From assembly GCA_035285865.1 (NCBI GenBank), contig JAYKHS010000010.1:1-64000 (forward strand): a stretch of 64,000 nt of DNA, read 5' to 3'. This document shows positions 1-64,000 of the stretch, one piece after another. Under the pieces are notes generated by a model, which did not search any database, was not told where the DNA came from, and saw only the letters and a list, made by a program, of their open reading frames with translations. The position numbers were made by a program, and so were the translations under genes. Within the stretch, counting starts at the first letter, position 1. Every line of letters begins with the position of its first letter. The stretch comes from Candidatus Sericytochromatia bacterium. Lineage in GTDB: Bacteria; Cyanobacteriota; Sericytochromatia; S15B-MN24; VGJW01.

Positions 1-91
1 GATGGCTGCCATCGAGTACGGTTTCAGTGTGGGACTGGACATGGGGCCGATCCTGGAATCCGATTCTGGGGGGACGCCGGGGGGACGGTAG
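1..91 (+). CDS. C-terminal end of a gene entering the window, possibly the integrase of an upstream element (partial)
   Basis: Frame ...MAAIEYGFSVGLDMGPILESDSGGTPGGR* ends just before a tRNA 3' fragment and overlaps GGGGGGACG direct repeats; identity inferred from position only. Confidence 0.25.
   Translation, partial: MAAIEYGFSVGLDMGPILESDSGGTPGGR
68..87 (+). repeat. Direct repeat pair GGGGGGACG (68-76, 79-87), candidate integrase arm-type sites
   Basis: Two identical 9-mers 11 bp apart, ~120 bp from the att core. Confidence 0.5.
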
Positions 92-206
92 CAGTGAATT
101 TCAGTGACTCTGAGGGACCACCCGTGAAATCCACGATAGGCTGAAATGCCCGTCAAATCAAGCAGCGTGGGTGAATCGAGATGACTCGAAAATGCACCAC
201 CGTGAA

Positions 207-249
207 ACTTTTAATCAGAGGGTCCTGGGTTCGAGCCCCAGCTGTCTCA
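207..249 (+). mobile_element. att site: duplicated 3' half of tRNA-Lys(UUU)
   Basis: ACTTTTAATCAGAGGGTCCTGGGTTCGAGCCCCAGCTGTCTCA gives anticodon loop CTTTTAA, T-arm CTGGG-TTCGAGC-CCCAG and the acceptor 3' strand; no D-arm or 5' acceptor strand upstream. Confidence 0.85.
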
Positions 250-258
250 TGTAGGTGG

Positions 259-295
259 GAAGCGGGTTTGGGCGATTTCGCTGGGACCCGCTTTC
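259..295 (+). terminator. Imperfect hairpin after the tRNA fragment
   Basis: AAGCGGGT...ACCCGCTT followed by a T-rich stretch. Confidence 0.4.
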
Positions 296-300
296 TGCTT

Positions 301-320
301 CGGGGCAACACCGGGGCAAC
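301..320 (+). repeat. Direct repeat pair CGGGGCAAC (301-309, 312-320), candidate arm-type sites of a second element
   Basis: Two identical 9-mers 11 bp apart on the other side of the att core. Confidence 0.5.
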
Positions 321-449
321 TTTTGCGGGGAATTCCAGGGATAGCCGGGGCGATGGTTGCCCGAAACCGGTCCCCCGAAACGGCATGCCGAAGAACCATG
401 GCGGCTTGGCAAAGCATCGAGTCGGTCAAGGCAACGCCGCACCCTCGGC

Positions 450-620
450 AGTCTGAGAAGTTGCCTCCCTGAGGCCGAGTGGCGACTTCTGACGTAGGGG
501 CAAGGGCCTACTTGGGAGAGAGCGGTCATCCGCAGGACGGTTCTTGCATTCACCCGGCCTAAGGGTGTGGTCGACCCCGGCCACTATCCGAACGCGCATT
601 TCAAGGCCTTGTTGCGAACC
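450..620 (+). pseudogene. Possible decayed tyrosine-recombinase fragment
   Basis: Peptides EVASLRPSGDF and LAFTRPKGVVDPGHYPNAHFKALLR loosely resemble integrase segments; no intact frame. Confidence 0.25.
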
Positions 621-628
621 TGTTTCTG

Positions 629-661
629 CGCCCCGGTCCGGCTTCGCTACGGACCGGGGCG
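629..661. other. Perfect 12-bp GC-rich hairpin downstream of the FGE gene (terminator or DGR-type cis hairpin)
   Basis: CGCCCCGGTCCG (629-640) / CGGACCGGGGCG (650-661); loop contains GCGAAGC on the minus strand. Confidence 0.7.
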
Positions 662-703
662 GTCTGGCCAAGGGACAAAGGGTTCAAGCGCCAAGGGACA
701 GCC

Positions 704-721
704 CTCGGCCTACGGCCTCGA
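704..721. repeat. 18-bp direct repeat copy 1 (CTCGGCCTACGGCCTCGA) spanning the FGE gene stop
   Basis: Identical to 1660-1677. Confidence 0.9.
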
Positions 722-1606
722 CCTGGCAAGGCGGAAGCCGACGCGGCCGATGCGGATGCCCGGGGAGTCGTAGTAGCGGGACGCCGCCCGCGTGCTCGAC
801 GCGTCGACGCGCCACGACCCACCCCGGATAACCCGGTACCAGGTATACTCGGGATCCGCAGGATCCGTCACCGCACCGCCCGGGTAGTCGGCAGCCCTGT
901 CCGTCCACTGCCAGACGTTGCCTGCCATGTCATACAAGCCGAAGGCATTGGGCTGCTTTTGCGCCACCGGTTGCGTCTTGCTGCCGCTGTTGCCATCGAA
1001 CCAGGCAATGTCCCCCACCTTGCTCTCGTCGTCGCCGTTGTACCAGCGCGTCGTCGTGCCCGCCCGATAGGCATACTCCCACTCGGCTTCTGTCGGCAGA
1101 CGATAACCCGTCGTCGCGTAGATGTCGGTTCCAGTCTTGAGCGTGCCGTCGGAGTTGTAGACCTCGGGCAGGCCTTCTTTCCGGGACAAGGCATTGGCGA
1201 AACCAATCGCATCGTACCAATTGACCCTTTCGACCGGACAATCGGCGCAGCCTTGGAAGTCGGAAGGGTTGAAGCACATCAACGCCTGCCACTGCCCCTG
1301 CGTCACATGCGTCTTCTGCATGAAGAAACCGCGCGTCAACGTCACCGATTGCGTCGCCCGGGGCCGGTCACTGGCATCACCCATCACGAAGGTGCCGGGG
1401 TCGATAGCCACGAAGTCCGTAGCGGTAATTGGGGCCGAACCCAAGGGCCCGGGCTTGCCGGTAGTCGAGGTCGGGGTCGGACACGGCACTACCGCAGGAT
1501 TCGCAGATATATCCCTTGGCCATGGCCAGGTTGGCCATGACCAAGCGCAAGCTGCGAGGACGGACGGCAACAACAGGGCCGGCAGGAGACGAATCGGGGG
1601 CTTCAC
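710..1606 (-). CDS. FGE-sulfatase (SUMF1/CLec-fold) domain lipoprotein; probable DGR target
   Basis: Lipobox LAAC; motifs PGTFVMG, PVERVNWYDA, RLPTEAEWEYA, NAFGLYDMAGNVWQW, RGGSW, GFRLAR; RBS AAGGAG before GTG. Confidence 0.92.
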   Translation of the reverse strand: MKPPIRLLPALLLPSVLAACAWSWPTWPWPRDISANPAVVPCPTPTSTTGKPGPLGSAPITATDFVAIDPGTFVMGDASDRPRATQSVTLTRGFFMQKTHVTQGQWQALMCFNPSDFQGCADCPVERVNWYDAIGFANALSRKEGLPEVYNSDGTLKTGTDIYATTGYRLPTEAEWEYAYRAGTTTRWYNGDDESKVGDIAWFDGNSGSKTQPVAQKQPNAFGLYDMAGNVWQWTDRAADYPGGAVTDPADPEYTWYRVIRGGSWRVDASSTRAASRYYDSPGIRIGRVGFRLARSRP

Positions 1607-1659
1607 TTCGGATGCTCCTTTTCAAAGACGGGTGTTCAAGGGGCCGAGAGGACGTACGT

Positions 1660-1677
1660 CTCGGCCTACGGCCTCGA
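1660..1677. repeat. 18-bp direct repeat copy 2, overlapping hairpin 1642-1666
   Basis: CTCGGCCTACGGCCTCGA; stem GGCCGAGA/TCTCGGCC. Confidence 0.9.
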
Positions 1678-1815
1678 AAAGGTGCCGTGGGGCAACCGTT
1701 GTAGGGTGCTGCCTGAGGCATCAATGCCGGCCGGAGAAGCACTTGGCCGTTTCGCGACGGCAGGCTGGACAGACACCACCGAAACCAGAAACAAGGCCAA
1801 GGGTATTGCCTTCAT
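1666..1815 (-). pseudogene. Internally deleted paralog of the FGE gene (49 aa; absent from the ORF track)
   Basis: MKAIPLALFLVSVVSVQPAVAKRPSASPAGIDASGSTLQRLPHGTFSRP*: signal peptide, FGE-start-like LPHGTF, then the same SRP* end; RBS GGGGGAGG. Confidence 0.7.
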
Positions 1816-1828
1816 CTCGTCCTCCCCC

Positions 1829-2087
1829 TGACCTGCCCCCGTTTATCGTCCAACTCAAAACCGGGCTTCATGGTTATGCCACCTGTCGGTGACGTGTTGA
1901 AACTCCTTGGGCGTGAGGTTCTCGAGGGTGCTGTGTGGGCGTTGTCCGTTGGAGTTGTTTCGCTAAATCTCGATAGGTCCCGAGCGTGACACCTTGCTCA
2001 CAGGCCCAGGCGTCGAGGACCTTGCCCGCGAACTCGGGGCCGTTGTCGGCGGCGATGGCCTCGGGCTTGCCGCGCAGTTCGACGAGG
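1829..2087 (-). mobile_element. IS3-family (IS407-group-like) remnant: terminal IR plus broken OrfB
   Basis: TGACCTGCCCCC end at 1829; minus-strand peptides RGKPEAIAADNGPEFAGKVLDAWA and QRPHSTLENLTPKEF with internal deletion and stop. Confidence 0.85.
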
Positions 2088-2299
2088 TAACCCTGACCCA
2101 GAGAACCGCCCCGGCCAGAAGTTGAATTTTCGGGGGATATCTGGTCAAGCGATGATAAGGAGGATCCCCGGTGAAAGGGAGCAAATTCACGAAGGAGCAG
2201 GTGGCCTTTGCCTTCAAGCAGGGCGAACTGGGTACCGCCGTCTCCGAAATATGCCTCAAGATGGGCATCACGGAAGCGACCTACTACCTCTGGAAATAG
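2088..2299 (+). mobile_element. IS3-family left-end remnant with truncated OrfA (2171-2299)
   Basis: AAGGAGG RBS then VKGSKFTKEQVAFAFKQGELGTAVSEICLKMGITEATYYLWK*, an OrfA HTH. Confidence 0.85.
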
Positions 2300-2441
2300 T
2301 GTCCGGGGCCGTCTTGCCCATCCCGGCTTTCTTGCATGGCCTTCATCTCCTCGTCCGGCGATCCCACCGCCCTTTGCCGCGAGCCAATCGGCCGGAAGGC
2401 CCCTCGTTGGTCCCCCGGCCGATTGCCGCCAATCCCTTGGT

Positions 2442-2681
2442 TCAGTTGAGCTTCAACTGGCTGATGCCCCGGCTCACCTGATCGAGCTTCATCTGGGCAC
2501 GGGTCGACTCCTTGCGGTTGAGCCCCGCACCGTCCCAACGATCTGCCACGATATGCTGATGGGTGCTCCGCAGGGCTGAACCCGCCTTCTGTGCCTCGGA
2601 CTGCGTCAGCTGGCCATTCCGAACGCCCACCTCAATCCGCTCACGCTGCACCTTCTGCCGGGCCACGAGATTGACTGCCAT
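2442..2681 (-). CDS. Small helical hypothetical protein
   Basis: RQxxQxxRIExGVRNGQLTxxE pattern seen in small uncharacterised proteins; RBS GGAG. Confidence 0.6.
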   Translation of the reverse strand: MAVNLVARQKVQRERIEVGVRNGQLTQSEAQKAGSALRSTHQHIVADRWDGAGLNRKESTRAQMKLDQVSRGISQLKLN

Positions 2682-3006
2682 TTCGTTTCCTACTCCGGGT
2701 GGGTGACGGTGCCCCTCGCACCGTCATCCACACCACAAGAAGGTCATCCGGAGGGCTGCTCACCGCACGCTCACCTACCCTTCTGTCGTTTGCCAACTTG
2801 GCCGCAGGGGTGGCTGACGATGACCCACGAACATTCGAAAGGCCTGCTCAGGTCATGATGCCCACGGAAAGCGCGGACGCGACCCCCTGCAGGCGCGGTG
2901 CCTTGGCTACCCCCTGCCGGGACGCTCCTCAGGAGGTTCTGCTCTACAATGAGACGTGCCCCTCCGGGCGTGCCCGCTGCCAGCAGCATTCTGCAGGATT
3001 GCACCC

Positions 3007-4848
3007 ATGGACCAAACCAGTACTCCTGCACACGGTCCCGAACCTTCCCGGGAGGAACTCGAACGGCGTCTGGCCCAGCTCCGCGCCGTGGAAGGCGCCA
3101 CCGACGGCCGGCACGCCCTCGATCTGGCGCGGACCCTCGCGATGTTGGCTTGGGAATACTCCGTGGCGGACCTCCGGACTGCGGAAGCCATGGCTACGGA
3201 GGCGCTCGCTCTTGCGACCCCGCTGGGTGAAACGGCCATCGAGGCGATCCCGCACCTCGTCCTGGCCTTCGTCCAGAGGGCCAAGGGCTCGTTTGACAAT
3301 GCCGTCGAGCACGCCGAGGCTGCACGCGTCCGATTCGCGGCCATCGAGAACCATCGCGGTGTGGCGGGTGCGCTCGGCGTTCTGTCCAGTGTCCATGACA
3401 CCTTGGGTGACATTTCCCGCGCGTTGGAGTTGGCTCATCAAAGTGTCAAGGAGGCTCGGCTCTCCGAGGACCGTCTCGCCCAGGCGTGGGCGTTGCACGC
3501 GCTCGCCACGGCCCAGGCCAGCATGGAAGACTTCGACTCGGCTCTGGCCAATCTGGATATCGCCCAAGCACACTTCGAGGCCATGGGTAGCGTCAATGGT
3601 CTGGCCCGTTGCTACGCTTCGCGTGCCTATGCCCAGACGGATCTCGGGCGTCCGGATGAGGCGCGCCGCAGCTTTCTTGCCGCTCGTCCGCTCTTCGAGG
3701 AGAACGGCAGCATGCGCGGGCTTGCGGCAACGGACCGTAATCTTGCCGAGCTCGCGCTCGCCGATGTGCCGGCCAGCACAGGGGAAGCCCTGGAGCGGGC
3801 GTTGTCCAGCATCCGGATTGCCGGCGACCATGATATTGCGGACATTCGACTGGATGCCTTGATCCTGGCGGCTCGGGCCTACCTGGCCAGTGGCGATCTC
3901 GACCAGGCAATCGCCGCTGCCGAAGAGGCGCTTGCCTTGGCCCGAAGCGGCCGCCCCGGTCCTGCCGAGATGCGTGCTCTGGAGGTTCTGGCTGCTGTCG
4001 CGGCCGAGTCCGGCAACTACGCGCGTGCCCATGCCCTGCTGCTGGAGCGCCTTGCTTGCGATCGGGCCTGGCAGGTGTCGCAGAAGCCCATCCGCATGCG
4101 TGACCTTGAATTGGGTCAGAAGGCTGCGGAAGCCGAGGCCACGGATCGCCTGCTGCATACCGTTCTGCCAGCCCCCGTGGTTCAGGAGCTCAAGTTGCAC
4201 GGGGCCGTTCGACCTCGCCGCGTCGAGGGAGCGACGGTCCTGTTCACGGATCTCGTCGGTTTCACGGACATCGCAAGCCGCATGGCCCCCGAAGCCCTCG
4301 TCGAGGAGCTGGAGAAGCTGTTCGGGGCCCTTGACGAGGTCGTCCGGCAGCACGGCCTCGAGCGCCTGAAGACGATCGGCGATGCCTACATGGCTGTGGC
4401 GGGCGTACCGATACCGGACCCGCTGCATGTCCCCAAGGCTGTCCTGGCAGCGCTGGGTTTCCGCGATGCCGTCGCGCGCATTGCCGGCGAGGCCGCAGGG
4501 ACGGGCAAGGGACCGGCATGGCAACTGAGGATCGGCCTGCACGCCGGTCCGCTGGTGGCTGGAATGATTGGCCGGGACAGGACGGCCTTCGACGTTTGGG
4601 GCGATACGGTCAACGTGGCTTCCCGCATGGAATCGAACGGCCAGCCCGGTCGGGTCAATGTCTCCGAGGAAGTCTATCGGGCGATTGCCCCGTGGTTCGT
4701 CTGCGAGGCCAGGGGCAGCCTGCCCGTGAAGAATCGCGGCACCCTCGAGATGTGGTTCGTGGAGCGGCTGCGGCCGGAGTGGTCTGCGGATGCGGACGGC
4801 CTTGTTCCCAATCCCGAGTTCTGGGGGGCGCTGCGGGCAGGTGGCTAG
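3007..4848 (+). CDS. TPR-containing class III adenylate cyclase
   Basis: Ala-rich TPR repeats; VLFTDLVGFT, KTIGDAYM, LRIGLHAGP, FDVWGDTVNVASRME with ATP-specifying K and D. Confidence 0.92.
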   Translation: MDQTSTPAHGPEPSREELERRLAQLRAVEGATDGRHALDLARTLAMLAWEYSVADLRTAEAMATEALALATPLGETAIEAIPHLVLAFVQRAKGSFDNAVEHAEAARVRFAAIENHRGVAGALGVLSSVHDTLGDISRALELAHQSVKEARLSEDRLAQAWALHALATAQASMEDFDSALANLDIAQAHFEAMGSVNGLARCYASRAYAQTDLGRPDEARRSFLAARPLFEENGSMRGLAATDRNLAELALADVPASTGEALERALSSIRIAGDHDIADIRLDALILAARAYLASGDLDQAIAAAEEALALARSGRPGPAEMRALEVLAAVAAESGNYARAHALLLERLACDRAWQVSQKPIRMRDLELGQKAAEAEATDRLLHTVLPAPVVQELKLHGAVRPRRVEGATVLFTDLVGFTDIASRMAPEALVEELEKLFGALDEVVRQHGLERLKTIGDAYMAVAGVPIPDPLHVPKAVLAALGFRDAVARIAGEAAGTGKGPAWQLRIGLHAGPLVAGMIGRDRTAFDVWGDTVNVASRMESNGQPGRVNVSEEVYRAIAPWFVCEARGSLPVKNRGTLEMWFVERLRPEWSADADGLVPNPEFWGALRAGG

Positions 4849-4901
4849 GGGCTACGAGCTCGTGAAGCCATCGAGGGCTCAGGCAGCGGGGATATGTCCG
4901 G

Positions 4902-5699
4902 CTACTCCATGACCTTGCGGAACACGCCCACACCGAGGTCGTAGTCGAGTCCGTCCGGATCGCGCAAGCCTTCGGATTCACCCCACGAACGATCGGCCTC
5001 CGGGTGCGGCGAGATGACGCCGACCTTTCCCGTTCCGTAACGGAACATGGCGGCCGCGACCGTGCCGTCGTGTTCGAATCGACTCAGGATCTCGATGGGG
5101 GCCCCTGCCTCGGGATAGAAAGCCGGACCGTCCTGGAAGTAGGTCCATCTTGCCGTCTTCTGGCCGGCCCAGCGGGTCTTGAGATACATCGTCTTCTTGC
5201 CGAGGACATAGTTGTCGACTTTGCCGGGGAAGATGTCGAGACCTTTGATGCCTTCCTTCTGGTCGATCCACGTTTCCGTCAGGTAAGCGCCGGAACAGAT
5301 GCCGACATAGCGTCCCCCGTTACGGATGTGGTCCTTGAGCCACTGGAAGGCCCCGGCCTTCATGAGCTCCTGCTTGACGGTCCACTCGCCGTAGATGTCG
5401 GGCTCGCTGCCACCGATGACCAGCAGGTCGCGCGGACCCACGTGGCGCTTCAGGTCCTCGGCACCCAGGATCTGGCTGGAGATTCCGTGAGCGAAGAGCA
5501 TCTTCGAAACGCCCTCGGCACATCCGTCGCAGACGCCCTTCGACTTGAGGACGAATATCTTGGGAGTCACCTTGGCGGCTTGCGCCGACATCCGATTGGG
5601 GGTAACGACCGGACCGGAGGCGAGCGCGGCTGCACCGCAACCTGAAACTACCAGGAGGACCAATGGCACCAGTCTGGACAGAGCGGTTCGAATGGACAC
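4902..5699 (-). CDS. BPL-N (class I glutamine amidotransferase-like) domain lipoprotein
   Basis: Lipobox VSGC; GGRYVGICSGAY, YFQDGP, GKVGVISPHPEA. Confidence 0.8.
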   Translation of the reverse strand: MSIRTALSRLVPLVLLVVSGCGAAALASGPVVTPNRMSAQAAKVTPKIFVLKSKGVCDGCAEGVSKMLFAHGISSQILGAEDLKRHVGPRDLLVIGGSEPDIYGEWTVKQELMKAGAFQWLKDHIRNGGRYVGICSGAYLTETWIDQKEGIKGLDIFPGKVDNYVLGKKTMYLKTRWAGQKTARWTYFQDGPAFYPEAGAPIEILSRFEHDGTVAAAMFRYGTGKVGVISPHPEADRSWGESEGLRDPDGLDYDLGVGVFRKVME

Positions 5700-5716
5700 G
5701 GTTTTCTCGGGAGGTG

Positions 5717-5744
5717 CTTAACGGATTCTTGCTATCCTATTAAC
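5717..5744. promoter_or_regulatory. 11-bp-periodic TTAAC repeats (OmpR/PhoB-type box candidate)
   Basis: CTTAAC 5717, CTTGCT 5728, ATTAAC 5739. Confidence 0.4.
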
Positions 5745-6099
5745 AGTAGCAGGGCTGTGGTCAATGGGAAAGGCCTCCATCAGGAGTCCAGCACATGCGG
5801 TCTGGGTGGCCTGTGGCTAGCGCGAATCGGTTCATCAGAGGGAGCAGGTGGCCTCATGCCTCTGGTGGCGAGAGCCTTACCTTGAGGCTGACCGTGTTGA
5901 GCCAACCCGTTTCACTGGTGAATGCTGCGCCAACTGCATTTCCAAGTCCCCCCGGTCCTGGGGCGATGACCGGATTTCTTAATCAGGATTTCACGGGACT
6001 CGTCGTTATCCTGAAAGTCAAGCAGCGCAAGCCTTTGGGGTATCTCCAAAAGAGTTTCCCGTACTCTCGGCCAGGCGCACCACGCAAGCCCTGACCTCT

Positions 6100-6120
6100 G
6101 TGGGGGGATAGCCTGTCAGG
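6100..6120 (+). promoter_or_regulatory. Upstream motif GTGGGGGGATAGCCTGTCAGG, shared with 17798-17818
   Basis: Near-identical 21-mer just upstream of two unrelated genes. Confidence 0.45.
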
Positions 6121-6128
6121 GGGAAGCC

Positions 6129-6929
6129 ATGATTGGACGCTGGGCCAAGTTGCTCAAAGCCGTGCGGGTGGCGCGTCCGACGCGTGCCGGCGGACGGCTG
6201 CTCGACGCCGCGGACCTTAGCCGACTTGAGAGCCGCTTGACGCCCTTGTCGGGCCTGCGCTCCGGTAGGGTGGCGGCGAGACGCGATGCCTTCCACCGGG
6301 CGCTCTATCGATCCGACGACCTCAAGACGCGCTCCGGGACCATGCTCCAGGAGTGGGTCATGGGCGGGAAATCCCAGATGACGATCCGCAACGCCTACGA
6401 GCGCCTGCTCGACGCACGGGGGCAGGTCAAGCCGGGAACCGCCGAGGCCTCCATCGGTGAGCTCCTCGCGACGCGAAAGACGCGCTGGGAACGGCTGGCC
6501 CGTCGCACAGGCATCGAGACACCGGACACCTTCCGCCTGCACAGAGGGGTGCGGGGCGTCGGGCCTGTCGAAGACGTGGTGCGGGCGCTCGAGACGCCGG
6601 GGAAGGATTCCCTCAGGCTGAACCACCACACGGTGGCCTCCTGGTCCACGGATCCCGACGTGGCCCGCAAGTTTGCCGCCGGAACAGAACCCTCCGTGGT
6701 CTATCGTGCCGACATTCCGATGGAGAAGACGCTGGCCGACAAGTGGGTGGACGGCGGTGCCTTGCTGACGTTCGGTGCCGATGATGACGAGGTGCTCGTC
6801 GCGGCGCGGAACATCGAGATTCCCCTCGGGCGCTTCGAGGTGAACTTCGGCGGCAGGACCTACACGGCTGCTGACCGCCAAGCCCTCGTCAGGGATTGGC
6901 GCGCGGTCCATCCCCGGTTGCCCGAGTAA
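6129..6929 (+). CDS. Putative ADP-ribosyltransferase (R-S-E clade)
   Basis: FRLHRGV, VASWSTDPDVARKFA, DDDEVLV in canonical order; RBS AGGGGGA. Confidence 0.65.
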   Translation: MIGRWAKLLKAVRVARPTRAGGRLLDAADLSRLESRLTPLSGLRSGRVAARRDAFHRALYRSDDLKTRSGTMLQEWVMGGKSQMTIRNAYERLLDARGQVKPGTAEASIGELLATRKTRWERLARRTGIETPDTFRLHRGVRGVGPVEDVVRALETPGKDSLRLNHHTVASWSTDPDVARKFAAGTEPSVVYRADIPMEKTLADKWVDGGALLTFGADDDEVLVAARNIEIPLGRFEVNFGGRTYTAADRQALVRDWRAVHPRLPE

Positions 6930-6966
6930 CCGCTCTGTCAGGAGCGGGACGGCAGGCCGCGTCTCA

Positions 6967-9116
6967 TCACTCCATCTTGCGGAGGGTGCCGTCCCATCCT
7001 TGCATGAGGTAGACATCCCCCTCAGGTCCGATGGTCAGTGCACCCGGGCGAACGACCTTTGCTTCGGTTCCCGCACCATCCGCGGGATTCCTGCTCTCGG
7101 CCGTGCTGCCCGTCAGCGTCGTCACGGTGCCATCCGGGCTGATCTGCCGTATGGCGTCGTTCCATGAATCCGAAACGTAAACGTAGCCGTTGTCATCGGC
7201 CGCAATGCCCGAGAGAGCCTCAAAGGAAGCCTCCGCACTCTTGCCGTCGGCAAAGCCTTGCTTGCTCCCGGCCAACGTGGTGACCTGACCTCCAGGCGAG
7301 ACCTTCCGCACCCTGAAGCCCGCTCCGGCCTCAGCCTCTGAATAGCTTCCACCCTCGGCGACATAGATGGTGCCGTCCCTGCCCACCGCACAGGCATTGA
7401 TGCGGGTGAATCGGGCCTCGCTGCCAAGGCCGTCCCGGCTTGAGGGAGTGGCCTCCGGAACGGCATCGGGCGGCATGCCGGCGATCGTCGTGGAGACCAT
7501 GTCCGGCCAACTGAGCCGCCGCAGACATTGGTACGTGTAGTCGATGGCGACCAATCCGCCTCGACCATCCGGGTGCACCGACTGGATGACCCCCCAAGTC
7601 GCCGTGGCGGCCTGGCCATTGGTGTAGGTCGGATCATAGGTTTCCTGGCCGAACGGCACGCGTGACGTCGAACCATCTCTGCGCACGACTCTGATGACCC
7701 GTTCCCTCAGCACTTCGTCGGCCGTCAGGTAGTCCCCTTCCGGGGAAAGCCCCAGCATGAACGGAGAAAGATGAACGGACGCTCCCGCCGGGCCATAGGA
7801 GACAAAGCGACCTTCTACGGGTGCCACCCAGGCCGGATTCGCCACGCCCGAGAGGGTCGACAGCAAACCGTCCGGCACCGGCGGATCGAGCATGTATGGT
7901 GAGGACCTGCCCCCCTCGCGCGTCGGTGTCCTGACCCAACCCATGCGCTCGGCAACCCGGACGGAGCACGTTGCCACCAGGCTGCCACTACGGACGGTCA
8001 GAGATGCCGTGCCCTCTTGAAGTCCGGTCAACTATCCCGCTTCAATGGTGGCTTTGTCCCCCGTGACGGCCCACTCCACGCGTGGACGGTCCACGCGCAA
8101 CCCCTCCGTGTCCCAGACATGGGCCTGCAACTGTCGGGGCCTGCCCGGCATGACGGTGGCCCATTCGCGTCCCAGCGACAATCGGTCGTCGACGACGACG
8201 AAGGGCCAATCATTGCTCAGTAGTCCTCCGACAAGCACGACAACAGGTCCGCTCAGGCTTTTTGTGGGCACGACGAACCTGAGCTCGTTGTCGGAAACCC
8301 TGCGAACCGCTGTCAACAACGCCCCGTTCAGGGTCAGTTGGAGCGTCGTACCCGCAGACGCCCCGAAGTTCGTTCCGTACACGATGAACTCGGTGCCCTT
8401 GGCTCCGTTGGGTACCGACAGCCCCGTGATCGTCGGCATGTTCAAGGACAGCCCGAGCGAGCTGACCTTGGTCACGCCACCGGCCGACACCTGGACGTCG
8501 TACGTGGCCGCCCGCCCGAGACCGGGCTTTTGCGCCACCAGGGTGAAGCGTCCTTCCGGAACCCCGGTCAGGGACCAATTGCCCGCGCGATCCGCCTTGG
8601 CGCCATACGAGGAACCGGGGATGAATACATCCACGCCCTCGAAGTCCGTGACCATAGGTTGGTCGGGGGCCGAGACGCCGCCGGAGAGCGTGCCTGTGGG
8701 CTTCAGCGCCAAGCTTCCGACCTGTCTGGTTTCGCCCGGCGAAGGACACGTTGCCGAGCCAGGCCTTCTCGGTGGCCGAAGACACTGCCTCGAGGTTGTA
8801 GCTGCCATCGCTAGTCAGGCGACAGACGAACTGGCCGTCGGCATCCGTCATGCTGTCTGGGGATCTTGGCCAGGGTCCGCCGAGCTGCCGTGGTGTTGAG
8901 CACTGAAGTGTTGTTGAGCCACGCCGTCACCACCACCCCGGCCCGCGGCTTGCCCTCGGCATTCACCACCCGCCCGACCAGTGCCGACAAGGAGTCGGCA
9001 GCGATGGTGGTCGCGGTGGTTTGCGTGGCCCCCGGCAGGAAACCCTGACAGGCTCCGAGCAGGCTGGCCAATACCAGGAGCGCAACAAACGGACCACGCC
9101 GGAACAGGAGCATCAA
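6967..9116 (-). pseudogene. Disrupted surface lipoprotein (carboxypeptidase-regulatory-like, IPT/TIG, Ig-like, NHL repeats)
   Basis: Lipobox LGAC; homology to 9864-12188 runs across four ORF pieces via frameshifts near 8860 and 8738 and an in-frame TAG at 8032-8034; NHL motifs GTIYVAE, VTTLAG, YVYVSDSWNDAIR. Confidence 0.8.
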
Positions 9117-9188
9117 GGGTCGATTGTACCCGTGCCGAGCCAGTGACCGGTGGGCCGCAACAGCTCCGCAAACAACCCCGGGGTGGGG

Positions 9189-9719
9189 TCAGTCGCGGTG
9201 TCCGGGAGGCCTTCCCGAGGGGAAGGGTGGCAAGCTGACGTCCGATCCGTCTGGCCATTCGCGGCCCAGTGCAGCTCCCACTAGGCGTTCGCGACTCTTC
9301 GGGTCGATGCCGTGGAAACTCACGACCGTCAGGATATGTTCCAGATCCCGCCGGTTCTTGCCCAGCGCGATGGCGCGATGAATGGCCTGCTCGAAGACCG
9401 GACCGCGCTCCTTGGGCATCGTGATCAGGAACGAAGCGGACCGAGCGATATCCAGAGCCTCGGCCGTGTGGCGTGCTTTGGGCAACGTTTCCGCCAGCAG
9501 GCTGCGAACCTTGGCGTCCCTGAACGCGGGCGGGGTGGTCGAGAAGGAGATGGCACGGGCCAGATCGAGGGCGTGTGTCAGGGCGGCGCCATCGCTTGTG
9601 GCTGCCGAAAGTTGCAGCCTGTCACCGGAAGGCCGGACCGGCGCGGCGCTGATTGTCGCGGGGCGCGGCATCGGTCGGCCTTGCGTTGACCGGGCTGACG
9701 CCGGAACGGGTGCGGGCAA
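9189..9719 (-). CDS. Hypothetical protein
   Basis: Fills the gap; Pro-rich N-terminus then repeated helical ALDLARA/ALDIARS segments. Confidence 0.55.
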   Translation of the reverse strand: MPAPVPASARSTQGRPMPRPATISAAPVRPSGDRLQLSAATSDGAALTHALDLARAISFSTTPPAFRDAKVRSLLAETLPKARHTAEALDIARSASFLITMPKERGPVFEQAIHRAIALGKNRRDLEHILTVVSFHGIDPKSRERLVGAALGREWPDGSDVSLPPFPSGRPPGHRD

Positions 9720-9863
9720 GTGCTGACCTCACGGTGGTTGTGTCCTGATGGATCTGTCGGGCCAAATGCGGAGATTCCGGTTATCCGGCCGTCAAGGTCT
9801 CGTGAAGGAACAGCTCATTCCAACCGCACGGTCTGGGCAAAGGAACGTGGGTATGCAAACTAC

Positions 9864-12188
9864 ATGGCCCGGTTCACTTTGACGCTTTCTCGTGCGCTGC
9901 CGCACTTGGCCGTGTTGCTCGCCGGATGTTCCGCCGCCACGGTTCAGGCAGGTACTGCCTCGTTGGCCGGCGCCCCAGGCAATCCTGGTGTCGAGGGCAA
10001 GCGCGTGGCCGTGGTGCGGGATGCCTCCGGCGCGGCCGTCGTGGGTGCCCGTATCCGGGCCTTCGAGGCGACGCAGGTGCCTGCGGGGCTGCCCGCCAAC
10101 CTTGTCAGCAATGCTGCGGGTGGGCTTGTTTCGAATGCTGCCGGTGCATTCCGGACCCTCGGCCTCCTGGTTGCAGGACGTTTGCCGAGGCGGATCCAGG
10201 CCATTGCCGAAACCACGACCGATGCCAACGGGACCTATGGGCTCGACCTTCCAGCCGGAACCTACAACATCGAGGCTGCCGCCTCCGACGGTCGCACCAA
10301 GGCCTGGCGAGGTGCGGTACGGATTGGGGTCGATGGCAGCTTTGCGGGGGAACCTTTCGTCCTGCAACCCGTGGGCCGTATATCCGGTCGCGTGACGGTG
10401 GCCGATGCGACCGTCACGGACCTGCTCCGAACGCAGGTTTTCGTGCCGGGGTCTTCCTATGTCGCCAACACGACGGCGGATGGTCGGTTCATCATTTCCG
10501 AGGTGCCTGCCGGTACCTTCCCGCTCTTTGCCTGGCATCCGACGCTGGGAGAGGCCATGGCCACAGGTGCTGCGGCCGTCCAGGTGGCCCCGGGATCCAC
10601 GGCCGAGGCCGGCCCCCTGCGTCTGGGGCGTGAGCGACCGCGTGTTGACGCGCTGCTGGCTTCCGGTTCCGATCGCACCGTGGTCGCAGCAGCCCCGGGG
10701 GCATCGCTCGCGCTCGCTGGCGAACACTTCGGTGCGGCAAAGGGCCGTGCCTACAAGGTCGAGGTCCAGGGAGTGACCGCACTTTCCGCCACCAGGGACT
10801 CGGATTCGCGTATCCGCTTCGACGTGCCCGCCGGTGCGCGCAATGGCAACGTGACACTCGAAGTGGATGGTGTCTTCGCGGAGCCCCTGCCCTTGCGGGT
10901 ACTCAAGTCGGTGCAATGGAAGTCCGCTTCCCTGATGCTTGCATCGGGTGCCACGGCGGACCTGCACGTTCTGTTGGAAGTCCGGGACACCGATGACATT
11001 GCCGTCGTGCCGGTCCGCGAAGGCGGCGGTTGGGCCGTCCCCCCTGCCGAACTGGCCTTCAGGACGGACGTGCCTCGGGTGCACCTCGGGGCGGACGGCG
11101 TTCTGAGGGCCTTGTCCGAAGGCGAGGCCGCCGTGACGGTGACCGCCGGGAGCTTGCCGCCCCGCACGCTCGTCGTCCAGGTACTTCCGGAGGGCCAGCC
11201 CGTGCCGACCCCCACGCCCGCGCCCACCGCGACTCCTGCGCCGCCACCCACGCCGGTGCCGACTCCCGTCCCCACCCCCGCACCGACGCCGACCCCGGAC
11301 GTCTCGACCCGCTACACCGTTGCCGGCACCTTCGCGGTCGCGGCGCGCGCCCCCGATGGCGCGACCGTCGTGTCCGGAACGCCCCAGGGGCAGGTGGTGA
11401 TCGCTGATGGCGCGGATGGGGGCAACGTGATGCTGACGGGGCATCCCAACCGCGTTCCTGCACCTGTTGTCGCGGTGGCCGTTGCACCCGGAGGAAGCTA
11501 CGTGGCCGCAAGTTGGGCGGACGGTGTCCTGGCCTTATTCGACCGTTCCGGGAGAGTCGTGGCCTTCACCTCGCTGGGGGCACCGGCGCGACACCTGATG
11601 TTCGACCCGCGTGCCAACGGCCAGCTGGTCGGCGGCCTGCTGTCGGGCCATGTGGCCGTGTTGAATGGTGGCAGCGTGCTGCGGATGGTGTCCCTCGGCT
11701 CGGAGGTGCGTTTCCTCGATATTTCCGGTGCGGCTTCGGGCGGCAAGGCTGTCGTGACGGCCATTGGTGCCTCCGGTCGCCTGCTGGCCTTCGATGTGGA
11801 CTCCAGTACCGTCAGCCTGGATACGGACATCTCGGGCGGGCGCGGTGTCTTTGCGGCGGCGGCCGGTCCGTACGCGTCCGGAAAACTGGCCTGGGTCGAT
11901 GGAAGCGGCAACCTCAGGCTGCGAACCCTCCTGTCTGCCGAGCAACCGGGTTCGGTCCTCGTCTCGCCCTCTGGCCCGGAGGCCATCGGCCAGATAGGCT
12001 TCGAGCCCGACGGTCAGCACCTGCTGATTGCACGCGGCACCAGCTTGCGTCGGCATCGATTGGCCGATGGTGGCGAGGTTCGCTCGTGGACCCTAAAGGC
12101 CGTGCCGGTGGGCGTCCTCGGCGCGGCCGGCGGGATGCTGGACCTGATGCTGGCGAACGGCAGCGTCATCGGCGTTCCCGCGCCCTGA
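9864..12188 (+). CDS. Large surface lipoprotein (carboxypeptidase-regulatory-like domains, IPT/TIG, Pro-Thr linker, WD40-like propeller)
   Basis: Lipobox LAGC; TTTDANGTY, VFVPGSSY, LAGEHFGA; PT repeats; beta-rich C-terminus. Confidence 0.85.
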   Translation: MARFTLTLSRALPHLAVLLAGCSAATVQAGTASLAGAPGNPGVEGKRVAVVRDASGAAVVGARIRAFEATQVPAGLPANLVSNAAGGLVSNAAGAFRTLGLLVAGRLPRRIQAIAETTTDANGTYGLDLPAGTYNIEAAASDGRTKAWRGAVRIGVDGSFAGEPFVLQPVGRISGRVTVADATVTDLLRTQVFVPGSSYVANTTADGRFIISEVPAGTFPLFAWHPTLGEAMATGAAAVQVAPGSTAEAGPLRLGRERPRVDALLASGSDRTVVAAAPGASLALAGEHFGAAKGRAYKVEVQGVTALSATRDSDSRIRFDVPAGARNGNVTLEVDGVFAEPLPLRVLKSVQWKSASLMLASGATADLHVLLEVRDTDDIAVVPVREGGGWAVPPAELAFRTDVPRVHLGADGVLRALSEGEAAVTVTAGSLPPRTLVVQVLPEGQPVPTPTPAPTATPAPPPTPVPTPVPTPAPTPTPDVSTRYTVAGTFAVAARAPDGATVVSGTPQGQVVIADGADGGNVMLTGHPNRVPAPVVAVAVAPGGSYVAASWADGVLALFDRSGRVVAFTSLGAPARHLMFDPRANGQLVGGLLSGHVAVLNGGSVLRMVSLGSEVRFLDISGAASGGKAVVTAIGASGRLLAFDVDSSTVSLDTDISGGRGVFAAAAGPYASGKLAWVDGSGNLRLRTLLSAEQPGSVLVSPSGPEAIGQIGFEPDGQHLLIARGTSLRRHRLADGGEVRSWTLKAVPVGVLGAAGGMLDLMLANGSVIGVPAP
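10101..10145 (+). repeat. Tandem peptide repeat LVSNAAG x2
   Basis: LVSNAAGGLVSNAAG. Confidence 0.8.
11199..11298 (+). repeat. Pro-Thr linker repeat
   Basis: PVPTPTPAPTATPAPPPTPVPTPVPTPAPTPTP. Confidence 0.85.
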
Positions 12189-12206
12189 CGCCGCGAGCCC
12201 GAGGGT

Positions 12207-13439
12207 TCAGGGCATGCGAACCTTGAGGAAGCTGCCCCCGCCTCGCCAATCCTCTGCCCGGCTGACCCCTGTCTGGTCCTCTCCCGTGACGATGGCACCG
12301 AGCCGCTTGTCGATGTGGGTGGTGGCCTGAGGCCCCGACTCGATGGCGATCCACGACCTGCCGGTCTTGTGCGCCACGGCGGCCATCGTCCCCGAACCAG
12401 CGAAAGGATCGAGCACGAGGTCTCCTGCCATGGTGAACATCCGGATGAGTCTTCTCAACAGGCGTTCGGGCTTCTTGCCCTTGGCGAAGGCGACGCCGCC
12501 CTCGAGGCGGATGTTGCCCATGTCCAGGTGAAAGCCGTCCCACCAATCTCCGAGCAGGTTGGTCAAGGCCAATCGATCGCGACCACCGGGTACCTCGATC
12601 GGCCTGACCTTGAGGGAGAGCGGGATGAGTTGGTCCACGCCAGTGCTCGTTCGCCGAATCAGGTAGGTCTGACCTCGGATGGTCAGGGGCGCAACCTCGG
12701 ACGACGAGGAAGCCGTACTTCCCAGAAGGTTGCCGAGCTTCCAGGCTTCGAGGGCCTTGGCCGGAGCCGTATGGGAGCGACAGATGAGATCCGCTCGATT
12801 GAGGACCCAGTCCCGGAAGAGATTGCTGGTCTCGTGCAGGGCCACGAGGGAGGAGTTGCGCGGGGGCAGGCCAGCAGCCGCAAGCATGGCCGCGACCTCG
12901 TGGTCCTCGGTCAGACGGCCGAACTGCCGCCGGTCTGCCGAGAGCAGGTACGCATAGTGCGCGTCGAGCCGGTCGAGGGGCTCATAGGCCGCCTCATGCA
13001 GGACCAGATTCCTGGCATGGACGTGGATGAACTCGGTGTTCTTCACCAGCGTCCGGTGGGCGTGTTCCAACTTGTAGCCGGACGTGGCCGACATCCGGAC
13101 CGCGATGGTGGACACGTAGCTGGCGCGACCGAGCACTTCGTCCAACAGGACCTTCAAGTAGGCGGATTCGTGGCGATCCGTCTGCGACACGACGACTCCA
13201 TCGGGCCGCAGCAAGGGAACGATGGCCGAGATCACCTCGCGCATCATGGCGCACCATGCGTCGTGGTCCCGGCTGTCGTCGTAGTGGTCGAAGGTGCGAC
13301 CCGTGTTGTACGGCGGATCCAGATAGACCAGCCTGACACGGCCGGCATGGGTGGAGCGGAGTGTCTCCAGCGCCTGCTTGTTGTCACCATGGATGAGCAG
13401 GCCAGTCGGGGCTTGCGCCCCAATCGGCTCCCCCGTCAC
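12207..13439 (-). CDS. Site-specific DNA methyltransferase, beta class, type III Mod-like
   Basis: LIHGDN, YLDPPYNTG, KKPERLL, VLDPFAGSGT, EDQTGVSxxxxWxGGGSF; GTG overlaps upstream TGA. Confidence 0.9.
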   Translation of the reverse strand: MTGEPIGAQAPTGLLIHGDNKQALETLRSTHAGRVRLVYLDPPYNTGRTFDHYDDSRDHDAWCAMMREVISAIVPLLRPDGVVVSQTDRHESAYLKVLLDEVLGRASYVSTIAVRMSATSGYKLEHAHRTLVKNTEFIHVHARNLVLHEAAYEPLDRLDAHYAYLLSADRRQFGRLTEDHEVAAMLAAAGLPPRNSSLVALHETSNLFRDWVLNRADLICRSHTAPAKALEAWKLGNLLGSTASSSSEVAPLTIRGQTYLIRRTSTGVDQLIPLSLKVRPIEVPGGRDRLALTNLLGDWWDGFHLDMGNIRLEGGVAFAKGKKPERLLRRLIRMFTMAGDLVLDPFAGSGTMAAVAHKTGRSWIAIESGPQATTHIDKRLGAIVTGEDQTGVSRAEDWRGGGSFLKVRMP

Positions 13440-14392
13440 TGCTCCGCGCCGCGAAGAGCGGCCAGACTGCGGGCATCCAGGATGGCATTCGAGGGAAGCA
13501 CCATCAGGTTCTTGCCCTCCTTGAGCGCTGAGGCCATCTCCTTGGTCACCTCGAGGCGAACATACTGCTCGGGATTGATCCCGAGGGCCGCCCGGGCCGC
13601 CGCCTCGCCCTTGGCCCTGATGACCTTGGCATCGGCTTCTGCATGCGCCTCGATCTTGACCCGCTCGGCTTCCATGCGGGCCTTCTCCAGATTCTGGCGC
13701 GCCGTCAGGGTGTCCTGCTCGATCTGGGCCTTGCGCTCCACGGCAGTCTTGATGGCGGTCGGCAGCACGATGTTGCTGATGGCCACCGTCTCGACCAGCA
13801 CGTGATCGTCGCCGATGCCCTCGATCTGGACGTCCTTGTCCTTGAGGCCATCCTGCAGCACCCGCCTCATGAGGGCCGCCGCGCGCGCCCCACGGCTCTG
13901 GTAGACATCGACCACCCGGGACTGCGAGAAGGCGTAGCCCGCTGCTTGCTGGATGACCGGGATCCAGCGCGTCTCGACCAGCCCATGATCGCCCTCGAAC
14001 GGCTTCCGGTACCGCTGGAAAAGTTCGACCGCGGCACCGTTGTCCTCGCTGAGCTGGGGTTTGTACTGCACGCGGATGTCCACCATGATTTCCTGGCCCT
14101 CGGACGTGTTCACCTTGAAGTCGTCGAGGTTGATGCTGTCGACGATTCCGCTGGGAAACTCGTAGACCTTCTTGAAGAACCCCACGACGTGAAAGCCTGC
14201 ACCGAGCGGCCGGCCGGCCACCTTGCCGGTCAGCGTGTCGGTGACCACGCCGACATTGCCGACGGGGATGCTGGTGGTGAACCCGGCACCCATCGACACG
14301 AGCACTCCGAACAGGGCCAGCGCACCCAGTCCCATGGCCACCTTGGTCGCGGAACCCGCGATATCGGGATACTTGTCGCTGAGTTTGTTCAT
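13436..14392 (-). CDS. SPFH/prohibitin (band 7) domain protein
   Basis: N-terminal TM; IPVGNVGVV, GFHVV, TSEGQEIMVDIRVQY; C-terminal coiled coil AEADAKVIRAKGEA. Confidence 0.9.
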   Translation of the reverse strand: MNKLSDKYPDIAGSATKVAMGLGALALFGVLVSMGAGFTTSIPVGNVGVVTDTLTGKVAGRPLGAGFHVVGFFKKVYEFPSGIVDSINLDDFKVNTSEGQEIMVDIRVQYKPQLSEDNGAAVELFQRYRKPFEGDHGLVETRWIPVIQQAAGYAFSQSRVVDVYQSRGARAAALMRRVLQDGLKDKDVQIEGIGDDHVLVETVAISNIVLPTAIKTAVERKAQIEQDTLTARQNLEKARMEAERVKIEAHAEADAKVIRAKGEAAARAALGINPEQYVRLEVTKEMASALKEGKNLMVLPSNAILDARSLAALRGAEQ

Positions 14393-14485
14393 GGTGGGAA
14401 CAGTCTAACAGCAAGCGATCGGGAGCGTGCGATACACTTCGCCACGGAACCAGTCCCGACCCCCGGACCGTGCAGGAGGTGTGTC

Positions 14486-14977
14486 ATGAGCGAGCCCATC
14501 CGCGATACCGCAGATATTTCCGAGGACGAGGGAAACGCCCAAGGCGTCCCGTCCCTGGCGGAGCGACTCCGCGACATGCCGGCCGCCAACCTCCGGGTCG
14601 TGGGCCTGGCGCTCTTGACGGGGTCCTTCGTTTTTCCTGCCGTGGGCCTGTTTCTGGCTGGCGGGCTCGACTCCTGGACGGATGTTTTCCCCGGCATGAT
14701 GGCGTTCTGGTTCTACGGACCTTCCCTCCTCGCACTGGTGCTCGCCATGGGCACCCGGACTCGTGCGGGCTGGTTAAGGGCTATCACGATGGGCATGGCG
14801 GCAGAGGCCACCATCGTCCTGTTGCTGGTCGAAACCGTGGCTTCAACGCAAGACAGGCCGACCGAGTTGCTCCATCTTGCGGCACCGTTGCCCGCGTTCG
14901 CCCTGCAGATGCTCGCGTGGACGATCGTGGGTCGTTGGGCTGATCGCCATCTGCCCGATTCGTCACCGATGCCGTGA
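14486..14977 (+). CDS. Membrane protein (about 4 TM), paralog 1
   Basis: AGGAGG RBS; hydrophobic helices; similar to the next gene. Confidence 0.75.
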   Translation: MSEPIRDTADISEDEGNAQGVPSLAERLRDMPAANLRVVGLALLTGSFVFPAVGLFLAGGLDSWTDVFPGMMAFWFYGPSLLALVLAMGTRTRAGWLRAITMGMAAEATIVLLLVETVASTQDRPTELLHLAAPLPAFALQMLAWTIVGRWADRHLPDSSPMP

Positions 14978-15083
14978 ATCCTGGCTGTCCTGTACCCGGT
15001 GTACCATGAGGCCTTGGTTGGGTGGTGGCCCGGTTGGGGGCGAATCACTCGGTACGAGGCAGGCGTCATCGGGAGACTTGGAC

Positions 15084-15557
15084 ATGGAAGAGCCCGTTGA
15101 TCGCGCGTCTGGCGCAGACGCTTCGCTGGCGGACAGGATTGCCGCGATGCCAACCTACGTGTTTAAGGTCTTGGCTGCTGCGGTGGCCTTGGGTTCGGCA
15201 GTGGCAATCGGAGCGGTACTCTGGCTGCTTGCGGGTGATACGGGCCCAGAGTCTTGGAAGTCGGCAATCCCCGACGTGCTGGCACCCTGGCTTTACTCGC
15301 CCGCCTTGTTGCCTTTGCTGGTGGCTCTGCTGGCGCGGACACGCGCGACGATTGCTGCTGCTGTCGCAGCTGCACTGTGCGCAGAGGTCGCCTTGGTGTT
15401 GCCGGCATTTGAGCTGCTTCAGCCTAGCGTCGACGCCCAGTCGGGTCTCGTCGTTCTGTTCGCACCGCTGCCTGCCTTGTTCGTCCAAGCCGTCGTCCTT
15501 CTGTTGGTGCGCCGCTGGGGCCGCAGGGCTTGGCCAGAGGGCCGCATCATCCGCTGA
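15084..15557 (+). CDS. Membrane protein (about 4 TM), paralog 2
   Basis: GGAG RBS; shares SLAxRxxxMP, RTRA and APLPA motifs with the previous gene. Confidence 0.75.
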
Positions 15558-15610
15558 CGTCTGCCGGGCGTGCTAGCATGCCCCGTCCGGTTTTCGCGAA
15601 GGAGCGTGCC

Positions 15611-16840
15611 ATGGCCAAGATCAAGGTCCAGAATCCCGTCGTCGAGCTCGACGGAGACGAGATGACGCGGATCATCTGGCAGTTCATCAAAGAGCGGCTG
15701 ATCCTCCCGTATCTCGACATTGATCTGAAGTACTATGACCTCGGCATCGAGCATCGCGATGTCACGGACGACCAGGTCACCATCGACGCGGCCAATGCCA
15801 TCAAGCAGTACGGAGTGGGCGTCAAGTGCGCGACTATCACGCCGGATGAGGCTCGGGTCGAGGAGTTCGGCCTGAAGCAGATGTGGAAGTCCCCCAACGG
15901 CACCATCCGCAACATTCTCGACGGGACGGTGTTCCGCGAGCCCATCATCTGCCGGAACGTTCCCCGCCTTGTCCCTGGCTGGACCCAGCCCATCGTCATC
16001 GGCCGCCATGCCTTCGGCGATCAGTATCGCGCCACCGACTTCCGGATTCCAGGCGCCGGTAAGCTGACGATGCGCTTCGAGGGCGCGGACGGTCAGGTCA
16101 TCGAGAAGGAAGTGTTCACCTTCAAGGGTTCAGGCGTGACGCTGGGCATGTACAACCTCGACGAATCCATCAAGGGCTTTGCCCGTGCCTGCCTCAACTA
16201 CGGTCTGGCCAAGAAGTGGCCGGTCTACCTCTCGACCAAGAACACCATCCTGAAGGCCTATGCCGGCCGATTCAAGGATCTCTTCCAGGAGATCTACGAC
16301 ACCGAGTTCAAGGCCCGCTTCGATGCCGCCGGCATCACCTACGAGCACCGCCTGATCGACGACATGGTTGCCGCGGCCCTGAAGTGGAACGGAGCGTTCG
16401 TCTGGGCCTGCAAGAACTACGACGGGGATGTCCAGTCCGACACCGTGGCCCAGGGCTTCGGCTCGCTGGGGCTGATGACCTCGGTGCTCATGAGCCCGGA
16501 TGGTAAGACCGTCGAGGCCGAGGCGGCCCATGGCACGGTGACGCGCCACTATCGCGAGCATCAGAAGGGCAAGGAGACCTCGACGAACCCCATCGCCTCC
16601 ATTTATGCGTGGACGCGGGGCCTCTACTACAGGGCCAAGTTCGACCAGAATCCCGAACTCGAGAAGTTCGCGACGACGCTTGAGGAGGTCTGCGTGGAGA
16701 CGGTCGAGGCCGGTTTCATGACCAAGGACCTCGCCATCCTCATCAGCAAGGACCAGCCTTGGATGACCACCCAGCAGTTCCTCGCCAAACTGGACGAGAA
16801 CCTGCGCGCCAAGATGGGGCTAGCGGTGATGGCTGGCTGA
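15611..16840 (+). CDS. icd: NADP-dependent isocitrate dehydrogenase (IDH1-like type II)
   Basis: [61 protein letters not shown]. Confidence 0.97.
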
Positions 16841-16853
16841 CACTCCGTTAGCC

Positions 16854-16891
16854 CACGGGCCCTGCAGTACGAGACGAGTGCAGGGCCCGTG
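16854..16891. terminator. 13-bp stem hairpin between convergent genes
   Basis: CACGGGCCCTGCA / TGCAGGGCCCGTG. Confidence 0.7.
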
Positions 16892-16906
16892 CGCTATGGT
16901 TACCGG

Positions 16907-17614
16907 TTACCGAACCGTGACGCGACCGCCCCCGCCACCACCGCCCGCGCCAACTGGCTCAGGATCAGGCCCGAGCGCTGGCCCGAGGGCTGGACGCTTG
17001 AAGATTCGGTTGAACTCTTCTCCGAGCGACGCGATCAGGTCGTCGGCCCGCTTGCGCTTGCCCTCCATGAACTCGCTCTTGCTGATCTCACCGTTCTTGT
17101 CCGTATCGTACTTCAGCTCATTATTCGTGCGATCCGTGCGAATCTCATTGCCGCTCAGGACGCCATCCTCATTGATGTCGCGCACCGCAAACTCCACTTC
17201 GAGAGCCTTGTCTCGAGCGGCAGCCGCATCTGCCTTCCGTCCCTGAGCGAACTCGCCCTTCGAGATTTTTCCGTCCTTGTCGCTGTCGTAATGCTCGATA
17301 CCTTTGGTCTCTGTACCTGACAGAATGCCATCGGCGTTGATGTCGCGAGCGCTGAACTGGGGGTTCTGTCTCTCGCGAATACGACCAAGGATGGAACTCA
17401 ACTCCGCTTTGTTACCCTCGAGAAACTCCTCTTTGGTAATCTTGCCATCCTTGTTGCCATCGAACTTGTCCAGGCCCAGTTTCTCTGTGCCGGTAAGGAC
17501 CCCGTCTCGATTGATGTCCCGCTTCTCGAAGCTGGCGGCACCACCCAGAGGTGAGGTCGGCAGGGCGGGGCGGGCCGGCCTTGAGGCGGCGCCAGGACCA
17601 ACTCGGTTGAACAT
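16907..17614 (-). CDS. Six-EF-hand calcium-binding protein
   Basis: DINRDGVLTGTE, DGNKDGKITKEE, DINADGILSGTE, DSDKDGKISKGE, DINEDGVLSGNE, DTDKNGEISKSE; AAGGAGG RBS. Confidence 0.9.
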   Translation of the reverse strand: MFNRVGPGAASRPARPALPTSPLGGAASFEKRDINRDGVLTGTEKLGLDKFDGNKDGKITKEEFLEGNKAELSSILGRIRERQNPQFSARDINADGILSGTETKGIEHYDSDKDGKISKGEFAQGRKADAAAARDKALEVEFAVRDINEDGVLSGNEIRTDRTNNELKYDTDKNGEISKSEFMEGKRKRADDLIASLGEEFNRIFKRPALGPALGPDPEPVGAGGGGGGGRVTVR

Positions 17615-17797
17615 GGGGGGGAGCCCTCCTTGAGCACAGGCGATGTCAAGACCCTACCCGGGGCAACTCGGTTCTGAAACGTTACACCTTGTCCTCTCAT
17701 CAATCGGGCGTGGCAAGGGGGGTGGCCGACGTCAAGATGTCTTCGGAAGCGCCCGGATCGCGAGATTTAATGCGCCTTTGAACAAGTGCCGCCTTGC

Positions 17798-17818
17798 GTG
17801 GGGGATAGCCATGTCAGG
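17798..17818 (+). promoter_or_regulatory. Upstream motif GTGGGGGATAGCCATGTCAGG, shared with 6100-6120
   Basis: Direct sequence match. Confidence 0.45.
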
Positions 17819-17839
17819 TGTTATCGGGAGGTCGGAAAG

Positions 17840-18874
17840 ATGAATGTGGGACCGATTCGGCAGCGTACGGCACCTCTGGCCGGGCGTGCCCCGGTCGAGC
17901 AGCCCGTCCGGTCACTTGAGCCCTCGCCGCGACCCGGTACGGACGTGTTCCGTGCTGCGAACGCCACAGCGACACGGTCGGCGTCCACGTCTCCGCTGAG
18001 TGTCTCGGCTCCTGTTGCGCCTTCTGGCTCTGCCCTGGCATCGCCCGTCCAGGCCCTGCGGGCCATGACGTCCCAAGGAGCCGTCGATCTCGGCCAGACC
18101 TGGGGTGACTGGCAGGATCCTCACGCGGCGGAGTTCAACTTCGGCCACAAAGCCGTCGATGGCGAGCTTTGGCGCAAAGACGATCAAGGTCGGCTGGTCT
18201 GGGCCGACAACGGCAAGGCCATCAGCTGGGACCAGGTCAACCTGATGCCTGAACCCCAACGCCAGCGGTTCTTCGCCGAGGCGGGCATCCAGCCGGCCCC
18301 GCCCCGCGAAGTCATTGCGGGAAACCCGGCTTTGCGCGCTGCACCGGAGGGCTGGGTTGCCGGCAAGGGCTGGGCTCCGGGGCAGTCCCTCGAGGAGCGG
18401 CGAGCCGCCGAGGCCGCGTCTGCAGGACCCGTGACCGAGGGTGCTGCCCGGCAGATGGAGGCGATTGCCGATCTTGCGGAGCGAACCAATGGCGGCAAGC
18501 GCCCCCGCGGTCGCTGCTACGAGCACGTCTACAAACTGATCGAGCGGTCGGGCTACGGCAAGATGCCTGCCGTGGGCATTCCCGCCAGTCACTCGACCTA
18601 TGCCCGCAACTTTGCCGAGTATGCCAACGCCTCGGGCAATCTCGAGAAGCTGGGCCTGCGTAAGCTCGACATCACCAATCCCTACGACGCTCCGCGCGGA
18701 GCGATCGTGGTCGTCGGTCCCGGTACGCCGGGTACCAGTCATCCCACGGCGGGGGACATCGTGGTGTCATTGGGTGGTGGCCGCTTCATCAACGACGGCG
18801 AGATGGGCTACGGTGGGGCTGGTAACTTCCCGCCCGGGAACCGGCACGTCCTCGGCATCTACGTCCCGGCCTGA
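17840..18874 (+). CDS. Hypothetical protein with C-terminal CHAP/NlpC-P60-like amidase domain
   Basis: GRCYEHV, APRGAIVVV, HPTAGDIVV; disordered N-terminus; GGAGG RBS. Confidence 0.6.
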   Translation: MNVGPIRQRTAPLAGRAPVEQPVRSLEPSPRPGTDVFRAANATATRSASTSPLSVSAPVAPSGSALASPVQALRAMTSQGAVDLGQTWGDWQDPHAAEFNFGHKAVDGELWRKDDQGRLVWADNGKAISWDQVNLMPEPQRQRFFAEAGIQPAPPREVIAGNPALRAAPEGWVAGKGWAPGQSLEERRAAEAASAGPVTEGAARQMEAIADLAERTNGGKRPRGRCYEHVYKLIERSGYGKMPAVGIPASHSTYARNFAEYANASGNLEKLGLRKLDITNPYDAPRGAIVVVGPGTPGTSHPTAGDIVVSLGGGRFINDGEMGYGGAGNFPPGNRHVLGIYVPA

Positions 18875-18880
18875 GAGCGT

Positions 18881-19552
18881 TCACGGCGAGGAGTAGGCAT
18901 CGGACCAGCGCAGACTGGGTGCCAGAGTGCCATCGGTCAGCCATGTGCGCCTTTCTCCGGTTGCGAGCAGTCGCCTGCCGTCGGGCCGGACCGACAAGGC
19001 CCACTGGTGTGATCGGCCATCTGCCCAGCCCGTGAAGCGGATGCGCAGATGCTGCCCCGTGAATTCCGCGCGCAACCGGACCGGAGCTGCCCCGCGGTTC
19101 ACGAGGACCAGGTCCTGGCCGCCTTCCCAGAGCGTGGCATCGAGCCCGGGGGGCATCGAACGGACAGGCTGGCGGTGGCCGTGGCGGTCCAGCGGATCAA
19201 GGCCTGCCCGCAGCGCTGCAAGATGGACGGTCGAAGCCAACTGGCAAAGCCCGCCGCCAGCCGTGGGCACGCGCGCTTCGCCGAGGCGGGAAATCCCGGC
19301 CACGAATCCCCGGTGCCTTGTCCGCGCTCCCAGGCGAGCCGACAGCGACCACGGCACGTTCGGCTGGAGCGTTGCCCCGTCAATCAACGCGAGACCCCGA
19401 CTGAGGTTGATGCGTTCGGCTGACGATCGATCCGCCATGGTCGTCATGGCCGTGCCCACGACATCCGGGAAAGGTCTGAGCAACCACGCGGCTGCAGCCA
19501 GCATCGCTGCTGCCGCCGCAAACCTGCCACACACGGCCGGGCGTCGTTTCAC
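18881..19552 (-). CDS. VanW-like domain protein
   Basis: GGGLCQLASTVHLAAL, RHGH, PPGLDATL, DLVLVN; GTG overlaps upstream TGA. Confidence 0.88.
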   Translation of the reverse strand: MKRRPAVCGRFAAAAAMLAAAAWLLRPFPDVVGTAMTTMADRSSAERINLSRGLALIDGATLQPNVPWSLSARLGARTRHRGFVAGISRLGEARVPTAGGGLCQLASTVHLAALRAGLDPLDRHGHRQPVRSMPPGLDATLWEGGQDLVLVNRGAAPVRLRAEFTGQHLRIRFTGWADGRSHQWALSVRPDGRRLLATGERRTWLTDGTLAPSLRWSDAYSSP

Positions 19553-22500
19553 GGCTGGACAACCCGGGTCACGGGAGCCAGCGTCACGGCCCCCCCGCGT
19601 GCATAGAACGGGCGGAAACGGGTACCGCGGTGGACAACGCTGCCCGGCAGCAGGGCCCGCCAGTAGAAGCGGAACACGTGCTTGCCCTTGGGCAGGCTCT
19701 GGATCATGAGCACCACCCTGTCGTCCAAGACCTGCGTCCCGGACCAGACCGTCCCGTCGGGGTCGTGCCAGACTTCGGTTCCGGCGGGCAGGGGCTCCTC
19801 CAGCACGACGTGGCGGAGGGTCTGACTGGCCTCGAGTGTGACGATGGTGGCCATCGGTGCCCGAAGCGGGATGGCCGTCACATCCGGCATCCTGCTCCAA
19901 TTCGGGTGGTCCGGGCGGGCATCCTGGTTGTCGTAGAGGTGGCCCGTCAGGCCCCCGAAGAGTCCCTTCACCATGATTTCCGGCACGGCGACGACGCGGC
20001 GGGTCACGACTGGAGTCCCTGTCTGACGGTAGCCGTCAGGCGCCGGCCGCGAGACCAGCAGCCGAACCGGGACAGGAACCGAAGTGCTTGCGACGAGCGA
20101 CGCGGATTGGCCGGGACGGATTGCGACAGCCGTGAAGTCGGCCGACACCAGATCCATGGGTGCCGTGCGAGACCCGGAGGACAAGAAGCGGACGTGCGCC
20201 CCGGCAGCCTGCCCGGTGGCGGGATGCAAGTCGCGAAGGGTCCTTATGGTCTCCGCCGTCTCGAGCGTGGAGGTCCAGCCCTGCTCGCCTGACGCTCCGA
20301 CTTCCGCCAACAGGGCACCGAGACCGGCCTGGACCAGGGGATGGTCCGGAAGGTGTCGCGCCAGGGCGCGGACCGTCCGCGCCGTCGTCGGCACCTCCAG
20401 GTAGGCCCCCAGACTCTCGCGCATCGGGGCTGTCCAGTAGGCTTGATCACCCGTGGTCTGGGCCTTCTTGAGCACGGTCCGCAGCAACGCCTCTGCCGCG
20501 GGATGGCCGGGTCTGAGGGCAAGCAGGCTCCAGGCCCGTCCGTCGTCCGTCAGTCCGGCCTCACCGGGTTGCCAGCCGGGCAAGCGGTCTCCCCATCGAG
20601 CGAGCGTGGCCGCAACCATGGCGCGACCATCCGGCCCTGCCCCCAGGACGATTCCTCCGCGGACCTGCCACGTTCCATCCTGCTTGCGGCCCTTCCCTTG
20701 TAGCCAGTCGAGCCCGCGAACAATGGCCTCGGGGTCCATGGGCAGTCTGAGAGCCCGCACGTCCGCCAAGGTCGTCAGGACAATCGAGGTGACCTCGGGA
20801 TCACTCTCGTCGTCGGGAAACCAACCCCAGCCACCATCCGGATGTTGTCGGGCCATAAGGGTTGCGAGGATGTCCCCGGCACCAGCGCTATCGCCGGAAA
20901 GTGCCTTGCCGAGCAGGACCCCGGCCATCTGCTCGCTGCAGACATAGGGCTCTTCTGACAGCCGTCGCAGGGCAGCCGGCAGCACGGAAGCCGGATCGGG
21001 CACGCCCACGGCGACGGCCAGCAGGTGCTGGTCCGGCTCGGAGGGCTTCCACGTCCAGGCGCGACCCGGAACCAAACGGGTACGGACCACCGAGGTTTCG
21101 GCCGGATGAGCCGCGAGGATGGGCAAGGTCCTGACCAGGCCATCCGTCAGCCCTTTGCCGCGCCCACCAAAGGCAATCTCGGCAGATGCGGCAGGCGTCT
21201 CGGATGCAGTTGCCGGAACCTCAAGCCGCATCGGCACGACGACGGGGCGACCGGCCTCGGCTGTTCGGGGGCCATCCTGCTCCCCTTGCAACGTCACGCC
21301 GCGACCTCGCCACCACGGAGTTACCGTCTGCTCGCCGCCAAGTGTGGGCAGGAGCGTACCCACGACTTCGAGCCTGTCGCCAGCCACGAGGAAGGCTGGC
21401 AGACCCAGCCGGGCGACCAGGGGCTTGCGCGTCAGCAACTGCCCTCGGCCGAGTCCGCCCGCGGCGGAACGGGTCAACCCCAGAGCCGTCATGCGCCACG
21501 TCGTCAGATCCTCGGGCATGCGGAACCGGACGATGGCCTTCCCGGATTCATCCGTACGGATGCGCGGCAACCACGCCGCGGTGTCTTCGAAGCGGCTGCG
21601 GGTCTCGGGTGGCAGCAGGTCCTTGGGTGGGCCGGCCGTGAAGGACTCGGAAAAGGACAAGGCCGTCTGAACCGCATCCCATCGTGGTCCGAAGAAGGCG
21701 GGACGGGGATCCGGAGTCCTGTCGGGCTCGAGATCCAGCACGGCTTGGTCCACGACTGCCAGCGCCACGTCTGCCGCCGTCGGTCGACCCTCGTCATCGA
21801 GGGTCCGGACTTCCACCTCGGCCATCGCGCCGGGGAGCACCGTCTCGCTGCGCGGGGTCAACCGGACACCGAGTTCGGCCCCCTTGGGCACCAGATTGAG
21901 GTAGGCCAGGTCGTCCCGGCCCACCGTACCGAGGACACCGGTGACGCGGACGGCCACGTTCGGGGCCCAGTCGGGCCTCGCTTCGATCACCCACTCATGC
22001 TCCAACCTGCCCGCGGGAAGGCGCCGCACCTCGTGGATGTGGCGACCTTCGATCGTGACGAGCGGCGAAAGACGCGCATCGGGCAACCGAATCAGGACGG
22101 AGGTGGTGGCCCCCGGTCGAACGAAGGGATCGCGAACGCGGACTTCGATCGGCCCGTCGGTGGCATCCGACGCAGCCGTCTGGCCGCCCCCGACAATCCA
22201 GGCCCAGCCTGAGCTGCGGATGGTGTTTCCATCCGGATCGGTCAATACGGCGCGGACTTCGACGTCTCCTGCCTGCCGAAGCGGCGGAAGGTCGATGCGG
22301 AAATCCGGGGAGCCTTCGATCTGGAGGGGGATGGTCCTCTCCAAGGTGCGCACCTCGCGGGTTTCCGGGCCCTGCCTGACCCACTCGACCCGCTCGACCA
22401 CGACTTCACCCGACACGCGGCTGAGGCAAGGCTTGCCGTCCCAGGTCCGGAGACCGAGGTCGACGGCCCACGGCTGACTGTTTCGGATGACGCCGGGCGT

Positions 22501-24171
22501 TGTCACGGTAACAGCCACGCTGCCCTGCACCCGTTCCAGATGGCCGCTTCCCTTGACCGTCATTCGGCTCGGATCCACGATTTCGGCCTCGAAGGTCCAC
22601 GCCTCGTCCTCGAAGGGCCCGTCCGCATCCACGCGGACGATGGCCCTGCCTTCCGAGTCGGTCCGGCCCTCTCCTTCGGCACGCAACATGCCACGGGACC
22701 CTTCGTGGCTCCATCCGCTGCTCATGCCGTGAAACCACGACGGTCCCGCGACGGCGGCAGGCGCCTGCAGCGATTCGCTCCAGGCACGCCAAGTGAAGGG
22801 TATTTCGGCAAGGATACCCCCGGTCATGTCTCTGGCTTCGACTTCCATGACCAGAGGGCCGGGGCCGGCCTGCCGTGGCTTCGACGGCCGCAGCACGACC
22901 TTGGCCTCGGGCTTGCGATAGGCCGCCACGCGAAAGCCGTGCACGTCCACCTGCCGGTCGGGTCTGTCCGCTTCGGCGATGCGAATCTGCCACGGACCGG
23001 GTTCGGCTGCAGCAGGCAGGCGCATCGAACCGGCCACCGTGCCCCAGGCATCGACCGTGAGGGTCTGCTGGTCGACCTTCCGTCCGGCCGGTGACTCCAA
23101 GGTGGCCAGCAGGCGCGTGCCTTCCGGCGCCTCCCAGCGGCGACGATCCGGCTCTGCCTGCCTTCGGATCGCCGTCTTCCAGCCGACGACGTGTCCGGGC
23201 CTGTAGAGGGGTCTGTCCGACCACGTGATGGCCCGGAACGTGCCGGTCTCGACCTCGGGTTCCGCAAGGATCGCCTCTGCCAGATCGGCCCCCCGTTGCC
23301 CCTGGACCAACAACGCCCCCACGGGAGAGGCGCTCGCGCGCCAGAGTCCCTCGGCATCCGTCGTGCCCAGCGGGCGCTGCGTGCCCTTGCGTGGCGCACC
23401 GGATTCCTGCTGCACCCTGACCGCGGCCAAGGAGACCCCGGGCATCGGCAGGCCCGTGGTCATGTCCGTGGCCATGACCAGCAGTTGCCTGCTGTCCCGT
23501 TTGGCCACCAGGGCCAGCTTCGTGACGGTGAAGACGTGGCTGTCCCGTAGCGGTCGGACGGGTCGAACTACGTCCGGCAGTGGCTTTGCCGTGACCGTGA
23601 CGGAGTATCGCCCGGACTCCAGCAGCCCGGGCACGCGGATGCTGCGGATTCCCCATCCTTCCACGTCTTCGGCCTGTTCCACGAAGGGCCGGGTCCAACT
23701 GCCCAAGGGGATGCTTCGACTCCCTTCCAGCCGATGGAGCGTGAAGTCCATCTGCGCGATGGCAACGGCACGGGCCGCAAGGCGCACCGGTTCCCCGGCC
23801 GTGAACACCCGCTCGGGTGACGTCAGCGCGACTTCCGGGGCTCGTGGTTCGAGGGCCACGTCCGGCAGCCGAAAAGGTGTCTGCTCCTCGATGTAGGCTG
23901 GCGGGGAAATCCATCGGTCGACCCGGCCTCGGGACGAGACATGGACGTCATAGGAGCCTACCGGCAGGCGTTCACCCCGGCAGCGGCCATCTCGGCCAGT
24001 ACGCAGGACACGCCGTAGCGGGCCCTCCAGCGTGACGCTCGCTCCGGCCAGAGGTTTGCCCGCATCGTCCACCACCCGGCCGACGAAGGTGCCGGTCGGA
24101 CGCTCGGACAGCACGACGGCGACAAGCATCGCCACCACCAGTCCCCACGCACCCCAGACCTTGCCGTTCAT
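19549..24171 (-). CDS. Bacterial alpha-2-macroglobulin with N-terminal carboxypeptidase-regulatory-like domain
   Basis: SDRPLYRPG, FRVAAYRKPE, LAVVDQAVL, RSRFEDTAAW, PEDLTTWRMTA, thioester PYVCSEQ, QHPDGGWGWF, LEEPLPAG. Confidence 0.93.
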   Translation of the reverse strand: MNGKVWGAWGLVVAMLVAVVLSERPTGTFVGRVVDDAGKPLAGASVTLEGPLRRVLRTGRDGRCRGERLPVGSYDVHVSSRGRVDRWISPPAYIEEQTPFRLPDVALEPRAPEVALTSPERVFTAGEPVRLAARAVAIAQMDFTLHRLEGSRSIPLGSWTRPFVEQAEDVEGWGIRSIRVPGLLESGRYSVTVTAKPLPDVVRPVRPLRDSHVFTVTKLALVAKRDSRQLLVMATDMTTGLPMPGVSLAAVRVQQESGAPRKGTQRPLGTTDAEGLWRASASPVGALLVQGQRGADLAEAILAEPEVETGTFRAITWSDRPLYRPGHVVGWKTAIRRQAEPDRRRWEAPEGTRLLATLESPAGRKVDQQTLTVDAWGTVAGSMRLPAAAEPGPWQIRIAEADRPDRQVDVHGFRVAAYRKPEAKVVLRPSKPRQAGPGPLVMEVEARDMTGGILAEIPFTWRAWSESLQAPAAVAGPSWFHGMSSGWSHEGSRGMLRAEGEGRTDSEGRAIVRVDADGPFEDEAWTFEAEIVDPSRMTVKGSGHLERVQGSVAVTVTTPGVIRNSQPWAVDLGLRTWDGKPCLSRVSGEVVVERVEWVRQGPETREVRTLERTIPLQIEGSPDFRIDLPPLRQAGDVEVRAVLTDPDGNTIRSSGWAWIVGGGQTAASDATDGPIEVRVRDPFVRPGATTSVLIRLPDARLSPLVTIEGRHIHEVRRLPAGRLEHEWVIEARPDWAPNVAVRVTGVLGTVGRDDLAYLNLVPKGAELGVRLTPRSETVLPGAMAEVEVRTLDDEGRPTAADVALAVVDQAVLDLEPDRTPDPRPAFFGPRWDAVQTALSFSESFTAGPPKDLLPPETRSRFEDTAAWLPRIRTDESGKAIVRFRMPEDLTTWRMTALGLTRSAAGGLGRGQLLTRKPLVARLGLPAFLVAGDRLEVVGTLLPTLGGEQTVTPWWRGRGVTLQGEQDGPRTAEAGRPVVVPMRLEVPATASETPAASAEIAFGGRGKGLTDGLVRTLPILAAHPAETSVVRTRLVPGRAWTWKPSEPDQHLLAVAVGVPDPASVLPAALRRLSEEPYVCSEQMAGVLLGKALSGDSAGAGDILATLMARQHPDGGWGWFPDDESDPEVTSIVLTTLADVRALRLPMDPEAIVRGLDWLQGKGRKQDGTWQVRGGIVLGAGPDGRAMVAATLARWGDRLPGWQPGEAGLTDDGRAWSLLALRPGHPAAEALLRTVLKKAQTTGDQAYWTAPMRESLGAYLEVPTTARTVRALARHLPDHPLVQAGLGALLAEVGASGEQGWTSTLETAETIRTLRDLHPATGQAAGAHVRFLSSGSRTAPMDLVSADFTAVAIRPGQSASLVASTSVPVPVRLLVSRPAPDGYRQTGTPVVTRRVVAVPEIMVKGLFGGLTGHLYDNQDARPDHPNWSRMPDVTAIPLRAPMATIVTLEASQTLRHVVLEEPLPAGTEVWHDPDGTVWSGTQVLDDRVVLMIQSLPKGKHVFRFYWRALLPGSVVHRGTRFRPFYARGGAVTLAPVTRVVQP

Positions 24172-25505
24172 CCCTTGCCCTCCGACCACGCGGTTCGGGT
24201 CGTGAAGCGCCACAGCCGCCCTCGAGTCCTGCGACTCACTCCTGCCTTGTCCCTGCAGCGAAGCAGCATGCCCGTGGGGGTGCGCGCCTCGCCGGGGAGC
24301 ACCAGGGCCTGCCTTCCGGCCGCCACGAGCAGAAGGCCGTCCCGGGCCGGGGCGAGCCACTCGAGACGCGTCAATGGCAGCGGTCGATCAGGCAGCGAGA
24401 CCAGCAGCCCCAGGCTGCGCACCTCCCGACGTGTCAGCGGGGGAGTCCGCGGGTCGTGATCGAGGGAGCGGATGGCCTCCTGAGCGATCTGCTCACCAAG
24501 GCTCGGCCTGTCGGGATCGAGCCTCCCCCAGCAGGCTCGGGTCTTGCCTCCGAGCACCCAGCTGATGAAGACGCCGCCCGGCGGCAGGCTGCCGAGGTCC
24601 GCCGGCCGCAGCGGAGGTTTGCCGTCGAGATGACGCAGGGCCGACTCTCGAGCGTGCCTGGTGATTCTGGTTGCAAGGCTGTCCGGGAGCGGCACTGCGG
24701 CCGCTGGTGCACCGTGGCCGAGCAGCAGGCAAGGGACGGCCGCGGCCGTTGCCAAGCGTCGCAGGGTCGCCCAAGGCAGGTAGTGTCTCAGAATCTGCTG
24801 CCAGGTCCGACCGTTTTGCCCCATCACGGCTGCACCTTGCTGGCAGAGTCCCTTCCCATGGCCGCGGCCCGAGCCGGATGCCCGCCAGCCATCGCCCATG
24901 GCCGTGACCGAGAACAGGGTCGAGGGGACGGCGTGCCAGCCATGCCGGCGCCCCATCCGTACGGCGAACACATCGGCATCCTGCCAGGATCTGCCTCGGC
25001 GCACGCGCCACGCCCGGCCATCCGGCCCGACTTCCACCTGCAGAGGTCCCGCGTCCTGCAGGATCGGATCCAGCCACGCTGCGGGCCAGTGCCGCTCCCA
25101 GTGTTGTGCCCTGCAGGCCGGATCGAGGACCCCCGGAAACCCGGCAGGCCAGGCGGCGGTATGGCCCCCGCACGAAGCGTGACAAGCAGGGAATGCCGGC
25201 TTTGCGCCGTCCACAAGAATCCAGCCAGCCGTGCGGTTGGCCGCCTCCCTGGCCCCGGAGTCTGCAGTTGCTGTCCAGGCCATGCAATGTGTTCTCGCGC
25301 AAAGGGCTCCATCCGGATGTGCGCCACCTCGGGCAGCCAGCGTCCGGGCCAGCACGGCCTGGGCCTCGCGGGCCGCCTGCGCGGTGCCCGGCAGGGTCTC
25401 GGCCGCGACGACGCCGGCCACCCACGCCTCGACCGGAACCGATGTCCGCAAGGTTCCCTGCAGCAATCGGACCGAGGCAGGCAGTGGCGGCAGGCCGTCC
25501 ATCAC
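24168..25505 (-). CDS. SpoIID/LytB domain fused to an AMMECR1 domain
   Basis: VAGVVAAE, AQAVLART, LCARTHC, HASCGGHT, GRGHGKGLCQQGA, ILRHY; then GVFISW, RACWG, DPRTPPL, DGLLL, VLPGE. Confidence 0.82.
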   Translation of the reverse strand: MMDGLPPLPASVRLLQGTLRTSVPVEAWVAGVVAAETLPGTAQAAREAQAVLARTLAARGGAHPDGALCARTHCMAWTATADSGAREAANRTAGWILVDGAKPAFPACHASCGGHTAAWPAGFPGVLDPACRAQHWERHWPAAWLDPILQDAGPLQVEVGPDGRAWRVRRGRSWQDADVFAVRMGRRHGWHAVPSTLFSVTAMGDGWRASGSGRGHGKGLCQQGAAVMGQNGRTWQQILRHYLPWATLRRLATAAAVPCLLLGHGAPAAAVPLPDSLATRITRHARESALRHLDGKPPLRPADLGSLPPGGVFISWVLGGKTRACWGRLDPDRPSLGEQIAQEAIRSLDHDPRTPPLTRREVRSLGLLVSLPDRPLPLTRLEWLAPARDGLLLVAAGRQALVLPGEARTPTGMLLRCRDKAGVSRRTRGRLWRFTTRTAWSEGKG

Positions 25506-26302
25506 GATCCACTTCCCAGCTTTCGGCCGAGGATTCCGGCCACGCTGCGGGCCGTCTCGTAGCCCGTGCCACCTTGCACCCACGCCACGACCACCCAACG
25601 ACGGGTCCAGCCTGCGAACCAGCCGTCCCGGCCCCCGCGACCATCGCTGGCCGTACCGGTCTTGCCGGCGAGATAGCCCGCGCCGTACAGGCCGGCGGCC
25701 GTTCCCCGTCGCACCCCAAGCCGCAGGCCTTCCAGCACCGAGCGCATGGGTTCACCGCGAACACCGCTGTCCTGAGCGGCCAGGGCCATCATCATTCCGG
25801 CTACCTGAAGGGGCGTGGCTGTCAGGTTCCACGCTCTGCCGGAGGCCAGAAGACCGGCAGGGGCATCAGCGGGCAGATGGCCGGTCTCCTCCGCGTCGAG
25901 CCCGGAACCGGTCGCACGACCGAAGCCACACTGTTTCAGGCTCGCAAGCAACCGCGGCTTGCCCGCCTGCTCACCGAGGCGCGCTGCGGCAGCACTGCAG
26001 GATGCTGCGAGCAGGCCCTTCGTGTCGAGCCGCCCATGCCGCTTCCAGCAGGGAGGCTTGCCCTTTGGACCGTCACACGTCCACGAAAGCGCACCCGGGT
26101 CCCGAGCGAGGGCCAGCACCGCCGGTATCTTGGCCAGAGAACCCAGGGCGTGTGCCGCGCCTGCGTGGCCCTGCCCGGCGATTGCCGCGATGCGACCCGA
26201 GTCCCGGGCGCGGATGACGAGGCAACCGGCCCGACCCAGCAAGGCTGCCTCGGCAGCCTGTTGGACCATCACGACCGGATGCGGGACGTCAGACAGCAGC
26301 AT
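25502..26302 (-). CDS. Penicillin-binding transpeptidase domain protein (stand-alone)
   Basis: GSLAK (SxxK), SCS (degenerate SxN), TPLQVA, GKTGT, GWFAG; start uncertain. Confidence 0.8.
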   Translation of the reverse strand: MLLSDVPHPVVMVQQAAEAALLGRAGCLVIRARDSGRIAAIAGQGHAGAAHALGSLAKIPAVLALARDPGALSWTCDGPKGKPPCWKRHGRLDTKGLLAASCSAAAARLGEQAGKPRLLASLKQCGFGRATGSGLDAEETGHLPADAPAGLLASGRAWNLTATPLQVAGMMMALAAQDSGVRGEPMRSVLEGLRLGVRRGTAAGLYGAGYLAGKTGTASDGRGGRDGWFAGWTRRWVVVAWVQGGTGYETARSVAGILGRKLGSGS

Positions 26303-27623
26303 CGGCTGGCTCCGCAGCCTGATGCCAGGACCAGGCCGCAAGCACGATGGCGACCGATGCGAGGGCGAGGCGCCACGGCCGTTCCAGGCCTCCCAGCGTG
26401 ACCATGGCCGGACCGGCGAGCGTCGCAACGGCGACCAGGCCCGTCAGGAGCCCCACATCGCGAGGTCCTGACGGGGCCCCGATGCCGGAGCCCAGGAGCA
26501 GGGCCATGGCAACCAGTCCCATCAGCGCGGCGCCGGCTGCCTCCAGGCCCAGGACCGATCCGACGGCAACGATCGCCAGCCAGGCAGCCACAGGGCGCAT
26601 CAGGCGGCGGATGTCCGAGGGCGCTTCCCCGATCCCGCCGGCACCGGGTATCGCCAGAGCGGCCATGCCTGCAAGGAGGCCCGCAAGGGCATAGGGATGG
26701 GTCAGGTCGACCCCTTCGCGACCCAGCCACGAACGATCCAGATGCTCCTGCACCATCAGGCGCGTCCACCACGCTCCGGCGACCAGCAGGCTGGCACCCT
26801 CGATTCCGGTGGCGACCATCGCCGCCAACCCCGTGGCAAGGGCGGCGGCACCGCCCAGACGAACCAGCAGCAGCATCACGCCTCCCGCGACCACCAACCT
26901 TGCCACGCGCAGAGCCGCTGCCTGTCCCTCGCCGGCAAGCCCGAGGGCACCTGCCGACAGGGTGCCCACGACCGGTGCCCAGCAGGCAGCAGGCGGCATC
27001 TCCAGGAGCCAGAGGCCCACGGGTGCCGTCAACGCCGCCAGCGCGACCGGACGCGAGATGGCGGCACCCCGCGCAGGCAGGCGATCATCCAGCCATACGG
27101 CGGCGGCAACCGTCAGCATCACCCACGCCCAGCCCAGCCCGTCGGCCGTGAACCTGCCGAGGACGTGCGCCGCCGCACCCGTGGCTGCAAGTCCGATGGC
27201 GAGGCGCGCAAGGACCGCGGTCGGTACCATGGCGGCCGCCGAGGCCGCCGGGAGCACCGCTGCGGCAAAGGCATAGCCCGACTCGATATCCGGTCGACCG
27301 GCCCATGGCGCCAGAACGGCCACAGGCAGGGTCGACAGCAAGGCCGCGGCATGCAGCCCGCCTCGCGCCGAGGCCACGGGCAGCAGCATGACGAGTCCGA
27401 GCGCCAAGGCCCCCGAGGCCCAGCCACCCACCGCGAAGAACAGCTTCGGACCGAAGGGAGCCAGCATTGCGGGCAGCAGGCCCAGGCCGGCTGCCGTGAG
27501 CAGCATCCGGACCGGAGGCCGCTCACCCCCGCCAGCGGCGCCTCGCCAGACCTTGACCAGCCCGGAGGCCACCAGCGTGAGGGCGAGGATGCGTAGCCAA
27601 GGCAGCCAATCTACCGGGGTCAC
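26289..27623 (-). CDS. Polytopic integral membrane protein
   Basis: More than 10 hydrophobic segments; AGGAGG RBS before GTG. Confidence 0.75.
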   Translation of the reverse strand: MTPVDWLPWLRILALTLVASGLVKVWRGAAGGGERPPVRMLLTAAGLGLLPAMLAPFGPKLFFAVGGWASGALALGLVMLLPVASARGGLHAAALLSTLPVAVLAPWAGRPDIESGYAFAAAVLPAASAAAMVPTAVLARLAIGLAATGAAAHVLGRFTADGLGWAWVMLTVAAAVWLDDRLPARGAAISRPVALAALTAPVGLWLLEMPPAACWAPVVGTLSAGALGLAGEGQAAALRVARLVVAGGVMLLLVRLGGAAALATGLAAMVATGIEGASLLVAGAWWTRLMVQEHLDRSWLGREGVDLTHPYALAGLLAGMAALAIPGAGGIGEAPSDIRRLMRPVAAWLAIVAVGSVLGLEAAGAALMGLVAMALLLGSGIGAPSGPRDVGLLTGLVAVATLAGPAMVTLGGLERPWRLALASVAIVLAAWSWHQAAEPADAAV

Positions 27624-27680
27624 GGCTGGCCCTCCTGAAGTGCGGGACGGCGACCATGCAACCCTCGCCGGGTGGACGCG

Positions 27681-30059
27681 TCAAGGCCAAGGATGACGAG
27701 GATAGCGCCGCTTCAGCTCGCGCTTGATTTCCGGATAGGCCGTGTGCCAGAAACGGTCCAGATCGTCCGTCTTCTGAACGGTACGCATGTTGGGGGCGAG
27801 GATATCGAAGCGCAGGGGCAGGCGGCCCTCGAAGATGCGCTGCGGCCCCGTCAGACCGATCAGGTCGCCCAGGCGAGCCGAAAGCTCGGCTTTCCCGTCC
27901 TCATCGATCGTGATCCGACCATGGCGTCCGTTCGGCAGGGGCCAACGCGCGGGCGCGAGGCGCTGCAGACGCTGGGCCAGCCACGGACCCAGCAATTCGT
28001 CGATGACGCGCCGCAGGGCCCCGGGATCGAGATCCTCGGGTCGTCGCAGCCCTGCACAAGCCTCGTGCAGAATGAGCGGCCAGTCCTCGTCAAGATCCGG
28101 CCAGCCCTCGTCGGGTAGCAACCGCGCGGCGAGGCGGACACGCCGCAGCCACTGCACAAGATCGGCGTCCTCGAGTGCGGCAAGCCTGAGGCCACGATTC
28201 ATGATCGCTTCGGCGAGGGCCTGCTGGACCTCCGATGGTTGCCACGCCGAGGGCGGCAGCGGTTCATGACGCAACAGGAGACCCACGAGTCGGACGGCCC
28301 GCTGCTGCACGACCCTGCCATGGCGCTCATCCCATCCCGTGACGACTGCCGTCTCGAGCGCCTCCGGCCACCAGGACGCTTTGGCCTCCAGCCATGCATC
28401 GCAGCGCGTGACGCGCTGGCCTGTGCCATCCATCGGCTGCCGGTGCAAGAGCAGCACGAGGTCGGGACTCCCTTCCGGCAAGAGGACGCGCTCGTCGGCA
28501 GCATCGCGATGGGCCCTTTCCGCCCTTGCGGCAAGGGCATCCGGCAGGGCCTCGAGCCAGGCAATCGCCACGGCGCGTCTGGCCTCGTCCCCGGGCACGG
28601 CAGAGTTCTCCCACGGGCCGGACTCCGCGTGATGAAGCCCGCAAATGCGGCCAATCTGGCGGAGCGTCCGGGCGGAGTCCCCGAAGCGAGACGGGGCACG
28701 CAAGAGCTCCCAGGCATCCTGAAGCAGGTCCCCCCCGGGATGCCCCGGTTCATGCCTGAGCACGGCGGTCGCCGCGAGCAGCCAGGTCCAGGGGGAATCG
28801 TCCCGGACTGCAGAGGCGACCACGGCAGCACCTTCCGGGTCCAAGGGCAGTTGGGCCATCTTCTTGCCCTGGTCGGTGAGGGCTCCGGACGCGTCCGTCG
28901 CACCGAGGGCACGCAGCCGTGCCGTTGCCTGCTGGACGACGGCCTCGGGCAAGGGCGTCGGGAGTTCCTCGCGGATGCCGAGCTGTCGCAGGCGCAAGAC
29001 CGTCTGCAAAGGATTCTCCACCAGGATCGCGGGATGGGGGCGCTCGTCCATCGAGGCCGTGAACTCGGGGCTCCAGAGTCGGATGCATCGGCCTGGGGCC
29101 GTCCGACCTGCGCGGCCTGCGCGCTGGATGGCGTTGGCGCGGGTGATCCACCCCAGCCTCAGTGCGGCAGGTTGGCCCGGGGCTCCGGGCATGGTCCTGC
29201 GGGCCTTGCCGCAGTCGATGACCGCCGTGACGCCCGGAATCGTCAGCGAGGTTTCGGCGACGTTGGTGGCGAGGATGACCGAGCGCTCCCTCGAGGGTAC
29301 CTCCAGCGCCTCCCGCTGCAATTCGAGGGGCATGGCGCCGTGCAGGCGCAGCAGCTTGATGCCGGCATCCCGGACAGCCGGGCCCAATATTTCCGCGACG
29401 CGTTCGATTTCCCCTTTGCCAGGCAGGAACACCAGCACCGAGCCATCGAGGCCTTCGGCCCTGAGGTCGCGAAAGGCGCGCGCGACCTGGTCACCAAGGG
29501 ATTCGCGGGCCATCGGCGACTGGTGGCGCATGGACACGGGATGGGCCGTTCCGGGAACCTCGATGACAGGCGCACCGCCCATCCATCGAGCCACTTCGTC
29601 GGCCTCGATCGTCGCCGACATGACCAGCAACCGCGGACCGTGCGGTCGACTCAAGGCCCAGGCCGCGGCCAGGTCGTTCTCCACCGTCCGCTCGTGCCAC
29701 TCGTCCAGCACCAGAATGTCCGGTTGCGTCTGGCGTTCCGACTGCAACAGCTCCTGCAGGTAGACGCCAGCGGTCGCGAACAGCAGGCGCGTCCGAGGAC
29801 CTGCCTTGCGATCATGGCGTACGGCATAGCCCACCTCATCGCCCAGAGTGCGGCCTTCGGCGGCCCTGCTGGCCAGCATGCGCGCCGCGACGCGCCGCGG
29901 TTGCAAGACCGTCACGCGGTGGCCGAGGCTCATGAGATGGGCGGGAACCAAGGTGGACTTGCCGGTGCCGGGTGGGGCGACCAGCACGAGCCGATCACGG
30001 TCCAGCAGGGTCTTCGTGATTGGGTCGAGGTATTCCCGGACAGGCAGCATCACCGGCAT
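27681..30059 (-). CDS. hrpB: ATP-dependent helicase HrpB
   Basis: APPGTGKST, QPRRVAAR, DEWHER, MSAT, LATNVAETSLTI, QRAGRAGR, C-terminal DLxxFW...YPRHPWP. Confidence 0.92.
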   Translation of the reverse strand: MPVMLPVREYLDPITKTLLDRDRLVLVAPPGTGKSTLVPAHLMSLGHRVTVLQPRRVAARMLASRAAEGRTLGDEVGYAVRHDRKAGPRTRLLFATAGVYLQELLQSERQTQPDILVLDEWHERTVENDLAAAWALSRPHGPRLLVMSATIEADEVARWMGGAPVIEVPGTAHPVSMRHQSPMARESLGDQVARAFRDLRAEGLDGSVLVFLPGKGEIERVAEILGPAVRDAGIKLLRLHGAMPLELQREALEVPSRERSVILATNVAETSLTIPGVTAVIDCGKARRTMPGAPGQPAALRLGWITRANAIQRAGRAGRTAPGRCIRLWSPEFTASMDERPHPAILVENPLQTVLRLRQLGIREELPTPLPEAVVQQATARLRALGATDASGALTDQGKKMAQLPLDPEGAAVVASAVRDDSPWTWLLAATAVLRHEPGHPGGDLLQDAWELLRAPSRFGDSARTLRQIGRICGLHHAESGPWENSAVPGDEARRAVAIAWLEALPDALAARAERAHRDAADERVLLPEGSPDLVLLLHRQPMDGTGQRVTRCDAWLEAKASWWPEALETAVVTGWDERHGRVVQQRAVRLVGLLLRHEPLPPSAWQPSEVQQALAEAIMNRGLRLAALEDADLVQWLRRVRLAARLLPDEGWPDLDEDWPLILHEACAGLRRPEDLDPGALRRVIDELLGPWLAQRLQRLAPARWPLPNGRHGRITIDEDGKAELSARLGDLIGLTGPQRIFEGRLPLRFDILAPNMRTVQKTDDLDRFWHTAYPEIKRELKRRYPRHPWP

Positions 30060-30082
30060 GGTAGCCGGGAGCACGCACGCCG

Positions 30083-30958
30083 TCAGGCCCCGATGGAGAT
30101 CAGGCCGTGCGTGCCGCGGGCCTTCTGCGCGGCAAGAAACTGCGCGGTCGTGATGACGATGGGGCCCTTGCGGTTGGCCGGATCGTTCAGATACACCTTG
30201 TTTCCTTCGACCTTCCAGACGACGGCGTAGTGGCCGGTCCGCGTGCCCGGGCGCAGGTAGGTGGCGCAGACGTGGGCGATGACGAGGCGGCCCTGGGCCA
30301 ACTCCGCCCGCAGCTTGTCCAGCCCACCCCACACCACGCGCGTGTTCAGTCCGTAGCTGGCTGCGCCCTTCTCCAACTGCTTGAAACTGGTGCCCTTGAA
30401 TTCGTCGCTCTGCCGGGTGCCCGCGCCCATGCGGCGCCGGGTCTCCTCGATGGCGGCGTTGGCGGATTCCGGCGTGACTTCGACCTTGCCGAAGGCGCGG
30501 GCAATCATCGTCAAGCTCGTGGGTCCGCAGTTGCCGTTGCCCGGCGCGTCCTCGCGCGAGTTGAACACTCCGCGGTTCTGCGAGATGAACCAGCTTTCGG
30601 GATTGGCCGGAATCCCTCTCGGAGTGGTCCGGGGCAACGGAGGGGGAGCCGGTTGCTTCTGGACAGGCGGTGGCGAGACGGGCATCGGGGCACCCGGCAT
30701 CGGCGCCAGAACGGGCGGACTCGGGATCGGGTTGCTGACCAGGGTGTCCAACTGCGCCAGCAGGTCGGCATACGGTGCGGGAGCGAATACGGTGGTCACG
30801 GCAGGTTGCCAGGAGGACGGGGCGTGGCCAATCCACGCATCCTGCGCGACAGGCAGAACCGGTGCCCACGGACTGCTCGACGGGGGTATGGGACCCGGTC
30901 CGACCGGCACCAAGGCGACCGGCACGAAGCCACCACCAAAGGACGGTACGGTCGGCAT
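30083..30958 (-). CDS. C39-like cysteine peptidase with Pro-rich N-terminus
   Basis: ISQ...NCGPTSLTM, GHYAVV, YLNDPA. Confidence 0.82.
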   Translation of the reverse strand: MPTVPSFGGGFVPVALVPVGPGPIPPSSSPWAPVLPVAQDAWIGHAPSSWQPAVTTVFAPAPYADLLAQLDTLVSNPIPSPPVLAPMPGAPMPVSPPPVQKQPAPPPLPRTTPRGIPANPESWFISQNRGVFNSREDAPGNGNCGPTSLTMIARAFGKVEVTPESANAAIEETRRRMGAGTRQSDEFKGTSFKQLEKGAASYGLNTRVVWGGLDKLRAELAQGRLVIAHVCATYLRPGTRTGHYAVVWKVEGNKVYLNDPANRKGPIVITTAQFLAAQKARGTHGLISIGA

Positions 30959-31047
30959 GCTGGACGATTCCCCCTATGGTGTCTGTCGGCTGCTTGACCT
31001 CCCGTTCGGTAAAGAAGTCCGGAACAACAGGTTAATTGTCCGACCGT

Positions 31048-32154
31048 TCAGAACACCCATTGACCGAGCGTCCAGTTCCGGGACCACGCGAGCGTGGCCA
31101 TGAAGGACAGCGCCACGAGCACCGCACACGTTCTGGGGCGCCCGGCCAGTCCCGGTGCAACCAGCCACCAGAGGGCCGGCGAGCCGTAGAGGTAGCGGTC
31201 GCCGCTTTCGGTCCATCCCGTCGCCAGGACCAGCAACAGGTGGCTTCCTGCTGCCGCCGCCGCTCCTGGCTGCGCCTGCAGATGCCTCAGGACCACGGCG
31301 AGCGTGCCGTACGCCATGACCGCCTTGAGCAGGCCTTGGTGGCCCATGGGCCCGAGGCATCCCAGGCTGAGCGGTCCCGCCCAGCCCCAGCCGCCCGGGG
31401 GCCGACCGTCATGCCAGTGCCGCTGGGCATGCAGGAAGGCCAACGCGTCGCCGAACTCCAGATACTGCCAGGTCATGACACAGGCAAGGCCAAGCGCCGG
31501 CGCCATCAGCACCGCCCATCTGAACCATCCGCGCACTCCGAACGCCATCCCCCCGAGCGCCAGGCCCGACACACGAAGGCCGCCGCTCAACGCGAGGGCC
31601 AACAAGGTGGTCGGGCTCGGCCGGGATGCGCTGGCGAGCGTGTAAAGCGCCACCGTCCCGCAGGCCAGGAAGAGCGGTTCGGTATAGGCGATGCGTCCGG
31701 TGATGCCGTGGGGCCACATGGCCACGGCGAGCACGGCCAGGAGTCCGGCCCGGACTCCATGACTGCGAGACACCCATCTGTGGAGCAAGACCAACCACAC
31801 CCACTGGCACGCGACCGGAAGCATGAAGCCTGCCGCATCGGGCGGAACCCCGGCGTGCATGGCGGCCCGAAGCAGGAGGGGCCAGAGCGGCAGGAATGCG
31901 GTGCCCTGCGGGACCTGTCCGTCCGTGGGCGCATCCCAGCCCTCCTGCGCAAGGCCCAGATACCAGCCACCATCCCAGCCCCACGGCCAGGCCAATGGCG
32001 CGACCGCCGTCCCGGCCGTGGGCCACAGCCATGCGGTCAGCACACCAAGAGCCGTTGCGCTCCAGCCAGCGGCAACCGCCATCAGGGCTGCGAGCACCGA
32101 TGGGCGCCAGGAGCGAGCAAAGGGCTCCGCTTGTTCCACCCCGGGTGCCGCCAT
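31048..32154 (-). CDS. GT-C mannosyltransferase family (PIG-V-like) membrane protein
   Basis: WDGGWYLGLAQEGW, AFLPLWPLL, YTEPLFL, FGDALAFLHAQRHW. Confidence 0.82.
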   Translation of the reverse strand: MAAPGVEQAEPFARSWRPSVLAALMAVAAGWSATALGVLTAWLWPTAGTAVAPLAWPWGWDGGWYLGLAQEGWDAPTDGQVPQGTAFLPLWPLLLRAAMHAGVPPDAAGFMLPVACQWVWLVLLHRWVSRSHGVRAGLLAVLAVAMWPHGITGRIAYTEPLFLACGTVALYTLASASRPSPTTLLALALSGGLRVSGLALGGMAFGVRGWFRWAVLMAPALGLACVMTWQYLEFGDALAFLHAQRHWHDGRPPGGWGWAGPLSLGCLGPMGHQGLLKAVMAYGTLAVVLRHLQAQPGAAAAAGSHLLLVLATGWTESGDRYLYGSPALWWLVAPGLAGRPRTCAVLVALSFMATLAWSRNWTLGQWVF

Positions 32155-32198
32155 CCGTCCGCCTTGCCCCGCATGGTATCCGCACCTAACATCATGGC

Positions 32199-33065
32199 AT
32201 GGTCGTGCGCATCGGAGGAGTCGCCTCCACAGACGCCGCCCCCTTCCTGAAGTGGGCCGGCGGCAAAGCGCGTCTCTTGCCCGTCCTGACCGCCGTCTAC
32301 CGAAAGGTGGCGCCGACGGGGCGGTACTTCGAGCCGTTTCTCGGCGGCGGGGCGCTGTTCTTCGGCTTGGTTGCCGAGGGCCTGCTGCTGCCCCGCCGGG
32401 CCGTGCTCTCGGACTTCAACCCGCACCTGATCGATGCCTACACGGCGGTCCGGGACCAGCCGGATGCTCTGCTGGACCTGCTTGAGGAGCATCAGTCCCG
32501 TCACGACTCCGAACACTACGCACGTGTCCGATCCTCAGTTCCACGCGACAGGCTTGGTCGTGCGGCCCGGATGATCTACCTGAACCGAACCTGCTTCAAC
32601 GGGCTGTACCGCGAGAATGCCAAGGGTGGCTTCAACGTGCCCATGGGGCGCTACCGCAATCCGCGGATTGCCGACCGCTCGCGCATCGAAGCCTCCTCTC
32701 GCACGCTTCAGGAGGTGGCGCTGTCGTGCCGCGGCTTCCTCGAAGCCGGACGCGATGTGGTCGCCGGGGACTTCGTTTACTTGGACCCGCCCTACTTCCC
32801 CTTGTCGCGGACTTCTTCATTCACGCGCTATGTCGGGGACGACTTCGGCGCGGATCAGCAAGTCGCCTTGCGCGATCTTTGCCGCGACTTGGCGGCGCGT
32901 GGCGCAACGGTCCTCGTCTCGAATTCCGATTGCGCCTTCATTCGCGATCTCTACGGAGATTGGCCGATGCTTTCCGTCTCGATGCCTCGCTCCATCAATG
33001 CGCAGACCAGTGGCCGCGGCGACGTCGCGGAGTTGCTGATCTGCAACCGGCCAGCCTTCTGCTAG
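32199..33065 (+). CDS. dam: Dam-family (D12 class) DNA adenine methyltransferase
   Basis: FLKWAGGK, YFEPFLGGGA, YLNRTCFNGLYRENxxGxFNVP, YLDPPY. Confidence 0.92.
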   Translation: MVVRIGGVASTDAAPFLKWAGGKARLLPVLTAVYRKVAPTGRYFEPFLGGGALFFGLVAEGLLLPRRAVLSDFNPHLIDAYTAVRDQPDALLDLLEEHQSRHDSEHYARVRSSVPRDRLGRAARMIYLNRTCFNGLYRENAKGGFNVPMGRYRNPRIADRSRIEASSRTLQEVALSCRGFLEAGRDVVAGDFVYLDPPYFPLSRTSSFTRYVGDDFGADQQVALRDLCRDLAARGATVLVSNSDCAFIRDLYGDWPMLSVSMPRSINAQTSGRGDVAELLICNRPAFC

Positions 33066-33089
33066 ATCCGGACCGAAAGCCCTGCGCGG

Positions 33090-33524
33090 TCAGCCTTCAC
33101 CGTCCGGGCCGGATTGGCGGCTGCGCTTGATGGCACCACGAGACTTCTTGCCCGTGAGCCGGCGTTCCTGGCTGCCCCGCGTGGGGCGGGTGGCCCTGCG
33201 CGGCCTTGGTCGCACCAGCGCCGCACGCACGAGGGCCACGAAGCGCTCTTCGGCCAACTGCCGATTGGCGGCCTGATGGCGGCTGTCCGCGACCGTAAGG
33301 GCGAGGATGCCGCCCTCCAGCCAACGATGGCCTGCCATGACCTCGAGACGCTCGCGGGCATCGGCCGGCAGGCCTTCGATGGCGTCCACCGGTACCCTCA
33401 GCTGGATGCGGGTCGCGACCTTGTTGACGTTCTGGCCACCCGGCCCGCCCGCGCGGGTCGCCCGCACCGCCAAGGCTTCCGTCGGCACCCGGATGCCGGG
33501 AGCGATGTCGAGGTACTCGGGCAT
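33090..33524 (-). CDS. arfB: Alternative ribosome rescue peptidyl-tRNA hydrolase ArfB
   Basis: GGPGGQNVNKV; basic tail RRATRPTRGSQERRL. Confidence 0.93.
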   Translation of the reverse strand: MPEYLDIAPGIRVPTEALAVRATRAGGPGGQNVNKVATRIQLRVPVDAIEGLPADARERLEVMAGHRWLEGGILALTVADSRHQAANRQLAEERFVALVRAALVRPRPRRATRPTRGSQERRLTGKKSRGAIKRSRQSGPDGEG

Positions 33525-33636
33525 GGTGGTCGTCCTCTGTACGGTGCCGCAGGCGGATGGTAGGGTGGAAGGGCGGGAGTGGCTTTGTGCCCCCGTCCTG
33601 ATCGTTACATTGATATTTTCTGATTGTGAGGATTTT

Positions 33637-35103
33637 TTGCCCTTTTCCGATTTTTCGCTGAGTCCCGACGTCCTTGCAGGCGTGGCACGGCTTGGCTTCA
33701 CCGAGCCCACTCCCGTTCAGCGCCTCGCGATTCCCGCCGTGCTCGAGGGACGCGATGCCGTCGTCCGGGCCAAGACCGGCTCCGGCAAAACGCTGGCCTT
33801 CGGCCTGCCGCTGCTCACCATGGTCCCGAGTGGCAAGGGCAAGCCGACGGTGCTGATTGTCCTGCCCACCCGCGAGTTGGCTCTGCAGGTCAGGGATGCC
33901 ATCGAGTCGGTCGCTCAGGGTAGTCCCTTGCGCCTGACGCCCGTGTTCGGTGGCGTGGGTCTGGAACCTCAGGAGCGCGCCCTGCGACAGGGAACCGACA
34001 TCGTGGTCGGCACGCCGGGCCGCCTCAAGGACCTGCTCGGGCGTGGCAGTCTCGACCTGTCCCACGTCTCCATCCTTGTGCTGGATGAAGCCGACCAGAT
34101 GCTCGACATGGGCTTCCGCAGGGATATCGAGTTCCTGGTGGGTCGGCTGCCGGCACGCCAACAGACCATCCTGTTTTCGGCCACGATGCCTGACCCGATC
34201 CGCCAGTTGGCCGACCGCTACCTGAAGGATCCGGTGAACCTCGAGGCGCAGTCCGAGGAAAGGATCCCCGCGCGCATCGTCCACCAGATGGTTCGCGTGG
34301 ATCGCGGTCAGCGTGTCGAGGCCCTGTGGGCCCTGCTGGCGTCGGATCGCCCGGGTCGCACGATCATCTTCACGCAGATGAAGCACGAGACCCGGCGCGT
34401 GGCCCAGAAGCTCGAGCGTTGCCTCGAGCGGCCCGTGGGCTTCCTGAACGGAAACATGTCCCAGGCTGCTCGCAACACGATGCTGGCCCGGTTCAAGTCC
34501 GGTGAAATCGATGTCCTCGTCGCGACCGACGTTGCGGCGCGCGGCCTCGACATCGAAGGCGTGGACCTGGTGCTGCACCACGGCGTGCCGACCACCGTCG
34601 AGACCTACATCCACCGCAGTGGCCGCACGGGCCGTGCCGGGCGCGAGGGTACCAGCGTGCTGCTGGTTACCCACGATGACCACGAGGCCTACCACCCCAT
34701 CGCGAAGCGCGTCGCCATCCAAGAGCGGCCGATGCCCCCGCTGCCCGGCCCCATGCCGGCTTCGGCGCCGGATGAGCGGTCGCGCGGCGATCGCCCGCCG
34801 GCCCCGAGGGGTGGGCGCCCGGTCGAACGTCGCGGAGTTCAGCCTGCCGGGGCACCGCGGGGCGGTCAGGCCTCGGCGGATCAGGTCTGGAAGGTCGTTC
34901 GTCTGCGCCTGTCACCTCTGCCGGAGCAGAATCCCAAGCGTCTGGTTCAGTGGTTGGCCAAGCGAACGGGTATCGCGGCGCACGAGCTGCGCGGGCTGTC
35001 CATCATGCCGGACCACGTGCGCCTCGAGGTTGCGGCATCACGTCGCGATGCTTTCCTCTCCCGTCTTGCAAAGCCTGCAAGGAGCGGTTCCCGCGGGGCA
35101 TGA
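33637..35103 (+). CDS. DEAD-box RNA helicase
   Basis: PTPVQ, TGSGKT, PTRELA, TPGR, DEAD, SAT, ARGLD, HRSGRTGR; TTG start after GAGGA. Confidence 0.93.
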   Translation: MPFSDFSLSPDVLAGVARLGFTEPTPVQRLAIPAVLEGRDAVVRAKTGSGKTLAFGLPLLTMVPSGKGKPTVLIVLPTRELALQVRDAIESVAQGSPLRLTPVFGGVGLEPQERALRQGTDIVVGTPGRLKDLLGRGSLDLSHVSILVLDEADQMLDMGFRRDIEFLVGRLPARQQTILFSATMPDPIRQLADRYLKDPVNLEAQSEERIPARIVHQMVRVDRGQRVEALWALLASDRPGRTIIFTQMKHETRRVAQKLERCLERPVGFLNGNMSQAARNTMLARFKSGEIDVLVATDVAARGLDIEGVDLVLHHGVPTTVETYIHRSGRTGRAGREGTSVLLVTHDDHEAYHPIAKRVAIQERPMPPLPGPMPASAPDERSRGDRPPAPRGGRPVERRGVQPAGAPRGGQASADQVWKVVRLRLSPLPEQNPKRLVQWLAKRTGIAAHELRGLSIMPDHVRLEVAASRRDAFLSRLAKPARSGSRGA

Positions 35104-35110
35104 TGCTTCC

Positions 35111-35449
35111 GTGCATCGCGCCCCTCAACTGCTGATCCTGCTCCTCTCGGGCTGTGTGGCCCAACAGGAGGTGCTGCCGACCGAGACGATGTCTTTTCGT
35201 GAGCACGTGGCGCCGGTGTTCGAACGCTCCTGTGCCGGTTGCCATGCTGTGGGCGGCAGCAATGCCCGGGATGCTGTCTATCTCGGCGCTTCGGGCAAAG
35301 CTGATTACACCGCGATTCGGGGGGGGATCGCCCTGGCCCTTCGCGAGATCGAAAGTGGTCACATGCCTCCTCGCGGTGGTGTGGCCGTGACGACCGAGGA
35401 GCGCCTCCGCATCAAGGCATGGGTTGCTCAGGGCAGCAAGGACAACTGA
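35111..35449 (+). CDS. Monoheme c-type cytochrome lipoprotein
   Basis: Lipobox LSGC; CAGCH; distal MPP; IKAWVAQG. Confidence 0.85.
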   Translation: MHRAPQLLILLLSGCVAQQEVLPTETMSFREHVAPVFERSCAGCHAVGGSNARDAVYLGASGKADYTAIRGGIALALREIESGHMPPRGGVAVTTEERLRIKAWVAQGSKDN

Positions 35450-35452
35450 ATC

Positions 35453-36064
35453 TTGCGTACGCCTCATCTACGATTCGTGGCGACCTTGGCCGTGGCCATC
35501 GCCCTGGCCGTGCAGTTGCCGGCTCTGGCCGCCACGACGAATGTCGCGGCGGAGGCCGCGGCCGGAGACCGCTTGGAACTCTCCCTGTCTGCCTTGGAAC
35601 CGGCCACGGATCAGGCCGATGACGGGGTGCTTGCGGTCATCGAGGATCGTCGCCACCATCAGCTCCAACTACACCAGGGCCTGGCTCTCGGCACACTTGG
35701 CACGATGGCTCTTGCGGCCGGCATGGGCCTCTGGAGCGCGCATGGCTATCTCGATCGTTCCGCAGGAACGGCCATCCATGCCGCCTTGGGGGGGATTTCC
35801 GCAGGCCTGTATCTGGCATCTGCCGGTCTGTCCCTGTCGGCGCCCGCCCTTCCCCCTGACCCCGGGTCGGTGGCCGCAGGTTGGGACACCGTCGACGTTC
35901 ATCGCGCGCTGGCCTGGGGGCATGGGGCAGCCATGGCCCTGACGGTCCTGACCGGCGTGGCCAGGCTCTCAGGACGTCTGGACAATGAACCGCATCAGGC
36001 AGCCGGTCTCGCTGCCGTGGCCCTCATGGGGTTTTCCGCCGGGGTCATCGCCCTTGTTCCCTAG
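35453..36064 (+). CDS. Membrane protein with His-bearing TM helices
   Basis: Signal-like N-terminus then four helices beginning LHQ, IHA, VHR, PHQ. Confidence 0.7.
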   Translation: MRTPHLRFVATLAVAIALAVQLPALAATTNVAAEAAAGDRLELSLSALEPATDQADDGVLAVIEDRRHHQLQLHQGLALGTLGTMALAAGMGLWSAHGYLDRSAGTAIHAALGGISAGLYLASAGLSLSAPALPPDPGSVAAGWDTVDVHRALAWGHGAAMALTVLTGVARLSGRLDNEPHQAAGLAAVALMGFSAGVIALVP

Positions 36065-36659
36065 GCTGGGCGTCCTCGCGGCCATCCTCCTGGCTCAGAT
36101 TGCCGCTCCGCCCGCGGCCCAGGCCGCAGCTGGCGTGGTCTATGCCTTCGGGGGGGAGTCTCATCTCACCTATCGGCTCGCGCACCCGCTTCACGTGACC
36201 ACAGGGGAGTCCGACCGCCTGCAGGGCACCGTGCAGGTCCTGGATCCCGCCGAGGGAAGCCTCCAACTTCCTCTCCGGTTGACGACACCCGTCCGTTCCT
36301 TCCACAGCGGCAACCGCAGCCGCGACCGGAACATGGCCCTCGTCATGCAAGCCGAGCGGCATCCGTTCGTCGAACTGCTCGTCCAGCAGATCGCCTGGCG
36401 TACTCGGCGGCCGACCGGTGCGGGGCTCGACCTCGTAGGCGAGGGGACGGCCTCCGTTCGGATAAGAGGTGTCACCAGACCGGCTGTCCTTGGCATTCGT
36501 GGGACGCTCCGCCCGCAGACCCTCTCGGTCACGGCAAGCTTTTCGGTCAGTCTTGAGGCCCACGGTGTCGAGCGACCCAGCCTGATGCTGCGGCCTGTCG
36601 ACGACTTGGTGGAACTCACGATCGAAGCGACGGCCACACCTGCCAATCCGATGCCCTGA
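36054..36659 (+). CDS. YceI-family protein
   Basis: LAHPLHVTTG, SFHSGNRSRDRNM, IRGVTRP, VDDLVEL; start approximate. Confidence 0.85.
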   Translation: MFPRLGVLAAILLAQIAAPPAAQAAAGVVYAFGGESHLTYRLAHPLHVTTGESDRLQGTVQVLDPAEGSLQLPLRLTTPVRSFHSGNRSRDRNMALVMQAERHPFVELLVQQIAWRTRRPTGAGLDLVGEGTASVRIRGVTRPAVLGIRGTLRPQTLSVTASFSVSLEAHGVERPSLMLRPVDDLVELTIEATATPANPMP

Positions 36660-36703
36660 GGAGGGCCTGAGGCCCTGCCGCCGGGCGGTACCTGCCGACG
36701 GCG

Positions 36704-38344
36704 TCAGCCCACGCGCACGGTGTATTCGGAACCGGGCATCTTGTGCCCGGACTTTTCCAGGAAATAGCCCAGTCCACCCGGATAGTCATGGGTCTGGCCC
36801 CTGTCGACGAGAATGACGCGGGTCGCCAGTTCGCGCAGGAAGTGGCGGTCGTGGCTGACGAAGACCAGCGTGCCCTCGAAGTTCTTCAGCGCCTCCAGCA
36901 GAACCTCGCGGCTGCGCATGTCCAGATGGTTGGTCGGCTCGTCGAGAATCAGCAGGTTTCTCGGCTTGGCGATCAGGCAGGCCAGCACGACCCGGGTCTT
37001 CTCTCCACCCGAGAGGACCGAAATCTTCTTCTCGACATCATCGCCGGTGAATCGCAGGGAGCCCAAGAGATTCTGGATGACCCCCCGACCCGTTGTCGGG
37101 ACGATGTCCTGCACCGTGTCGAAGACCGTCTTGCCGGGATCCAGTTGCTCGGCCTGATGCTGGGCGAAGTAGCCCATCTGCAGGCTGGCGCCCAGTTTGC
37201 AGGTGCCGGAGTCCGGTTCAAGATCCCCGGCAAGAATCTTGAGCAGCGTGCTCTTGCCCGCACCGTTGATGCCGAGCAAGGCAATACGTTCGAGCCGCTT
37301 GATCTGGAAGTCGACGCCGCCGAGGACCTGCCTTGAACCGTAGGCCTTGGCCACACCTTGGACGTCGGCGATGATCTCGCCGCTCCGCTGGGCGGATTGC
37401 CAGCGAAAATCAACGGCCTTCCCCTCGCGGGGGACTTCGATGCGGTCGATCTTCTCGATCATCTTGACGCGGGACTGGACCGACGCGGCGTGGGAGGCCC
37501 TGGCCTTGAAGCGGGCGATGAACTTCTCCTCCTTCTCGAGGAAAGCCTCCTGCCGCTCGGCAGCGGCCTCGAGATTCTCGAGGCGCTGGGCGGCCTCGCG
37601 CTCGTAGAAGTCGTAGTTGCCTGAATAAACGTTGATCTGGCCCCACTCCAGCGCGACGATCCGGCGTACCAGGCGATTCATGAAATCGCGGTCGTGGCTG
37701 GTCATGAAGATCGTGCCCTTGTACTGGTTGAGGAACTCCTCCAGCCAGACGATCGACTCCACGTCGAGGTGGTTCGTCGGCTCGTCCAGCACCAGCGCGT
37801 CGGGCTGCCCCAGGAGGACCTTGGCCAGTTCGATGCGCATCCGCCAGCCGCCGGAGAAGGCCCGGACGGGCTTCTGCATGTCTTCGGTGCTGAAACCGAG
37901 ACCACCCAGGACCACCTGCGCACGGCTCTCGAGGTCGTAGCCGCCAAGGCTCTCGAAGCGCGTCTGGGCTTCGCCGAGCTCCTCCAGGATGGTGTTCATC
38001 CGAGCTTCGTCCAGATTCGGGTCCCCGAGCTGTTCGGAGTAGGTCTGGATGGCCTTCTCCAGTTCGGCGACCTCGCCTGCGCCGGCCAGGGCCGAGGCAA
38101 GCACGGTGGCCTCGGTATCCGCGGCGGGCTCCTGCGAGAAGTAGCCGATCCGGAATCGCTCGGGAATCGAGATGCTGCCCTCGTCCGGACGCTCCTCGCC
38201 CATGATGAGGCGGAAGATGGTGGTCTTGCCCGCACCATTGGGGCCGACGAGGCCGACCCGGTCACCCGGGTTGATCTGGAAGGAAGCGTCCTTGTAGAGG
38301 TGGCGCTTGCCGTGCGTCTTGGTGACGTTGGTGAAGGCGATCAT
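36704..38344 (-). CDS. ABC-F family ATPase
   Basis: Two ABC cassettes (GPNGAGKT, FSGGWRMR, LDEPTNHLD; GINGAGKS, LSGGEK), no TM. Confidence 0.95.
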   Translation of the reverse strand: MIAFTNVTKTHGKRHLYKDASFQINPGDRVGLVGPNGAGKTTIFRLIMGEERPDEGSISIPERFRIGYFSQEPAADTEATVLASALAGAGEVAELEKAIQTYSEQLGDPNLDEARMNTILEELGEAQTRFESLGGYDLESRAQVVLGGLGFSTEDMQKPVRAFSGGWRMRIELAKVLLGQPDALVLDEPTNHLDVESIVWLEEFLNQYKGTIFMTSHDRDFMNRLVRRIVALEWGQINVYSGNYDFYEREAAQRLENLEAAAERQEAFLEKEEKFIARFKARASHAASVQSRVKMIEKIDRIEVPREGKAVDFRWQSAQRSGEIIADVQGVAKAYGSRQVLGGVDFQIKRLERIALLGINGAGKSTLLKILAGDLEPDSGTCKLGASLQMGYFAQHQAEQLDPGKTVFDTVQDIVPTTGRGVIQNLLGSLRFTGDDVEKKISVLSGGEKTRVVLACLIAKPRNLLILDEPTNHLDMRSREVLLEALKNFEGTLVFVSHDRHFLRELATRVILVDRGQTHDYPGGLGYFLEKSGHKMPGSEYTVRVG

Positions 38345-38377
38345 GGCTGCATGATCGCACGGTGACCGGCCGGAAGG

Positions 38378-40192
38378 CTAGCCGCTCGTCTGTTTGGCTT
38401 CCAGTTCGGCCCAGCGGGCATACAGGCGCGCAACTTCGGCCTGTCCCACCTCCAGGGCGGCATAACGCTGCTGTAGCTCCCAGGCGTCACTCACGATCCC
38501 GGGATCGGCTGCGGCCGCCTCGAGGCGGGTCACCTCTGCCTCGGCCTTCTCGATGGCGGATTCCATGCCCTGCCACTCCTGTTGCTCACGCCAGCTGAGA
38601 CGTGTCGTCTTCTCCCGGACACGCGGTGCCGAGCTCCGGACCGTCTCGACGGGCTTGGCTCGCAGGCGTTCACGCTGTCGCCGGGCATCCTGCCACTGGT
38701 CGAGATCCTCATGCCAAGTCGCCTCTCCCTCGCCATCGAGCGCCAGCAGGCGCGTCGCCAGCCGACCCAGCATGGCTCTGTCATGCGTCACGAGGACGAT
38801 CCCGCCCGGGAAGTCCAGAAGGCTGTCCTCCAGAACTTCGAGTGTCGGGATGTCCAGATCGTTCGTGGGCTCGTCCAGGATCAGGATGTCGGCAGGCTGC
38901 AGCATCAGGCGGGCCACCAGCAGTCGGGCTTGTTCACCGCCGGAGAGACGTCCTGTGGCAAGCTCGAGTTGGTCCTTGTGGAACAGGAAGCGCTGGGCCC
39001 ACGAAGCCACGTGGATGGGCCGCCCGAGATACTGGACGAAGTCCCCGTCCGGGCAGAGGGCACGCCGAAGCGTCTGGCCCGGATCCAGGCTGGACCGATC
39101 CTGCGTGAAATGCACCGTGACGAGGCCATCGGCTCGCGCCAGCGTCCCTTGGTCCTGTTCCAGCCGACCCTCGAGGATGCCCAGCAGCGTCGACTTGCCC
39201 GAGCCGTTGGGGCCAAGCAGGCCGATCCGCGTGCCCGGCGACAGCAGGATGTCGACGTTCGCGAAGAGGGACCGGTCCCCATAGGCCTTGCCCAGGCCGC
39301 GGGCCTCGATCAGCTTGCGGGTCTTGCGTTCGGTCGCGGCAAACTGGACATCGGCCGTGCGCTGGATGGCGCGTGCGCGGGCCTCGGAGAGGTCGTCGAT
39401 CATGGTTTCGGCCTGCTGGACACGAGCCTGCTGCTTGGCCTGCCGGCCTTGAGGCATCTTCCGCAGCCAGGCAATTTCCTGCCGGACCCGATTGGCAAGC
39501 GCGGCGCGTGCCGCATCCTGGCTGTCGAGCGCAGCCTCGCGCTCCTCCAGGAAACGACTGTAGTTGCCGCTGACCGACAGGACACCCCCCGGGTGCCGCC
39601 GATCGATCTCGACGACACGATTGCAGACGGCCTCGAGGAAGGCCCGGTCGTGGCTGACGACGACGAAGGCCCGGGTGGTGGACTTGAGCAACCCCTCCAG
39701 CCAGAGCACCCCTTCCAGGTCGAGGTGGTTGGTCGGTTCATCCAGCAGCAGGATGTCCGGCTCCAGCACCCACTGCCTGGCGATGTCGAGGCGCTTGCGC
39801 CAGCCGCCGGAGAGGACCGCGACGGGTTGGTCCGCCTCGTTGAAGCCGGCGCGCCCCAGGGTCTCTGCGATCCGACCCTCCTTCTCGTATTCCTCGAGTG
39901 GCAGCCCGCCCAAGGCCGCGCGCAGAACGGCGCCGGCCGTCGCCTCTGCAAAGACGGCCTCCTGAGGGACGTAGCCGAGGACGGTATCTCTCTGCACGAC
40001 ACGCTCCCCGGAATCCGGCTCATCGACACCGGCCAGAAGGCGCAGCAGCGTTGATTTTCCCGAGCCATTCGGACCTACGATGCCCACCTGGTCTCCCTCG
40101 TGGACGCTGAAGGACAGACCGTCGAAGAGCAGCCGGGCACCCATGCGGTGGCTGAGTTCGCGGCAGGAGAGCAGGGCTGGACGATGGGACAC
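38378..40192 (-). CDS. uup: ABC-F family ATPase, Uup-like
   Basis: Two ABC cassettes, LDEPTNDLD, C-terminal LSWREQQE...LYARWAELE. Confidence 0.88.
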   Translation of the reverse strand: MSHRPALLSCRELSHRMGARLLFDGLSFSVHEGDQVGIVGPNGSGKSTLLRLLAGVDEPDSGERVVQRDTVLGYVPQEAVFAEATAGAVLRAALGGLPLEEYEKEGRIAETLGRAGFNEADQPVAVLSGGWRKRLDIARQWVLEPDILLLDEPTNHLDLEGVLWLEGLLKSTTRAFVVVSHDRAFLEAVCNRVVEIDRRHPGGVLSVSGNYSRFLEEREAALDSQDAARAALANRVRQEIAWLRKMPQGRQAKQQARVQQAETMIDDLSEARARAIQRTADVQFAATERKTRKLIEARGLGKAYGDRSLFANVDILLSPGTRIGLLGPNGSGKSTLLGILEGRLEQDQGTLARADGLVTVHFTQDRSSLDPGQTLRRALCPDGDFVQYLGRPIHVASWAQRFLFHKDQLELATGRLSGGEQARLLVARLMLQPADILILDEPTNDLDIPTLEVLEDSLLDFPGGIVLVTHDRAMLGRLATRLLALDGEGEATWHEDLDQWQDARRQRERLRAKPVETVRSSAPRVREKTTRLSWREQQEWQGMESAIEKAEAEVTRLEAAAADPGIVSDAWELQQRYAALEVGQAEVARLYARWAELEAKQTSG

Positions 40193-40200
40193 GGAGGGAC

Positions 40201-41241
40201 TCAGGAGAGGGCGGAGAGGAGCAGGTTCCGATACGGGGCTATGCCCTTGTACCTCAAGGCATCCGGGGAAATCGACAGTATGGCGTCGCGCAGCAGGTCG
40301 CGACGGTCGGCATCCTTGGCCACGCGAGCCACCGGCAGAAAGTAGGTGCGGATGGTGAAGAGCGCGGCATCGTGACCGGGAAAGCCCCTGAGCGTCTGGC
40401 GTTCGATCCGAAGCCAGGTGCCTGCAAGCGCCCCTTCCGGAGTCATGTCTCCAAGCGCTCTTCCGGCCGGGCTGTCGGGGTGGTGGTCCAGCACGGTGTC
40501 GGTGGCCACGCCCCACGCGAAGCGGATGAAGGGGCCCTTGTGAATCATCGCGTCCAGAATCCTGTCTGCGGCCTTGGCGATGTTGCCAAAGTCTGCAACA
40601 GGCTGGTGAACGGCCAGGAAGTCCTTGCCCATCTTCTCGGCCGCGCTCCAGTGGTTGGGGCAGTTCAAGTGGATCCAGACCAGCCGATCCCGTCCATCCG
40701 GGGGCTCGCGCCGAACGATCGCCACGTCCTCCGCGACCAGACAGGCGAGGGCATCCAGCGCGCTGCGACCGGCGAGCATGCCAAGGTCAAGCCCCTCGAA
40801 ACCCTGCCGCGGTTCAGCGCTGCAGGAGGCGGCCACGACGTTGTCCGCCTCATCGAATGTCAGCTGCCAGCCCGTCCACGAATCCTGCAGGCGCAGAGCG
40901 CCTGTTGACGCACGCTCTTGGGCGAATCGACCCGGGAAGTCTTCGTTCAACTTTCCGAGCCACCACGACAGGACTTCGGCTCCGAGCGCGGCCGCCATCT
41001 CGTGCGGCGGGTGATAACGTTCCGGAGCCAACTGCATGTTGGCCTGCTTGTTGCGCAGATACTGTGGCAGGAGGCCGTCCTGCGTGAAGTGGTGATGCTC
41101 CACAATCCCTTGCACGGATTGCTGGCCGAGAATCTTCAGGCCGGCCTGAACCTCGTAGCGGCCGCGTTCCAACGGAAAGTAGTCGGCTGGCTCGGGCAAG
41201 CCGGGAGCACGATCGCTCAGGTTGACGGCTAGGGGCGACAA
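40201..41241 (-). CDS. DUF3445 / heme-dependent oxidative N-demethylase alpha-like protein
   Basis: EDVAIV, PNHWSAAEKMG, VHQPV, RFAWGV, LRIERQTL, LFTIRTY. Confidence 0.82.
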   Translation of the reverse strand: MSPLAVNLSDRAPGLPEPADYFPLERGRYEVQAGLKILGQQSVQGIVEHHHFTQDGLLPQYLRNKQANMQLAPERYHPPHEMAAALGAEVLSWWLGKLNEDFPGRFAQERASTGALRLQDSWTGWQLTFDEADNVVAASCSAEPRQGFEGLDLGMLAGRSALDALACLVAEDVAIVRREPPDGRDRLVWIHLNCPNHWSAAEKMGKDFLAVHQPVADFGNIAKAADRILDAMIHKGPFIRFAWGVATDTVLDHHPDSPAGRALGDMTPEGALAGTWLRIERQTLRGFPGHDAALFTIRTYFLPVARVAKDADRRDLLRDAILSISPDALRYKGIAPYRNLLLSALS

Positions 41242-41306
41242 AGCAGACCTCCGGGCTCTTCAGCCTGAAGGTAGCACATCGGCCGGTTGAGGGACGACGG
41301 CCTGAT

Positions 41307-42668
41307 TCAGCTTTGCAGACTCAGGTTGAATAGAGCGGTCGGGAGACCCGGCGCTGCAGGTGGATGCAGGACCTCGTATGGCAAGGTCATGAACTCGACG
41401 TCCTTGAGAAACCGACCAATGGGGACCTGGGAGGTCGCGCCCGTCTGCGGGTCGACGATCTCGACCTTCGCAGGCAGGCCAGGTTTCTGGCCATCGACCT
41501 TCTTGTCCGGTCGCGTTGCATCCCTGCCTGCCTCATCGACCAGGCCCACGATGCGCACGGCATGGTGCGTCTGCTTGCCTGTCTGCGGATCTTCCCCGAT
41601 GACGCCGGCCGGGATATGGCCGCGACGCAGGGCGGCCCGCATCAGGCTGCTGGTCTCCTCCCGCTCCAGCGGGGCCCCGGGTTGGGGGCGCAGCATGTCG
41701 TGCCGCTCGCCGAAGACCTTCGAGACCAGATAGGTGTAGCCCTCCGCTGTCAGAGCCCGCTTAGAGCCCTGTGAATCTGGAGTGGGTTCGGCTGAACCTC
41801 CCTCGCCATCGCCGCCATAGCGCTTGACTGCCGAATAGCGACCATTGCCGTAGCGCCTGGAGCCGCCGTACGCACCGCGACCGACGCGGTCCTCGCCGCC
41901 CCCGAGAGGTGCCTCCTTGCCGACACCCTTGCGCGACTTCTCCCAATCCTGTACGGCCGACTGCATCGACTCTTGAAACAGGTCCTCGATCGGATCACGC
42001 TTGTCCGTGTCATCGGCAAGGCCCCGGTGATCAGCCTTGATGAGAATGTCCTTCTTGCCCGGTGTCTTGGTCTGGCCGGTGGTGGCGAGGTCGATGACCA
42101 TCCTGGCGTAGCGTGCCGGAGCCAACTCTGCCGTGGTGGCCTGGAGTGAGGCCACGGTGCAGGACCACGTGCCCTCACCCTGGATGATCGACTTCGGGTC
42201 CGCAAGGTGCTTGACGAGATTCAGCAGCAGCTTGCCGGCCTTGTCCTCCTTCGGCGGGCCCGCCGGCGCGCTGCCACCGGCAGCGAAGGCACCGGGCACC
42301 GCCTGAGCCTCTGCAGGATTGGCCTCCGCCAGCAATCTGTTGAGCTGCTTGCGCAGCTTCTGGCTCATGGTGCCGTTCTCCTTCAAGGTCGCCATGGCCG
42401 CCTGGAACTCGGGATTGGCCTCGATGGCACGAGGAGCCGGGGCCTCGACCTTGCCCTTGTCCTTGCCTTTGGCTGGCGAGACCTCGACCAGAACGGGATT
42501 CTTCTGCTGACTCCCCTGGCCTTTGCCTGCCTTGGCTTCCTTGGGAGCATCCTTCGGGGCTTCCTTGCCGGCGGCCTTGTCCTTGCCCTTGGCCTTCCCC
42601 TGGTCGCTGCTGCCACCGATCTTGGCCTTGGCCGTCATGCCCTTGCCGTTGCTGACCTTGAGACTCAT
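41307..42668 (-). CDS. Hypothetical protein, putative papain-like cysteine protease
   Basis: Lys-rich N-terminus; IIQGEGTWSCTVAS, HHAVRIVG, VEIVDPQTG. Confidence 0.6.
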   Translation of the reverse strand: MSLKVSNGKGMTAKAKIGGSSDQGKAKGKDKAAGKEAPKDAPKEAKAGKGQGSQQKNPVLVEVSPAKGKDKGKVEAPAPRAIEANPEFQAAMATLKENGTMSQKLRKQLNRLLAEANPAEAQAVPGAFAAGGSAPAGPPKEDKAGKLLLNLVKHLADPKSIIQGEGTWSCTVASLQATTAELAPARYARMVIDLATTGQTKTPGKKDILIKADHRGLADDTDKRDPIEDLFQESMQSAVQDWEKSRKGVGKEAPLGGGEDRVGRGAYGGSRRYGNGRYSAVKRYGGDGEGGSAEPTPDSQGSKRALTAEGYTYLVSKVFGERHDMLRPQPGAPLEREETSSLMRAALRRGHIPAGVIGEDPQTGKQTHHAVRIVGLVDEAGRDATRPDKKVDGQKPGLPAKVEIVDPQTGATSQVPIGRFLKDVEFMTLPYEVLHPPAAPGLPTALFNLSLQS

Positions 42669-42672
42669 GAGA

Positions 42673-42717
42673 CCCCCGGATGGCTACGAACCTGTCGATT
42701 TCGTACCCATCCGGGGG
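42673..42717. terminator. Long hairpin (17 bp, one mismatch) after mmsA
   Basis: CCCCCGGATGG-C-TACGAA / TTCGTA-C-CCATCCGGGGG. Confidence 0.7.
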
Positions 42718-42726
42718 CGACAGGCA

Positions 42727-44193
42727 TCAGAACCAGCGGGTGATGACCACCTTGCGATCGGTGTAGAACTCGATGCCGTGCTTCCCATGCGCCTTCAGGT
42801 CGCCAAACATCGACCCCTTGGCCCCGCCGAAGTTGAAGTAGCTCATCGGGGCCGCCACGCCGACGTTGATGCCCATCATGCTGGGTTCGGCGTGGTAGGC
42901 GAAGGTTCGGGCATGCTTGCCGCTGGTCGTGAAGATCGAGGTCGTGTTGCCGTAAGGATGCGCATCGAGGATAGCCAGGGCCTGTTCGAGGGTGTCGACC
43001 TTGAGCCAGGCCATCACGGGACCGAAGACCTCCTCGCGGGCGATCTCCATGTCCGGCGTGACCTTGTCGAACAGCGTGGGGCCGAGGAAGTACCCCTTGT
43101 CCTGACCGTGGGTGGTGCGGCCATCCAGCAGCATCTCCGCCCCTTCTTCGATGGCCCGCGCAATGAGCCCGTGGATGCGGTGGAGCGACGGCTTCGAGAT
43201 GACGGGGCCCAGTTCGACATCCTCGTCGAGACCGTTGCCGATCTTGATCTTCCGGATGCGGTCCAGCATCGGGCCCTTGAACTTTTCGTAGGCATCACCC
43301 ACGAACACCAGCGTCGCCCCGGCAAGACAGCGCTGGCCCGCGCAGCCGTAGCAGGACTCGACCAGGATATCGACGCTCCTTTCGAGGTCGGCGTCCGGCA
43401 TGACGACGATGAAGTTCTTGGCCCCCCCAAGCGCCTGCGCCCGCTTGCCGTGGCGCGTGGCCGTCTCGTAGACGTACTGGGCCACAGGACTCGACCCCAC
43501 GAACGAGACGCCCTTGATGAGCGGATGTTCGCACATGCCCGTGACGATCTCACGCCCACCGTTGACCAGGTTGACGACGCCCGGCGGCAGGCCGCACTGC
43601 TCGAGCAGCTCCCACATGCGCTGCTGGGAGAGGGGCACCTGCTCGGACGGCTTCAGCACGATGGTGTTGCCAGTCGCGATGGCATATGGGATGAACCACA
43701 TCGGGACCATCGGGGGAAAGTTGAACGGCGCGATGATGGCGAAGACTCCCATCGGCCTGCGGTAGGAGACGCAGTCGATACCCCGTCCGACGTCCTCCAG
43801 CGCTTCGCCCTGCATCAGCGAAGGGATGCCGACGGCAACGTCCAGATTGTCGATGCCACGCCGCAGATCCCCGCGGGCCTCGGCAAGTGTCTTGCCGTGC
43901 TCCATCGTGCAGATGCGTGCGATCTCTTCGAAGTGCTCCTCGAGCAGGTTCTTCCACTTGAAGAGCACTTTGCACCGCTCCGCAGGCGGGGTCTGTCGCC
44001 AACCCTGAAAGGCCCTGTCGGCAGCCCGCACGGCGGCATCGAGGTCCTGCGCGTTCGACAACGGCACACGCGCGAGCACCTCCTCGGTCGCCGGGTTGAC
44101 GACATCGAGGAACTCGGTGCTGGTCGACGGAACCCACTTGCCGTCGATGTAGTTCCCAAGGGTACGGACCTGGGTGGTGGTCGCAGGGGTCAT
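42727..44193 (-). CDS. mmsA: CoA-acylating (methyl)malonate-semialdehyde dehydrogenase
   Basis: PFNFPPM, KPSEQVP, SFVGSS, ALGGAKN, GCAGQRCLA, EEVFGP, FYTxxKVVITRW. Confidence 0.95.
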   Translation of the reverse strand: MTPATTTQVRTLGNYIDGKWVPSTSTEFLDVVNPATEEVLARVPLSNAQDLDAAVRAADRAFQGWRQTPPAERCKVLFKWKNLLEEHFEEIARICTMEHGKTLAEARGDLRRGIDNLDVAVGIPSLMQGEALEDVGRGIDCVSYRRPMGVFAIIAPFNFPPMVPMWFIPYAIATGNTIVLKPSEQVPLSQQRMWELLEQCGLPPGVVNLVNGGREIVTGMCEHPLIKGVSFVGSSPVAQYVYETATRHGKRAQALGGAKNFIVVMPDADLERSVDILVESCYGCAGQRCLAGATLVFVGDAYEKFKGPMLDRIRKIKIGNGLDEDVELGPVISKPSLHRIHGLIARAIEEGAEMLLDGRTTHGQDKGYFLGPTLFDKVTPDMEIAREEVFGPVMAWLKVDTLEQALAILDAHPYGNTTSIFTTSGKHARTFAYHAEPSMMGINVGVAAPMSYFNFGGAKGSMFGDLKAHGKHGIEFYTDRKVVITRWF

Positions 44194-44205
44194 GACGTTC
44201 TCCTC

Positions 44206-45729
44206 TCAGACGTCCGCCGGGGGAAGCGAAGGTTGGCCCGGCGCTGACGGCGTCTCGGGCAGGCCCGTCTCGAGCGTAGCCCCGAGTGCCGAGGCCCGGG
44301 CCAGCAGGTGGTAGGCGAAGGCAGCACCGAAGAATCCGGCAAACCAGCCGTAGGGCACCACCGGGGCCATCGCCGGGATCAGGCGGCCGCCCCACGCAAG
44401 GAAGCAGCCGATGACCGTGGCCAGCAGCGCGGCCGGATGCCAGCCGCCTCGATAGCTGTAGGCTCCGTCGGGGCTGTAGAGGTCGGCCAGCGAGAGTCTG
44501 GTCCGGCGCAGGACCCAGTAGTCCCAGACAAGGACGCCCGCGACAGCCCCCAGGCCACCGGCATAGAAGCCCAGCCAGTCGAAAATGTAAGCGCTGGCAT
44601 CGGACAGCAAGCGCCACGGCTGGATGACGATGCCGAGCACGCCGGTGATGAGCGCGCCTCTGCGAAAATCGATGCGGCTGGGCCAGACGTGGGCGAAGTC
44701 GTTGGCTGGCGAAACCACGTTGGCCGCCACGTTGACCGAGGTGGTCGCAAGCGCGATGGTGAGGGTCGCGAAGGCCACCACCCAGGGATTGCCGAACTTG
44801 CCGACCAGCACGATGGGGTCCCAGATTTCCTTGCCGAACAGCACCCCGCTCTGCGACGTGATCAGGATGCCCAGGGTCGAGAAGGCGACCATGGCCGCCG
44901 GCAGGCTGGTGACCTGGCCCCGGACCTGATCCCGTTGGCTGGCCGCAAACCGGGTGAAGTCCGGCATGTTGAGCGAGAGCGTCGCCCAGAAGCCGATGAT
45001 GGCCGTCAGGCTTGGGATGAACACGGGCAGGAAACTGGCCACGTCGTTCAGTCTGCCGCCGGCCGTCAGGCCGGGTCCCCAGGACCCCGTCGCCTTGACG
45101 GTCCAAAAGTACAGGCCGAACGTCATCGCCAGCACCAGTACGGCCGAAATGTTGCCGAACCTGCGCAGCGCCTCCATGCCCCGGAAGACCACGAGCATGT
45201 TGAGGGCCCAGAAGGCCGCGAAGGCCACCCACTGTCCCGGGGGATAGCCGCCCACCGTAGCGCCCCAGGTGGCCCACCCGGGCCAGAAGGCACGGATCAT
45301 CGTGTCGAGGGCCATGCCCCCGATCCAGGCATTGATGCCGAACCAGCCGCATGCGACGAGGGCCCGCATCAGGGCCGGCAGATTGGCCCCGACCGTACCG
45401 TAGGAAGCCCTGGCAAAGACCGGGAACGGAATCCCGTAGCGGGTGCCGGGATGGCTATTGAGCAGGATGGGGACCAGCACGATCAAGTTGCCCAGCAGGA
45501 TGGTCGCCACGGCCTGGCCCACGTTCATCCCGACGGCGATCAGCCCCGAAGCCATCTGGTAGGTGGGGATGCACAGACACATCGCCACCCAGAGTCCGGC
45601 AAGGTTCACGGCACGCCACGTCCGGGCCGCAATTGGCGTGGGTGCCAGGTCATGGTTGTAGAGCGGGCTGCCGGACAGGTCGCCCGTCAGCTCCACCCTG
45701 CCATCCGTTTCCTCGCGGGTCATGGCCAT
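44206..45729 (-). CDS. NCS1 nucleobase:cation symporter
   Basis: YNHDLAP, YGIPFPVFARASYG, FWATLSLNMPDFTRF, NVAANVVSP. Confidence 0.93.
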   Translation of the reverse strand: MAMTREETDGRVELTGDLSGSPLYNHDLAPTPIAARTWRAVNLAGLWVAMCLCIPTYQMASGLIAVGMNVGQAVATILLGNLIVLVPILLNSHPGTRYGIPFPVFARASYGTVGANLPALMRALVACGWFGINAWIGGMALDTMIRAFWPGWATWGATVGGYPPGQWVAFAAFWALNMLVVFRGMEALRRFGNISAVLVLAMTFGLYFWTVKATGSWGPGLTAGGRLNDVASFLPVFIPSLTAIIGFWATLSLNMPDFTRFAASQRDQVRGQVTSLPAAMVAFSTLGILITSQSGVLFGKEIWDPIVLVGKFGNPWVVAFATLTIALATTSVNVAANVVSPANDFAHVWPSRIDFRRGALITGVLGIVIQPWRLLSDASAYIFDWLGFYAGGLGAVAGVLVWDYWVLRRTRLSLADLYSPDGAYSYRGGWHPAALLATVIGCFLAWGGRLIPAMAPVVPYGWFAGFFGAAFAYHLLARASALGATLETGLPETPSAPGQPSLPPADV

Positions 45730-45736
45730 GATGGCG

Positions 45737-47062
45737 TCAGGCCCCGGAGGCGGCCGCAAGCGCCTTGTCGAGCTTGCTCACGGCTTCGTCCACGTCGGAT
45801 TTCGAGACGGTCATGGGCGGAGTCATCCGGATGACATTGCCCATCAGCCCCCCCTTGCCGATCACGAGCCCCTCCTCGCGGGCCGCTTCGATGACCTTCT
45901 GAAGCTCCGGCTTGGCCGGCTCCTTGGTCTGGCGGTCCTTGACCAGTTCGAGGGCCTGCATCAAGCCCATGCCGCGGACATCGCCGATGAGCGGGTACTT
46001 GTCGCGCAGCTCCTCGAGGCGGCTGCGGAAGTGAGCACCGACCTTGGCGGCGTTGCCGGGCAGGTCACGCTTCTCCATGGCTTCCACGGTCGCGAGGGCC
46101 GCCGTCGCACTGATGGGGTTGCCCCCGAAGGTGTTGAGGTAGACCTTGCCGTTGAGGGCATGGCTGATGGCATCCGTCGTGATCATCCAGCCCATCGGCA
46201 GGCCGTTCGCGATGCCCTTGGCGCCAGTCATGATGTCGGGCGTCACACCCCACTGCTCGATGCCGAACCACTTGTCGCCCGTCCTGCCGAAGCCGGACTG
46301 GACCTCGTCTGCAATGAACAGTCCGCCGTACTTGCGGGCGATCGCCGCCGCTTCCTTGAAGTAGTCCGGCGGTGGCGTGATGAATCCGCCCACGCCCTGG
46401 ATGGGCTCGGCGATGAAGGCGGCGATCTGGCCGTCTGTCGTGGTCTGGATGGCCGTTTCGATGTCCTTGGCACATTCCAGATTGCAACTGTCGGGCTTCT
46501 TGCCGAACGGGCACCGGTAGCAGTACGCGTTGGCGGCGTGCGTGACCGGGAAGGCATTGGGCTCGTTGATCCGCCAGGTGCCATGCGCCGTCAGCGACAT
46601 GGCGCCTGCCGTCCCGCCCGAGTAGCAGTGCCGCAGGGCCACGACCTGCTTGCGACCGGTGTGCGCCTGAGCCATCTGGATGGCCTTTTCGTCGGCCTCG
46701 GAGCCCGAGTTCGTGAAGAACGAGCGCTTGAGGTCACCGGGCGCAATGGCCGCCAGCTTCTCGGCGAGATCGGCCTGAGCCTCGATGGGGAAGAGCGTAC
46801 TCGTGTGCTGCAACGTCCTGAGCTGGTCCACGATGCGCTCGGTGATCTCCTCGTCGCAGTGACCGACCGAAACCGTGACGATGCCGCCGAAGAAGTCCAG
46901 ATATTCCTTGCCGTCGGCGTCCGTCAGGTGGACGCCCTTGCCGGACACGAAAGGCAGGGGATCCGCGTAGTGCGAACCCAGGGACGGCAGCAGATACTCC
47001 TTGTGTTTGCCGACGATGTCCTTGCGTGACTTGGCCTTTGTCTTCGAAGTCGTGGAAGACAT
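45737..47062 (-). CDS. Class III PLP aminotransferase (AGXT2-like; probable beta-alanine aminotransferase)
   Basis: YLDFFGG, AEPIQGVGG, DEVQSGFGRTG, AKGIANG, NTFGGNP; operon context. Confidence 0.9.
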   Translation of the reverse strand: MSSTTSKTKAKSRKDIVGKHKEYLLPSLGSHYADPLPFVSGKGVHLTDADGKEYLDFFGGIVTVSVGHCDEEITERIVDQLRTLQHTSTLFPIEAQADLAEKLAAIAPGDLKRSFFTNSGSEADEKAIQMAQAHTGRKQVVALRHCYSGGTAGAMSLTAHGTWRINEPNAFPVTHAANAYCYRCPFGKKPDSCNLECAKDIETAIQTTTDGQIAAFIAEPIQGVGGFITPPPDYFKEAAAIARKYGGLFIADEVQSGFGRTGDKWFGIEQWGVTPDIMTGAKGIANGLPMGWMITTDAISHALNGKVYLNTFGGNPISATAALATVEAMEKRDLPGNAAKVGAHFRSRLEELRDKYPLIGDVRGMGLMQALELVKDRQTKEPAKPELQKVIEAAREEGLVIGKGGLMGNVIRMTPPMTVSKSDVDEAVSKLDKALAAASGA

Positions 47063-47068
47063 GCGGGT

Positions 47069-47938
47069 TCAGACCTCCACCATCGCGCCGTAGGTTTCTG
47101 GGCGACGGTCCCGGATGAACTGCCACGTGTTCCGGACTTCCTTGATCTGGTCCAGATCCAGGTCGGCCACGATGATCTCGTCCTGGTCCCGGCTGCCGAC
47201 GGCAAGGAACTCGCCCTTGGGATTGACGAAGTAGCTCTGGCCATAGAATTCGCCGATGTTCCACGGTCCCTCGGTGCCGACGCGGTTGATCGCCCCCACG
47301 AAGACCTGGTTGGCCACGGCGTGGGCGGGCTGCTCGAGCTTCCAGAGGTATTCCGAAAGTCCGGCCACCGTGGCTGAGGGATTGAAGATGATCTCGGCAC
47401 CGTTGAGCGCGAGCAGGCGCATGCCCTCGGGGAAGTGGCGGTCGTAGCAGATGTAGACGCCAATCGTGCCGTAGGCCGTCTTGAAGGTCGGATAGCCCAG
47501 GTTTCCGGGCTTGAAGTAGAACTTCTCCCAGAAGCCGGGGTTGCAGTGGGGGATGTGGTTCTTGCGGTACTTGCCGAGGTAGGTCCCGTCCGCGTCGATG
47601 ACGGCTGCAGTGTTGTAGTAGACCCCCGTCAGGTCCTCCTCGTAGATGGGCACCACGATGACCATCCGATGCTTCTTCGCGAGGTCCTGCATCAGCTTCG
47701 TCGTGGGGCCATCGGGGATTTGCTCGGCCGAGGCGTACCATTTGGTCGTCTGCTCGGCGCAGAAGTACGGGCCGTTGAAGATTTCCTGCAGACAAAGGAC
47801 CTGGACGCCCTTGGCCGCAGCTTCCTCGATGAGCTTCACGTGCTTGTCGTTCATCGCCTGCTTGATTTCATCGACCGTGTGGTCGGACGAGAGGCAGTTG
47901 GCGGCCTGGATGAGACCACACCGGACGATACGGGCCAT
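47069..47938 (-). CDS. Nitrilase-family beta-ureidopropionase
   Basis: CLQE, YRKNHIP, FWEKFYF, ICYDRHFPE. Confidence 0.9.
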   Translation of the reverse strand: MARIVRCGLIQAANCLSSDHTVDEIKQAMNDKHVKLIEEAAAKGVQVLCLQEIFNGPYFCAEQTTKWYASAEQIPDGPTTKLMQDLAKKHRMVIVVPIYEEDLTGVYYNTAAVIDADGTYLGKYRKNHIPHCNPGFWEKFYFKPGNLGYPTFKTAYGTIGVYICYDRHFPEGMRLLALNGAEIIFNPSATVAGLSEYLWKLEQPAHAVANQVFVGAINRVGTEGPWNIGEFYGQSYFVNPKGEFLAVGSRDQDEIIVADLDLDQIKEVRNTWQFIRDRRPETYGAMVEV

Positions 47939-47985
47939 TGGGGCGTTGCTCCTTGGATGGGGTTGCGGAACGAGGGCAGCGGAAT

Positions 47986-49281
47986 TCAGTGCTTCCAGGC
48001 GTATTCGGGCAAGGTGGCCTGTCCGCTGGTGAACTGCTTCCACGAGACCTCGGGCAAGCCGCGGTCGACCTCGACCATCTCGATGCAGTTCTCGACCGGA
48101 CAGACGAGCGAACAGAGGTTGCAGCCCGTGCACTCGTCCGCGGCCACGTGCGGCACGCGCCCGCCGTCGTCCGGTGCCTTGCCGGTGCCGTCGCCTGGCA
48201 GGTAGATGCAGTGGTGACTGCCGTCTCGACAGGCAACGAAGCAGAGTTGGCAGCCGATGCACTTGTCGGCGTTGATCCGGGCCACGACCTTGAAGTTGAG
48301 ATCGAGGTCCTCCCAAGGTCTGAAATTCCGCGAAGCCAGACCTGCGAAGTCCTCGATGGTGCGGTAGCCCTTCTCGTCCATGAACCGGGAGAGGCCGTCG
48401 GCCATGTCCTCGACGATGCGGTAGCCGTGGTGCATGACCGCCGTGCAGACCTGGACGCTGGTGCATCCCAGGGCGATGAACTCGGCAGCGTCCCGCCAGG
48501 TGCTGATGCCGCCGATGCCCGAGATCGGCAGATTGAATTCCTGATGACGGGCCAGTTCACCCACCATCCGCAGGGCAATGGGTTTCACGGCGGGGCCGCA
48601 GTAGCCGCCGTTGGTCGAGGCGCCGCCCACGTTCGGAACCGGGACCATGGTGTCCAGATCCACGGCCATGAGGCTCTTGATGGTGTTGATGAGGCTGACC
48701 GCGTGTGCGCCACCGTGCTGGGCCGCCATCGCAGGGGGGACGATTTCCGAGATGTTGGGCGTGAGCTTGACGATGACGGGAATCGTGCTGGTGCGCATGA
48801 CCCAGTTCGTGATCCGCTCGAGGATCTTGGGCTCCTGGCCGACGGCAGAGCCCATGCCCCTCTCGCACATGCCGTGCGGACAGCCGAAATTCAGCTCGAG
48901 ACCCTTCGCTCCAGCCTCAATCGACCGCTCGATGTTCTCTTTCCACTCGTCCTCGGTCTCGAACATCAGCGACACGATGGTCGCACGGTCCGGATACTTG
49001 CGCGTGACCTCCCGGATCTCCTGGTAGTTCACGTCGAGGGGCCTGTCGGTGATGAGTTCGATGTTGTTGAGGCCCATCATCTTCTGGCCTCCCCAGTTGT
49101 TCGCCGCGAAGCGCGCCGAGACATTGCGGATCGGGGTGCCCAGCGTCTTCCAGACGGCACCGCCCCAGCCGTGGTCGTAGGCCCGCATGATCTGGGCCCC
49201 GGTGTTGGTCGGCGGCGCCGATGCCAGCCAGAACGGATTCGGCGCGGTGATGCCTGCGAAATTTACGGACAGGTCTGCCAT
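47986..49281 (-). CDS. preA: Dihydropyrimidine dehydrogenase subunit PreA
   Basis: NPFWLASAPPT, GLNNIELI, LNFGCPHGMCERGMG, KLTPN; C-terminal 2x[4Fe-4S]. Confidence 0.96.
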   Translation of the reverse strand: MADLSVNFAGITAPNPFWLASAPPTNTGAQIMRAYDHGWGGAVWKTLGTPIRNVSARFAANNWGGQKMMGLNNIELITDRPLDVNYQEIREVTRKYPDRATIVSLMFETEDEWKENIERSIEAGAKGLELNFGCPHGMCERGMGSAVGQEPKILERITNWVMRTSTIPVIVKLTPNISEIVPPAMAAQHGGAHAVSLINTIKSLMAVDLDTMVPVPNVGGASTNGGYCGPAVKPIALRMVGELARHQEFNLPISGIGGISTWRDAAEFIALGCTSVQVCTAVMHHGYRIVEDMADGLSRFMDEKGYRTIEDFAGLASRNFRPWEDLDLNFKVVARINADKCIGCQLCFVACRDGSHHCIYLPGDGTGKAPDDGGRVPHVAADECTGCNLCSLVCPVENCIEMVEVDRGLPEVSWKQFTSGQATLPEYAWKH

Positions 49282-49290
49282 GTCGGGCTC

Positions 49291-50649
49291 CTAGCGGGCT
49301 GAGGCCGAGGCGGTGTCGGTCTTGCGGGTCAGCAGGGCGTGGATGCCGTGGGCGGCACGCTTGCCCTCGGCAGCGGCATTGACCACTTCCTTGCCGCCGT
49401 TGGCGCAATCGCCGCCGGCAAAGTAGCGGGCATTGCCGGTCTGGCCTGTCCCGGCATCGACGCGGATACGGCCACGATCGAGGTCGATGCCGGCAATGCC
49501 GGACACGAGGGCGGCGAGTTTCTCCTGTCCGGTGGCCTTGAGGACGAGATCCGCCTCGATCAAACTGGCTTCCGCTTCGTCGACCACCAGCCGTCCCTCG
49601 GCATCGAGCGTCGTGGGGGCGACACGCAGGCCGACGACCCGCCCTTCGCCCGCCAGAGCCAGAGGAGCTGCCCAGTAGCGAATCCTGACGCCTTCCTGCA
49701 ACGCCTGCGCCAGTTCGTGGGCGTAACCGGACATTTCCGCTTCGCCCCGTCGATAGACCATCGTCACGTCAGGAACACCCAGTGCCCGTAACTCGCGGAC
49801 GGCGTCGATGGCCGTGTTGCCACCGCCGACGACGACCGCGCGGCGGATGCCTTCGAGGCTGCAAGACGGGTCGTTCTTCATCCGCTCGATGAAGGCAACG
49901 GCTCCTTCGCACCCCTCGAGGTCCTCACCGGGCATGCCGAGGCGAGAATCGGGCCCGAGGCCGATGCCGAGGAAGACGGCGTCATGGTCCCGTTCGAGGT
50001 CGGCGAACGCGATGTCCCGACCGATCTGGACGCCTGTGCGGATTTCGAAGCCGATGCTCTGGACGTAGGCTACCTCGCGCAGGCTCTCGTCGGCCTGAAG
50101 CTTGTACGGGGCGACACCCGTGGTGTTCAGGCCGCCCGGCGTCCGGCGGCCTTCGTAAACGATGGCTTCATGGCCGAGCCGCGTGAGTTCGTGGGCACAC
50201 GCAAGGCTGGCTGGCCCCGCCCCGACCAAGGCTATCCGGAAGCCCGTAGATGCCCCCTTGGTGAAGAAACGCAGGTCGGAGTCGTAGGCGTGGGTGGTTG
50301 CGTAGCGTTGCAGGCGACCGATCTGGATGGCCGGCTGCTCCATGTGGTTGTAGACGCAGGAACCGGCGCAGAGGACCTCGACCGGGCAGACGGAGGCGCA
50401 CGAGTGGCCGAGGATGTTGGCTTCGAGGATCGTCTCGGCCGAGCCCGAGAGATTTCCCGTCGCGATGCGGCGGATGAACTCGGGGATGTTGATGCCCGTG
50501 GGACACGCCTGGATGCAGGGAGCGTCGTGGCAATACAGGCAGCGATTGGCCTCGGCCACGGCCTGCGTATCCGTCAGCAGGGGCTTGTGGTCGGGTATGG
50601 CACGCTCGAGTCGGTCATCGGACAGGACCGCTCGTGGCTGGAGCGTCAT
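49291..50649 (-). CDS. preT: Dihydropyrimidine dehydrogenase subunit PreT
   Basis: EANRCLYCHDAPC, VGAGPASL, GGGNTAIDA, FAGGDC. Confidence 0.92.
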   Translation of the reverse strand: MTLQPRAVLSDDRLERAIPDHKPLLTDTQAVAEANRCLYCHDAPCIQACPTGINIPEFIRRIATGNLSGSAETILEANILGHSCASVCPVEVLCAGSCVYNHMEQPAIQIGRLQRYATTHAYDSDLRFFTKGASTGFRIALVGAGPASLACAHELTRLGHEAIVYEGRRTPGGLNTTGVAPYKLQADESLREVAYVQSIGFEIRTGVQIGRDIAFADLERDHDAVFLGIGLGPDSRLGMPGEDLEGCEGAVAFIERMKNDPSCSLEGIRRAVVVGGGNTAIDAVRELRALGVPDVTMVYRRGEAEMSGYAHELAQALQEGVRIRYWAAPLALAGEGRVVGLRVAPTTLDAEGRLVVDEAEASLIEADLVLKATGQEKLAALVSGIAGIDLDRGRIRVDAGTGQTGNARYFAGGDCANGGKEVVNAAAEGKRAAHGIHALLTRKTDTASASAR

Positions 50650-50871
50650 GGGCGCAGGACTCCTGGGGTCGGTCGGGGGGACAGGAGAAGCTTGCTGCGT
50701 GCCTGCCGGCCGCACTGCTGGCAGGGGAGTTCAGATTGCGTTAGCATCGTACCAAGCAGCCACGGCAACCCGTCAAATTGGCGCCTCGGCGTGGTGGCCC
50801 GGCGAGGCACCCAAGGGCCTGAGGCCCGCTTCCCGCAACCGTCCCAGTACCTTCATCCGGAGACCTGTCCC

Positions 50872-52272
50872 ATGAGCCTCCTCATCCGCAACGGTCGCAT
50901 CATCACTGCCGTGGATGACTACCACGCGGACATCCACGTTTCCGGCGGCCAAGTGGTGCGCATCGGCAAGGAGCTTGAGGTCGAGGGCGCGCGTGTCATC
51001 GATGCGGCTGGCAAGTACGTGTTCCCGGGAGGGATCGACCCGCACACGCATCTGGACATGCCCTTCGGGGGCACGACCAGTGCGGATACCTTCGAGACCG
51101 GGACCCGTGCCGCGGCTTTCGGCGGGACGACCACCATCGTCGACTTCGCCATCCAGACCAAGGGGCAAGCGACGCTCGAGGGTCTCGAGGCTTGGCACGC
51201 CAAGGCCGCAGGCCAGGCTGTCATCGATTATGGCTTCCACATGATCGTCACCGACATGCCCGAATCGCGCCTGAACGAGATGGGGCGCCTCGCCGACGAG
51301 GGCGTCACCAGCTACAAGCTGTTCATGGCTTATCCGGGTGTGCTGTATAGCGACGATGCCACCATCTTCCGAGCGATGCGGCGCGCCGGCGAGGACGGCA
51401 CGATGATTTGCATGCATGCCGAAAACGGCATCGTCATCGACGAGATCATCAAGCGTGCGGTGGAGGAGGGCAAGACTGCCCCGAAGTACCACGCCGCGAC
51501 GCGGCCCACGCGCATGGAGGGCGAGGGCGTGCACCGCGCCATCGCGATTGCCGAAGTTGCGGGCGTGCCTGTCTACATCGTGCACCTGTCCAGCGCGGAT
51601 GCCCTGGAGGAGGTCAAGCGGGCCCGCAGCCGCGGAGTCCAGGCTTATGCCGAGACCTGTCCGCAGTATCTGTTGCTGGATGAGAGCTACTACGACAAGC
51701 CCGACTTCGAGGGGGCCAAGTACGTCATGACTCCTGCTCTTCGGCATAAGGACAATCAGGACGTGCTCTGGAAGGGGCTGCAGATGGGCCATCTCGCGAC
51801 GATCGCGACGGATCACTGCCCCTTCTGCTTCGGGGGCCAGAAGGAGCTCGGCCGCGAATCGTTCACGAAGATTCCCAATGGTGCTCCGGGCGTGGAGAAC
51901 CGCATGGCCCTCATCTACCATCACGGGGTCAACGCTGGCCGGATCAGCCTGAACAAGTTCGTGGAGCTGACCAGTACGGCCGCCGCGAAGATGTTCGGCA
52001 TGTTCCCCCGCAAGGGCACCATTGCCGTCGGTTCCGACGCGGACCTCGTGGTCTTCGACCCGAACCGCCGCGAGGTCATCAGCGTGGACAACCCCGCGAC
52101 CCACCACATGAAGGTCGACTACAGCACCTACGAAGGCTTTGCCGTCACCGGCTATCCCGACATCGTCATCGCGCGCGGTGAGGTCGTGGTCGAGCAGGGT
52201 GCCTTCCATGGCCGGACCGGGCGAGGCCAGTTCATCCGGCGTGCGCGTTACGGGGAGCTGTTGCGAAACTGA
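50872..52272 (+). CDS. hydA: Dihydropyrimidinase
   Basis: PGGIDPHTH, GGTTT, KLFMAY, HAENG, ETCPQY, TDHCPF, GSDAD. Confidence 0.95.
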   Translation: MSLLIRNGRIITAVDDYHADIHVSGGQVVRIGKELEVEGARVIDAAGKYVFPGGIDPHTHLDMPFGGTTSADTFETGTRAAAFGGTTTIVDFAIQTKGQATLEGLEAWHAKAAGQAVIDYGFHMIVTDMPESRLNEMGRLADEGVTSYKLFMAYPGVLYSDDATIFRAMRRAGEDGTMICMHAENGIVIDEIIKRAVEEGKTAPKYHAATRPTRMEGEGVHRAIAIAEVAGVPVYIVHLSSADALEEVKRARSRGVQAYAETCPQYLLLDESYYDKPDFEGAKYVMTPALRHKDNQDVLWKGLQMGHLATIATDHCPFCFGGQKELGRESFTKIPNGAPGVENRMALIYHHGVNAGRISLNKFVELTSTAAAKMFGMFPRKGTIAVGSDADLVVFDPNRREVISVDNPATHHMKVDYSTYEGFAVTGYPDIVIARGEVVVEQGAFHGRTGRGQFIRRARYGELLRN

Positions 52273-52321
52273 AGCCGGGGCCATTGTCGCGGGTAGTGCT
52301 GCTCCGTCGGCATTGGGCTGC

Positions 52322-52663
52322 TTAGGGGCTTGCGGATGGCGTCACGGCCGATCCGGACGTCGGAGTCCTGGCGTGCGCATCGCTGCGCACGGCATCCCTT
52401 GCCGTCAAGCCCGCGAGTGCGAGTGCACCGAGGCTCCCGACGAGCTTCAGGCCGTCGTCCGCCCCGAGGATGGATTGGCCCCGTGAGGCGCCGATCAGGC
52501 TGGACTGGAAAAATCCCCCGACCAACCCGATCAACAGAGCCCGTTGGAAGTCTCCGGACAGCGTGTAGCCCAAGCCCAATGCGGTCGAACTTGCAATCTG
52601 CGTGGCCCCGGGGTCACTGACAGAGAATGCCAGCAGGGAGGCCGGCGCCGGCAGGCCTGCCAC
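52322..52663 (-). CDS. Hydrophobic hypothetical protein, in frame after the upstream TGA
   Basis: LGLGYTLSGDFQRALL resembles the upstream SGHIYAGDPKRGLV. Confidence 0.45.
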   Translation of the reverse strand: MAGLPAPASLLAFSVSDPGATQIASSTALGLGYTLSGDFQRALLIGLVGGFFQSSLIGASRGQSILGADDGLKLVGSLGALALAGLTARDAVRSDAHARTPTSGSAVTPSASP

Positions 52664-53269
52664 TCACGGGCGCAGGCTGAAGCTCTCCGTGCGAGAGCCG
52701 CCATCCTCCGCCAAGGGACTCGCTGAAGTGTTCTGACGCAACCTCCCTGCCGTTGCCGCTGCATCCAGTGGGATGGCCACCGCCGGGGCGACAAGCACGG
52801 CAAAACCCGCGATGCCGAGAAGTTCCTTCCACGGACTGGGTGCCATACCGTACGAGGATGCGAGAGACATGGCTGCGCCTGCCATAGATCCGGTTAGGCC
52901 CAATGCCACAGCAACCAGTCCTCTTTTCGGGTCACCCGCATAGATGTGGCCGGAGGCCATGGCAATAGGAATGGCCAACCCCGAGAGGCCCCCTGTGGCA
53001 GGGGACATGACCATCAAGAGTGGGTAGCTGGCAAGCGAGAGTGGCGTCAGGGCAAGCGGCAGCAGTGCCGCAACGAGCGGCTGGGGGGCTGGCATTCCGG
53101 TCGCACGAGGGGAATCCTCCGGTACCGGTACGGTTACTGTCTCGGTCGGGACGGAACCCGAGGCCGATAGCGTATGGCCATCGGTAGGCAGCGAATCGGA
53201 GGCATGGGCCGGACCGGCAGCCATGAGCGTGATCGCCAGGGCGGCAGAAATTTGACGATGCTGGATCAT
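52664..53269 (-). CDS. Secreted/membrane hypothetical protein
   Basis: Signal peptide ending AHA; GHIYAGDPKRG; hydrophobic segments. Confidence 0.6.
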   Translation of the reverse strand: MIQHRQISAALAITLMAAGPAHASDSLPTDGHTLSASGSVPTETVTVPVPEDSPRATGMPAPQPLVAALLPLALTPLSLASYPLLMVMSPATGGLSGLAIPIAMASGHIYAGDPKRGLVAVALGLTGSMAGAAMSLASSYGMAPSPWKELLGIAGFAVLVAPAVAIPLDAAATAGRLRQNTSASPLAEDGGSRTESFSLRP

Positions 53270-53335
53270 GTGGGGTCTATGCCCCGACCCATGCCCCAAT
53301 ATTCCACCTCGTCCTCGTCTGCGTGCGTCGATGAC

Positions 53336-53857
53336 ATGCCGGTTGTCTTGCCTGACTTGCTCGCGCCGGGCCTGCATGTCGTATTCTGCGGAACGGCCCC
53401 TGGCCATCACTCCGCGAGGAAGGGCGCCTACTACGCGGGGCCCGGCAATCGTTTCTGGCCGACCCTGCACCTCGTCGGGCTGACTCCTCGGCCTCTCTTG
53501 CCGGAGCAGGCGCTGGAACTGCTCGCTCTGGGCCTGGGGTTGACGGATCTCGTGAAACATCGTGCCGGCAGCGACCATGAACTGGCCCCGGAAGACTACG
53601 ATGCCGCTGCCCTCGAAGATCGTCTTCTGGCCGTTGCGCCGCAGATCGTGGCCTTCACCAGCAAGCAGGCAGCCCGCATGGCCCTCGGGCTCCGCCACGT
53701 GGCCTACGGATGCAGTCCAGACCAGCGCTTTGCCGGGGCTGAGGTCCACGTTCTGACTTCACCTTCCGGGCGGGCCACATCCTGGTGGGACGTGGCTCCC
53801 TGGCAGGCCTTGGCGGAACGCGTGCGCGTGCTGCAGGGCCTCGGTGACAAAGCCTGA
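53336..53857 (+). CDS. mug: Mismatch-specific uracil-DNA glycosylase family protein
   Basis: LPDLL, VFCGTAPG, YYAGPGNRFW, GLGLTDLVK, LTSPSG; start approximate. Confidence 0.88.
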   Translation: MPVVLPDLLAPGLHVVFCGTAPGHHSARKGAYYAGPGNRFWPTLHLVGLTPRPLLPEQALELLALGLGLTDLVKHRAGSDHELAPEDYDAAALEDRLLAVAPQIVAFTSKQAARMALGLRHVAYGCSPDQRFAGAEVHVLTSPSGRATSWWDVAPWQALAERVRVLQGLGDKA

Positions 53858-53895
53858 CCTCCTGCGAGCCGACGCCATTGGCGGCTCGCAGGAGG
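53858..53895. terminator. 14-bp perfect stem between convergent genes
   Basis: CCTCCTGCGAGCCG / CGGCTCGCAGGAGG. Confidence 0.75.
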
Positions 53896-53921
53896 CGATG
53901 TTCCAATCCGAGTCGGAGGTG

Positions 53922-55184
53922 TCAGCGCGTGGCGAGGTCCGCGTTAACCAGTCCGTGGCCATAGATGTCATCCTTGCCGGCCTTGCCCATGTCGCTGGCG
54001 GTGCGCTGGACATGGTCGCGCACCTGCTTCCAGGTCCACTCTGGATGCATGGACCAGACCAGGGCGGCGACGCCCGCGGCGACCGGGGCGGCCATGGAGG
54101 TACCCCTCAGGGAGGCGTAGTTGAGGGGCACGCCCTTCTCGTTCAGCGGGACACGGAAGGTCGGTGTGGTGTTCATGATGTCGACTCCGGGGGCTGCCAC
54201 CGCGATCTGGGGCCCGAAGCACGAGAAGGCAGCCTTGGCATCCTGCGGGTCCGTCGCCGCCACGGCCATGTAGTAATCGGTGATCCGGGCCGGGCTGCCG
54301 ACTTCGCCGTTGTGGTTGCCGGCAGCGGCCACGGGGAGCGCCCCCTTGTAGGTGGCGTAGAGGCCAGCCGCGCGCGAGATGGGATCCTCCGTGGTGGTCG
54401 CGGAACCGAGGCTGAGGTTGATGACGACCCGGACCTTGTGGGTGACACCGTAGTCGGCGGCATACTTGATGCCCTGTGCAATCGAGAAAATGCTGCCGCC
54501 ACCTTTCGCGCCCAGCACGGCCACGGGCAGGATGCGCACCTCGGGGGCCACGCCCGCCACGCCTTCCGCATTGTCGGCGACGGCGCCGATGATGCCTGCC
54601 ACGTGGGTGCCGTGTCCGAACGCATCCAGCCCGTCCGCCTTGCTGTCGGCATAGGAGACGCCCGTTGAGGCCATGTTTGCCATCAGGTCGGGATGACGGT
54701 AGTCGACGCCGGTATCGACCACCGCCGCGACCACACCCTTGCCCCGGGTACGGGTCCAGGCTGCCTCGGTGCCGATGCGGGGCAGATACCACTGGTCCTT
54801 GGAGAGGGGATCGGCCGACAGGGGCATCACGAAGCCGGGCAGGGCGGGCAAGGCGATGGGAGCGGCGAGCACGACGGCCCGGTTCGGCGTCACGCCGACC
54901 ACACCGGACAAGGCCGTCAGCGCGAGACGGCTTCCGGCCCCGGGGGCCTCGTCGGCAAGGACCTTGTGGAAGGTGCCCGCAGGACCGAGATCCAGCGACT
55001 GGCGGACGGTAACGCCCTTCAGCACGGGCGGGGCGGCAGTCCGGGTCTGGACAATCCATTCGCCCGGGATGGCCTGCCCATCGATGATGGGCTGGCTGCT
55101 GCTCTGGGTCAGCGGGATGCCTGCGGTGCCGCAGCCCGCGACCAGAGTGACCGCAAGGGCAAGGGGGCGAAAGGAGTGTGCCAC
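53922..55184 (-). CDS. S8 subtilase lipoprotein
   Basis: Lipobox VAGC; VDTG, GHGTHVAG, AAAGN, GTSMAAP. Confidence 0.93.
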   Translation of the reverse strand: MAHSFRPLALAVTLVAGCGTAGIPLTQSSSQPIIDGQAIPGEWIVQTRTAAPPVLKGVTVRQSLDLGPAGTFHKVLADEAPGAGSRLALTALSGVVGVTPNRAVVLAAPIALPALPGFVMPLSADPLSKDQWYLPRIGTEAAWTRTRGKGVVAAVVDTGVDYRHPDLMANMASTGVSYADSKADGLDAFGHGTHVAGIIGAVADNAEGVAGVAPEVRILPVAVLGAKGGGSIFSIAQGIKYAADYGVTHKVRVVINLSLGSATTTEDPISRAAGLYATYKGALPVAAAGNHNGEVGSPARITDYYMAVAATDPQDAKAAFSCFGPQIAVAAPGVDIMNTTPTFRVPLNEKGVPLNYASLRGTSMAAPVAAGVAALVWSMHPEWTWKQVRDHVQRTASDMGKAGKDDIYGHGLVNADLATR

Positions 55185-55349
55185 GGGGTCTCTCCGAAAA
55201 TGCTCAGAACAACTTGGGAACGGACGAAGCGTGTGGCACCCACCTCCCAGACTTCTCCCAGCTTCAGGGTGTCCCGGCTGGGAGGTGCTTGTCGGGTCAC
55301 GGTTTCACGCTGGACGTGTTGCCCCCCGCACGTCCCAGGTCAGCACATC

Positions 55350-56606
55350 ATGAAGTCGCCCGCCCTTGCCTCCGCTCTGTGCATCGCCCTTGGGGTCCTT
55401 GGTTGTGGCCAGGAGATGATCCCGCCGGGCCTCACGGTGTCCGGAGCCGATGCCGTGCGCCTGAGGGCCCGAGAACTGCGGCAGTGGATCGTGGGCTTCG
55501 CCGATGATGCCTCCATGCGGGGTTTCGTCAGCCGGGCTGCGTTCCACGATTGCACCGTGGTGAAGGTGCTGCCCCCGCTCCGGATGGTGGTCGTGACGCT
55601 GGACCGCGTGACGGACGGAAACCTGAGTGTCCTTCGTGCACTATCCGGAGTGTCATTCGTGGAACGGGATGCGGTGAGTCCCGATTGGGAGCCGCCGTCA
55701 CCGAGCCGCTCGACGCCTTTTCTGCCGGCCCTGTTCGGCGACGGGGATCCGGGACGTACGGAGCAGTGGTATCTGGACCGCATGAACCTGCCCCGTGCCT
55801 GGGCGCTCGTGGGCCAGGCACGTACGGTGCGGGTGGCCGTCGTCGATACCGGTGCCGACCTCGCCCATCCTGATTTGCAGGGGCGGCTGCTGGACGGCTA
55901 CAACGCGGCCGAGCCCGGCAAGCCGCCGCAAGACTTCGAGGGGCACGGCACCTCCACGGCTGGCTGCATCGGCGCAATTGCGGGCAATGGCGTGGACATC
56001 GCCGGTGCCGCACCCAACGCGATGCTCGTACCCGTCAAAGTCAGCTGGACGGCTTCCTCGATCGCCGAGAGCATGGTCTGGGCTGCCGATCACGCCGACA
56101 TGATCTCGATGAGTCTCAGCGTCAAGCCCGCCAGCAGCGAGTATGGCCTTGCCCGGGAGAGCCTGCTTCGGGCCGCGCGCGTGGTGATGGACAAGGATGT
56201 CCCGATGGTCTGCTCGACCGGGAATACCTCGACGGACTCGGCCAACGTGCCTGCCGCCTATGCAGGTATCGAGGTGCCGGATCTGATTGCCGTCGGTGCA
56301 ACCAACACCTCAGACTGGGTGGCGCGCTTCTCGACAACGGGACCGTGGGTATCGGTCGTGGCGCCCGGCGTTCAGATCCTGACGCTGCAGAAGGGCGGCG
56401 GGACGACCTGGAACAATGGTACTTCGTTTGCCACGCCGCTCACGGCAGGAGTGGTGGCCTTGATGCTCGGTTCGGGACATCCTCGCCAGCCTGCACGAAT
56501 CAAGGCCACGCTGACGGGCACCGCACGAGACATCGACGCTCCCGGTCGCGACGTGCGATCGGGCAGCGGACTGGTCGATGCCGCGCGAGCCGTGGCTAAC
56601 CGGTAG
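55350..56606 (+). CDS. S8 subtilase lipoprotein
   Basis: Lipobox VLGC; VDTG, GHGTSTAG, STGN, GTSFATP. Confidence 0.92.
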   Translation: MKSPALASALCIALGVLGCGQEMIPPGLTVSGADAVRLRARELRQWIVGFADDASMRGFVSRAAFHDCTVVKVLPPLRMVVVTLDRVTDGNLSVLRALSGVSFVERDAVSPDWEPPSPSRSTPFLPALFGDGDPGRTEQWYLDRMNLPRAWALVGQARTVRVAVVDTGADLAHPDLQGRLLDGYNAAEPGKPPQDFEGHGTSTAGCIGAIAGNGVDIAGAAPNAMLVPVKVSWTASSIAESMVWAADHADMISMSLSVKPASSEYGLARESLLRAARVVMDKDVPMVCSTGNTSTDSANVPAAYAGIEVPDLIAVGATNTSDWVARFSTTGPWVSVVAPGVQILTLQKGGGTTWNNGTSFATPLTAGVVALMLGSGHPRQPARIKATLTGTARDIDAPGRDVRSGSGLVDAARAVANR

Positions 56607-58164
56607 CGTCTTCGGGCACGCCTTCCGTCAGCCCAAGCGTGAGTTGGGCCTGGGGTTGCACGAGCCTCTCCTTGGCCAGATCCTTCCGGCGGATCCGGGA
56701 CGAGGGTCGACGGGGTGCTCGCGAAGCATGCTTGCGGATGACCTCGGCCTTGCCCGCGCGGACCTCTGGCCTCGCGCGCCACGCATGGATGCGAGACCTT
56801 GCCTCTCGCAGTGCGGCCTCGAGGTCGACGAGGGGCGCGGGCAGCCCCCCGGTTTCCGAGGATCTGATGATGTCCGGCACGCGCCACGGCTCGAAGAGCC
56901 ACGGCTCCGGAACCTCGCGCATGGCAGGCAGCCATCTGCGAACGAAGACTCCTTCGGGGTCGTGGTCCCGTGCCTGCTTCACGGGATTGTAGATCCTGGG
57001 CAGATTGATCCCGGTTGTCCCGGCCTGCATCTGCACTTGGCTCCAGTGGATGCCCGGCTCGTAATCCACGAAACGCCGTGCCAGCCAGAGCCCGACGGGG
57101 CGCCAGTCGAGCCAGAGGGCCCCCGTGGCCGTCGAGACGAGCATCGCGCGCATCCGGAAGTTGATCCAGCCCGTCTGCCGCAGCATCGCGACGCAGGCGT
57201 CCACCATCGGCCAGCCGGTACGGCCGGCAGTGAGGGCCTGAAAGCGCTCGGGATGGGCTTCTCGATCCCACAGGCCCTCGTACTCCGGATGCATCGTCGC
57301 TTCGGACAGGCTTGGCTCCGTCTCGAACTTCTGGATGAAATGGGCCTGCCAATGGAGGCGGCTCTCGAAGGCCTCCAGATCACGTGTGGAGCCACCAAGG
57401 CCATCGCGTATCTGGCGGCGTCGCCTGCGGACGGCCTGAACGACCTCGCGCATGCCCAGGCAACCATAGGCCAGATAAGGCGACAGGCGCGAGCAGGCCT
57501 CCGGCGCGGACAGGGGCGAGGACATGCCGCGCCTGTAACCCCGTCCACCGGACTCGAGGAACTCCCTCAGCAGGGGCACGGCCATCGTCCTGCCGCCTCT
57601 CTGGCGATCAGGCGGATCCCACGAATCCAGGACTGCTGGCCGAAATTCGGAGGGAGGATCCGAACGCAGCAAGGGACCGCCAGAGACCAGTGCCGGTACC
57701 GGAACCTGAGGTTGCGCCATCCGGGCTTCCCAGATGCCGTGCCAGCGATCCCTGTCGCGCAACCTGCGCACGACGCCGCCCGAGGGCAGTTCGTGCCAAG
57801 TGACCGATCGCGCCTTGCACCATGCCTGGACGGCTTTGTCCCGGTCCCAGGTCGCGAGCGTGCCACTCTCCTCGTGCGACCAGAGATCCGTGAAGGGCTC
57901 CGCGGCATGCAGCGCCTCGAAAATCTCCACCGCCTCGCCAGTGATGACCTGAAGCGGGACGCCACGCCGTGCCAGAGCACGTTCCAGGTCTCTCAGGCAC
58001 TCGCGCAGGAAGCCCAGATGTGCGCCCGACATGTCCGGTTGGGCCCAGAGGGACCGCTCCAGACAATGAATGGCAAGCACCGGACCACGCAAGGCCGCCT
58101 CGGCCAGCGGCGCATGGTCGTGCAACCGCAAGTCACGCTTGAACCAGACGACTCCGTAGCCCAG
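56596..58164 (-). CDS. Photolyase/cryptochrome family protein
   Basis: VVWFKRDLRLHDHAPL, SRLSPYLAYG, GRTGWPMVDACV, NFRMRAM, DYEPGIHW, RIYNP; frame extends past 58131 to a possible CTG start. Confidence 0.92.
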   Translation of the reverse strand: MGYGVVWFKRDLRLHDHAPLAEAALRGPVLAIHCLERSLWAQPDMSGAHLGFLRECLRDLERALARRGVPLQVITGEAVEIFEALHAAEPFTDLWSHEESGTLATWDRDKAVQAWCKARSVTWHELPSGGVVRRLRDRDRWHGIWEARMAQPQVPVPALVSGGPLLRSDPPSEFRPAVLDSWDPPDRQRGGRTMAVPLLREFLESGGRGYRRGMSSPLSAPEACSRLSPYLAYGCLGMREVVQAVRRRRRQIRDGLGGSTRDLEAFESRLHWQAHFIQKFETEPSLSEATMHPEYEGLWDREAHPERFQALTAGRTGWPMVDACVAMLRQTGWINFRMRAMLVSTATGALWLDWRPVGLWLARRFVDYEPGIHWSQVQMQAGTTGINLPRIYNPVKQARDHDPEGVFVRRWLPAMREVPEPWLFEPWRVPDIIRSSETGGLPAPLVDLEAALREARSRIHAWRARPEVRAGKAEVIRKHASRAPRRPSSRIRRKDLAKERLVQPQAQLTLGLTEGVPEDATG

Positions 58165-58262
58165 AACGCATCCCCCTTGAACAGGGACAGGAAACCGCCG
58201 GGCCGGACTCTTATCTTACCCCGGACCGAGCGGCAATCCTGAAGGCTCGAGGCGCGCGGGAT

Positions 58263-59300
58263 TCAGGCGTGGACCAGATGTCCCATGTGGCGGGCGATGA
58301 GTGCATCGGCCGCCTCGGGGTCCCGCCTGCACTCCAGGAGCGCCCGCAGCATCAACGGCGCCACGATAGTGGCGTCCGATTCGATGACGAACATGGGCGT
58401 GTCTTCCGTCAGCTTGTCCCATGTGATCTTCTCGTTCGGTGTGGCGCCCGAATAGGACCCATAAGAGGTGGTCGAATCGCTGATCTGGCAGAAGTACGCC
58501 CAAGGCTTTGCCGGACGCTGCATGTCGTACTTCAGCGAGGGCACCACGCAGATGGGGAAGTCGCCTGCGATACCGCCGCCAATCTGGAAGAAGCCGACAC
58601 CCTTGCCCTCCGAGAGGGCCTCGTAGCGACCGTAGAAGTCGGCCATGTATTCGATGCCCGACTTGACGATGGAGGCTTGGCACTCTCCGTTGGCCACGTA
58701 GCTCGCGAAGATGTTGCCGAAGGTCGAATCCTCGTATCCGGGTACCACCACGGGCAGGTCCGCCTGGGCGGCGGCCAGCAGCCAGCAGGCCTCCGGGTCA
58801 CCCGCATACGTGCCTGCATCCAGCTTCTGGATGAGTGCATAGAAATACTCGTGCCAGAATTTCCGCGTACCGGCTGCCGAGGCTTCGAGCCACATCGGGA
58901 CGATGTCCTTCTCCACGACCCGGAAGGCCTCGTCCTCGGGGATGCTGGTGTCCGTGACCCGCCGCATCCGGGCTTCGAGAATGCGGGTGTCATCCTGCTT
59001 GGTGAAGTAACGGTAGTCGGGAAAGTCGCGGTAGCTATCGTGGGCCACCAGCCGGAAGAGGGACTCCTCCAGGTTCGCGCCCGTCACGGACAGCCCGTGG
59101 ATGAGGCCCGCGCGAATTGCCGGCGCAAGCACGATGCCGAGTTGAGCAGAGGACATGGCCCCTGCCACGGCCCAGAACATCCGTCCTCCGTCCTGGATGT
59201 GGCGCCAGTAAGCGAGGGTGGCGTCACGGGTCGCGCGTGCGTTGAAGTTCTTGTAGTGGGTCAACAGGAAATCGAGCATCGGCAGGGCGCGATCAGGCAT
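58263..59300 (-). CDS. Deoxyhypusine synthase-like protein (probable homospermidine synthase)
   Basis: AGAMSSA, TGANLEE, QIGGG, GSYSGATPNEKITW, ESDATIVAP. Confidence 0.88.
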   Translation of the reverse strand: MPDRALPMLDFLLTHYKNFNARATRDATLAYWRHIQDGGRMFWAVAGAMSSAQLGIVLAPAIRAGLIHGLSVTGANLEESLFRLVAHDSYRDFPDYRYFTKQDDTRILEARMRRVTDTSIPEDEAFRVVEKDIVPMWLEASAAGTRKFWHEYFYALIQKLDAGTYAGDPEACWLLAAAQADLPVVVPGYEDSTFGNIFASYVANGECQASIVKSGIEYMADFYGRYEALSEGKGVGFFQIGGGIAGDFPICVVPSLKYDMQRPAKPWAYFCQISDSTTSYGSYSGATPNEKITWDKLTEDTPMFVIESDATIVAPLMLRALLECRRDPEAADALIARHMGHLVHA

Positions 59301-59431
59301 CGGAAAGCTCCAGAGAGAATCAGGTCGGACCGGTCGGCGGGCGAAAGCTCCATTGTCGCATGCCGCTGCTCCATGCGTTCCCAAATGCGCGACGGCCCCG
59401 GCGCTGAGCCGAGGCCGTGCAACAGCACTGA

Positions 59432-60631
59432 CTACAGGACGGTCCGGGCCACGTTGATGCGGCCGTTGCCGAAATTCGGGTCGAAGCCCTTGGCACCGAG
59501 ATCATCCGCGGACTTCTCGATGCGCTCGCGGATCTGCTTGGCGCTGTAGGCCGGGAACCGACTCTTAACGAGCGCGGCCAGACCCGAAACGTGGGGACAC
59601 GCCATGGACGTGCCATCGAGGCTCTCGTACTTGCCGCCCGGTACGGTCGACAGGATGTCCACGCCAGGAGCCGCGACCGAGACGTGGCTGCCCGTGTTCG
59701 AGAAGTAGGCAAGGCGGTCGTCGCGCTGAGAGGCGCTGACGGCCATGACACCGGGGATGGCTGCAGGGTAGCTGGGCTCGTCGCTGCCGTCGTTTCCGGC
59801 TGCAGCCACGATCAGGCTGCCCTTGCGGATGGCGTGGGCGACAGCATCCTCAAGCACCTTGGAGGACCGGGCACCGCCCAGGCTCATCGAGATGATGGGC
59901 GCACCCTGGTCGGCGGCGTAAACGATGCCCTCCGCGACGCCGGCATAGGACCCGCTGCCGTTGGCATCGAGGACCTTGACGGCCAGCAGCGACACGTTGG
60001 GAGCTACCCCGACGACGCCACCGTTGCCCAGACCCGCCGCGACGGTGCCGGCGCAGTGGGTTCCGTGGCCCTGGTCGTCCATGGCATCGTCATCGTTGTT
60101 GACGACGTCGCGACCCTTGTTGACGCGGCCCGAGAAGTCGGGATGCGTGTGGTCGATGCCGGTGTCGACCACGGCGACCGTGACCTTGCGATCGCCGGGG
60201 ACCTTGGCCCAGACCTTGGTGGCGCCGGTCTTCTCCATGCCCCAGAGGCTGCCGAGCATGTCATCGCCAGCCAGGGCCGCGACCGGACGGCGCGCCACGG
60301 GGGCGATGGCCCGCATCACGTAGTTCGGCTCGGCGTAGACGACGGCCGGGTCACGACCGAGGCGTGCGAGCGCGGCCGTGGTATCGGCCGCCGTGACGAC
60401 CACCGCGCCGAGGCCACGGACGGTGCGAACCGACCGCAGGCCCTGAGCCGCGAGCCACCCGGCTGCGGCCACCTGCGGACGCAACTTGACGACAATCTGG
60501 CCCGGGACGGTCTGGGCGGCCAACGGCGCGGCTGCCCGGTCACCACCCACCGAGGGCAGGCCAGCGGTACCGCAGCCGGCCAGCAAGACGAGACCGAGAG
60601 AGAGGGACACGCTGTTGCGAAGGTTCGCCAT
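59432..60631 (-). CDS. S8 subtilase lipoprotein (thermitase-like)
   Basis: Lipobox LAGC; VDTG, GHGTHCAG, AAAGN, GTSMACP; AGGAGG RBS. Confidence 0.94.
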   Translation of the reverse strand: MANLRNSVSLSLGLVLLAGCGTAGLPSVGGDRAAAPLAAQTVPGQIVVKLRPQVAAAGWLAAQGLRSVRTVRGLGAVVVTAADTTAALARLGRDPAVVYAEPNYVMRAIAPVARRPVAALAGDDMLGSLWGMEKTGATKVWAKVPGDRKVTVAVVDTGIDHTHPDFSGRVNKGRDVVNNDDDAMDDQGHGTHCAGTVAAGLGNGGVVGVAPNVSLLAVKVLDANGSGSYAGVAEGIVYAADQGAPIISMSLGGARSSKVLEDAVAHAIRKGSLIVAAAGNDGSDEPSYPAAIPGVMAVSASQRDDRLAYFSNTGSHVSVAAPGVDILSTVPGGKYESLDGTSMACPHVSGLAALVKSRFPAYSAKQIRERIEKSADDLGAKGFDPNFGNGRINVARTVL

Positions 60632-60662
60632 GGGGAACGCCTCCTGAGAATGAATCAAGGGT

Positions 60663-60692
60663 CTTAACTTTACCTGAAGCTTACCTTAACAC
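60663..60692. promoter_or_regulatory. Three 8-mers at 11-bp period (Pho/OmpR-type box candidate)
   Basis: CTTAACTT-tac-CTGAAGCT-tac-CTTAACAC. Confidence 0.5.
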
Positions 60693-60740
60693 CTTCTGTC
60701 CGTTCGGGGCAAGGGGGAAGATCGGGTACAAGGTCCCTCG

Positions 60741-61238
60741 ATGCTGTCTCCCGTGACATGCCGAATCGTGACGGTGCTGGCGCTCCAGGCGTGCGTGCCT
60801 CTGGGCCGTGCCATGATTCCCGATCCGGCAACCCGCTGGGTGACCGGGCCTACGGAGGTCGGCCTGCTGGACGTCAGTGGGCCGCGCTGTGCGGGGGGGA
60901 CCCTCGTGGTGCGCGTCATGGCCGTCGTGGGCAGCAGTTCCTGCAATCGGGCCGGTGAAGTGCGCGCCTTCGTGGATGCGGATCGACGCCAGGTGACCGT
61001 ATCCGGGACAGTCGACACGCAGGTCTCGGACGCACCTCTGGGGTGCACGGCAGACTTCGGCGTGAAGACCTCGACGCTCTCCGTGGTGCTGCCGCAACCC
61101 GGTACATGGTCTTTCGTGGCCGAACGGCACTCCGCCGCACTGGGAGGTCTGGACGGACCGGCCGCGGCACGGATTGGGGTCGAGATTGCCGATTCCTGTG
61201 CGGGGCGTGGGGACGAGTCCGCGAGGACGCTGGACTGA
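60741..61238 (+). CDS. Hypothetical lipoprotein
   Basis: LQAC lipobox; beta-rich with paired Cys (GSSSCN, CTAD). Confidence 0.6.
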   Translation: MLSPVTCRIVTVLALQACVPLGRAMIPDPATRWVTGPTEVGLLDVSGPRCAGGTLVVRVMAVVGSSSCNRAGEVRAFVDADRRQVTVSGTVDTQVSDAPLGCTADFGVKTSTLSVVLPQPGTWSFVAERHSAALGGLDGPAAARIGVEIADSCAGRGDESARTLD

Positions 61239-61271
61239 AGGTCCGGATGTTCCGACGGGCGTGGTCCTTGG

Positions 61272-61312
61272 CTTAACCCCGGCCCATTCCTGCATGAAGG
61301 TTTGCTTAACCT
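61272..61312. promoter_or_regulatory. CTTAACC repeats 33 bp apart (3x11)
   Basis: CTTAACCC 61272, ATGAAGGT 61294, CTTAACCT 61305. Confidence 0.4.
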
Positions 61313-61386
61313 GCTGCTCGATGGCACGTGCGAAAATCGAACAAGCCTGTCCCGTAACGTGCATTCATCTGCCTCGAGGCTACCTG

Positions 61387-61797
61387 ATGCGTTCTCTTTT
61401 CTCTTCGATATTCGTGCCAGCGATGGTCCTGTTCGCGGGTTGCGGCTCCGCCCCCCCGATGACGATGTCATCCCTTGAGGTCCGTGATGCGGCCATTTCG
61501 GCCTCAGGGCTCTTCCCACGTCCGGAGGAGGCCCTCGTGCGGAAGGCTCTGCTCAAGGTTCCGGGCAACAAGTCCGTGCGTTCCGTACGGCTGACACGAA
61601 GCGCGCAGGGTCGGTGGACCTGGAAGGCCGTCGTGCGGGTGACCAACATCGGCGCAGGACCTTACACGCTGGAACAGCCATGGAGCGGGGAACTCTCCTG
61701 GCAGACCGGCTTCGTGACAGCCCGCTACGACGTGGCTGCGCCGGGAGATCGTCCTGGGCCGGGGCCCTTGGTGCATCAGGCAATCCGGGACCTCTAG
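61387..61797 (+). CDS. Hypothetical lipoprotein
   Basis: FAGC lipobox; GAGG RBS. Confidence 0.6.
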   Translation: MRSLFSSIFVPAMVLFAGCGSAPPMTMSSLEVRDAAISASGLFPRPEEALVRKALLKVPGNKSVRSVRLTRSAQGRWTWKAVVRVTNIGAGPYTLEQPWSGELSWQTGFVTARYDVAAPGDRPGPGPLVHQAIRDL

Positions 61798-61822
61798 GTC
61801 CTGCTGCAAGGCGCTGTCCGGG

Positions 61823-62617
61823 TCAACCGAACCGGTGGTTGGATACGGTCCAACCACCGAGGAAATCGTCTTCCCGCCAGACAAGACTGCCGAGATCCTC
61901 TTGTGCGGCCCCGGCAGCCACGAGCAACGGCAGCAGGTGCTCCTCCCGCGGATGGGCCGAGCGTGCCGCGGGAGCGCCGGCCCAGTCGAGCAGCTTGCTG
62001 TTTCGCGCGTGCGGGTCCGGGCAGGCCACGACCTCCTCGAGCCAGGTATCGAAGGTCTGAGACGGGCCGCGGCCTGCGGGTCCCATGAGGCGCAGGTTGT
62101 GGAAGCTGAGGCCGCTGCCGAGGATGAGCACGCCCTCCTGCCGCAAGGCGCTCAGGGCCCGCCCCGCCGCCAGATGTGCCCGCGGATCGAGGTCGGAGCG
62201 CATGGACATCTGGACGACCGGGATGTCGGCCTCCGGCCACATCACCGAAAGCGGTACGAACGTGCCGTGATCGTAGCCGCGCTGGCCGTCCAGGCGGGCT
62301 TCGAGGCCGTGTCGGCGCAACAGGTCGGCTGCCCGTGCCGCAAGCTCGGGATGGCCAGGGGCCGGATAGCGCACCGCATAGGTATGGGGCGGAAAGCCAC
62401 CGTAGTCGTAAATCATCCCCGGCTTCGCCGCGCTCGAGAAGGTGAACGCCGATTCTTCCCAGTGGGCTGTGGCAATCAGGACAGCCGAAGGCGCGGGCGA
62501 CGTCCTCCGGATATCCCTGAGTGATGCCGCTAGGCCCGAATGAGCTTCACGCAAGCCGTCGACCCAAGGCCATGGTCCGCCGCCGTGGGACAGGAACCAA
62601 GCTGGCATTCGGCTCAT
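61823..62617 (-). CDS. DODA-type (LigB-family) extradiol dioxygenase
   Basis: FLSHGGGP, TAHWE, YDYGGFP, RGYDHG, GSGLSFHN, AHPREEHLLPL. Confidence 0.92.
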   Translation of the reverse strand: MSRMPAWFLSHGGGPWPWVDGLREAHSGLAASLRDIRRTSPAPSAVLIATAHWEESAFTFSSAAKPGMIYDYGGFPPHTYAVRYPAPGHPELAARAADLLRRHGLEARLDGQRGYDHGTFVPLSVMWPEADIPVVQMSMRSDLDPRAHLAAGRALSALRQEGVLILGSGLSFHNLRLMGPAGRGPSQTFDTWLEEVVACPDPHARNSKLLDWAGAPAARSAHPREEHLLPLLVAAGAAQEDLGSLVWREDDFLGGWTVSNHRFG

Positions 62618-63660
62618 GTCCCGCCCTCCTCACTCCCCAGCTCGCGAACGGCGGGGAAGCCTGCCGAACGCTCGACGCGCCAGGACAGGGCATCAGCTCC
62701 GGGCAGCACCCAGAGTGCGCTGTAGCCTGAATAGGCCTCCAGATGGCGCTTGCCCAAGGTCGGGCCTTGGACATAGAGCGTCGTGGACAGGGTATCGGCG
62801 ACCTCGGCCGTCGGGCCCACCACCGTGACCGAGAGGCAGCCGCGCGCCGGCCAGCCTGTCCGTGGGTCGACGATATGCCCGTATCGAACCCCGTCCTTCC
62901 AGAAACCGCGTTCGGCGTCGCCAGAGGTCGAGATGCCGCCCGATGCAAGGTGGAGCGTACCGAGCACCGTGTCCGCCCGGGCAGGGTGCCGGATGCCGAA
63001 CTGCCAAGCCTCGCCTGAAGGGGGCTGGCCGAAGACCCCCTGATTTCCCCCGGCATCGACACGCCCGGAAAGGGCCCCGCCGCTGCGCATGACCGCAAGG
63101 GCCCTGTCCACGGCGTAGCCCTTGGCGATGGCCCCGAGGTCGACCTCAACCCCCGCTCTGCTCAGCCGTGCGCGATGGTCGGGTTCGAGCACCAGCAGCC
63201 GGTACCCGACCCGGGCTCGGGCCGCTTCAAGCGATGCCCTGTCGGGCAGACGGTAGTCCATCCCCTTGAAGCCCCAGGCCTTCATCAGCGATCCCACCGT
63301 CGGATCGAAGGCCCCATCGCTGCGCGCGGCATGATCGCGTGCCCGTTGCAGCAGCTCCCACGTTTCGGCAGAGAGCCTGACGGCCGTGCCACCCGCGCCG
63401 CGATTCAGCGCGGACAACTCGGAGTCGGCCTTGTAGGTGCTGAGCAGCGCGTCCAGACGACGAATCTCGGCGAAGCCCCGATCGACCAGCTGCTCGGCGC
63501 GCGGCCCGCGCGCCTCGACGGTCCAGAGGGTGCCCATGGCCATGCGCATCCCGGAGTGCCAAGAGGAGTCGGTGCCGGCGGGTTCGGCACCCGCCCCAAG
63601 GGGAATGGTGAGCAGGCAGGCCACCAGCAGCGGCAACGCGCCGCGGCGAAGGCGGGTCAT
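62614..63660 (-). CDS. apbE: FAD:protein FMN transferase
   Basis: MGT, SELSALN, GAFDPTVG, DLGAIAKGYAVD, STSGD, HIVDPRTG, ADTLST. Confidence 0.94.
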   Translation of the reverse strand: MTRLRRGALPLLVACLLTIPLGAGAEPAGTDSSWHSGMRMAMGTLWTVEARGPRAEQLVDRGFAEIRRLDALLSTYKADSELSALNRGAGGTAVRLSAETWELLQRARDHAARSDGAFDPTVGSLMKAWGFKGMDYRLPDRASLEAARARVGYRLLVLEPDHRARLSRAGVEVDLGAIAKGYAVDRALAVMRSGGALSGRVDAGGNQGVFGQPPSGEAWQFGIRHPARADTVLGTLHLASGGISTSGDAERGFWKDGVRYGHIVDPRTGWPARGCLSVTVVGPTAEVADTLSTTLYVQGPTLGKRHLEAYSGYSALWVLPGADALSWRVERSAGFPAVRELGSEEGGT

Positions 63661-64000
63661 CCGTGCTGCCCCGAAACGGTCGCCGCCCCGGGGACCGAAA
63701 CAGGGGCTGCCGGCTTTGGCAGGCCGAGTGCAAAGTCCCGGACCGAGGGCCTGCGACGCGGGCGCCGACGAACAAACCTTACGGCATAGAGCGCATAGCC
63801 CGTCATCACGAGCACCACGAGGGCCACCGACACCCCGTCCGTCAGGGGTACGCCCCATGCACCCCAGAAGCGGCCGTCATGCAAGGCATAGGCGAGCTGG
63901 ACCGCGGGTGTGTCGGTAGCCCCGCGACCCGGTGCACGATGCTCGTGCCACGCGCCGTCCCGCCCTCGCGACCAGACGCCCACACGCGTCATCACCGCCA
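63657..64000 (-). CDS. PepSY-associated TM helix protein, C-terminal part (partial)
   Basis: LAYALHDGRFWG followed by a TM helix ending TGY; stop overlaps the apbE start. Confidence 0.65.
   Translation of the reverse strand, partial: AVMTRVGVWSRGRDGAWHEHRAPGRGATDTPAVQLAYALHDGRFWGAWGVPLTDGVSVALVVLVMTGYALYAVRFVRRRPRRRPSVRDFALGLPKPAAPVSVPGAATVSGQHG

Follow-up and report, generated by a model that had tools for sequence, protein, structure and literature searches.

The target gene and its product

The window, a stretch of 64,000 nucleotides running from the first base of contig C10, carries a minus-strand gene whose last 38 codons very probably form a DGR variable region (VR). This gene ends 709 bases from the start of C10. 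The features of the locus are, in window coordinates:

207–255, plus strand: 3′ half of a tRNA-Lys(TTT), an exact 49-nt copy without the 5′ half
629–661, minus strand: distal hairpin identified by folding, with a 12-bp G+C-rich stem and a 9-nt loop, TAGCGAAGC on the gene strand, with no T run after it
668–722, minus strand: conserved IMH-like element (stop codon, two copies of TGTCCCTTGG, proximal hairpin), beginning at the end of the homology between the VR and its template repeat (TR)
690–709, minus strand: proximal hairpin identified by DNA folding, GCCGAGGG-CTGT-CCCTTGGC, with 8 pairs including one G-T and a 4-nt loop
710–1606, minus strand: target gene for a 298-residue FGE-sulfatase/C-type-lectin-fold protein, taken from the ORF list, with a GTG start and the stop codon TAG at 710–712
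723–837, minus strand: VR, homologous to the TR at G000:C32:57–171
742–811, minus strand: span containing every adenine-linked difference from the TR and the 14 rewritten codons (first difference at index 27, last at index 96)
1547–1606, minus strand: predicted lipoprotein signal peptide MKPPIRLLPALLLPSVLAAC, read from the translation, with lipobox LAAC and Cys20
1666–1815, minus strand: relic ORF of 49 codons with a signal peptide, ending in ...FSRP-TAG

Bacterial lipoproteins carry an N-terminal signal peptide that ends in a lipobox with cysteine at position +1. The target protein is accordingly predicted to be a lipoprotein, and its lipobox likewise predicts a location on the cell surface. 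A twin-arginine motif is not evident in the translated 20-residue leader.

The Pfam FGE-sulfatase domain covers residues 62–295 of the target (E = 1e-45), and its top match among solved structures is the Treponema denticola variable protein 1, TvpA (PDB: 2y3c; E = 7.1e-39, aligned residues 145–294). As judged from these two sequence matches, the target is a C-type-lectin-fold protein with a C-terminal VR. Compared to TvpA, true formylglycine-generating enzymes match it weakly (E from 5e-13 to 1e-9). The translation of ORF 710–1606 ends in YRVIRGGSWRVDASSTRAASRYYDSPGIRIGRVGFRLARSRP*, and its last 42 residues contain no cysteine, so that the catalytic cysteine pair of FGE/SUMF1, which we take to lie in the C-terminal RGGS... 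segment, is missing. The absent C-terminal cysteines, together with the weak matches to true FGEs, rule out the target as a catalytic FGE/SUMF1 enzyme. Its sequence identifies it as a binding scaffold and not an FGE enzyme, and the same is stated for TvpA in the consulted part of Wu et al. 2018 (PMC5758913).

When genome contigs were searched with the target protein, only FGE homologs of at most 47% identity, from many phyla, were recovered, with no closer DGR among them. Within the window, nothing DGR-like adjoins the gene, in agreement with the preliminary description, which had noted the lack of a TR or RT nearby.

A template repeat on another contig

The genome to which the window belongs (G000) is represented by 32 contigs totaling 2.82 Mb, with an estimated completeness of 82.67% and a shortest contig of 5,145 bases. 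Searching this assembly with the minus strand of window positions 629–900 identified five places: the window itself, C14:178900–179022, C7:90024–90145, C13:23052–23178, and C32:57–171. The last of these is the TR, which blastn aligns with the VR at 80% identity over 115 nt. Across these 115 bases, the VR departs from the TR at 19 of 30 adenines and at 4 of the 85 other TR bases (Fisher exact p = 1.2e-10). The earlier suggestion of a remote or orphaned DGR target is thus supported: the cognate TR lies on another contig of the same genome and differs from the VR in an adenine-specific manner.

The minus-strand codons quoted in the preliminary description are present exactly as written. Fourteen VR codons differ from the TR at adenines, and all 14 are NNC in the window, as had been claimed; the accompanying claim that all are AAC in the template has to be modified, given that the TR has 11 AAC, two GAC, and one ATC codon at these positions. 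All 11 AAC codons of the TR are rewritten in the VR. The same description cautioned that high GC3 inflates the number of C-ending codons, but high GC3 falls far short of accounting for the adenine bias.

Three of the four non-adenine mismatches are located at the 5′ edge of the VR, at index 8, 20, and 21. At index 20–21, the VR has GT where its own TR has TG, and agrees with the TRs of two other genomes of the genus, G002 and G003. The fourth, at index 72, is the sole non-adenine mismatch within the diversified span: the VR has T and the G000 TR has G, whereas the TRs of G002 and both TRs of G003 have A (codon AAC). These disagreements at index 72 and 20–21 indicate that the TR allele which served as template for the latest rewriting of the VR was an older or a different one.

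The translation of C32:57–171 spans 37 residues and includes only positions 210–254 of the FGE profile; the repeat thus stands alone and does not terminate an FGE gene. The TR is polymorphic at one codon (C32:125–130), which is GAC in G000 and AAC in G002 and G003; in G001:C9 and in a 110-base contig of the public run X1, which has a higher depth (22.1), three bases are missing at this site. The contig breaks of G000:C32 and G001:C9 begin at the same base, 127 bases upstream of the polymorphic codon. Past the TR, about 90 bases (C32:172–262) fold into two hairpins closed by an outer stem, and some of the pairs are kept by two-sided changes across six related TR loci. This fold is followed by a conserved CCCUGACCAUCGUCCC, and a similar GACCATCG occurs shortly before the TR. 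The Bordetella DGR requires a spacer RNA for priming, and by analogy the C32:172–262 fold may be its counterpart.

Other variable regions in the genome and genus

The three other VRs of G000 were compared to the same TR. Mismatches affect 18/30 adenines and 5/85 other bases in the VR on C14, 18/30 and 8/85 in that on C13, and 14/30 and 12/85 in that on C7. Given their larger numbers of non-adenine mismatches, the C7 and C13 VRs may be older or may be served by another TR. As read from the sequences, all four VR targets of G000 are exported FGE-domain proteins. The genome contains 10 FGE-domain matches in total, of which the remaining five (four genes for paralogs, plus an N-terminal fragment located where a contig ends) show no DNA match to the VR and its flank.

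Between species of the genus, conservation at the orthologous loci G000:C13 and G001:C67 is lower in the VR, with 32 of 49 bases identical, than in the 3′ part, with 164 of 171. Two RT-TR loci are present in G003, at G003:C22 and G003:C37, and their TRs differ at non-adenine positions (for example, CCCGGAT versus CCCCGGC). The VRs of this genome fall into two sets, each following one of the two TRs.

A conserved element past the stop codon

The homology between TR and VR runs to GCCTTGCCAG and then ends; the four G000 VRs continue with GTCGAGGCCGTAGGCCGAGGGC..TTGAACCCTT.., and the TR with unrelated sequence. The next 55 nt are common to all four G000 VRs and to all 11 aligned VR loci of the genus, and are absent from the TR. 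For this alignment, 12 candidate loci from four genomes of the genus were considered, and one (G003:C30) was dropped as it lacks the anchor motif. The mean pairwise identities among the 11 loci are:

VR, 106 columns: 0.62
Shared 3′ end of the TR/VR homology, 17 columns: 0.93
First stretch past the end of the homology, 55 columns: 0.85
Subsequent stretch, 60 columns: 0.54

With an identity of 0.85 past the end of the homology against 0.62 in the VR, the non-coding DNA after the stop codon is therefore better kept than the coding VR.

The proximal hairpin starts 13 bases past the end of the homology and recurs in most loci. The two copies of TGTCCCTTGG lie past the stop codon at 691–700 and 668–677; the first forms the 3′ arm of the proximal hairpin and the other is a second copy. 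Both copies, as well as the 12-bp G+C-rich inverted repeat with its 9-nt loop at 629–661, had been correctly described from the sequence. The distal hairpin is found unchanged after three VRs of G003 (C12, C20, and C14), and variants with altered stems follow the VRs of G000:C13, G000:C14, and G002:C1. An IMH-like element and hairpins, identified from sequence and folding, are thus present at the 3′ end of the VR and not in the TR, as the proposed IMH-plus-hairpin arrangement implied. In the consulted part of PMC3240598, which concerns the Bordetella phage, the IMH is accompanied by a GC-rich hairpin with a 7–10 bp stem and a 4-nt loop located 4–34 bp from the VR. By sequence, the post-VR element and the proximal hairpin fit this rule.

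tRNA-linked flanks and a probable relic target gene

The tRNA-Lys half-copy of the window is 100% identical to G000:C13:22658–22706, lies 455 bases from the stop codon of the target gene, and is convergent with it. The intact tRNA-Lys on C13 (22628–22706) has the same arrangement, about 350 bases from the stop codon of another VR gene. Overall, a convergent tRNA, whole or fragmentary, is found at a distance of 350–450 bases from four target loci. As for G003, a tRNA-Asn adjoins one of its VR genes, and a tRNA-like match lies about 380 bases from another. ARAGORN called no tRNA in window positions 1–3000, and Rfam gave no matches at E ≤ 0.1 in positions 1–2500.

A repeat of about 65–210 nt occurs at window positions 256–460 and at G000:C27:766–974, C9:231–363, and C5:121726–121837; it consists of a hairpin, AAGCGGGT..ACCCGCTT, followed by GGGGCAAC twice. 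The examined G000 copies come after tRNA genes (for Arg and Asn) or 3′ fragments of tRNAs, and several are at contig ends. The sequence might act as a terminator repeat linked to tRNAs, or it might mark where an integrating element ends. One copy follows tRNA-Asn in an ordinary chromosomal setting, beside the end of a sigma-factor gene, and for this reason a small tRNA-linked repeat is at least as likely an explanation of the tRNA-Lys half-copy as the end of a large integrated island.

On the other side of the target gene, positions 1660–1677 are an exact 18-nt copy of a piece of the IMH-like element, TCGAGGCCGTAGGCCGAG, at the end of the 49-codon ORF at 1666–1815. On this sequence evidence, the ORF probably represents the remains of a second target gene directly upstream, the body of which has been deleted. 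A degenerate CTTGAAC motif follows the 18-nt copy. Farther upstream, the minus strand of 1828–2160 contains a degenerate fragment resembling the end of a DDE (rve-type) transposase, a family assignment made by eye. Pieces of it (1828–1951 and 1983–2082) match a repeat found at G000 contig ends (C27 start, C14 end, C8 start, and C17 end) and also downstream of the second DGR of G003. On the plus strand, 2956–4848 is a 630-codon ORF in which, by eye, a long helical repeat region precedes a C-terminal part similar to an adenylate/guanylate cyclase domain.

One might speculate that the 55-nt post-stop element, with its two TGTCCCTTGG copies and the two hairpins, is a portable address tag that travels with the tRNA-linked flank, in a form unlike the IMH and GRNA hairpin of BPP-1; we regard this as unlikely. 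Were it true, an HRDC-type DGR could recruit new target genes and spread them around the chromosome.

Variation between samples

Four public runs containing the window (X1–X4) were available as contigs, which drop rare variants; hypervariation within a sample was accordingly read from contig breaks and loose ends. A contig of X4 that covers window positions 710–1401 has 27 differences from the window, 25 of which are within 742–850 and two within 851–1401. In its 115-base core, 18 of 23 differences fall on TR adenines (p = 3e-9). Of the five non-adenine differences in the core, two return to the G000 TR base and a third corresponds to the second TR type of G003, the pattern expected of templating from a slightly different TR. 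At the contig level, as seen in this X4 contig, natural variation is thus almost wholly confined to the VR.

Among the pieces listed, contigs of X1, X2, and X3 end at 721, 720, and 741 and resume at 1067, 856, and 856, respectively. In X4, five contigs diverge behind position 741, with an agreement of 0.68. These breaks and the divergence suggest that several alleles of the VR are present, but contigs could also be interrupted by repeats among the VRs.

Probable location of the reverse transcriptase cassette

RT genes were found in three genomes of the same genus (G001, G002, and, in two copies, G003), and all four lie directly upstream of a TR-like repeat. On G003:C22, the gene order is:

Target (718+ aa; FGE, 3.6e-45)
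HRDC (2.9e-18)
Avd
RT (RVT_1, 1.4e-12)
TR
AAA-ATPase-like gene

The G003 Avd matches bAvd (9.2e-17) and the NCBIfam model DivGenRetAVD (95.3 bits; cut-off 80), and the AAA-ATPase-like gene is the same gene that follows the TR on C32. The N-terminal 480 residues of the G003 target have only weak matches elsewhere. The gene order on G001:C10 is the same as that on G003:C22, with accessory ORFs similar to those of G003. The last 127 bases of G001:C10 are identical to C32:1–127. When metagenome contigs were searched with the G001 RT, relatives of at most 75% identity were found and no contig of the organism studied here, in a search from which very near records were possibly left out.

In the G000 assembly, no RT was detected with PF00078 or the G003 RT protein, and no Avd with PF05635 or PF22296. 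The genome-wide BLASTN comparison that had been proposed for locating a copy of the VR beside an RT and Avd thus succeeded in part: the copy, with mostly adenine mismatches, is that on C32, and the RT and Avd were not found in the assembly. Taken at face value, their absence would make the window gene an orphaned target, diversified in the past and frozen in sequence since the loss of the RT cassette. The non-adenine disagreements between the VR and its own TR at index 20–21 and 72, as if the VR had not been written since the TR changed, point in the same direction, as does the deleted relic of a neighboring target gene at 1666–1815.

The assembly, however, has a completeness of 82.67% and includes no contig below 5,145 bases; a piece of about 2 kb bounded by VR and TR repeats would therefore be lost from it. 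On contig C32, the TR is preceded by 56 bases. In run X1, the one of the four that covers the window best, a 2,093-base contig with a depth of 7.93, matching that of the window contigs in the same run (7.5–7.8), ends on C32:1–67 with zero differences and continues upstream. Its size corresponds to the VR-to-TR distance of about 2.1 kb in G003. By its size, depth, and position, this contig is a candidate for the RT cassette. The RT of G000 is likely situated in an assembly gap. Given that the cassette is kept upstream of the TR in all three congeners, that the X1 contig abuts the TR, and that the VR differs between samples mainly at TR adenines, "remote" describes the target better than "orphaned", and we consider a fossil target improbable.

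A remote target has also to be distinguished from an adjacent one that is parted from the RT cassette merely by a contig break. The window gene is the closest G000 homolog of the cis targets of G003 and G001 (73.75% amino acid identity over the FGE domain; 77–79% nucleotide identity), and its position 709 bases from the start of C10 would be compatible with such a break. Against this, window positions 1–667 resemble neither the HRDC gene nor the VR-to-RT spacer of G001 and G003, and the X1 contigs run unbroken from 721 to 226, into the tRNA fragment. The distal hairpin, moreover, is of the type found at the non-adjacent VRs of G003 (C12, C14, and C20), unlike the type at the cis VRs. On these three grounds the target is read as non-adjacent, and a cis arrangement is very improbable. 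One candidate for the missing cis target was the FGE N-terminus truncated by a contig end at C15:78230–78391, which matched neither the G001 nor the G003 cis target at the nucleotide level.

Finally, ordinary divergence of FGE paralogs without any DGR, in a genome of 65–69% G+C with 10 FGE-domain matches and C-ending codons due to GC3 bias, has practically no chance of being correct: it is already refuted by the concentration of the mismatches to the C32 repeat on adenines (p = 1.2e-10) and by the same-locus contig of another sample, which differs almost solely inside the VR, and it is further contradicted by the location of that repeat outside any FGE gene and by the better conservation of the post-stop non-coding DNA (0.85) than of the VR (0.62).

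Proposed mode of diversification

We conclude with high confidence that positions 723–837 on the minus strand constitute a DGR variable region at the C-terminus of an FGE/C-type-lectin predicted lipoprotein, likely rewritten in trans, through mutagenic retrohoming, from the TR at G000:C32:57–171. This VR is most likely a trans, non-adjacent target of a complete but partly unassembled multi-target HRDC-type DGR. The HRDC-Avd-RT cassette, which is missing from the G000 assembly, would be located just upstream of the TR in this genome, as it is in all three same-genus genomes. The RT would copy the TR RNA to cDNA, with random bases placed opposite adenines, and this cDNA would then replace the VR, with the IMH-like element and the hairpins past the stop codon serving as the address. 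An exported binding protein would in this way vary at 14 codons of its ligand-binding face.

Comparison with known systems

In the consulted part of PMC5758913, DGRs with an HRDC gene are grouped as Architecture C, for which the Treponema DGR is the type example; about half of them also have avd, remote targets occur among non-phage lineages, and seven remote relatives are given for the FGE-type target TvpA. The present system fits that part of the Architecture C description in every tested respect. It shares with the Treponema denticola DGR and TvpA, as presented there, an FGE-type C-type-lectin target with a C-terminal VR, an HRDC accessory gene (here in the cassette of the congeners), and several non-adjacent targets (four found here versus the seven reported). 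The congeners, unlike Treponema in that account, have both HRDC and Avd, in the order target-HRDC-Avd-RT-TR. Further differences from Treponema are the host, an uncultured high-GC bacterium from water metagenomes; the short target (298 residues); and the unassembled state of the cassette in G000 itself.

Lipoproteins with a C-terminal lectin-fold VR reportedly include LdtA of Legionella pneumophila, the target of a chromosomal DGR. LdtA is said to adjoin its DGR on a genomic island and to be exported by the Tat pathway, whereas the target described here is non-adjacent and has no evident twin-arginine motif in its leader.

The DGR of Bordetella phage BPP-1, as covered in the consulted part of Guo et al. 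2011 (PMC3240598), likewise has adenine-specific TR-to-VR changes, a G+C-rich element at the end of the homology, and a short GC-rich hairpin with a 4-nt loop within 4–34 bp past the VR, which here lies at 690–709. Several features set the two apart on that description: the loop is CTGT and not GRNA, and the stem includes one G-T pair; about 60 bases further on there is a second hairpin, with a 12-bp stem and a loop of 9 nt, and the post-VR element contains two direct copies of TGTCCCTTGG; and the target is chromosomal and non-adjacent, with a fold of the FGE subtype and not of the Mtd type. Chromosomal DGRs of cyanobacteria, according to the consulted part of Vallota-Eastman et al. 2020 (PMC7517822), serve several distant targets, mostly regulatory proteins. 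The use of several distant targets is shared with the present system, in which all four are exported FGE-domain proteins.

Implications

In the present case, the codon pattern was enough to recognize a DGR target, to which a template on a separate contig could then be assigned. This is useful for the annotation of fragmented metagenome genomes, in which the RT cassette between repeats is lost. What is known of how DGRs work is unchanged by these findings. They add one multi-target DGR of the HRDC-plus-Avd kind, acting on exported lectin-fold proteins of an uncultured aquatic bacterium, and the 11 target sites with a well-kept post-VR element could help to define the target-recognition rules of this class of DGRs.

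Follow-up and report, generated by a model that had tools for sequence, protein, structure and literature searches.

Bacterial alpha-2-macroglobulins (A2M) are known in two settings, one with PBP1c and the other with the Mag/Yfa proteins. The bait region of CxEQ macroglobulins is cut and the attacking protease is then trapped covalently, and the type I pair of A2M and PBP1c is the origin of the idea that trapping is coupled to wall repair (PMC5764988), a hypothesis with little direct support so far. In the type II system, MagB anchors and stabilises MagD; MagD shields against some peptidoglycan-targeting T6SS effectors (PMC12663445), and MagE is located in the cytoplasm (PMC3735191).

A third, independently assembled setting was found in the window, the whole 64,000-nucleotide stretch analysed here, from Candidatus Sericytochromatia bacterium, a non-photosynthetic relative of cyanobacteria (Table 1). 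The five co-oriented, coupled genes reported by the first-pass annotation were all recovered as minus-strand ORFs, together with their stop/start overlaps (GTGA at 19549-19552, ATGA at 24168-24171, GTGA at 25502-25505 and 14 nt at 26289-26302). Pfam domains above the cut-off were Transpeptidase, SpoIID with AMMECR1, CarboxypepD_reg with MG2, A2M_BRD, A2M and bMG10, and VanW in the four downstream genes, respectively, and the membrane protein had no above-cut-off Pfam match. Within the genus, purifying selection acts on all five genes, with dN/dS of 0.16-0.23 between G001 and G003 (HrpB, 0.16) and of 0.18-0.33 for pairs including this genome, in which dS is near saturation. Moreover, the conservation beyond this genome on which the first reading depended was borne out by a gene-neighbourhood check, which showed these genes, in unchanged order, in other families of the class. 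This recurrence and the purifying selection on the five genes indicate that the operon is more than a chance arrangement. Its usual form has six genes: the SpoIID-AMMECR1 fusion is a local, genus-level variant, and AMMECR1 is a separate gene with its own signal peptide in most relatives.

Table 1. Features of the macroglobulin operon in the window
Feature	Position	Strand	Length	Details
Shine-Dalgarno-like AGGAGG	27631..27636	(-)		7 nt ahead of first start codon, GTG
Membrane protein ORF, pseudo-M-PPase	26289..27623	(-)	444 aa	AF2 model, structure comparison, motif counts
Transpeptidase ORF, stand-alone PBP2/SpoVD-like domain (mini-PBP)	25502..26302	(-)	266 aa	S55-L-A-K58, S101-C-S, K214-T-G
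SpoIID-AMMECR1 fusion ORF	24168..25505	(-)	445 aa	
SpoIID/LytB lytic-transglycosylase-like domain	24756..25505	(-)		fusion residues 1-250; PF08486 and TIGR02669 over cut-off
Hydrophobic linker ending A-A-A	24696..24755	(-)		fusion residues 251-270
AMMECR1 domain, exported subtype	24168..24695	(-)		fusion residues 271-445; R-A-C325-W-G, D351-x-R, LPGE
Macroglobulin ORF, thioester alpha-2-macroglobulin	19549..24171	(-)	1540 aa	TM anchor, CarboxypepD_reg, MG domains, bait region, TED, bMG10
CSEQ thioester motif	20929..20940	(-)		A2M residues 1078-1081
VanW ORF, VanW-domain protein	18881..19552	(-)	223 aa	Pfam VanW; one N-terminal membrane helix, then RPF

The locus is not a standard yfa/pbpC locus. 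The PBP1c model TIGR02073 reached its cut-off in three control genomes but in 0/5 genomes here, no pbpC gene was present in the loci read, and DUF2138, DUF1175, DUF2300 and DUF2135 were each absent from 5/5 genomes (83-100% complete; E. coli as positive control). We take these domains to represent MagB/YfaA, MagC/YfaT, MagE/YfaQ and MagA/F with YfaP, respectively. The distinct architecture claimed at first sight thus stands, as a conserved cluster that is neither yfhM-pbpC nor yfa/Mag, and envelope defence or repair is a function that we still infer.

We compared 77 genomes, 43 with and 34 without the membrane protein. VanW occurs in 40/43 of the former and 0/34 of the latter, this type of macroglobulin in 41/43, exported-type AMMECR1 in 39/43, and the stand-alone transpeptidase in 39/43 against 0/18 negatives tested; the genomes being related, these counts are not independent trials and represent about four genus-level lineages of absence plus whole families. 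No macroglobulin of any kind was found in the eight closest genomes lacking the membrane protein. The association also holds in family f37, where the genes are scattered. In a third clade, known from metagenome loci with another gene order, a partner was present in 24/43 loci (13/14 of those of at least 15 kb) and all five partners in 7 of 43. By this computation, related bacteria retain or lose the parts of the system jointly, pointing to an undescribed envelope defence-and-repair machine.

Partial and extra sets also occur: four core genes without the mini-PBP in G301 and G306, the membrane protein alone in G006 (64% complete), a second, unlinked membrane-protein copy in G004, and, in G309, nothing of the set but an AMMECR1 remnant of 67 aa in the syntenic position. 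The system is missing from the near-complete genomes G005 (98%), G302 and G309 (both 99% complete), indicating that its genes are dispensable. The two gene halves lie at separate loci in family f4, and TP-SpoIID is transcribed away from AMMECR1-A2M-VanW in the metagenome clade, as might be expected if two unrelated modules, one of the membrane protein, mini-PBP and SpoIID and the other of AMMECR1, macroglobulin and VanW, were adjacent by chance. However, the membrane gene adjoins VanW in that clade, the SpoIID-AMMECR1 fusion of genera g1 and g8 spans the supposed boundary, and all parts are co-lost even where unlinked; chance adjacency is thus very unlikely and largely refuted.

The membrane component that the first-pass annotation had called unknown is present, but it is no longer unknown, since structure prediction assigns it to the membrane-pyrophosphatase (M-PPase) fold. 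An AF2 model based on 121 sequences (pLDDT 89.8) has the 16-helix two-ring M-PPase fold, and comparison with VIA gave Z scores of 23.8 to 5gpj (410 residues aligned, rmsd 3.0) and 21.9 to 8b37, with the next unrelated fold at 7.2. M-PPases also filled every rank, down to 21, among the Foldseek matches listed, and 8/8 extracted weak whole-genome matches of the membrane-protein profile were intact M-PPases. Similarity at the sequence level is weak: profile-profile likeness to M-PPases had a probability of 17-68% over TM13-15 only, Pfam H_PPase (PF03030) touched 3/99 homologues, all below the cut-off, and not the window protein, and a PDB sequence search gave no match. With 2/121 family members against 0/58 control membrane ORFs at ≥5 bits, the PPase profile barely separates the family from controls.

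In M-PPases, the hydrolytic-centre, coupling-funnel and ion-gate residues lie on TM5, 6, 11, 12, 15 and 16 (PMC6882861). Five of six catalytic motifs occurred in 0/121 homologues and the sixth (DxxGN) in 1/121, compared with 9/9 for intact PPases; judged by these counts, the membrane protein lacks the PPi-hydrolysing apparatus, the motifs of the hydrolytic centre, the coupling funnel and the ion gate all being gone. M-PPases are obligate dimers (PMC6882861), with homodimer contacts through TM10/13/15, and an intact M-PPase is encoded on another contig of this genome and in 24/25 class genomes carrying the membrane protein, which could then be a regulatory or heterodimer subunit of that enzyme. 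Such a role is extremely improbable, because intact M-PPase occurs in 0/23 genomes of f37, 18 of which keep the membrane protein, and G005 has the PPase without the membrane protein; as a general function it is refuted by f37.

Conservation in the family is instead found at R255 (100%), G258, R288 (98% basic), Q292 (95%), G304, H309 (87%), Y311, E361 and R418 (98% basic), in loops that face outward according to M-PPase topology, and in the motifs TH[PA]Y and HxEP (H 87-88%). The polar residues among these gather where helices of the inner ring and their neighbours end, which in M-PPases is the exit-channel side (PMC6882861), and the whole multi-helix barrel is kept, which is much for a mere anchor. 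Instead of being a passive scaffold, the protein might hence serve the same system as a channel, a transporter or a sensor that binds a lipid carrier, a peptide or a piece of the wall on the reused exit-channel side and sends this ligand or a signal through the membrane. We regard this as unlikely: the family alignment has no conserved acidic or basic column in the middle of the membrane or towards the cytoplasm, the loci read show no conserved association of the cluster with a cytoplasmic partner or regulator, and the outer motifs persist in a clade whose members, at ~345 aa, are without the N-terminal helices. We give less credence to a new kind of enzyme that would modify the macroglobulin of its own system, peptidoglycan or a lipid-linked precursor, and in which the outward His/Glu/Arg cluster would work with the AMMECR1 Cys as acyl or group carrier. 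The two conserved motifs and this Cys, a proposed catalytic group carrier (PMC2034487) that is invariant in nine exported copies aligned, would suit such an enzyme, but the HxEP His is Gly (Gly359 here) in 4/4 genomes of this genus despite purifying selection on the gene, and no donor-supplying gene is linked.

The macroglobulin retains the intact CSEQ motif noted at first reading, and CxEQ is present in 44/45 macroglobulin ORFs longer than 1000 aa, the lone exception being a split gene. Its N-terminal transmembrane anchor is followed by E-x-P-x-G, with neither Cys nor lipobox, and the lipobox pattern was found near the anchor in 0/32 macroglobulins. Its best PDB matches were 4u48 and 5a42 (E ~1e-75).

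The mini-PBP consists of the transpeptidase domain only, without the anchor and pedestal of class B PBPs, and its NCBIfam scores are far below cut-off. SxxK and K[TS]G are retained (each 10/10 aligned transpeptidases), the second motif is SCS here and SCN in many relatives, and the invariant C76/C85/H89/C102 presumably form a Zn site. The SEDS partner of class B PBPs was not encountered, the adjoining membrane protein having the M-PPase fold, and the cluster contains no glycan polymerase. The SpoIID domain, aligned with 4rwr and 5i1t via a relative, retains E36, which we take to be the catalytic Glu position of the family, as well as H63/C69/H73/C74; the Glu is present in all aligned rows, and the GHGxG motif of SpoIID/LytB was also found. 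SpoIID enzymes cut glycan strands, and SxxK PBP domains form or trim 4-3 links. In this genus the mini-PBP has no signal peptide, which by eye is Sec- or Tat-like in relatives, and SpoIID lacks both the signal peptide and the N-terminal beta-domain of its relatives.

The linker that follows SpoIID resembles a signal peptide left over from a formerly separate AMMECR1 gene, and no conserved internal start codon was found in it across four genomes of the genus. The domain behind it has the AMMECR1 fold (TM 0.76 to 1vaj) and scores below the TIGR04335 cut-off. Other genomes have a separate gene for the ordinary cytoplasmic type of AMMECR1 (LRGCIG; 4/4 checked), and no Memo or radical-SAM genes lie beside the exported form in annotated loci.

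VanW domains form 3-3 peptidoglycan cross-links via a Cys/His/Asp triad (PMC11348318). The VanW protein here belongs to this L,D-transpeptidase family and is predicted to share its activity: C103/H126/D138, positions assigned from conservation, are kept, with Cys in 44/44, His in 44/44 and the Asp motif in 43/44 relatives. Across the 77 genomes searched, it is a single-copy protein that goes with this system.

On balance, we think it probable, if only slightly so, that the six components make up a single defence-and-repair machine, seated in the inner membrane and facing the periplasm, on a pseudo-enzyme scaffold. The membrane-anchored macroglobulin would neutralise proteases or peptidoglycan hydrolases entering the periplasm, SpoIID would remove damaged glycan, the mini-PBP would cross-link or trim pentapeptides to the tetrapeptides required by VanW, and VanW would seal the gap with 3-3 links. 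The pseudo-PPase may be a non-pumping scaffold, probably dimeric like its ancestor, whose conserved outer face (TM10/12/13/14-15 loops) would dock the macroglobulin and VanW by their single-helix anchors, a possible counterpart of the role of MagB for MagD. The weakest step of the proposed mechanism is that of the exported AMMECR1, whose cleft presents a reactive Cys and whose most likely target, to be acted on or protected, is the thioester of the macroglobulin or else a peptide substrate. The missing signal peptides of mini-PBP and SpoIID fit periplasmic repair badly; their site of action may be the cytoplasm, where MagE has been reported, or they may leave it together with a partner.

The module could also serve local wall remodelling for a trans-envelope structure such as type IV pili, the thioester tethering a self protein. 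Local remodelling of the wall typically involves SpoIID-like and PBP-like enzymes, and the f37 macroglobulin gene follows pilB-pilT-pilC co-directionally in 9/10 loci read, the tenth ending at the gene. Nevertheless, such a function is improbable, given that genes for pili or secretion are lacking next to the cluster in Sericytochromatia loci and among the annotated neighbours in the metagenome clade, and that the genes are dispensable in near-complete genomes.

For the defence-and-repair machine, the presence of a thioester macroglobulin with a lytic transglycosylase and D,D- and L,D-transpeptidases makes the trap-plus-repair hypothesis testable by defined catalytic mutants, and the complete genomes of f37 with and without the system offer a natural comparison set. 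The VanW proteins of this phylum gain a likely role, and AMMECR1, a conserved family so far tied to RNA modification, gains an exported subfamily in a cell-envelope context. More speculatively, and with considerable doubt, the membrane protein may found a non-catalytic branch of the M-PPase fold, repurposed early in cyanobacteria and their non-photosynthetic relatives as a signalling or transport hub, and be the hub of a third class of macroglobulin system, coupling trapping via itself and the exported AMMECR1 enzyme to on-site 4-3/3-3 re-cross-linking. Our literature search found no published description of the system or of such a branch, and no precedent for a pseudo-enzyme derived by reduction from the fold of a primary ion pump.

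Compared with M-PPases (HppA, Vr-PPase 5gpj, Tm-PPase, Pa-PPase 8b37), the membrane protein shares the helical fold over almost the whole chain, but it is ~240 residues shorter than the intact PPase of this genome, the cytoplasmic halves are gone, the outer face has become the conserved part and the C-terminus bears an additional helix. VanW has its domain, membrane anchor and conserved Cys/His/Asp in common with C. difficile Ldt4/Ldt5 but is minimal, without PG4 or G5 domains. AMMECR1 shares the fold, catalytic-position Cys and D-x-R with AmmeMemoRadiSam protein A, from which it differs by a signal peptide or membrane helix and by the R[GA]CWG and LPGE motifs. As in type I (E. coli yfhM/ECAM-pbpC, Salmonella Sa-A2M), a CxEQ macroglobulin lies beside a penicillin-binding-protein gene; different from type I, this partner is a transpeptidase-only PBP2/SpoVD-like domain rather than the class A PBP1c, the anchor is a membrane helix rather than a lipobox, and the system has another four partners. 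Type II Mag/Yfa (P. aeruginosa magABCDEF, E. coli yfaA-T-S-Q-P) and the present system both are six-gene macroglobulin envelope operons with a SpoIID-domain gene, YfaQ/MagE in type II, and a membrane organiser, which is MagB there and a polytopic M-PPase fold here; in contrast to MagD, the macroglobulin here retains CxEQ, and VanW and AMMECR1 are additions without a Mag counterpart.

The five open reading frames described in the first-pass annotation, together with their overlaps and the CSEQ motif of the macroglobulin, were all found as reported, and each gene is present in one copy in the window's genome, which is 83% complete. The two nearest relatives that carry names are MAGs of Candidatus Sericytochromatia / Tanganyikabacteria. 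Purifying selection acts on all five operon genes in the genus, and a decaying operon there is ruled out by dN/dS. A promoter and terminator scan performed no better than chance. The upstream genes for HrpB and a C39 peptidase, as well as the gene downstream of VanW, were rejected as parts of the system, their linkage to the operon being restricted to the genus. In the convergent 362-aa frame beside VanW, a C-terminal Cys...His pattern is, to our eye, reminiscent of papain-like wall hydrolases.

Operon genes and neighbouring reading frames in the window
Feature	Position	Strand	Match or observation
Membrane protein (444 aa)	26289-27623	-	no Pfam match
Mini-PBP (stand-alone transpeptidase domain)	25502-26302	-	Pfam Transpeptidase
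SpoIID-AMMECR1 fusion	24168-25505	-	Pfam SpoIID and AMMECR1
Macroglobulin	19549-24171	-	Pfam: complete bacterial macroglobulin domain set and N-terminal CarboxypepD_reg
VanW protein	18881-19552	-	Pfam VanW
362-aa ORF	17786-18874	+	convergent with VanW; 73% identity in genome G003; no match in Pfam, NCBIfam or PDB sequences
HrpB helicase	27681-30059	-	directly upstream of operon, co-oriented
C39-like peptidase	30083-30958	-	Pro-rich N-terminus; upstream, co-oriented
Candidate PIG-V-like membrane glycosyltransferase	31048-32154	-	no Pfam match; assigned by eye
Dam-like methylase	32199-33065	+	assigned by eye
ORF with adenine-DNA-methylase-like C-terminal part	12207-14414	-	assigned by eye

A neighbourhood comparison, which the first-pass annotation had suggested as a check, recovered the same genes in the same order (membrane protein, mini-PBP, SpoIID, AMMECR1, macroglobulin, VanW) in families f1, f2, f3 and f5, with some insertions or contig breaks, and other arrangements elsewhere: the order is broken into two triplets in f4, the genes are dispersed over the genome in f37, a family of the same phylum outside the class, and yet another order is found in a third clade; those of its members that carry names are of Obscuribacterales/Melainabacteria type, and the metagenome loci were assigned to it by likeness. 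At least one partner accompanies the membrane protein gene in 24 of the 43 metagenome loci of this clade (all five in 7), and in 13 of the 14 loci that span 15 kb or more. Across 301 sampled genomes of the phylum, the membrane protein had strong matches only in this class and in f37; one further member is named from Candidatus Saganbacteria.

Among 77 genomes, the membrane protein is present in 43 and absent from 34. VanW was found in 40/43 genomes with it vs 0/34 without, and the stand-alone transpeptidase in 39/43 vs 0/18 negatives searched. The operon-type macroglobulin occurs in 41 of the 43, missing from G002, whose contig breaks off within the operon, and from G006, which is 64% complete; it occurs in none of the 8 closest genomes lacking the membrane protein, the search having covered 28 of the 34 membrane-protein-negative genomes. 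Macroglobulins of f6, f7 and f39 are longer and score more weakly than the operon type. Exported-type AMMECR1 is present in 39/43 genomes, three of these being truncated at contig ends; the f6 and f7 matches are shorter and weaker, and 4/4 such genes checked are of cytoplasmic type. Of the system, genome G309 retains no more than a remnant of AMMECR1, 67 aa long, in the syntenic position. SpoIID was left out of these counts because of its paralogues. Because the genomes are kin, these numbers reflect joint retention in several lineages and cannot be converted into a probability. With the broken order in f4 set beside this co-retention, we consider it very improbable that the genes constitute two unrelated modules.

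Several associations were seen at particular loci. The AMMECR1-macroglobulin-VanW triplet of f4 (L024-L026, L029, L030) adjoins glycosyltransferase, O-antigen-ligase-like and lipid A acyltransferase-like genes, with a PMT-like gene too in several loci. In f37, the macroglobulin gene lies directly 3' of pilB-pilT-pilC on the same strand in 9/10 loci (L055-L064). As read from sequence, an ECF sigma/anti-sigma-like pair precedes the f37 VanW gene in G271, and in G301 this gene is preceded by an ECF-like sigma gene; in G313 it is the system's SpoIID that lies 5' of an ECF-like sigma gene (loci L073, L071 and L128); no such association was seen at the 4 other VanW loci read. In the Obscuribacterales-type clade, an unannotated protein of ~320 aa with an N-terminal membrane helix and CxCP adjoins the membrane protein gene in 25/43 loci, mostly divergently (for example L080:942-1853 and L099:8637-9575). 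It is absent from the window's genome and is a possible seventh component in that clade.

The membrane protein was assigned by its fold. A profile search seeded with 13 homologues from the class returned 127 representatives, and an AF2 model built from a 121-sequence alignment reached a pLDDT of 89.8 and a pTM of 0.90. Against 48,161 PDB representatives, the best structural match of the model was the membrane pyrophosphatase (M-PPase) 5gpj (Z 23.8, rmsd 3.0, 410 residues), followed by the M-PPase 8b37 (Z 21.9), with the next match at Z 7.2; Foldseek likewise gave only M-PPases among the matches listed through rank 21 (best E 7.6e-4). A SEDS/RodA identity was rejected, as the protein had no Pfam or NCBIfam match and has the M-PPase fold. 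Weak sequence evidence, independent of the fold, is consistent with this kinship: intact M-PPases accounted for 8/8 ORFs excised at the profile's faint whole-genome matches (E 1e-4 to 1e-5), Pfam H_PPase touched 3/99 family members below its cut-off, and profile-profile alignment to M-PPase covered TM13-15 with a probability of 17-68%, the cytoplasmic arm being shortened by a 39-residue deletion. The PPase profile itself barely discriminates, giving at least 5 bits in 2/121 members vs 0/58 control membrane ORFs. Comparing single sequences with the PPase encoded in the same genome gave nothing significant, and profile searches of the PDB no genuine match. In the ESM Atlas, the Atlas's own low-confidence model had no fold match, and the best feature match, a lead only, was an unnamed 481-aa cluster whose commonest phylum is Armatimonadota. 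No long fused forms (1039-2965 aa) of the membrane protein were found, which is weak evidence.

The protein passes the fold test for an M-PPase and fails the catalytic one. With catalytic residues defined according to PMC6882861, the motifs of TM5, 6, 11, 15 and 16 are kept in 0/121 members vs 9/9 intact PPases, and DxxGN in 1/121 vs 9/9. Conserved in the family instead are R255, G258, R288, Q292, G304, H309, Y311, HxEP and R418, which, if the M-PPase topology holds, would sit in outward-facing loops; loop Lys/Arg counts agree with this topology except in the last loop, and the grouping of helices was our own provisional one. A role as a subunit of a PPase has almost no credence, since f37 keeps the membrane protein (18/23 genomes) without any M-PPase (0/23), which excludes a heterodimer with the native PPase and argues that the protein is not a native-pump subunit. 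The stripped M-PPase, or pseudo-PPase, may be a component new in kind. That it is a transporter or sensor is unlikely, and a new membrane enzyme is more doubtful still.

Variants of the pseudo-PPase include a clade of ~345 aa lacking the N-terminal helices (P0045, P0060 and 16 related proteins), for which the ESM Atlas returned nothing useful. Copies without partner genes lie beside an isocitrate dehydrogenase gene in G004 (a second copy, L040:9305-10780) and G006 (L045:1320-2843).

The mini-PBP is nearest to SpoVD and PBP2 (compared through a relative) and keeps SxxK and K[TS]G in 10/10 aligned sequences, as it does four Cys/His residues that we take to be a likely zinc site; its middle motif is SCS in the window and SCN in many relatives. 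In SpoIID, which has PDB relatives, the Glu at the catalytic position is present in each aligned row. Judged by eye, the mini-PBP and SpoIID of this genus have no signal peptide, whereas their relatives show Sec- or twin-arginine-like signals. AMMECR1 is a separate gene in the 15 other class genomes with loci read, with a signal-like N-terminal segment wherever the start was readable. The SpoIID-AMMECR1 fusion occurs in the 4 genomes of this genus (g1), where a hydrophobic segment is retained as linker; G013, from genus g8, has the fusion with no such linker. A FastTree tree groups the two genera, with long-branch attraction flagged, and is compatible with one or two fusion origins. An internal AMMECR1 start was rejected, no start codon being conserved across the 4 genomes. 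The AMMECR1 domain adopts the fold of its family, a relative's model giving TM 0.76 to 1vaj, and has the Cys that PMC2034487 proposed as catalytic. VanW domains are L,D-transpeptidases using a Cys/His/Asp triad, according to PMC11348318; the window's protein has C103/H126/D138, and among 44 distinct relatives Cys and His are kept in 44/44 and the Asp motif in 43/44. Sequence comparison with solved structures found no relative of VanW, only spurious matches to designed proteins.

The macroglobulin is anchored by an N-terminal membrane helix, has no lipobox, and keeps CxEQ in 44/45 long relatives; at L112:10385-15477, on a metagenome contig, a stop codon splits the gene. On balance, we favour a membrane-anchored protease trap in which the macroglobulin would be coupled to peptidoglycan patch repair, with the pseudo-PPase as a putative organising scaffold. 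The trapping and enzyme chemistries follow from family membership, and we infer a physical complex, the scaffold role and a role for AMMECR1. Precedents are the trap-plus-repair hypothesis for A2M-PBP1c and the anchoring of MagD by MagB (PMC5764988, PMC3735191), and the protection that MagD gives from certain T6SS effectors aimed at the wall (PMC12663445). The main difficulties for the trap-repair reading are the missing signal peptides and loss of His359 in this genus, and that the system contains no glycan polymerase. We regard a wall-remodelling role serving an appendage as improbable.

Among the full-text matches listed, most subscription papers being outside their scope, no description of the system or its novel parts was found. 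The proposal of a distinct architecture, other than a standard yfa/pbpC locus, was borne out. Different from type I A2M-PBP1c loci, this system has neither PBP1c nor a lipobox; different from type II Mag/Yfa operons, its macroglobulin has CxEQ, and 0/4 Mag/Yfa partner families were found in 5 genomes. The system resembles the known macroglobulin loci in its working, yet belongs to neither type.
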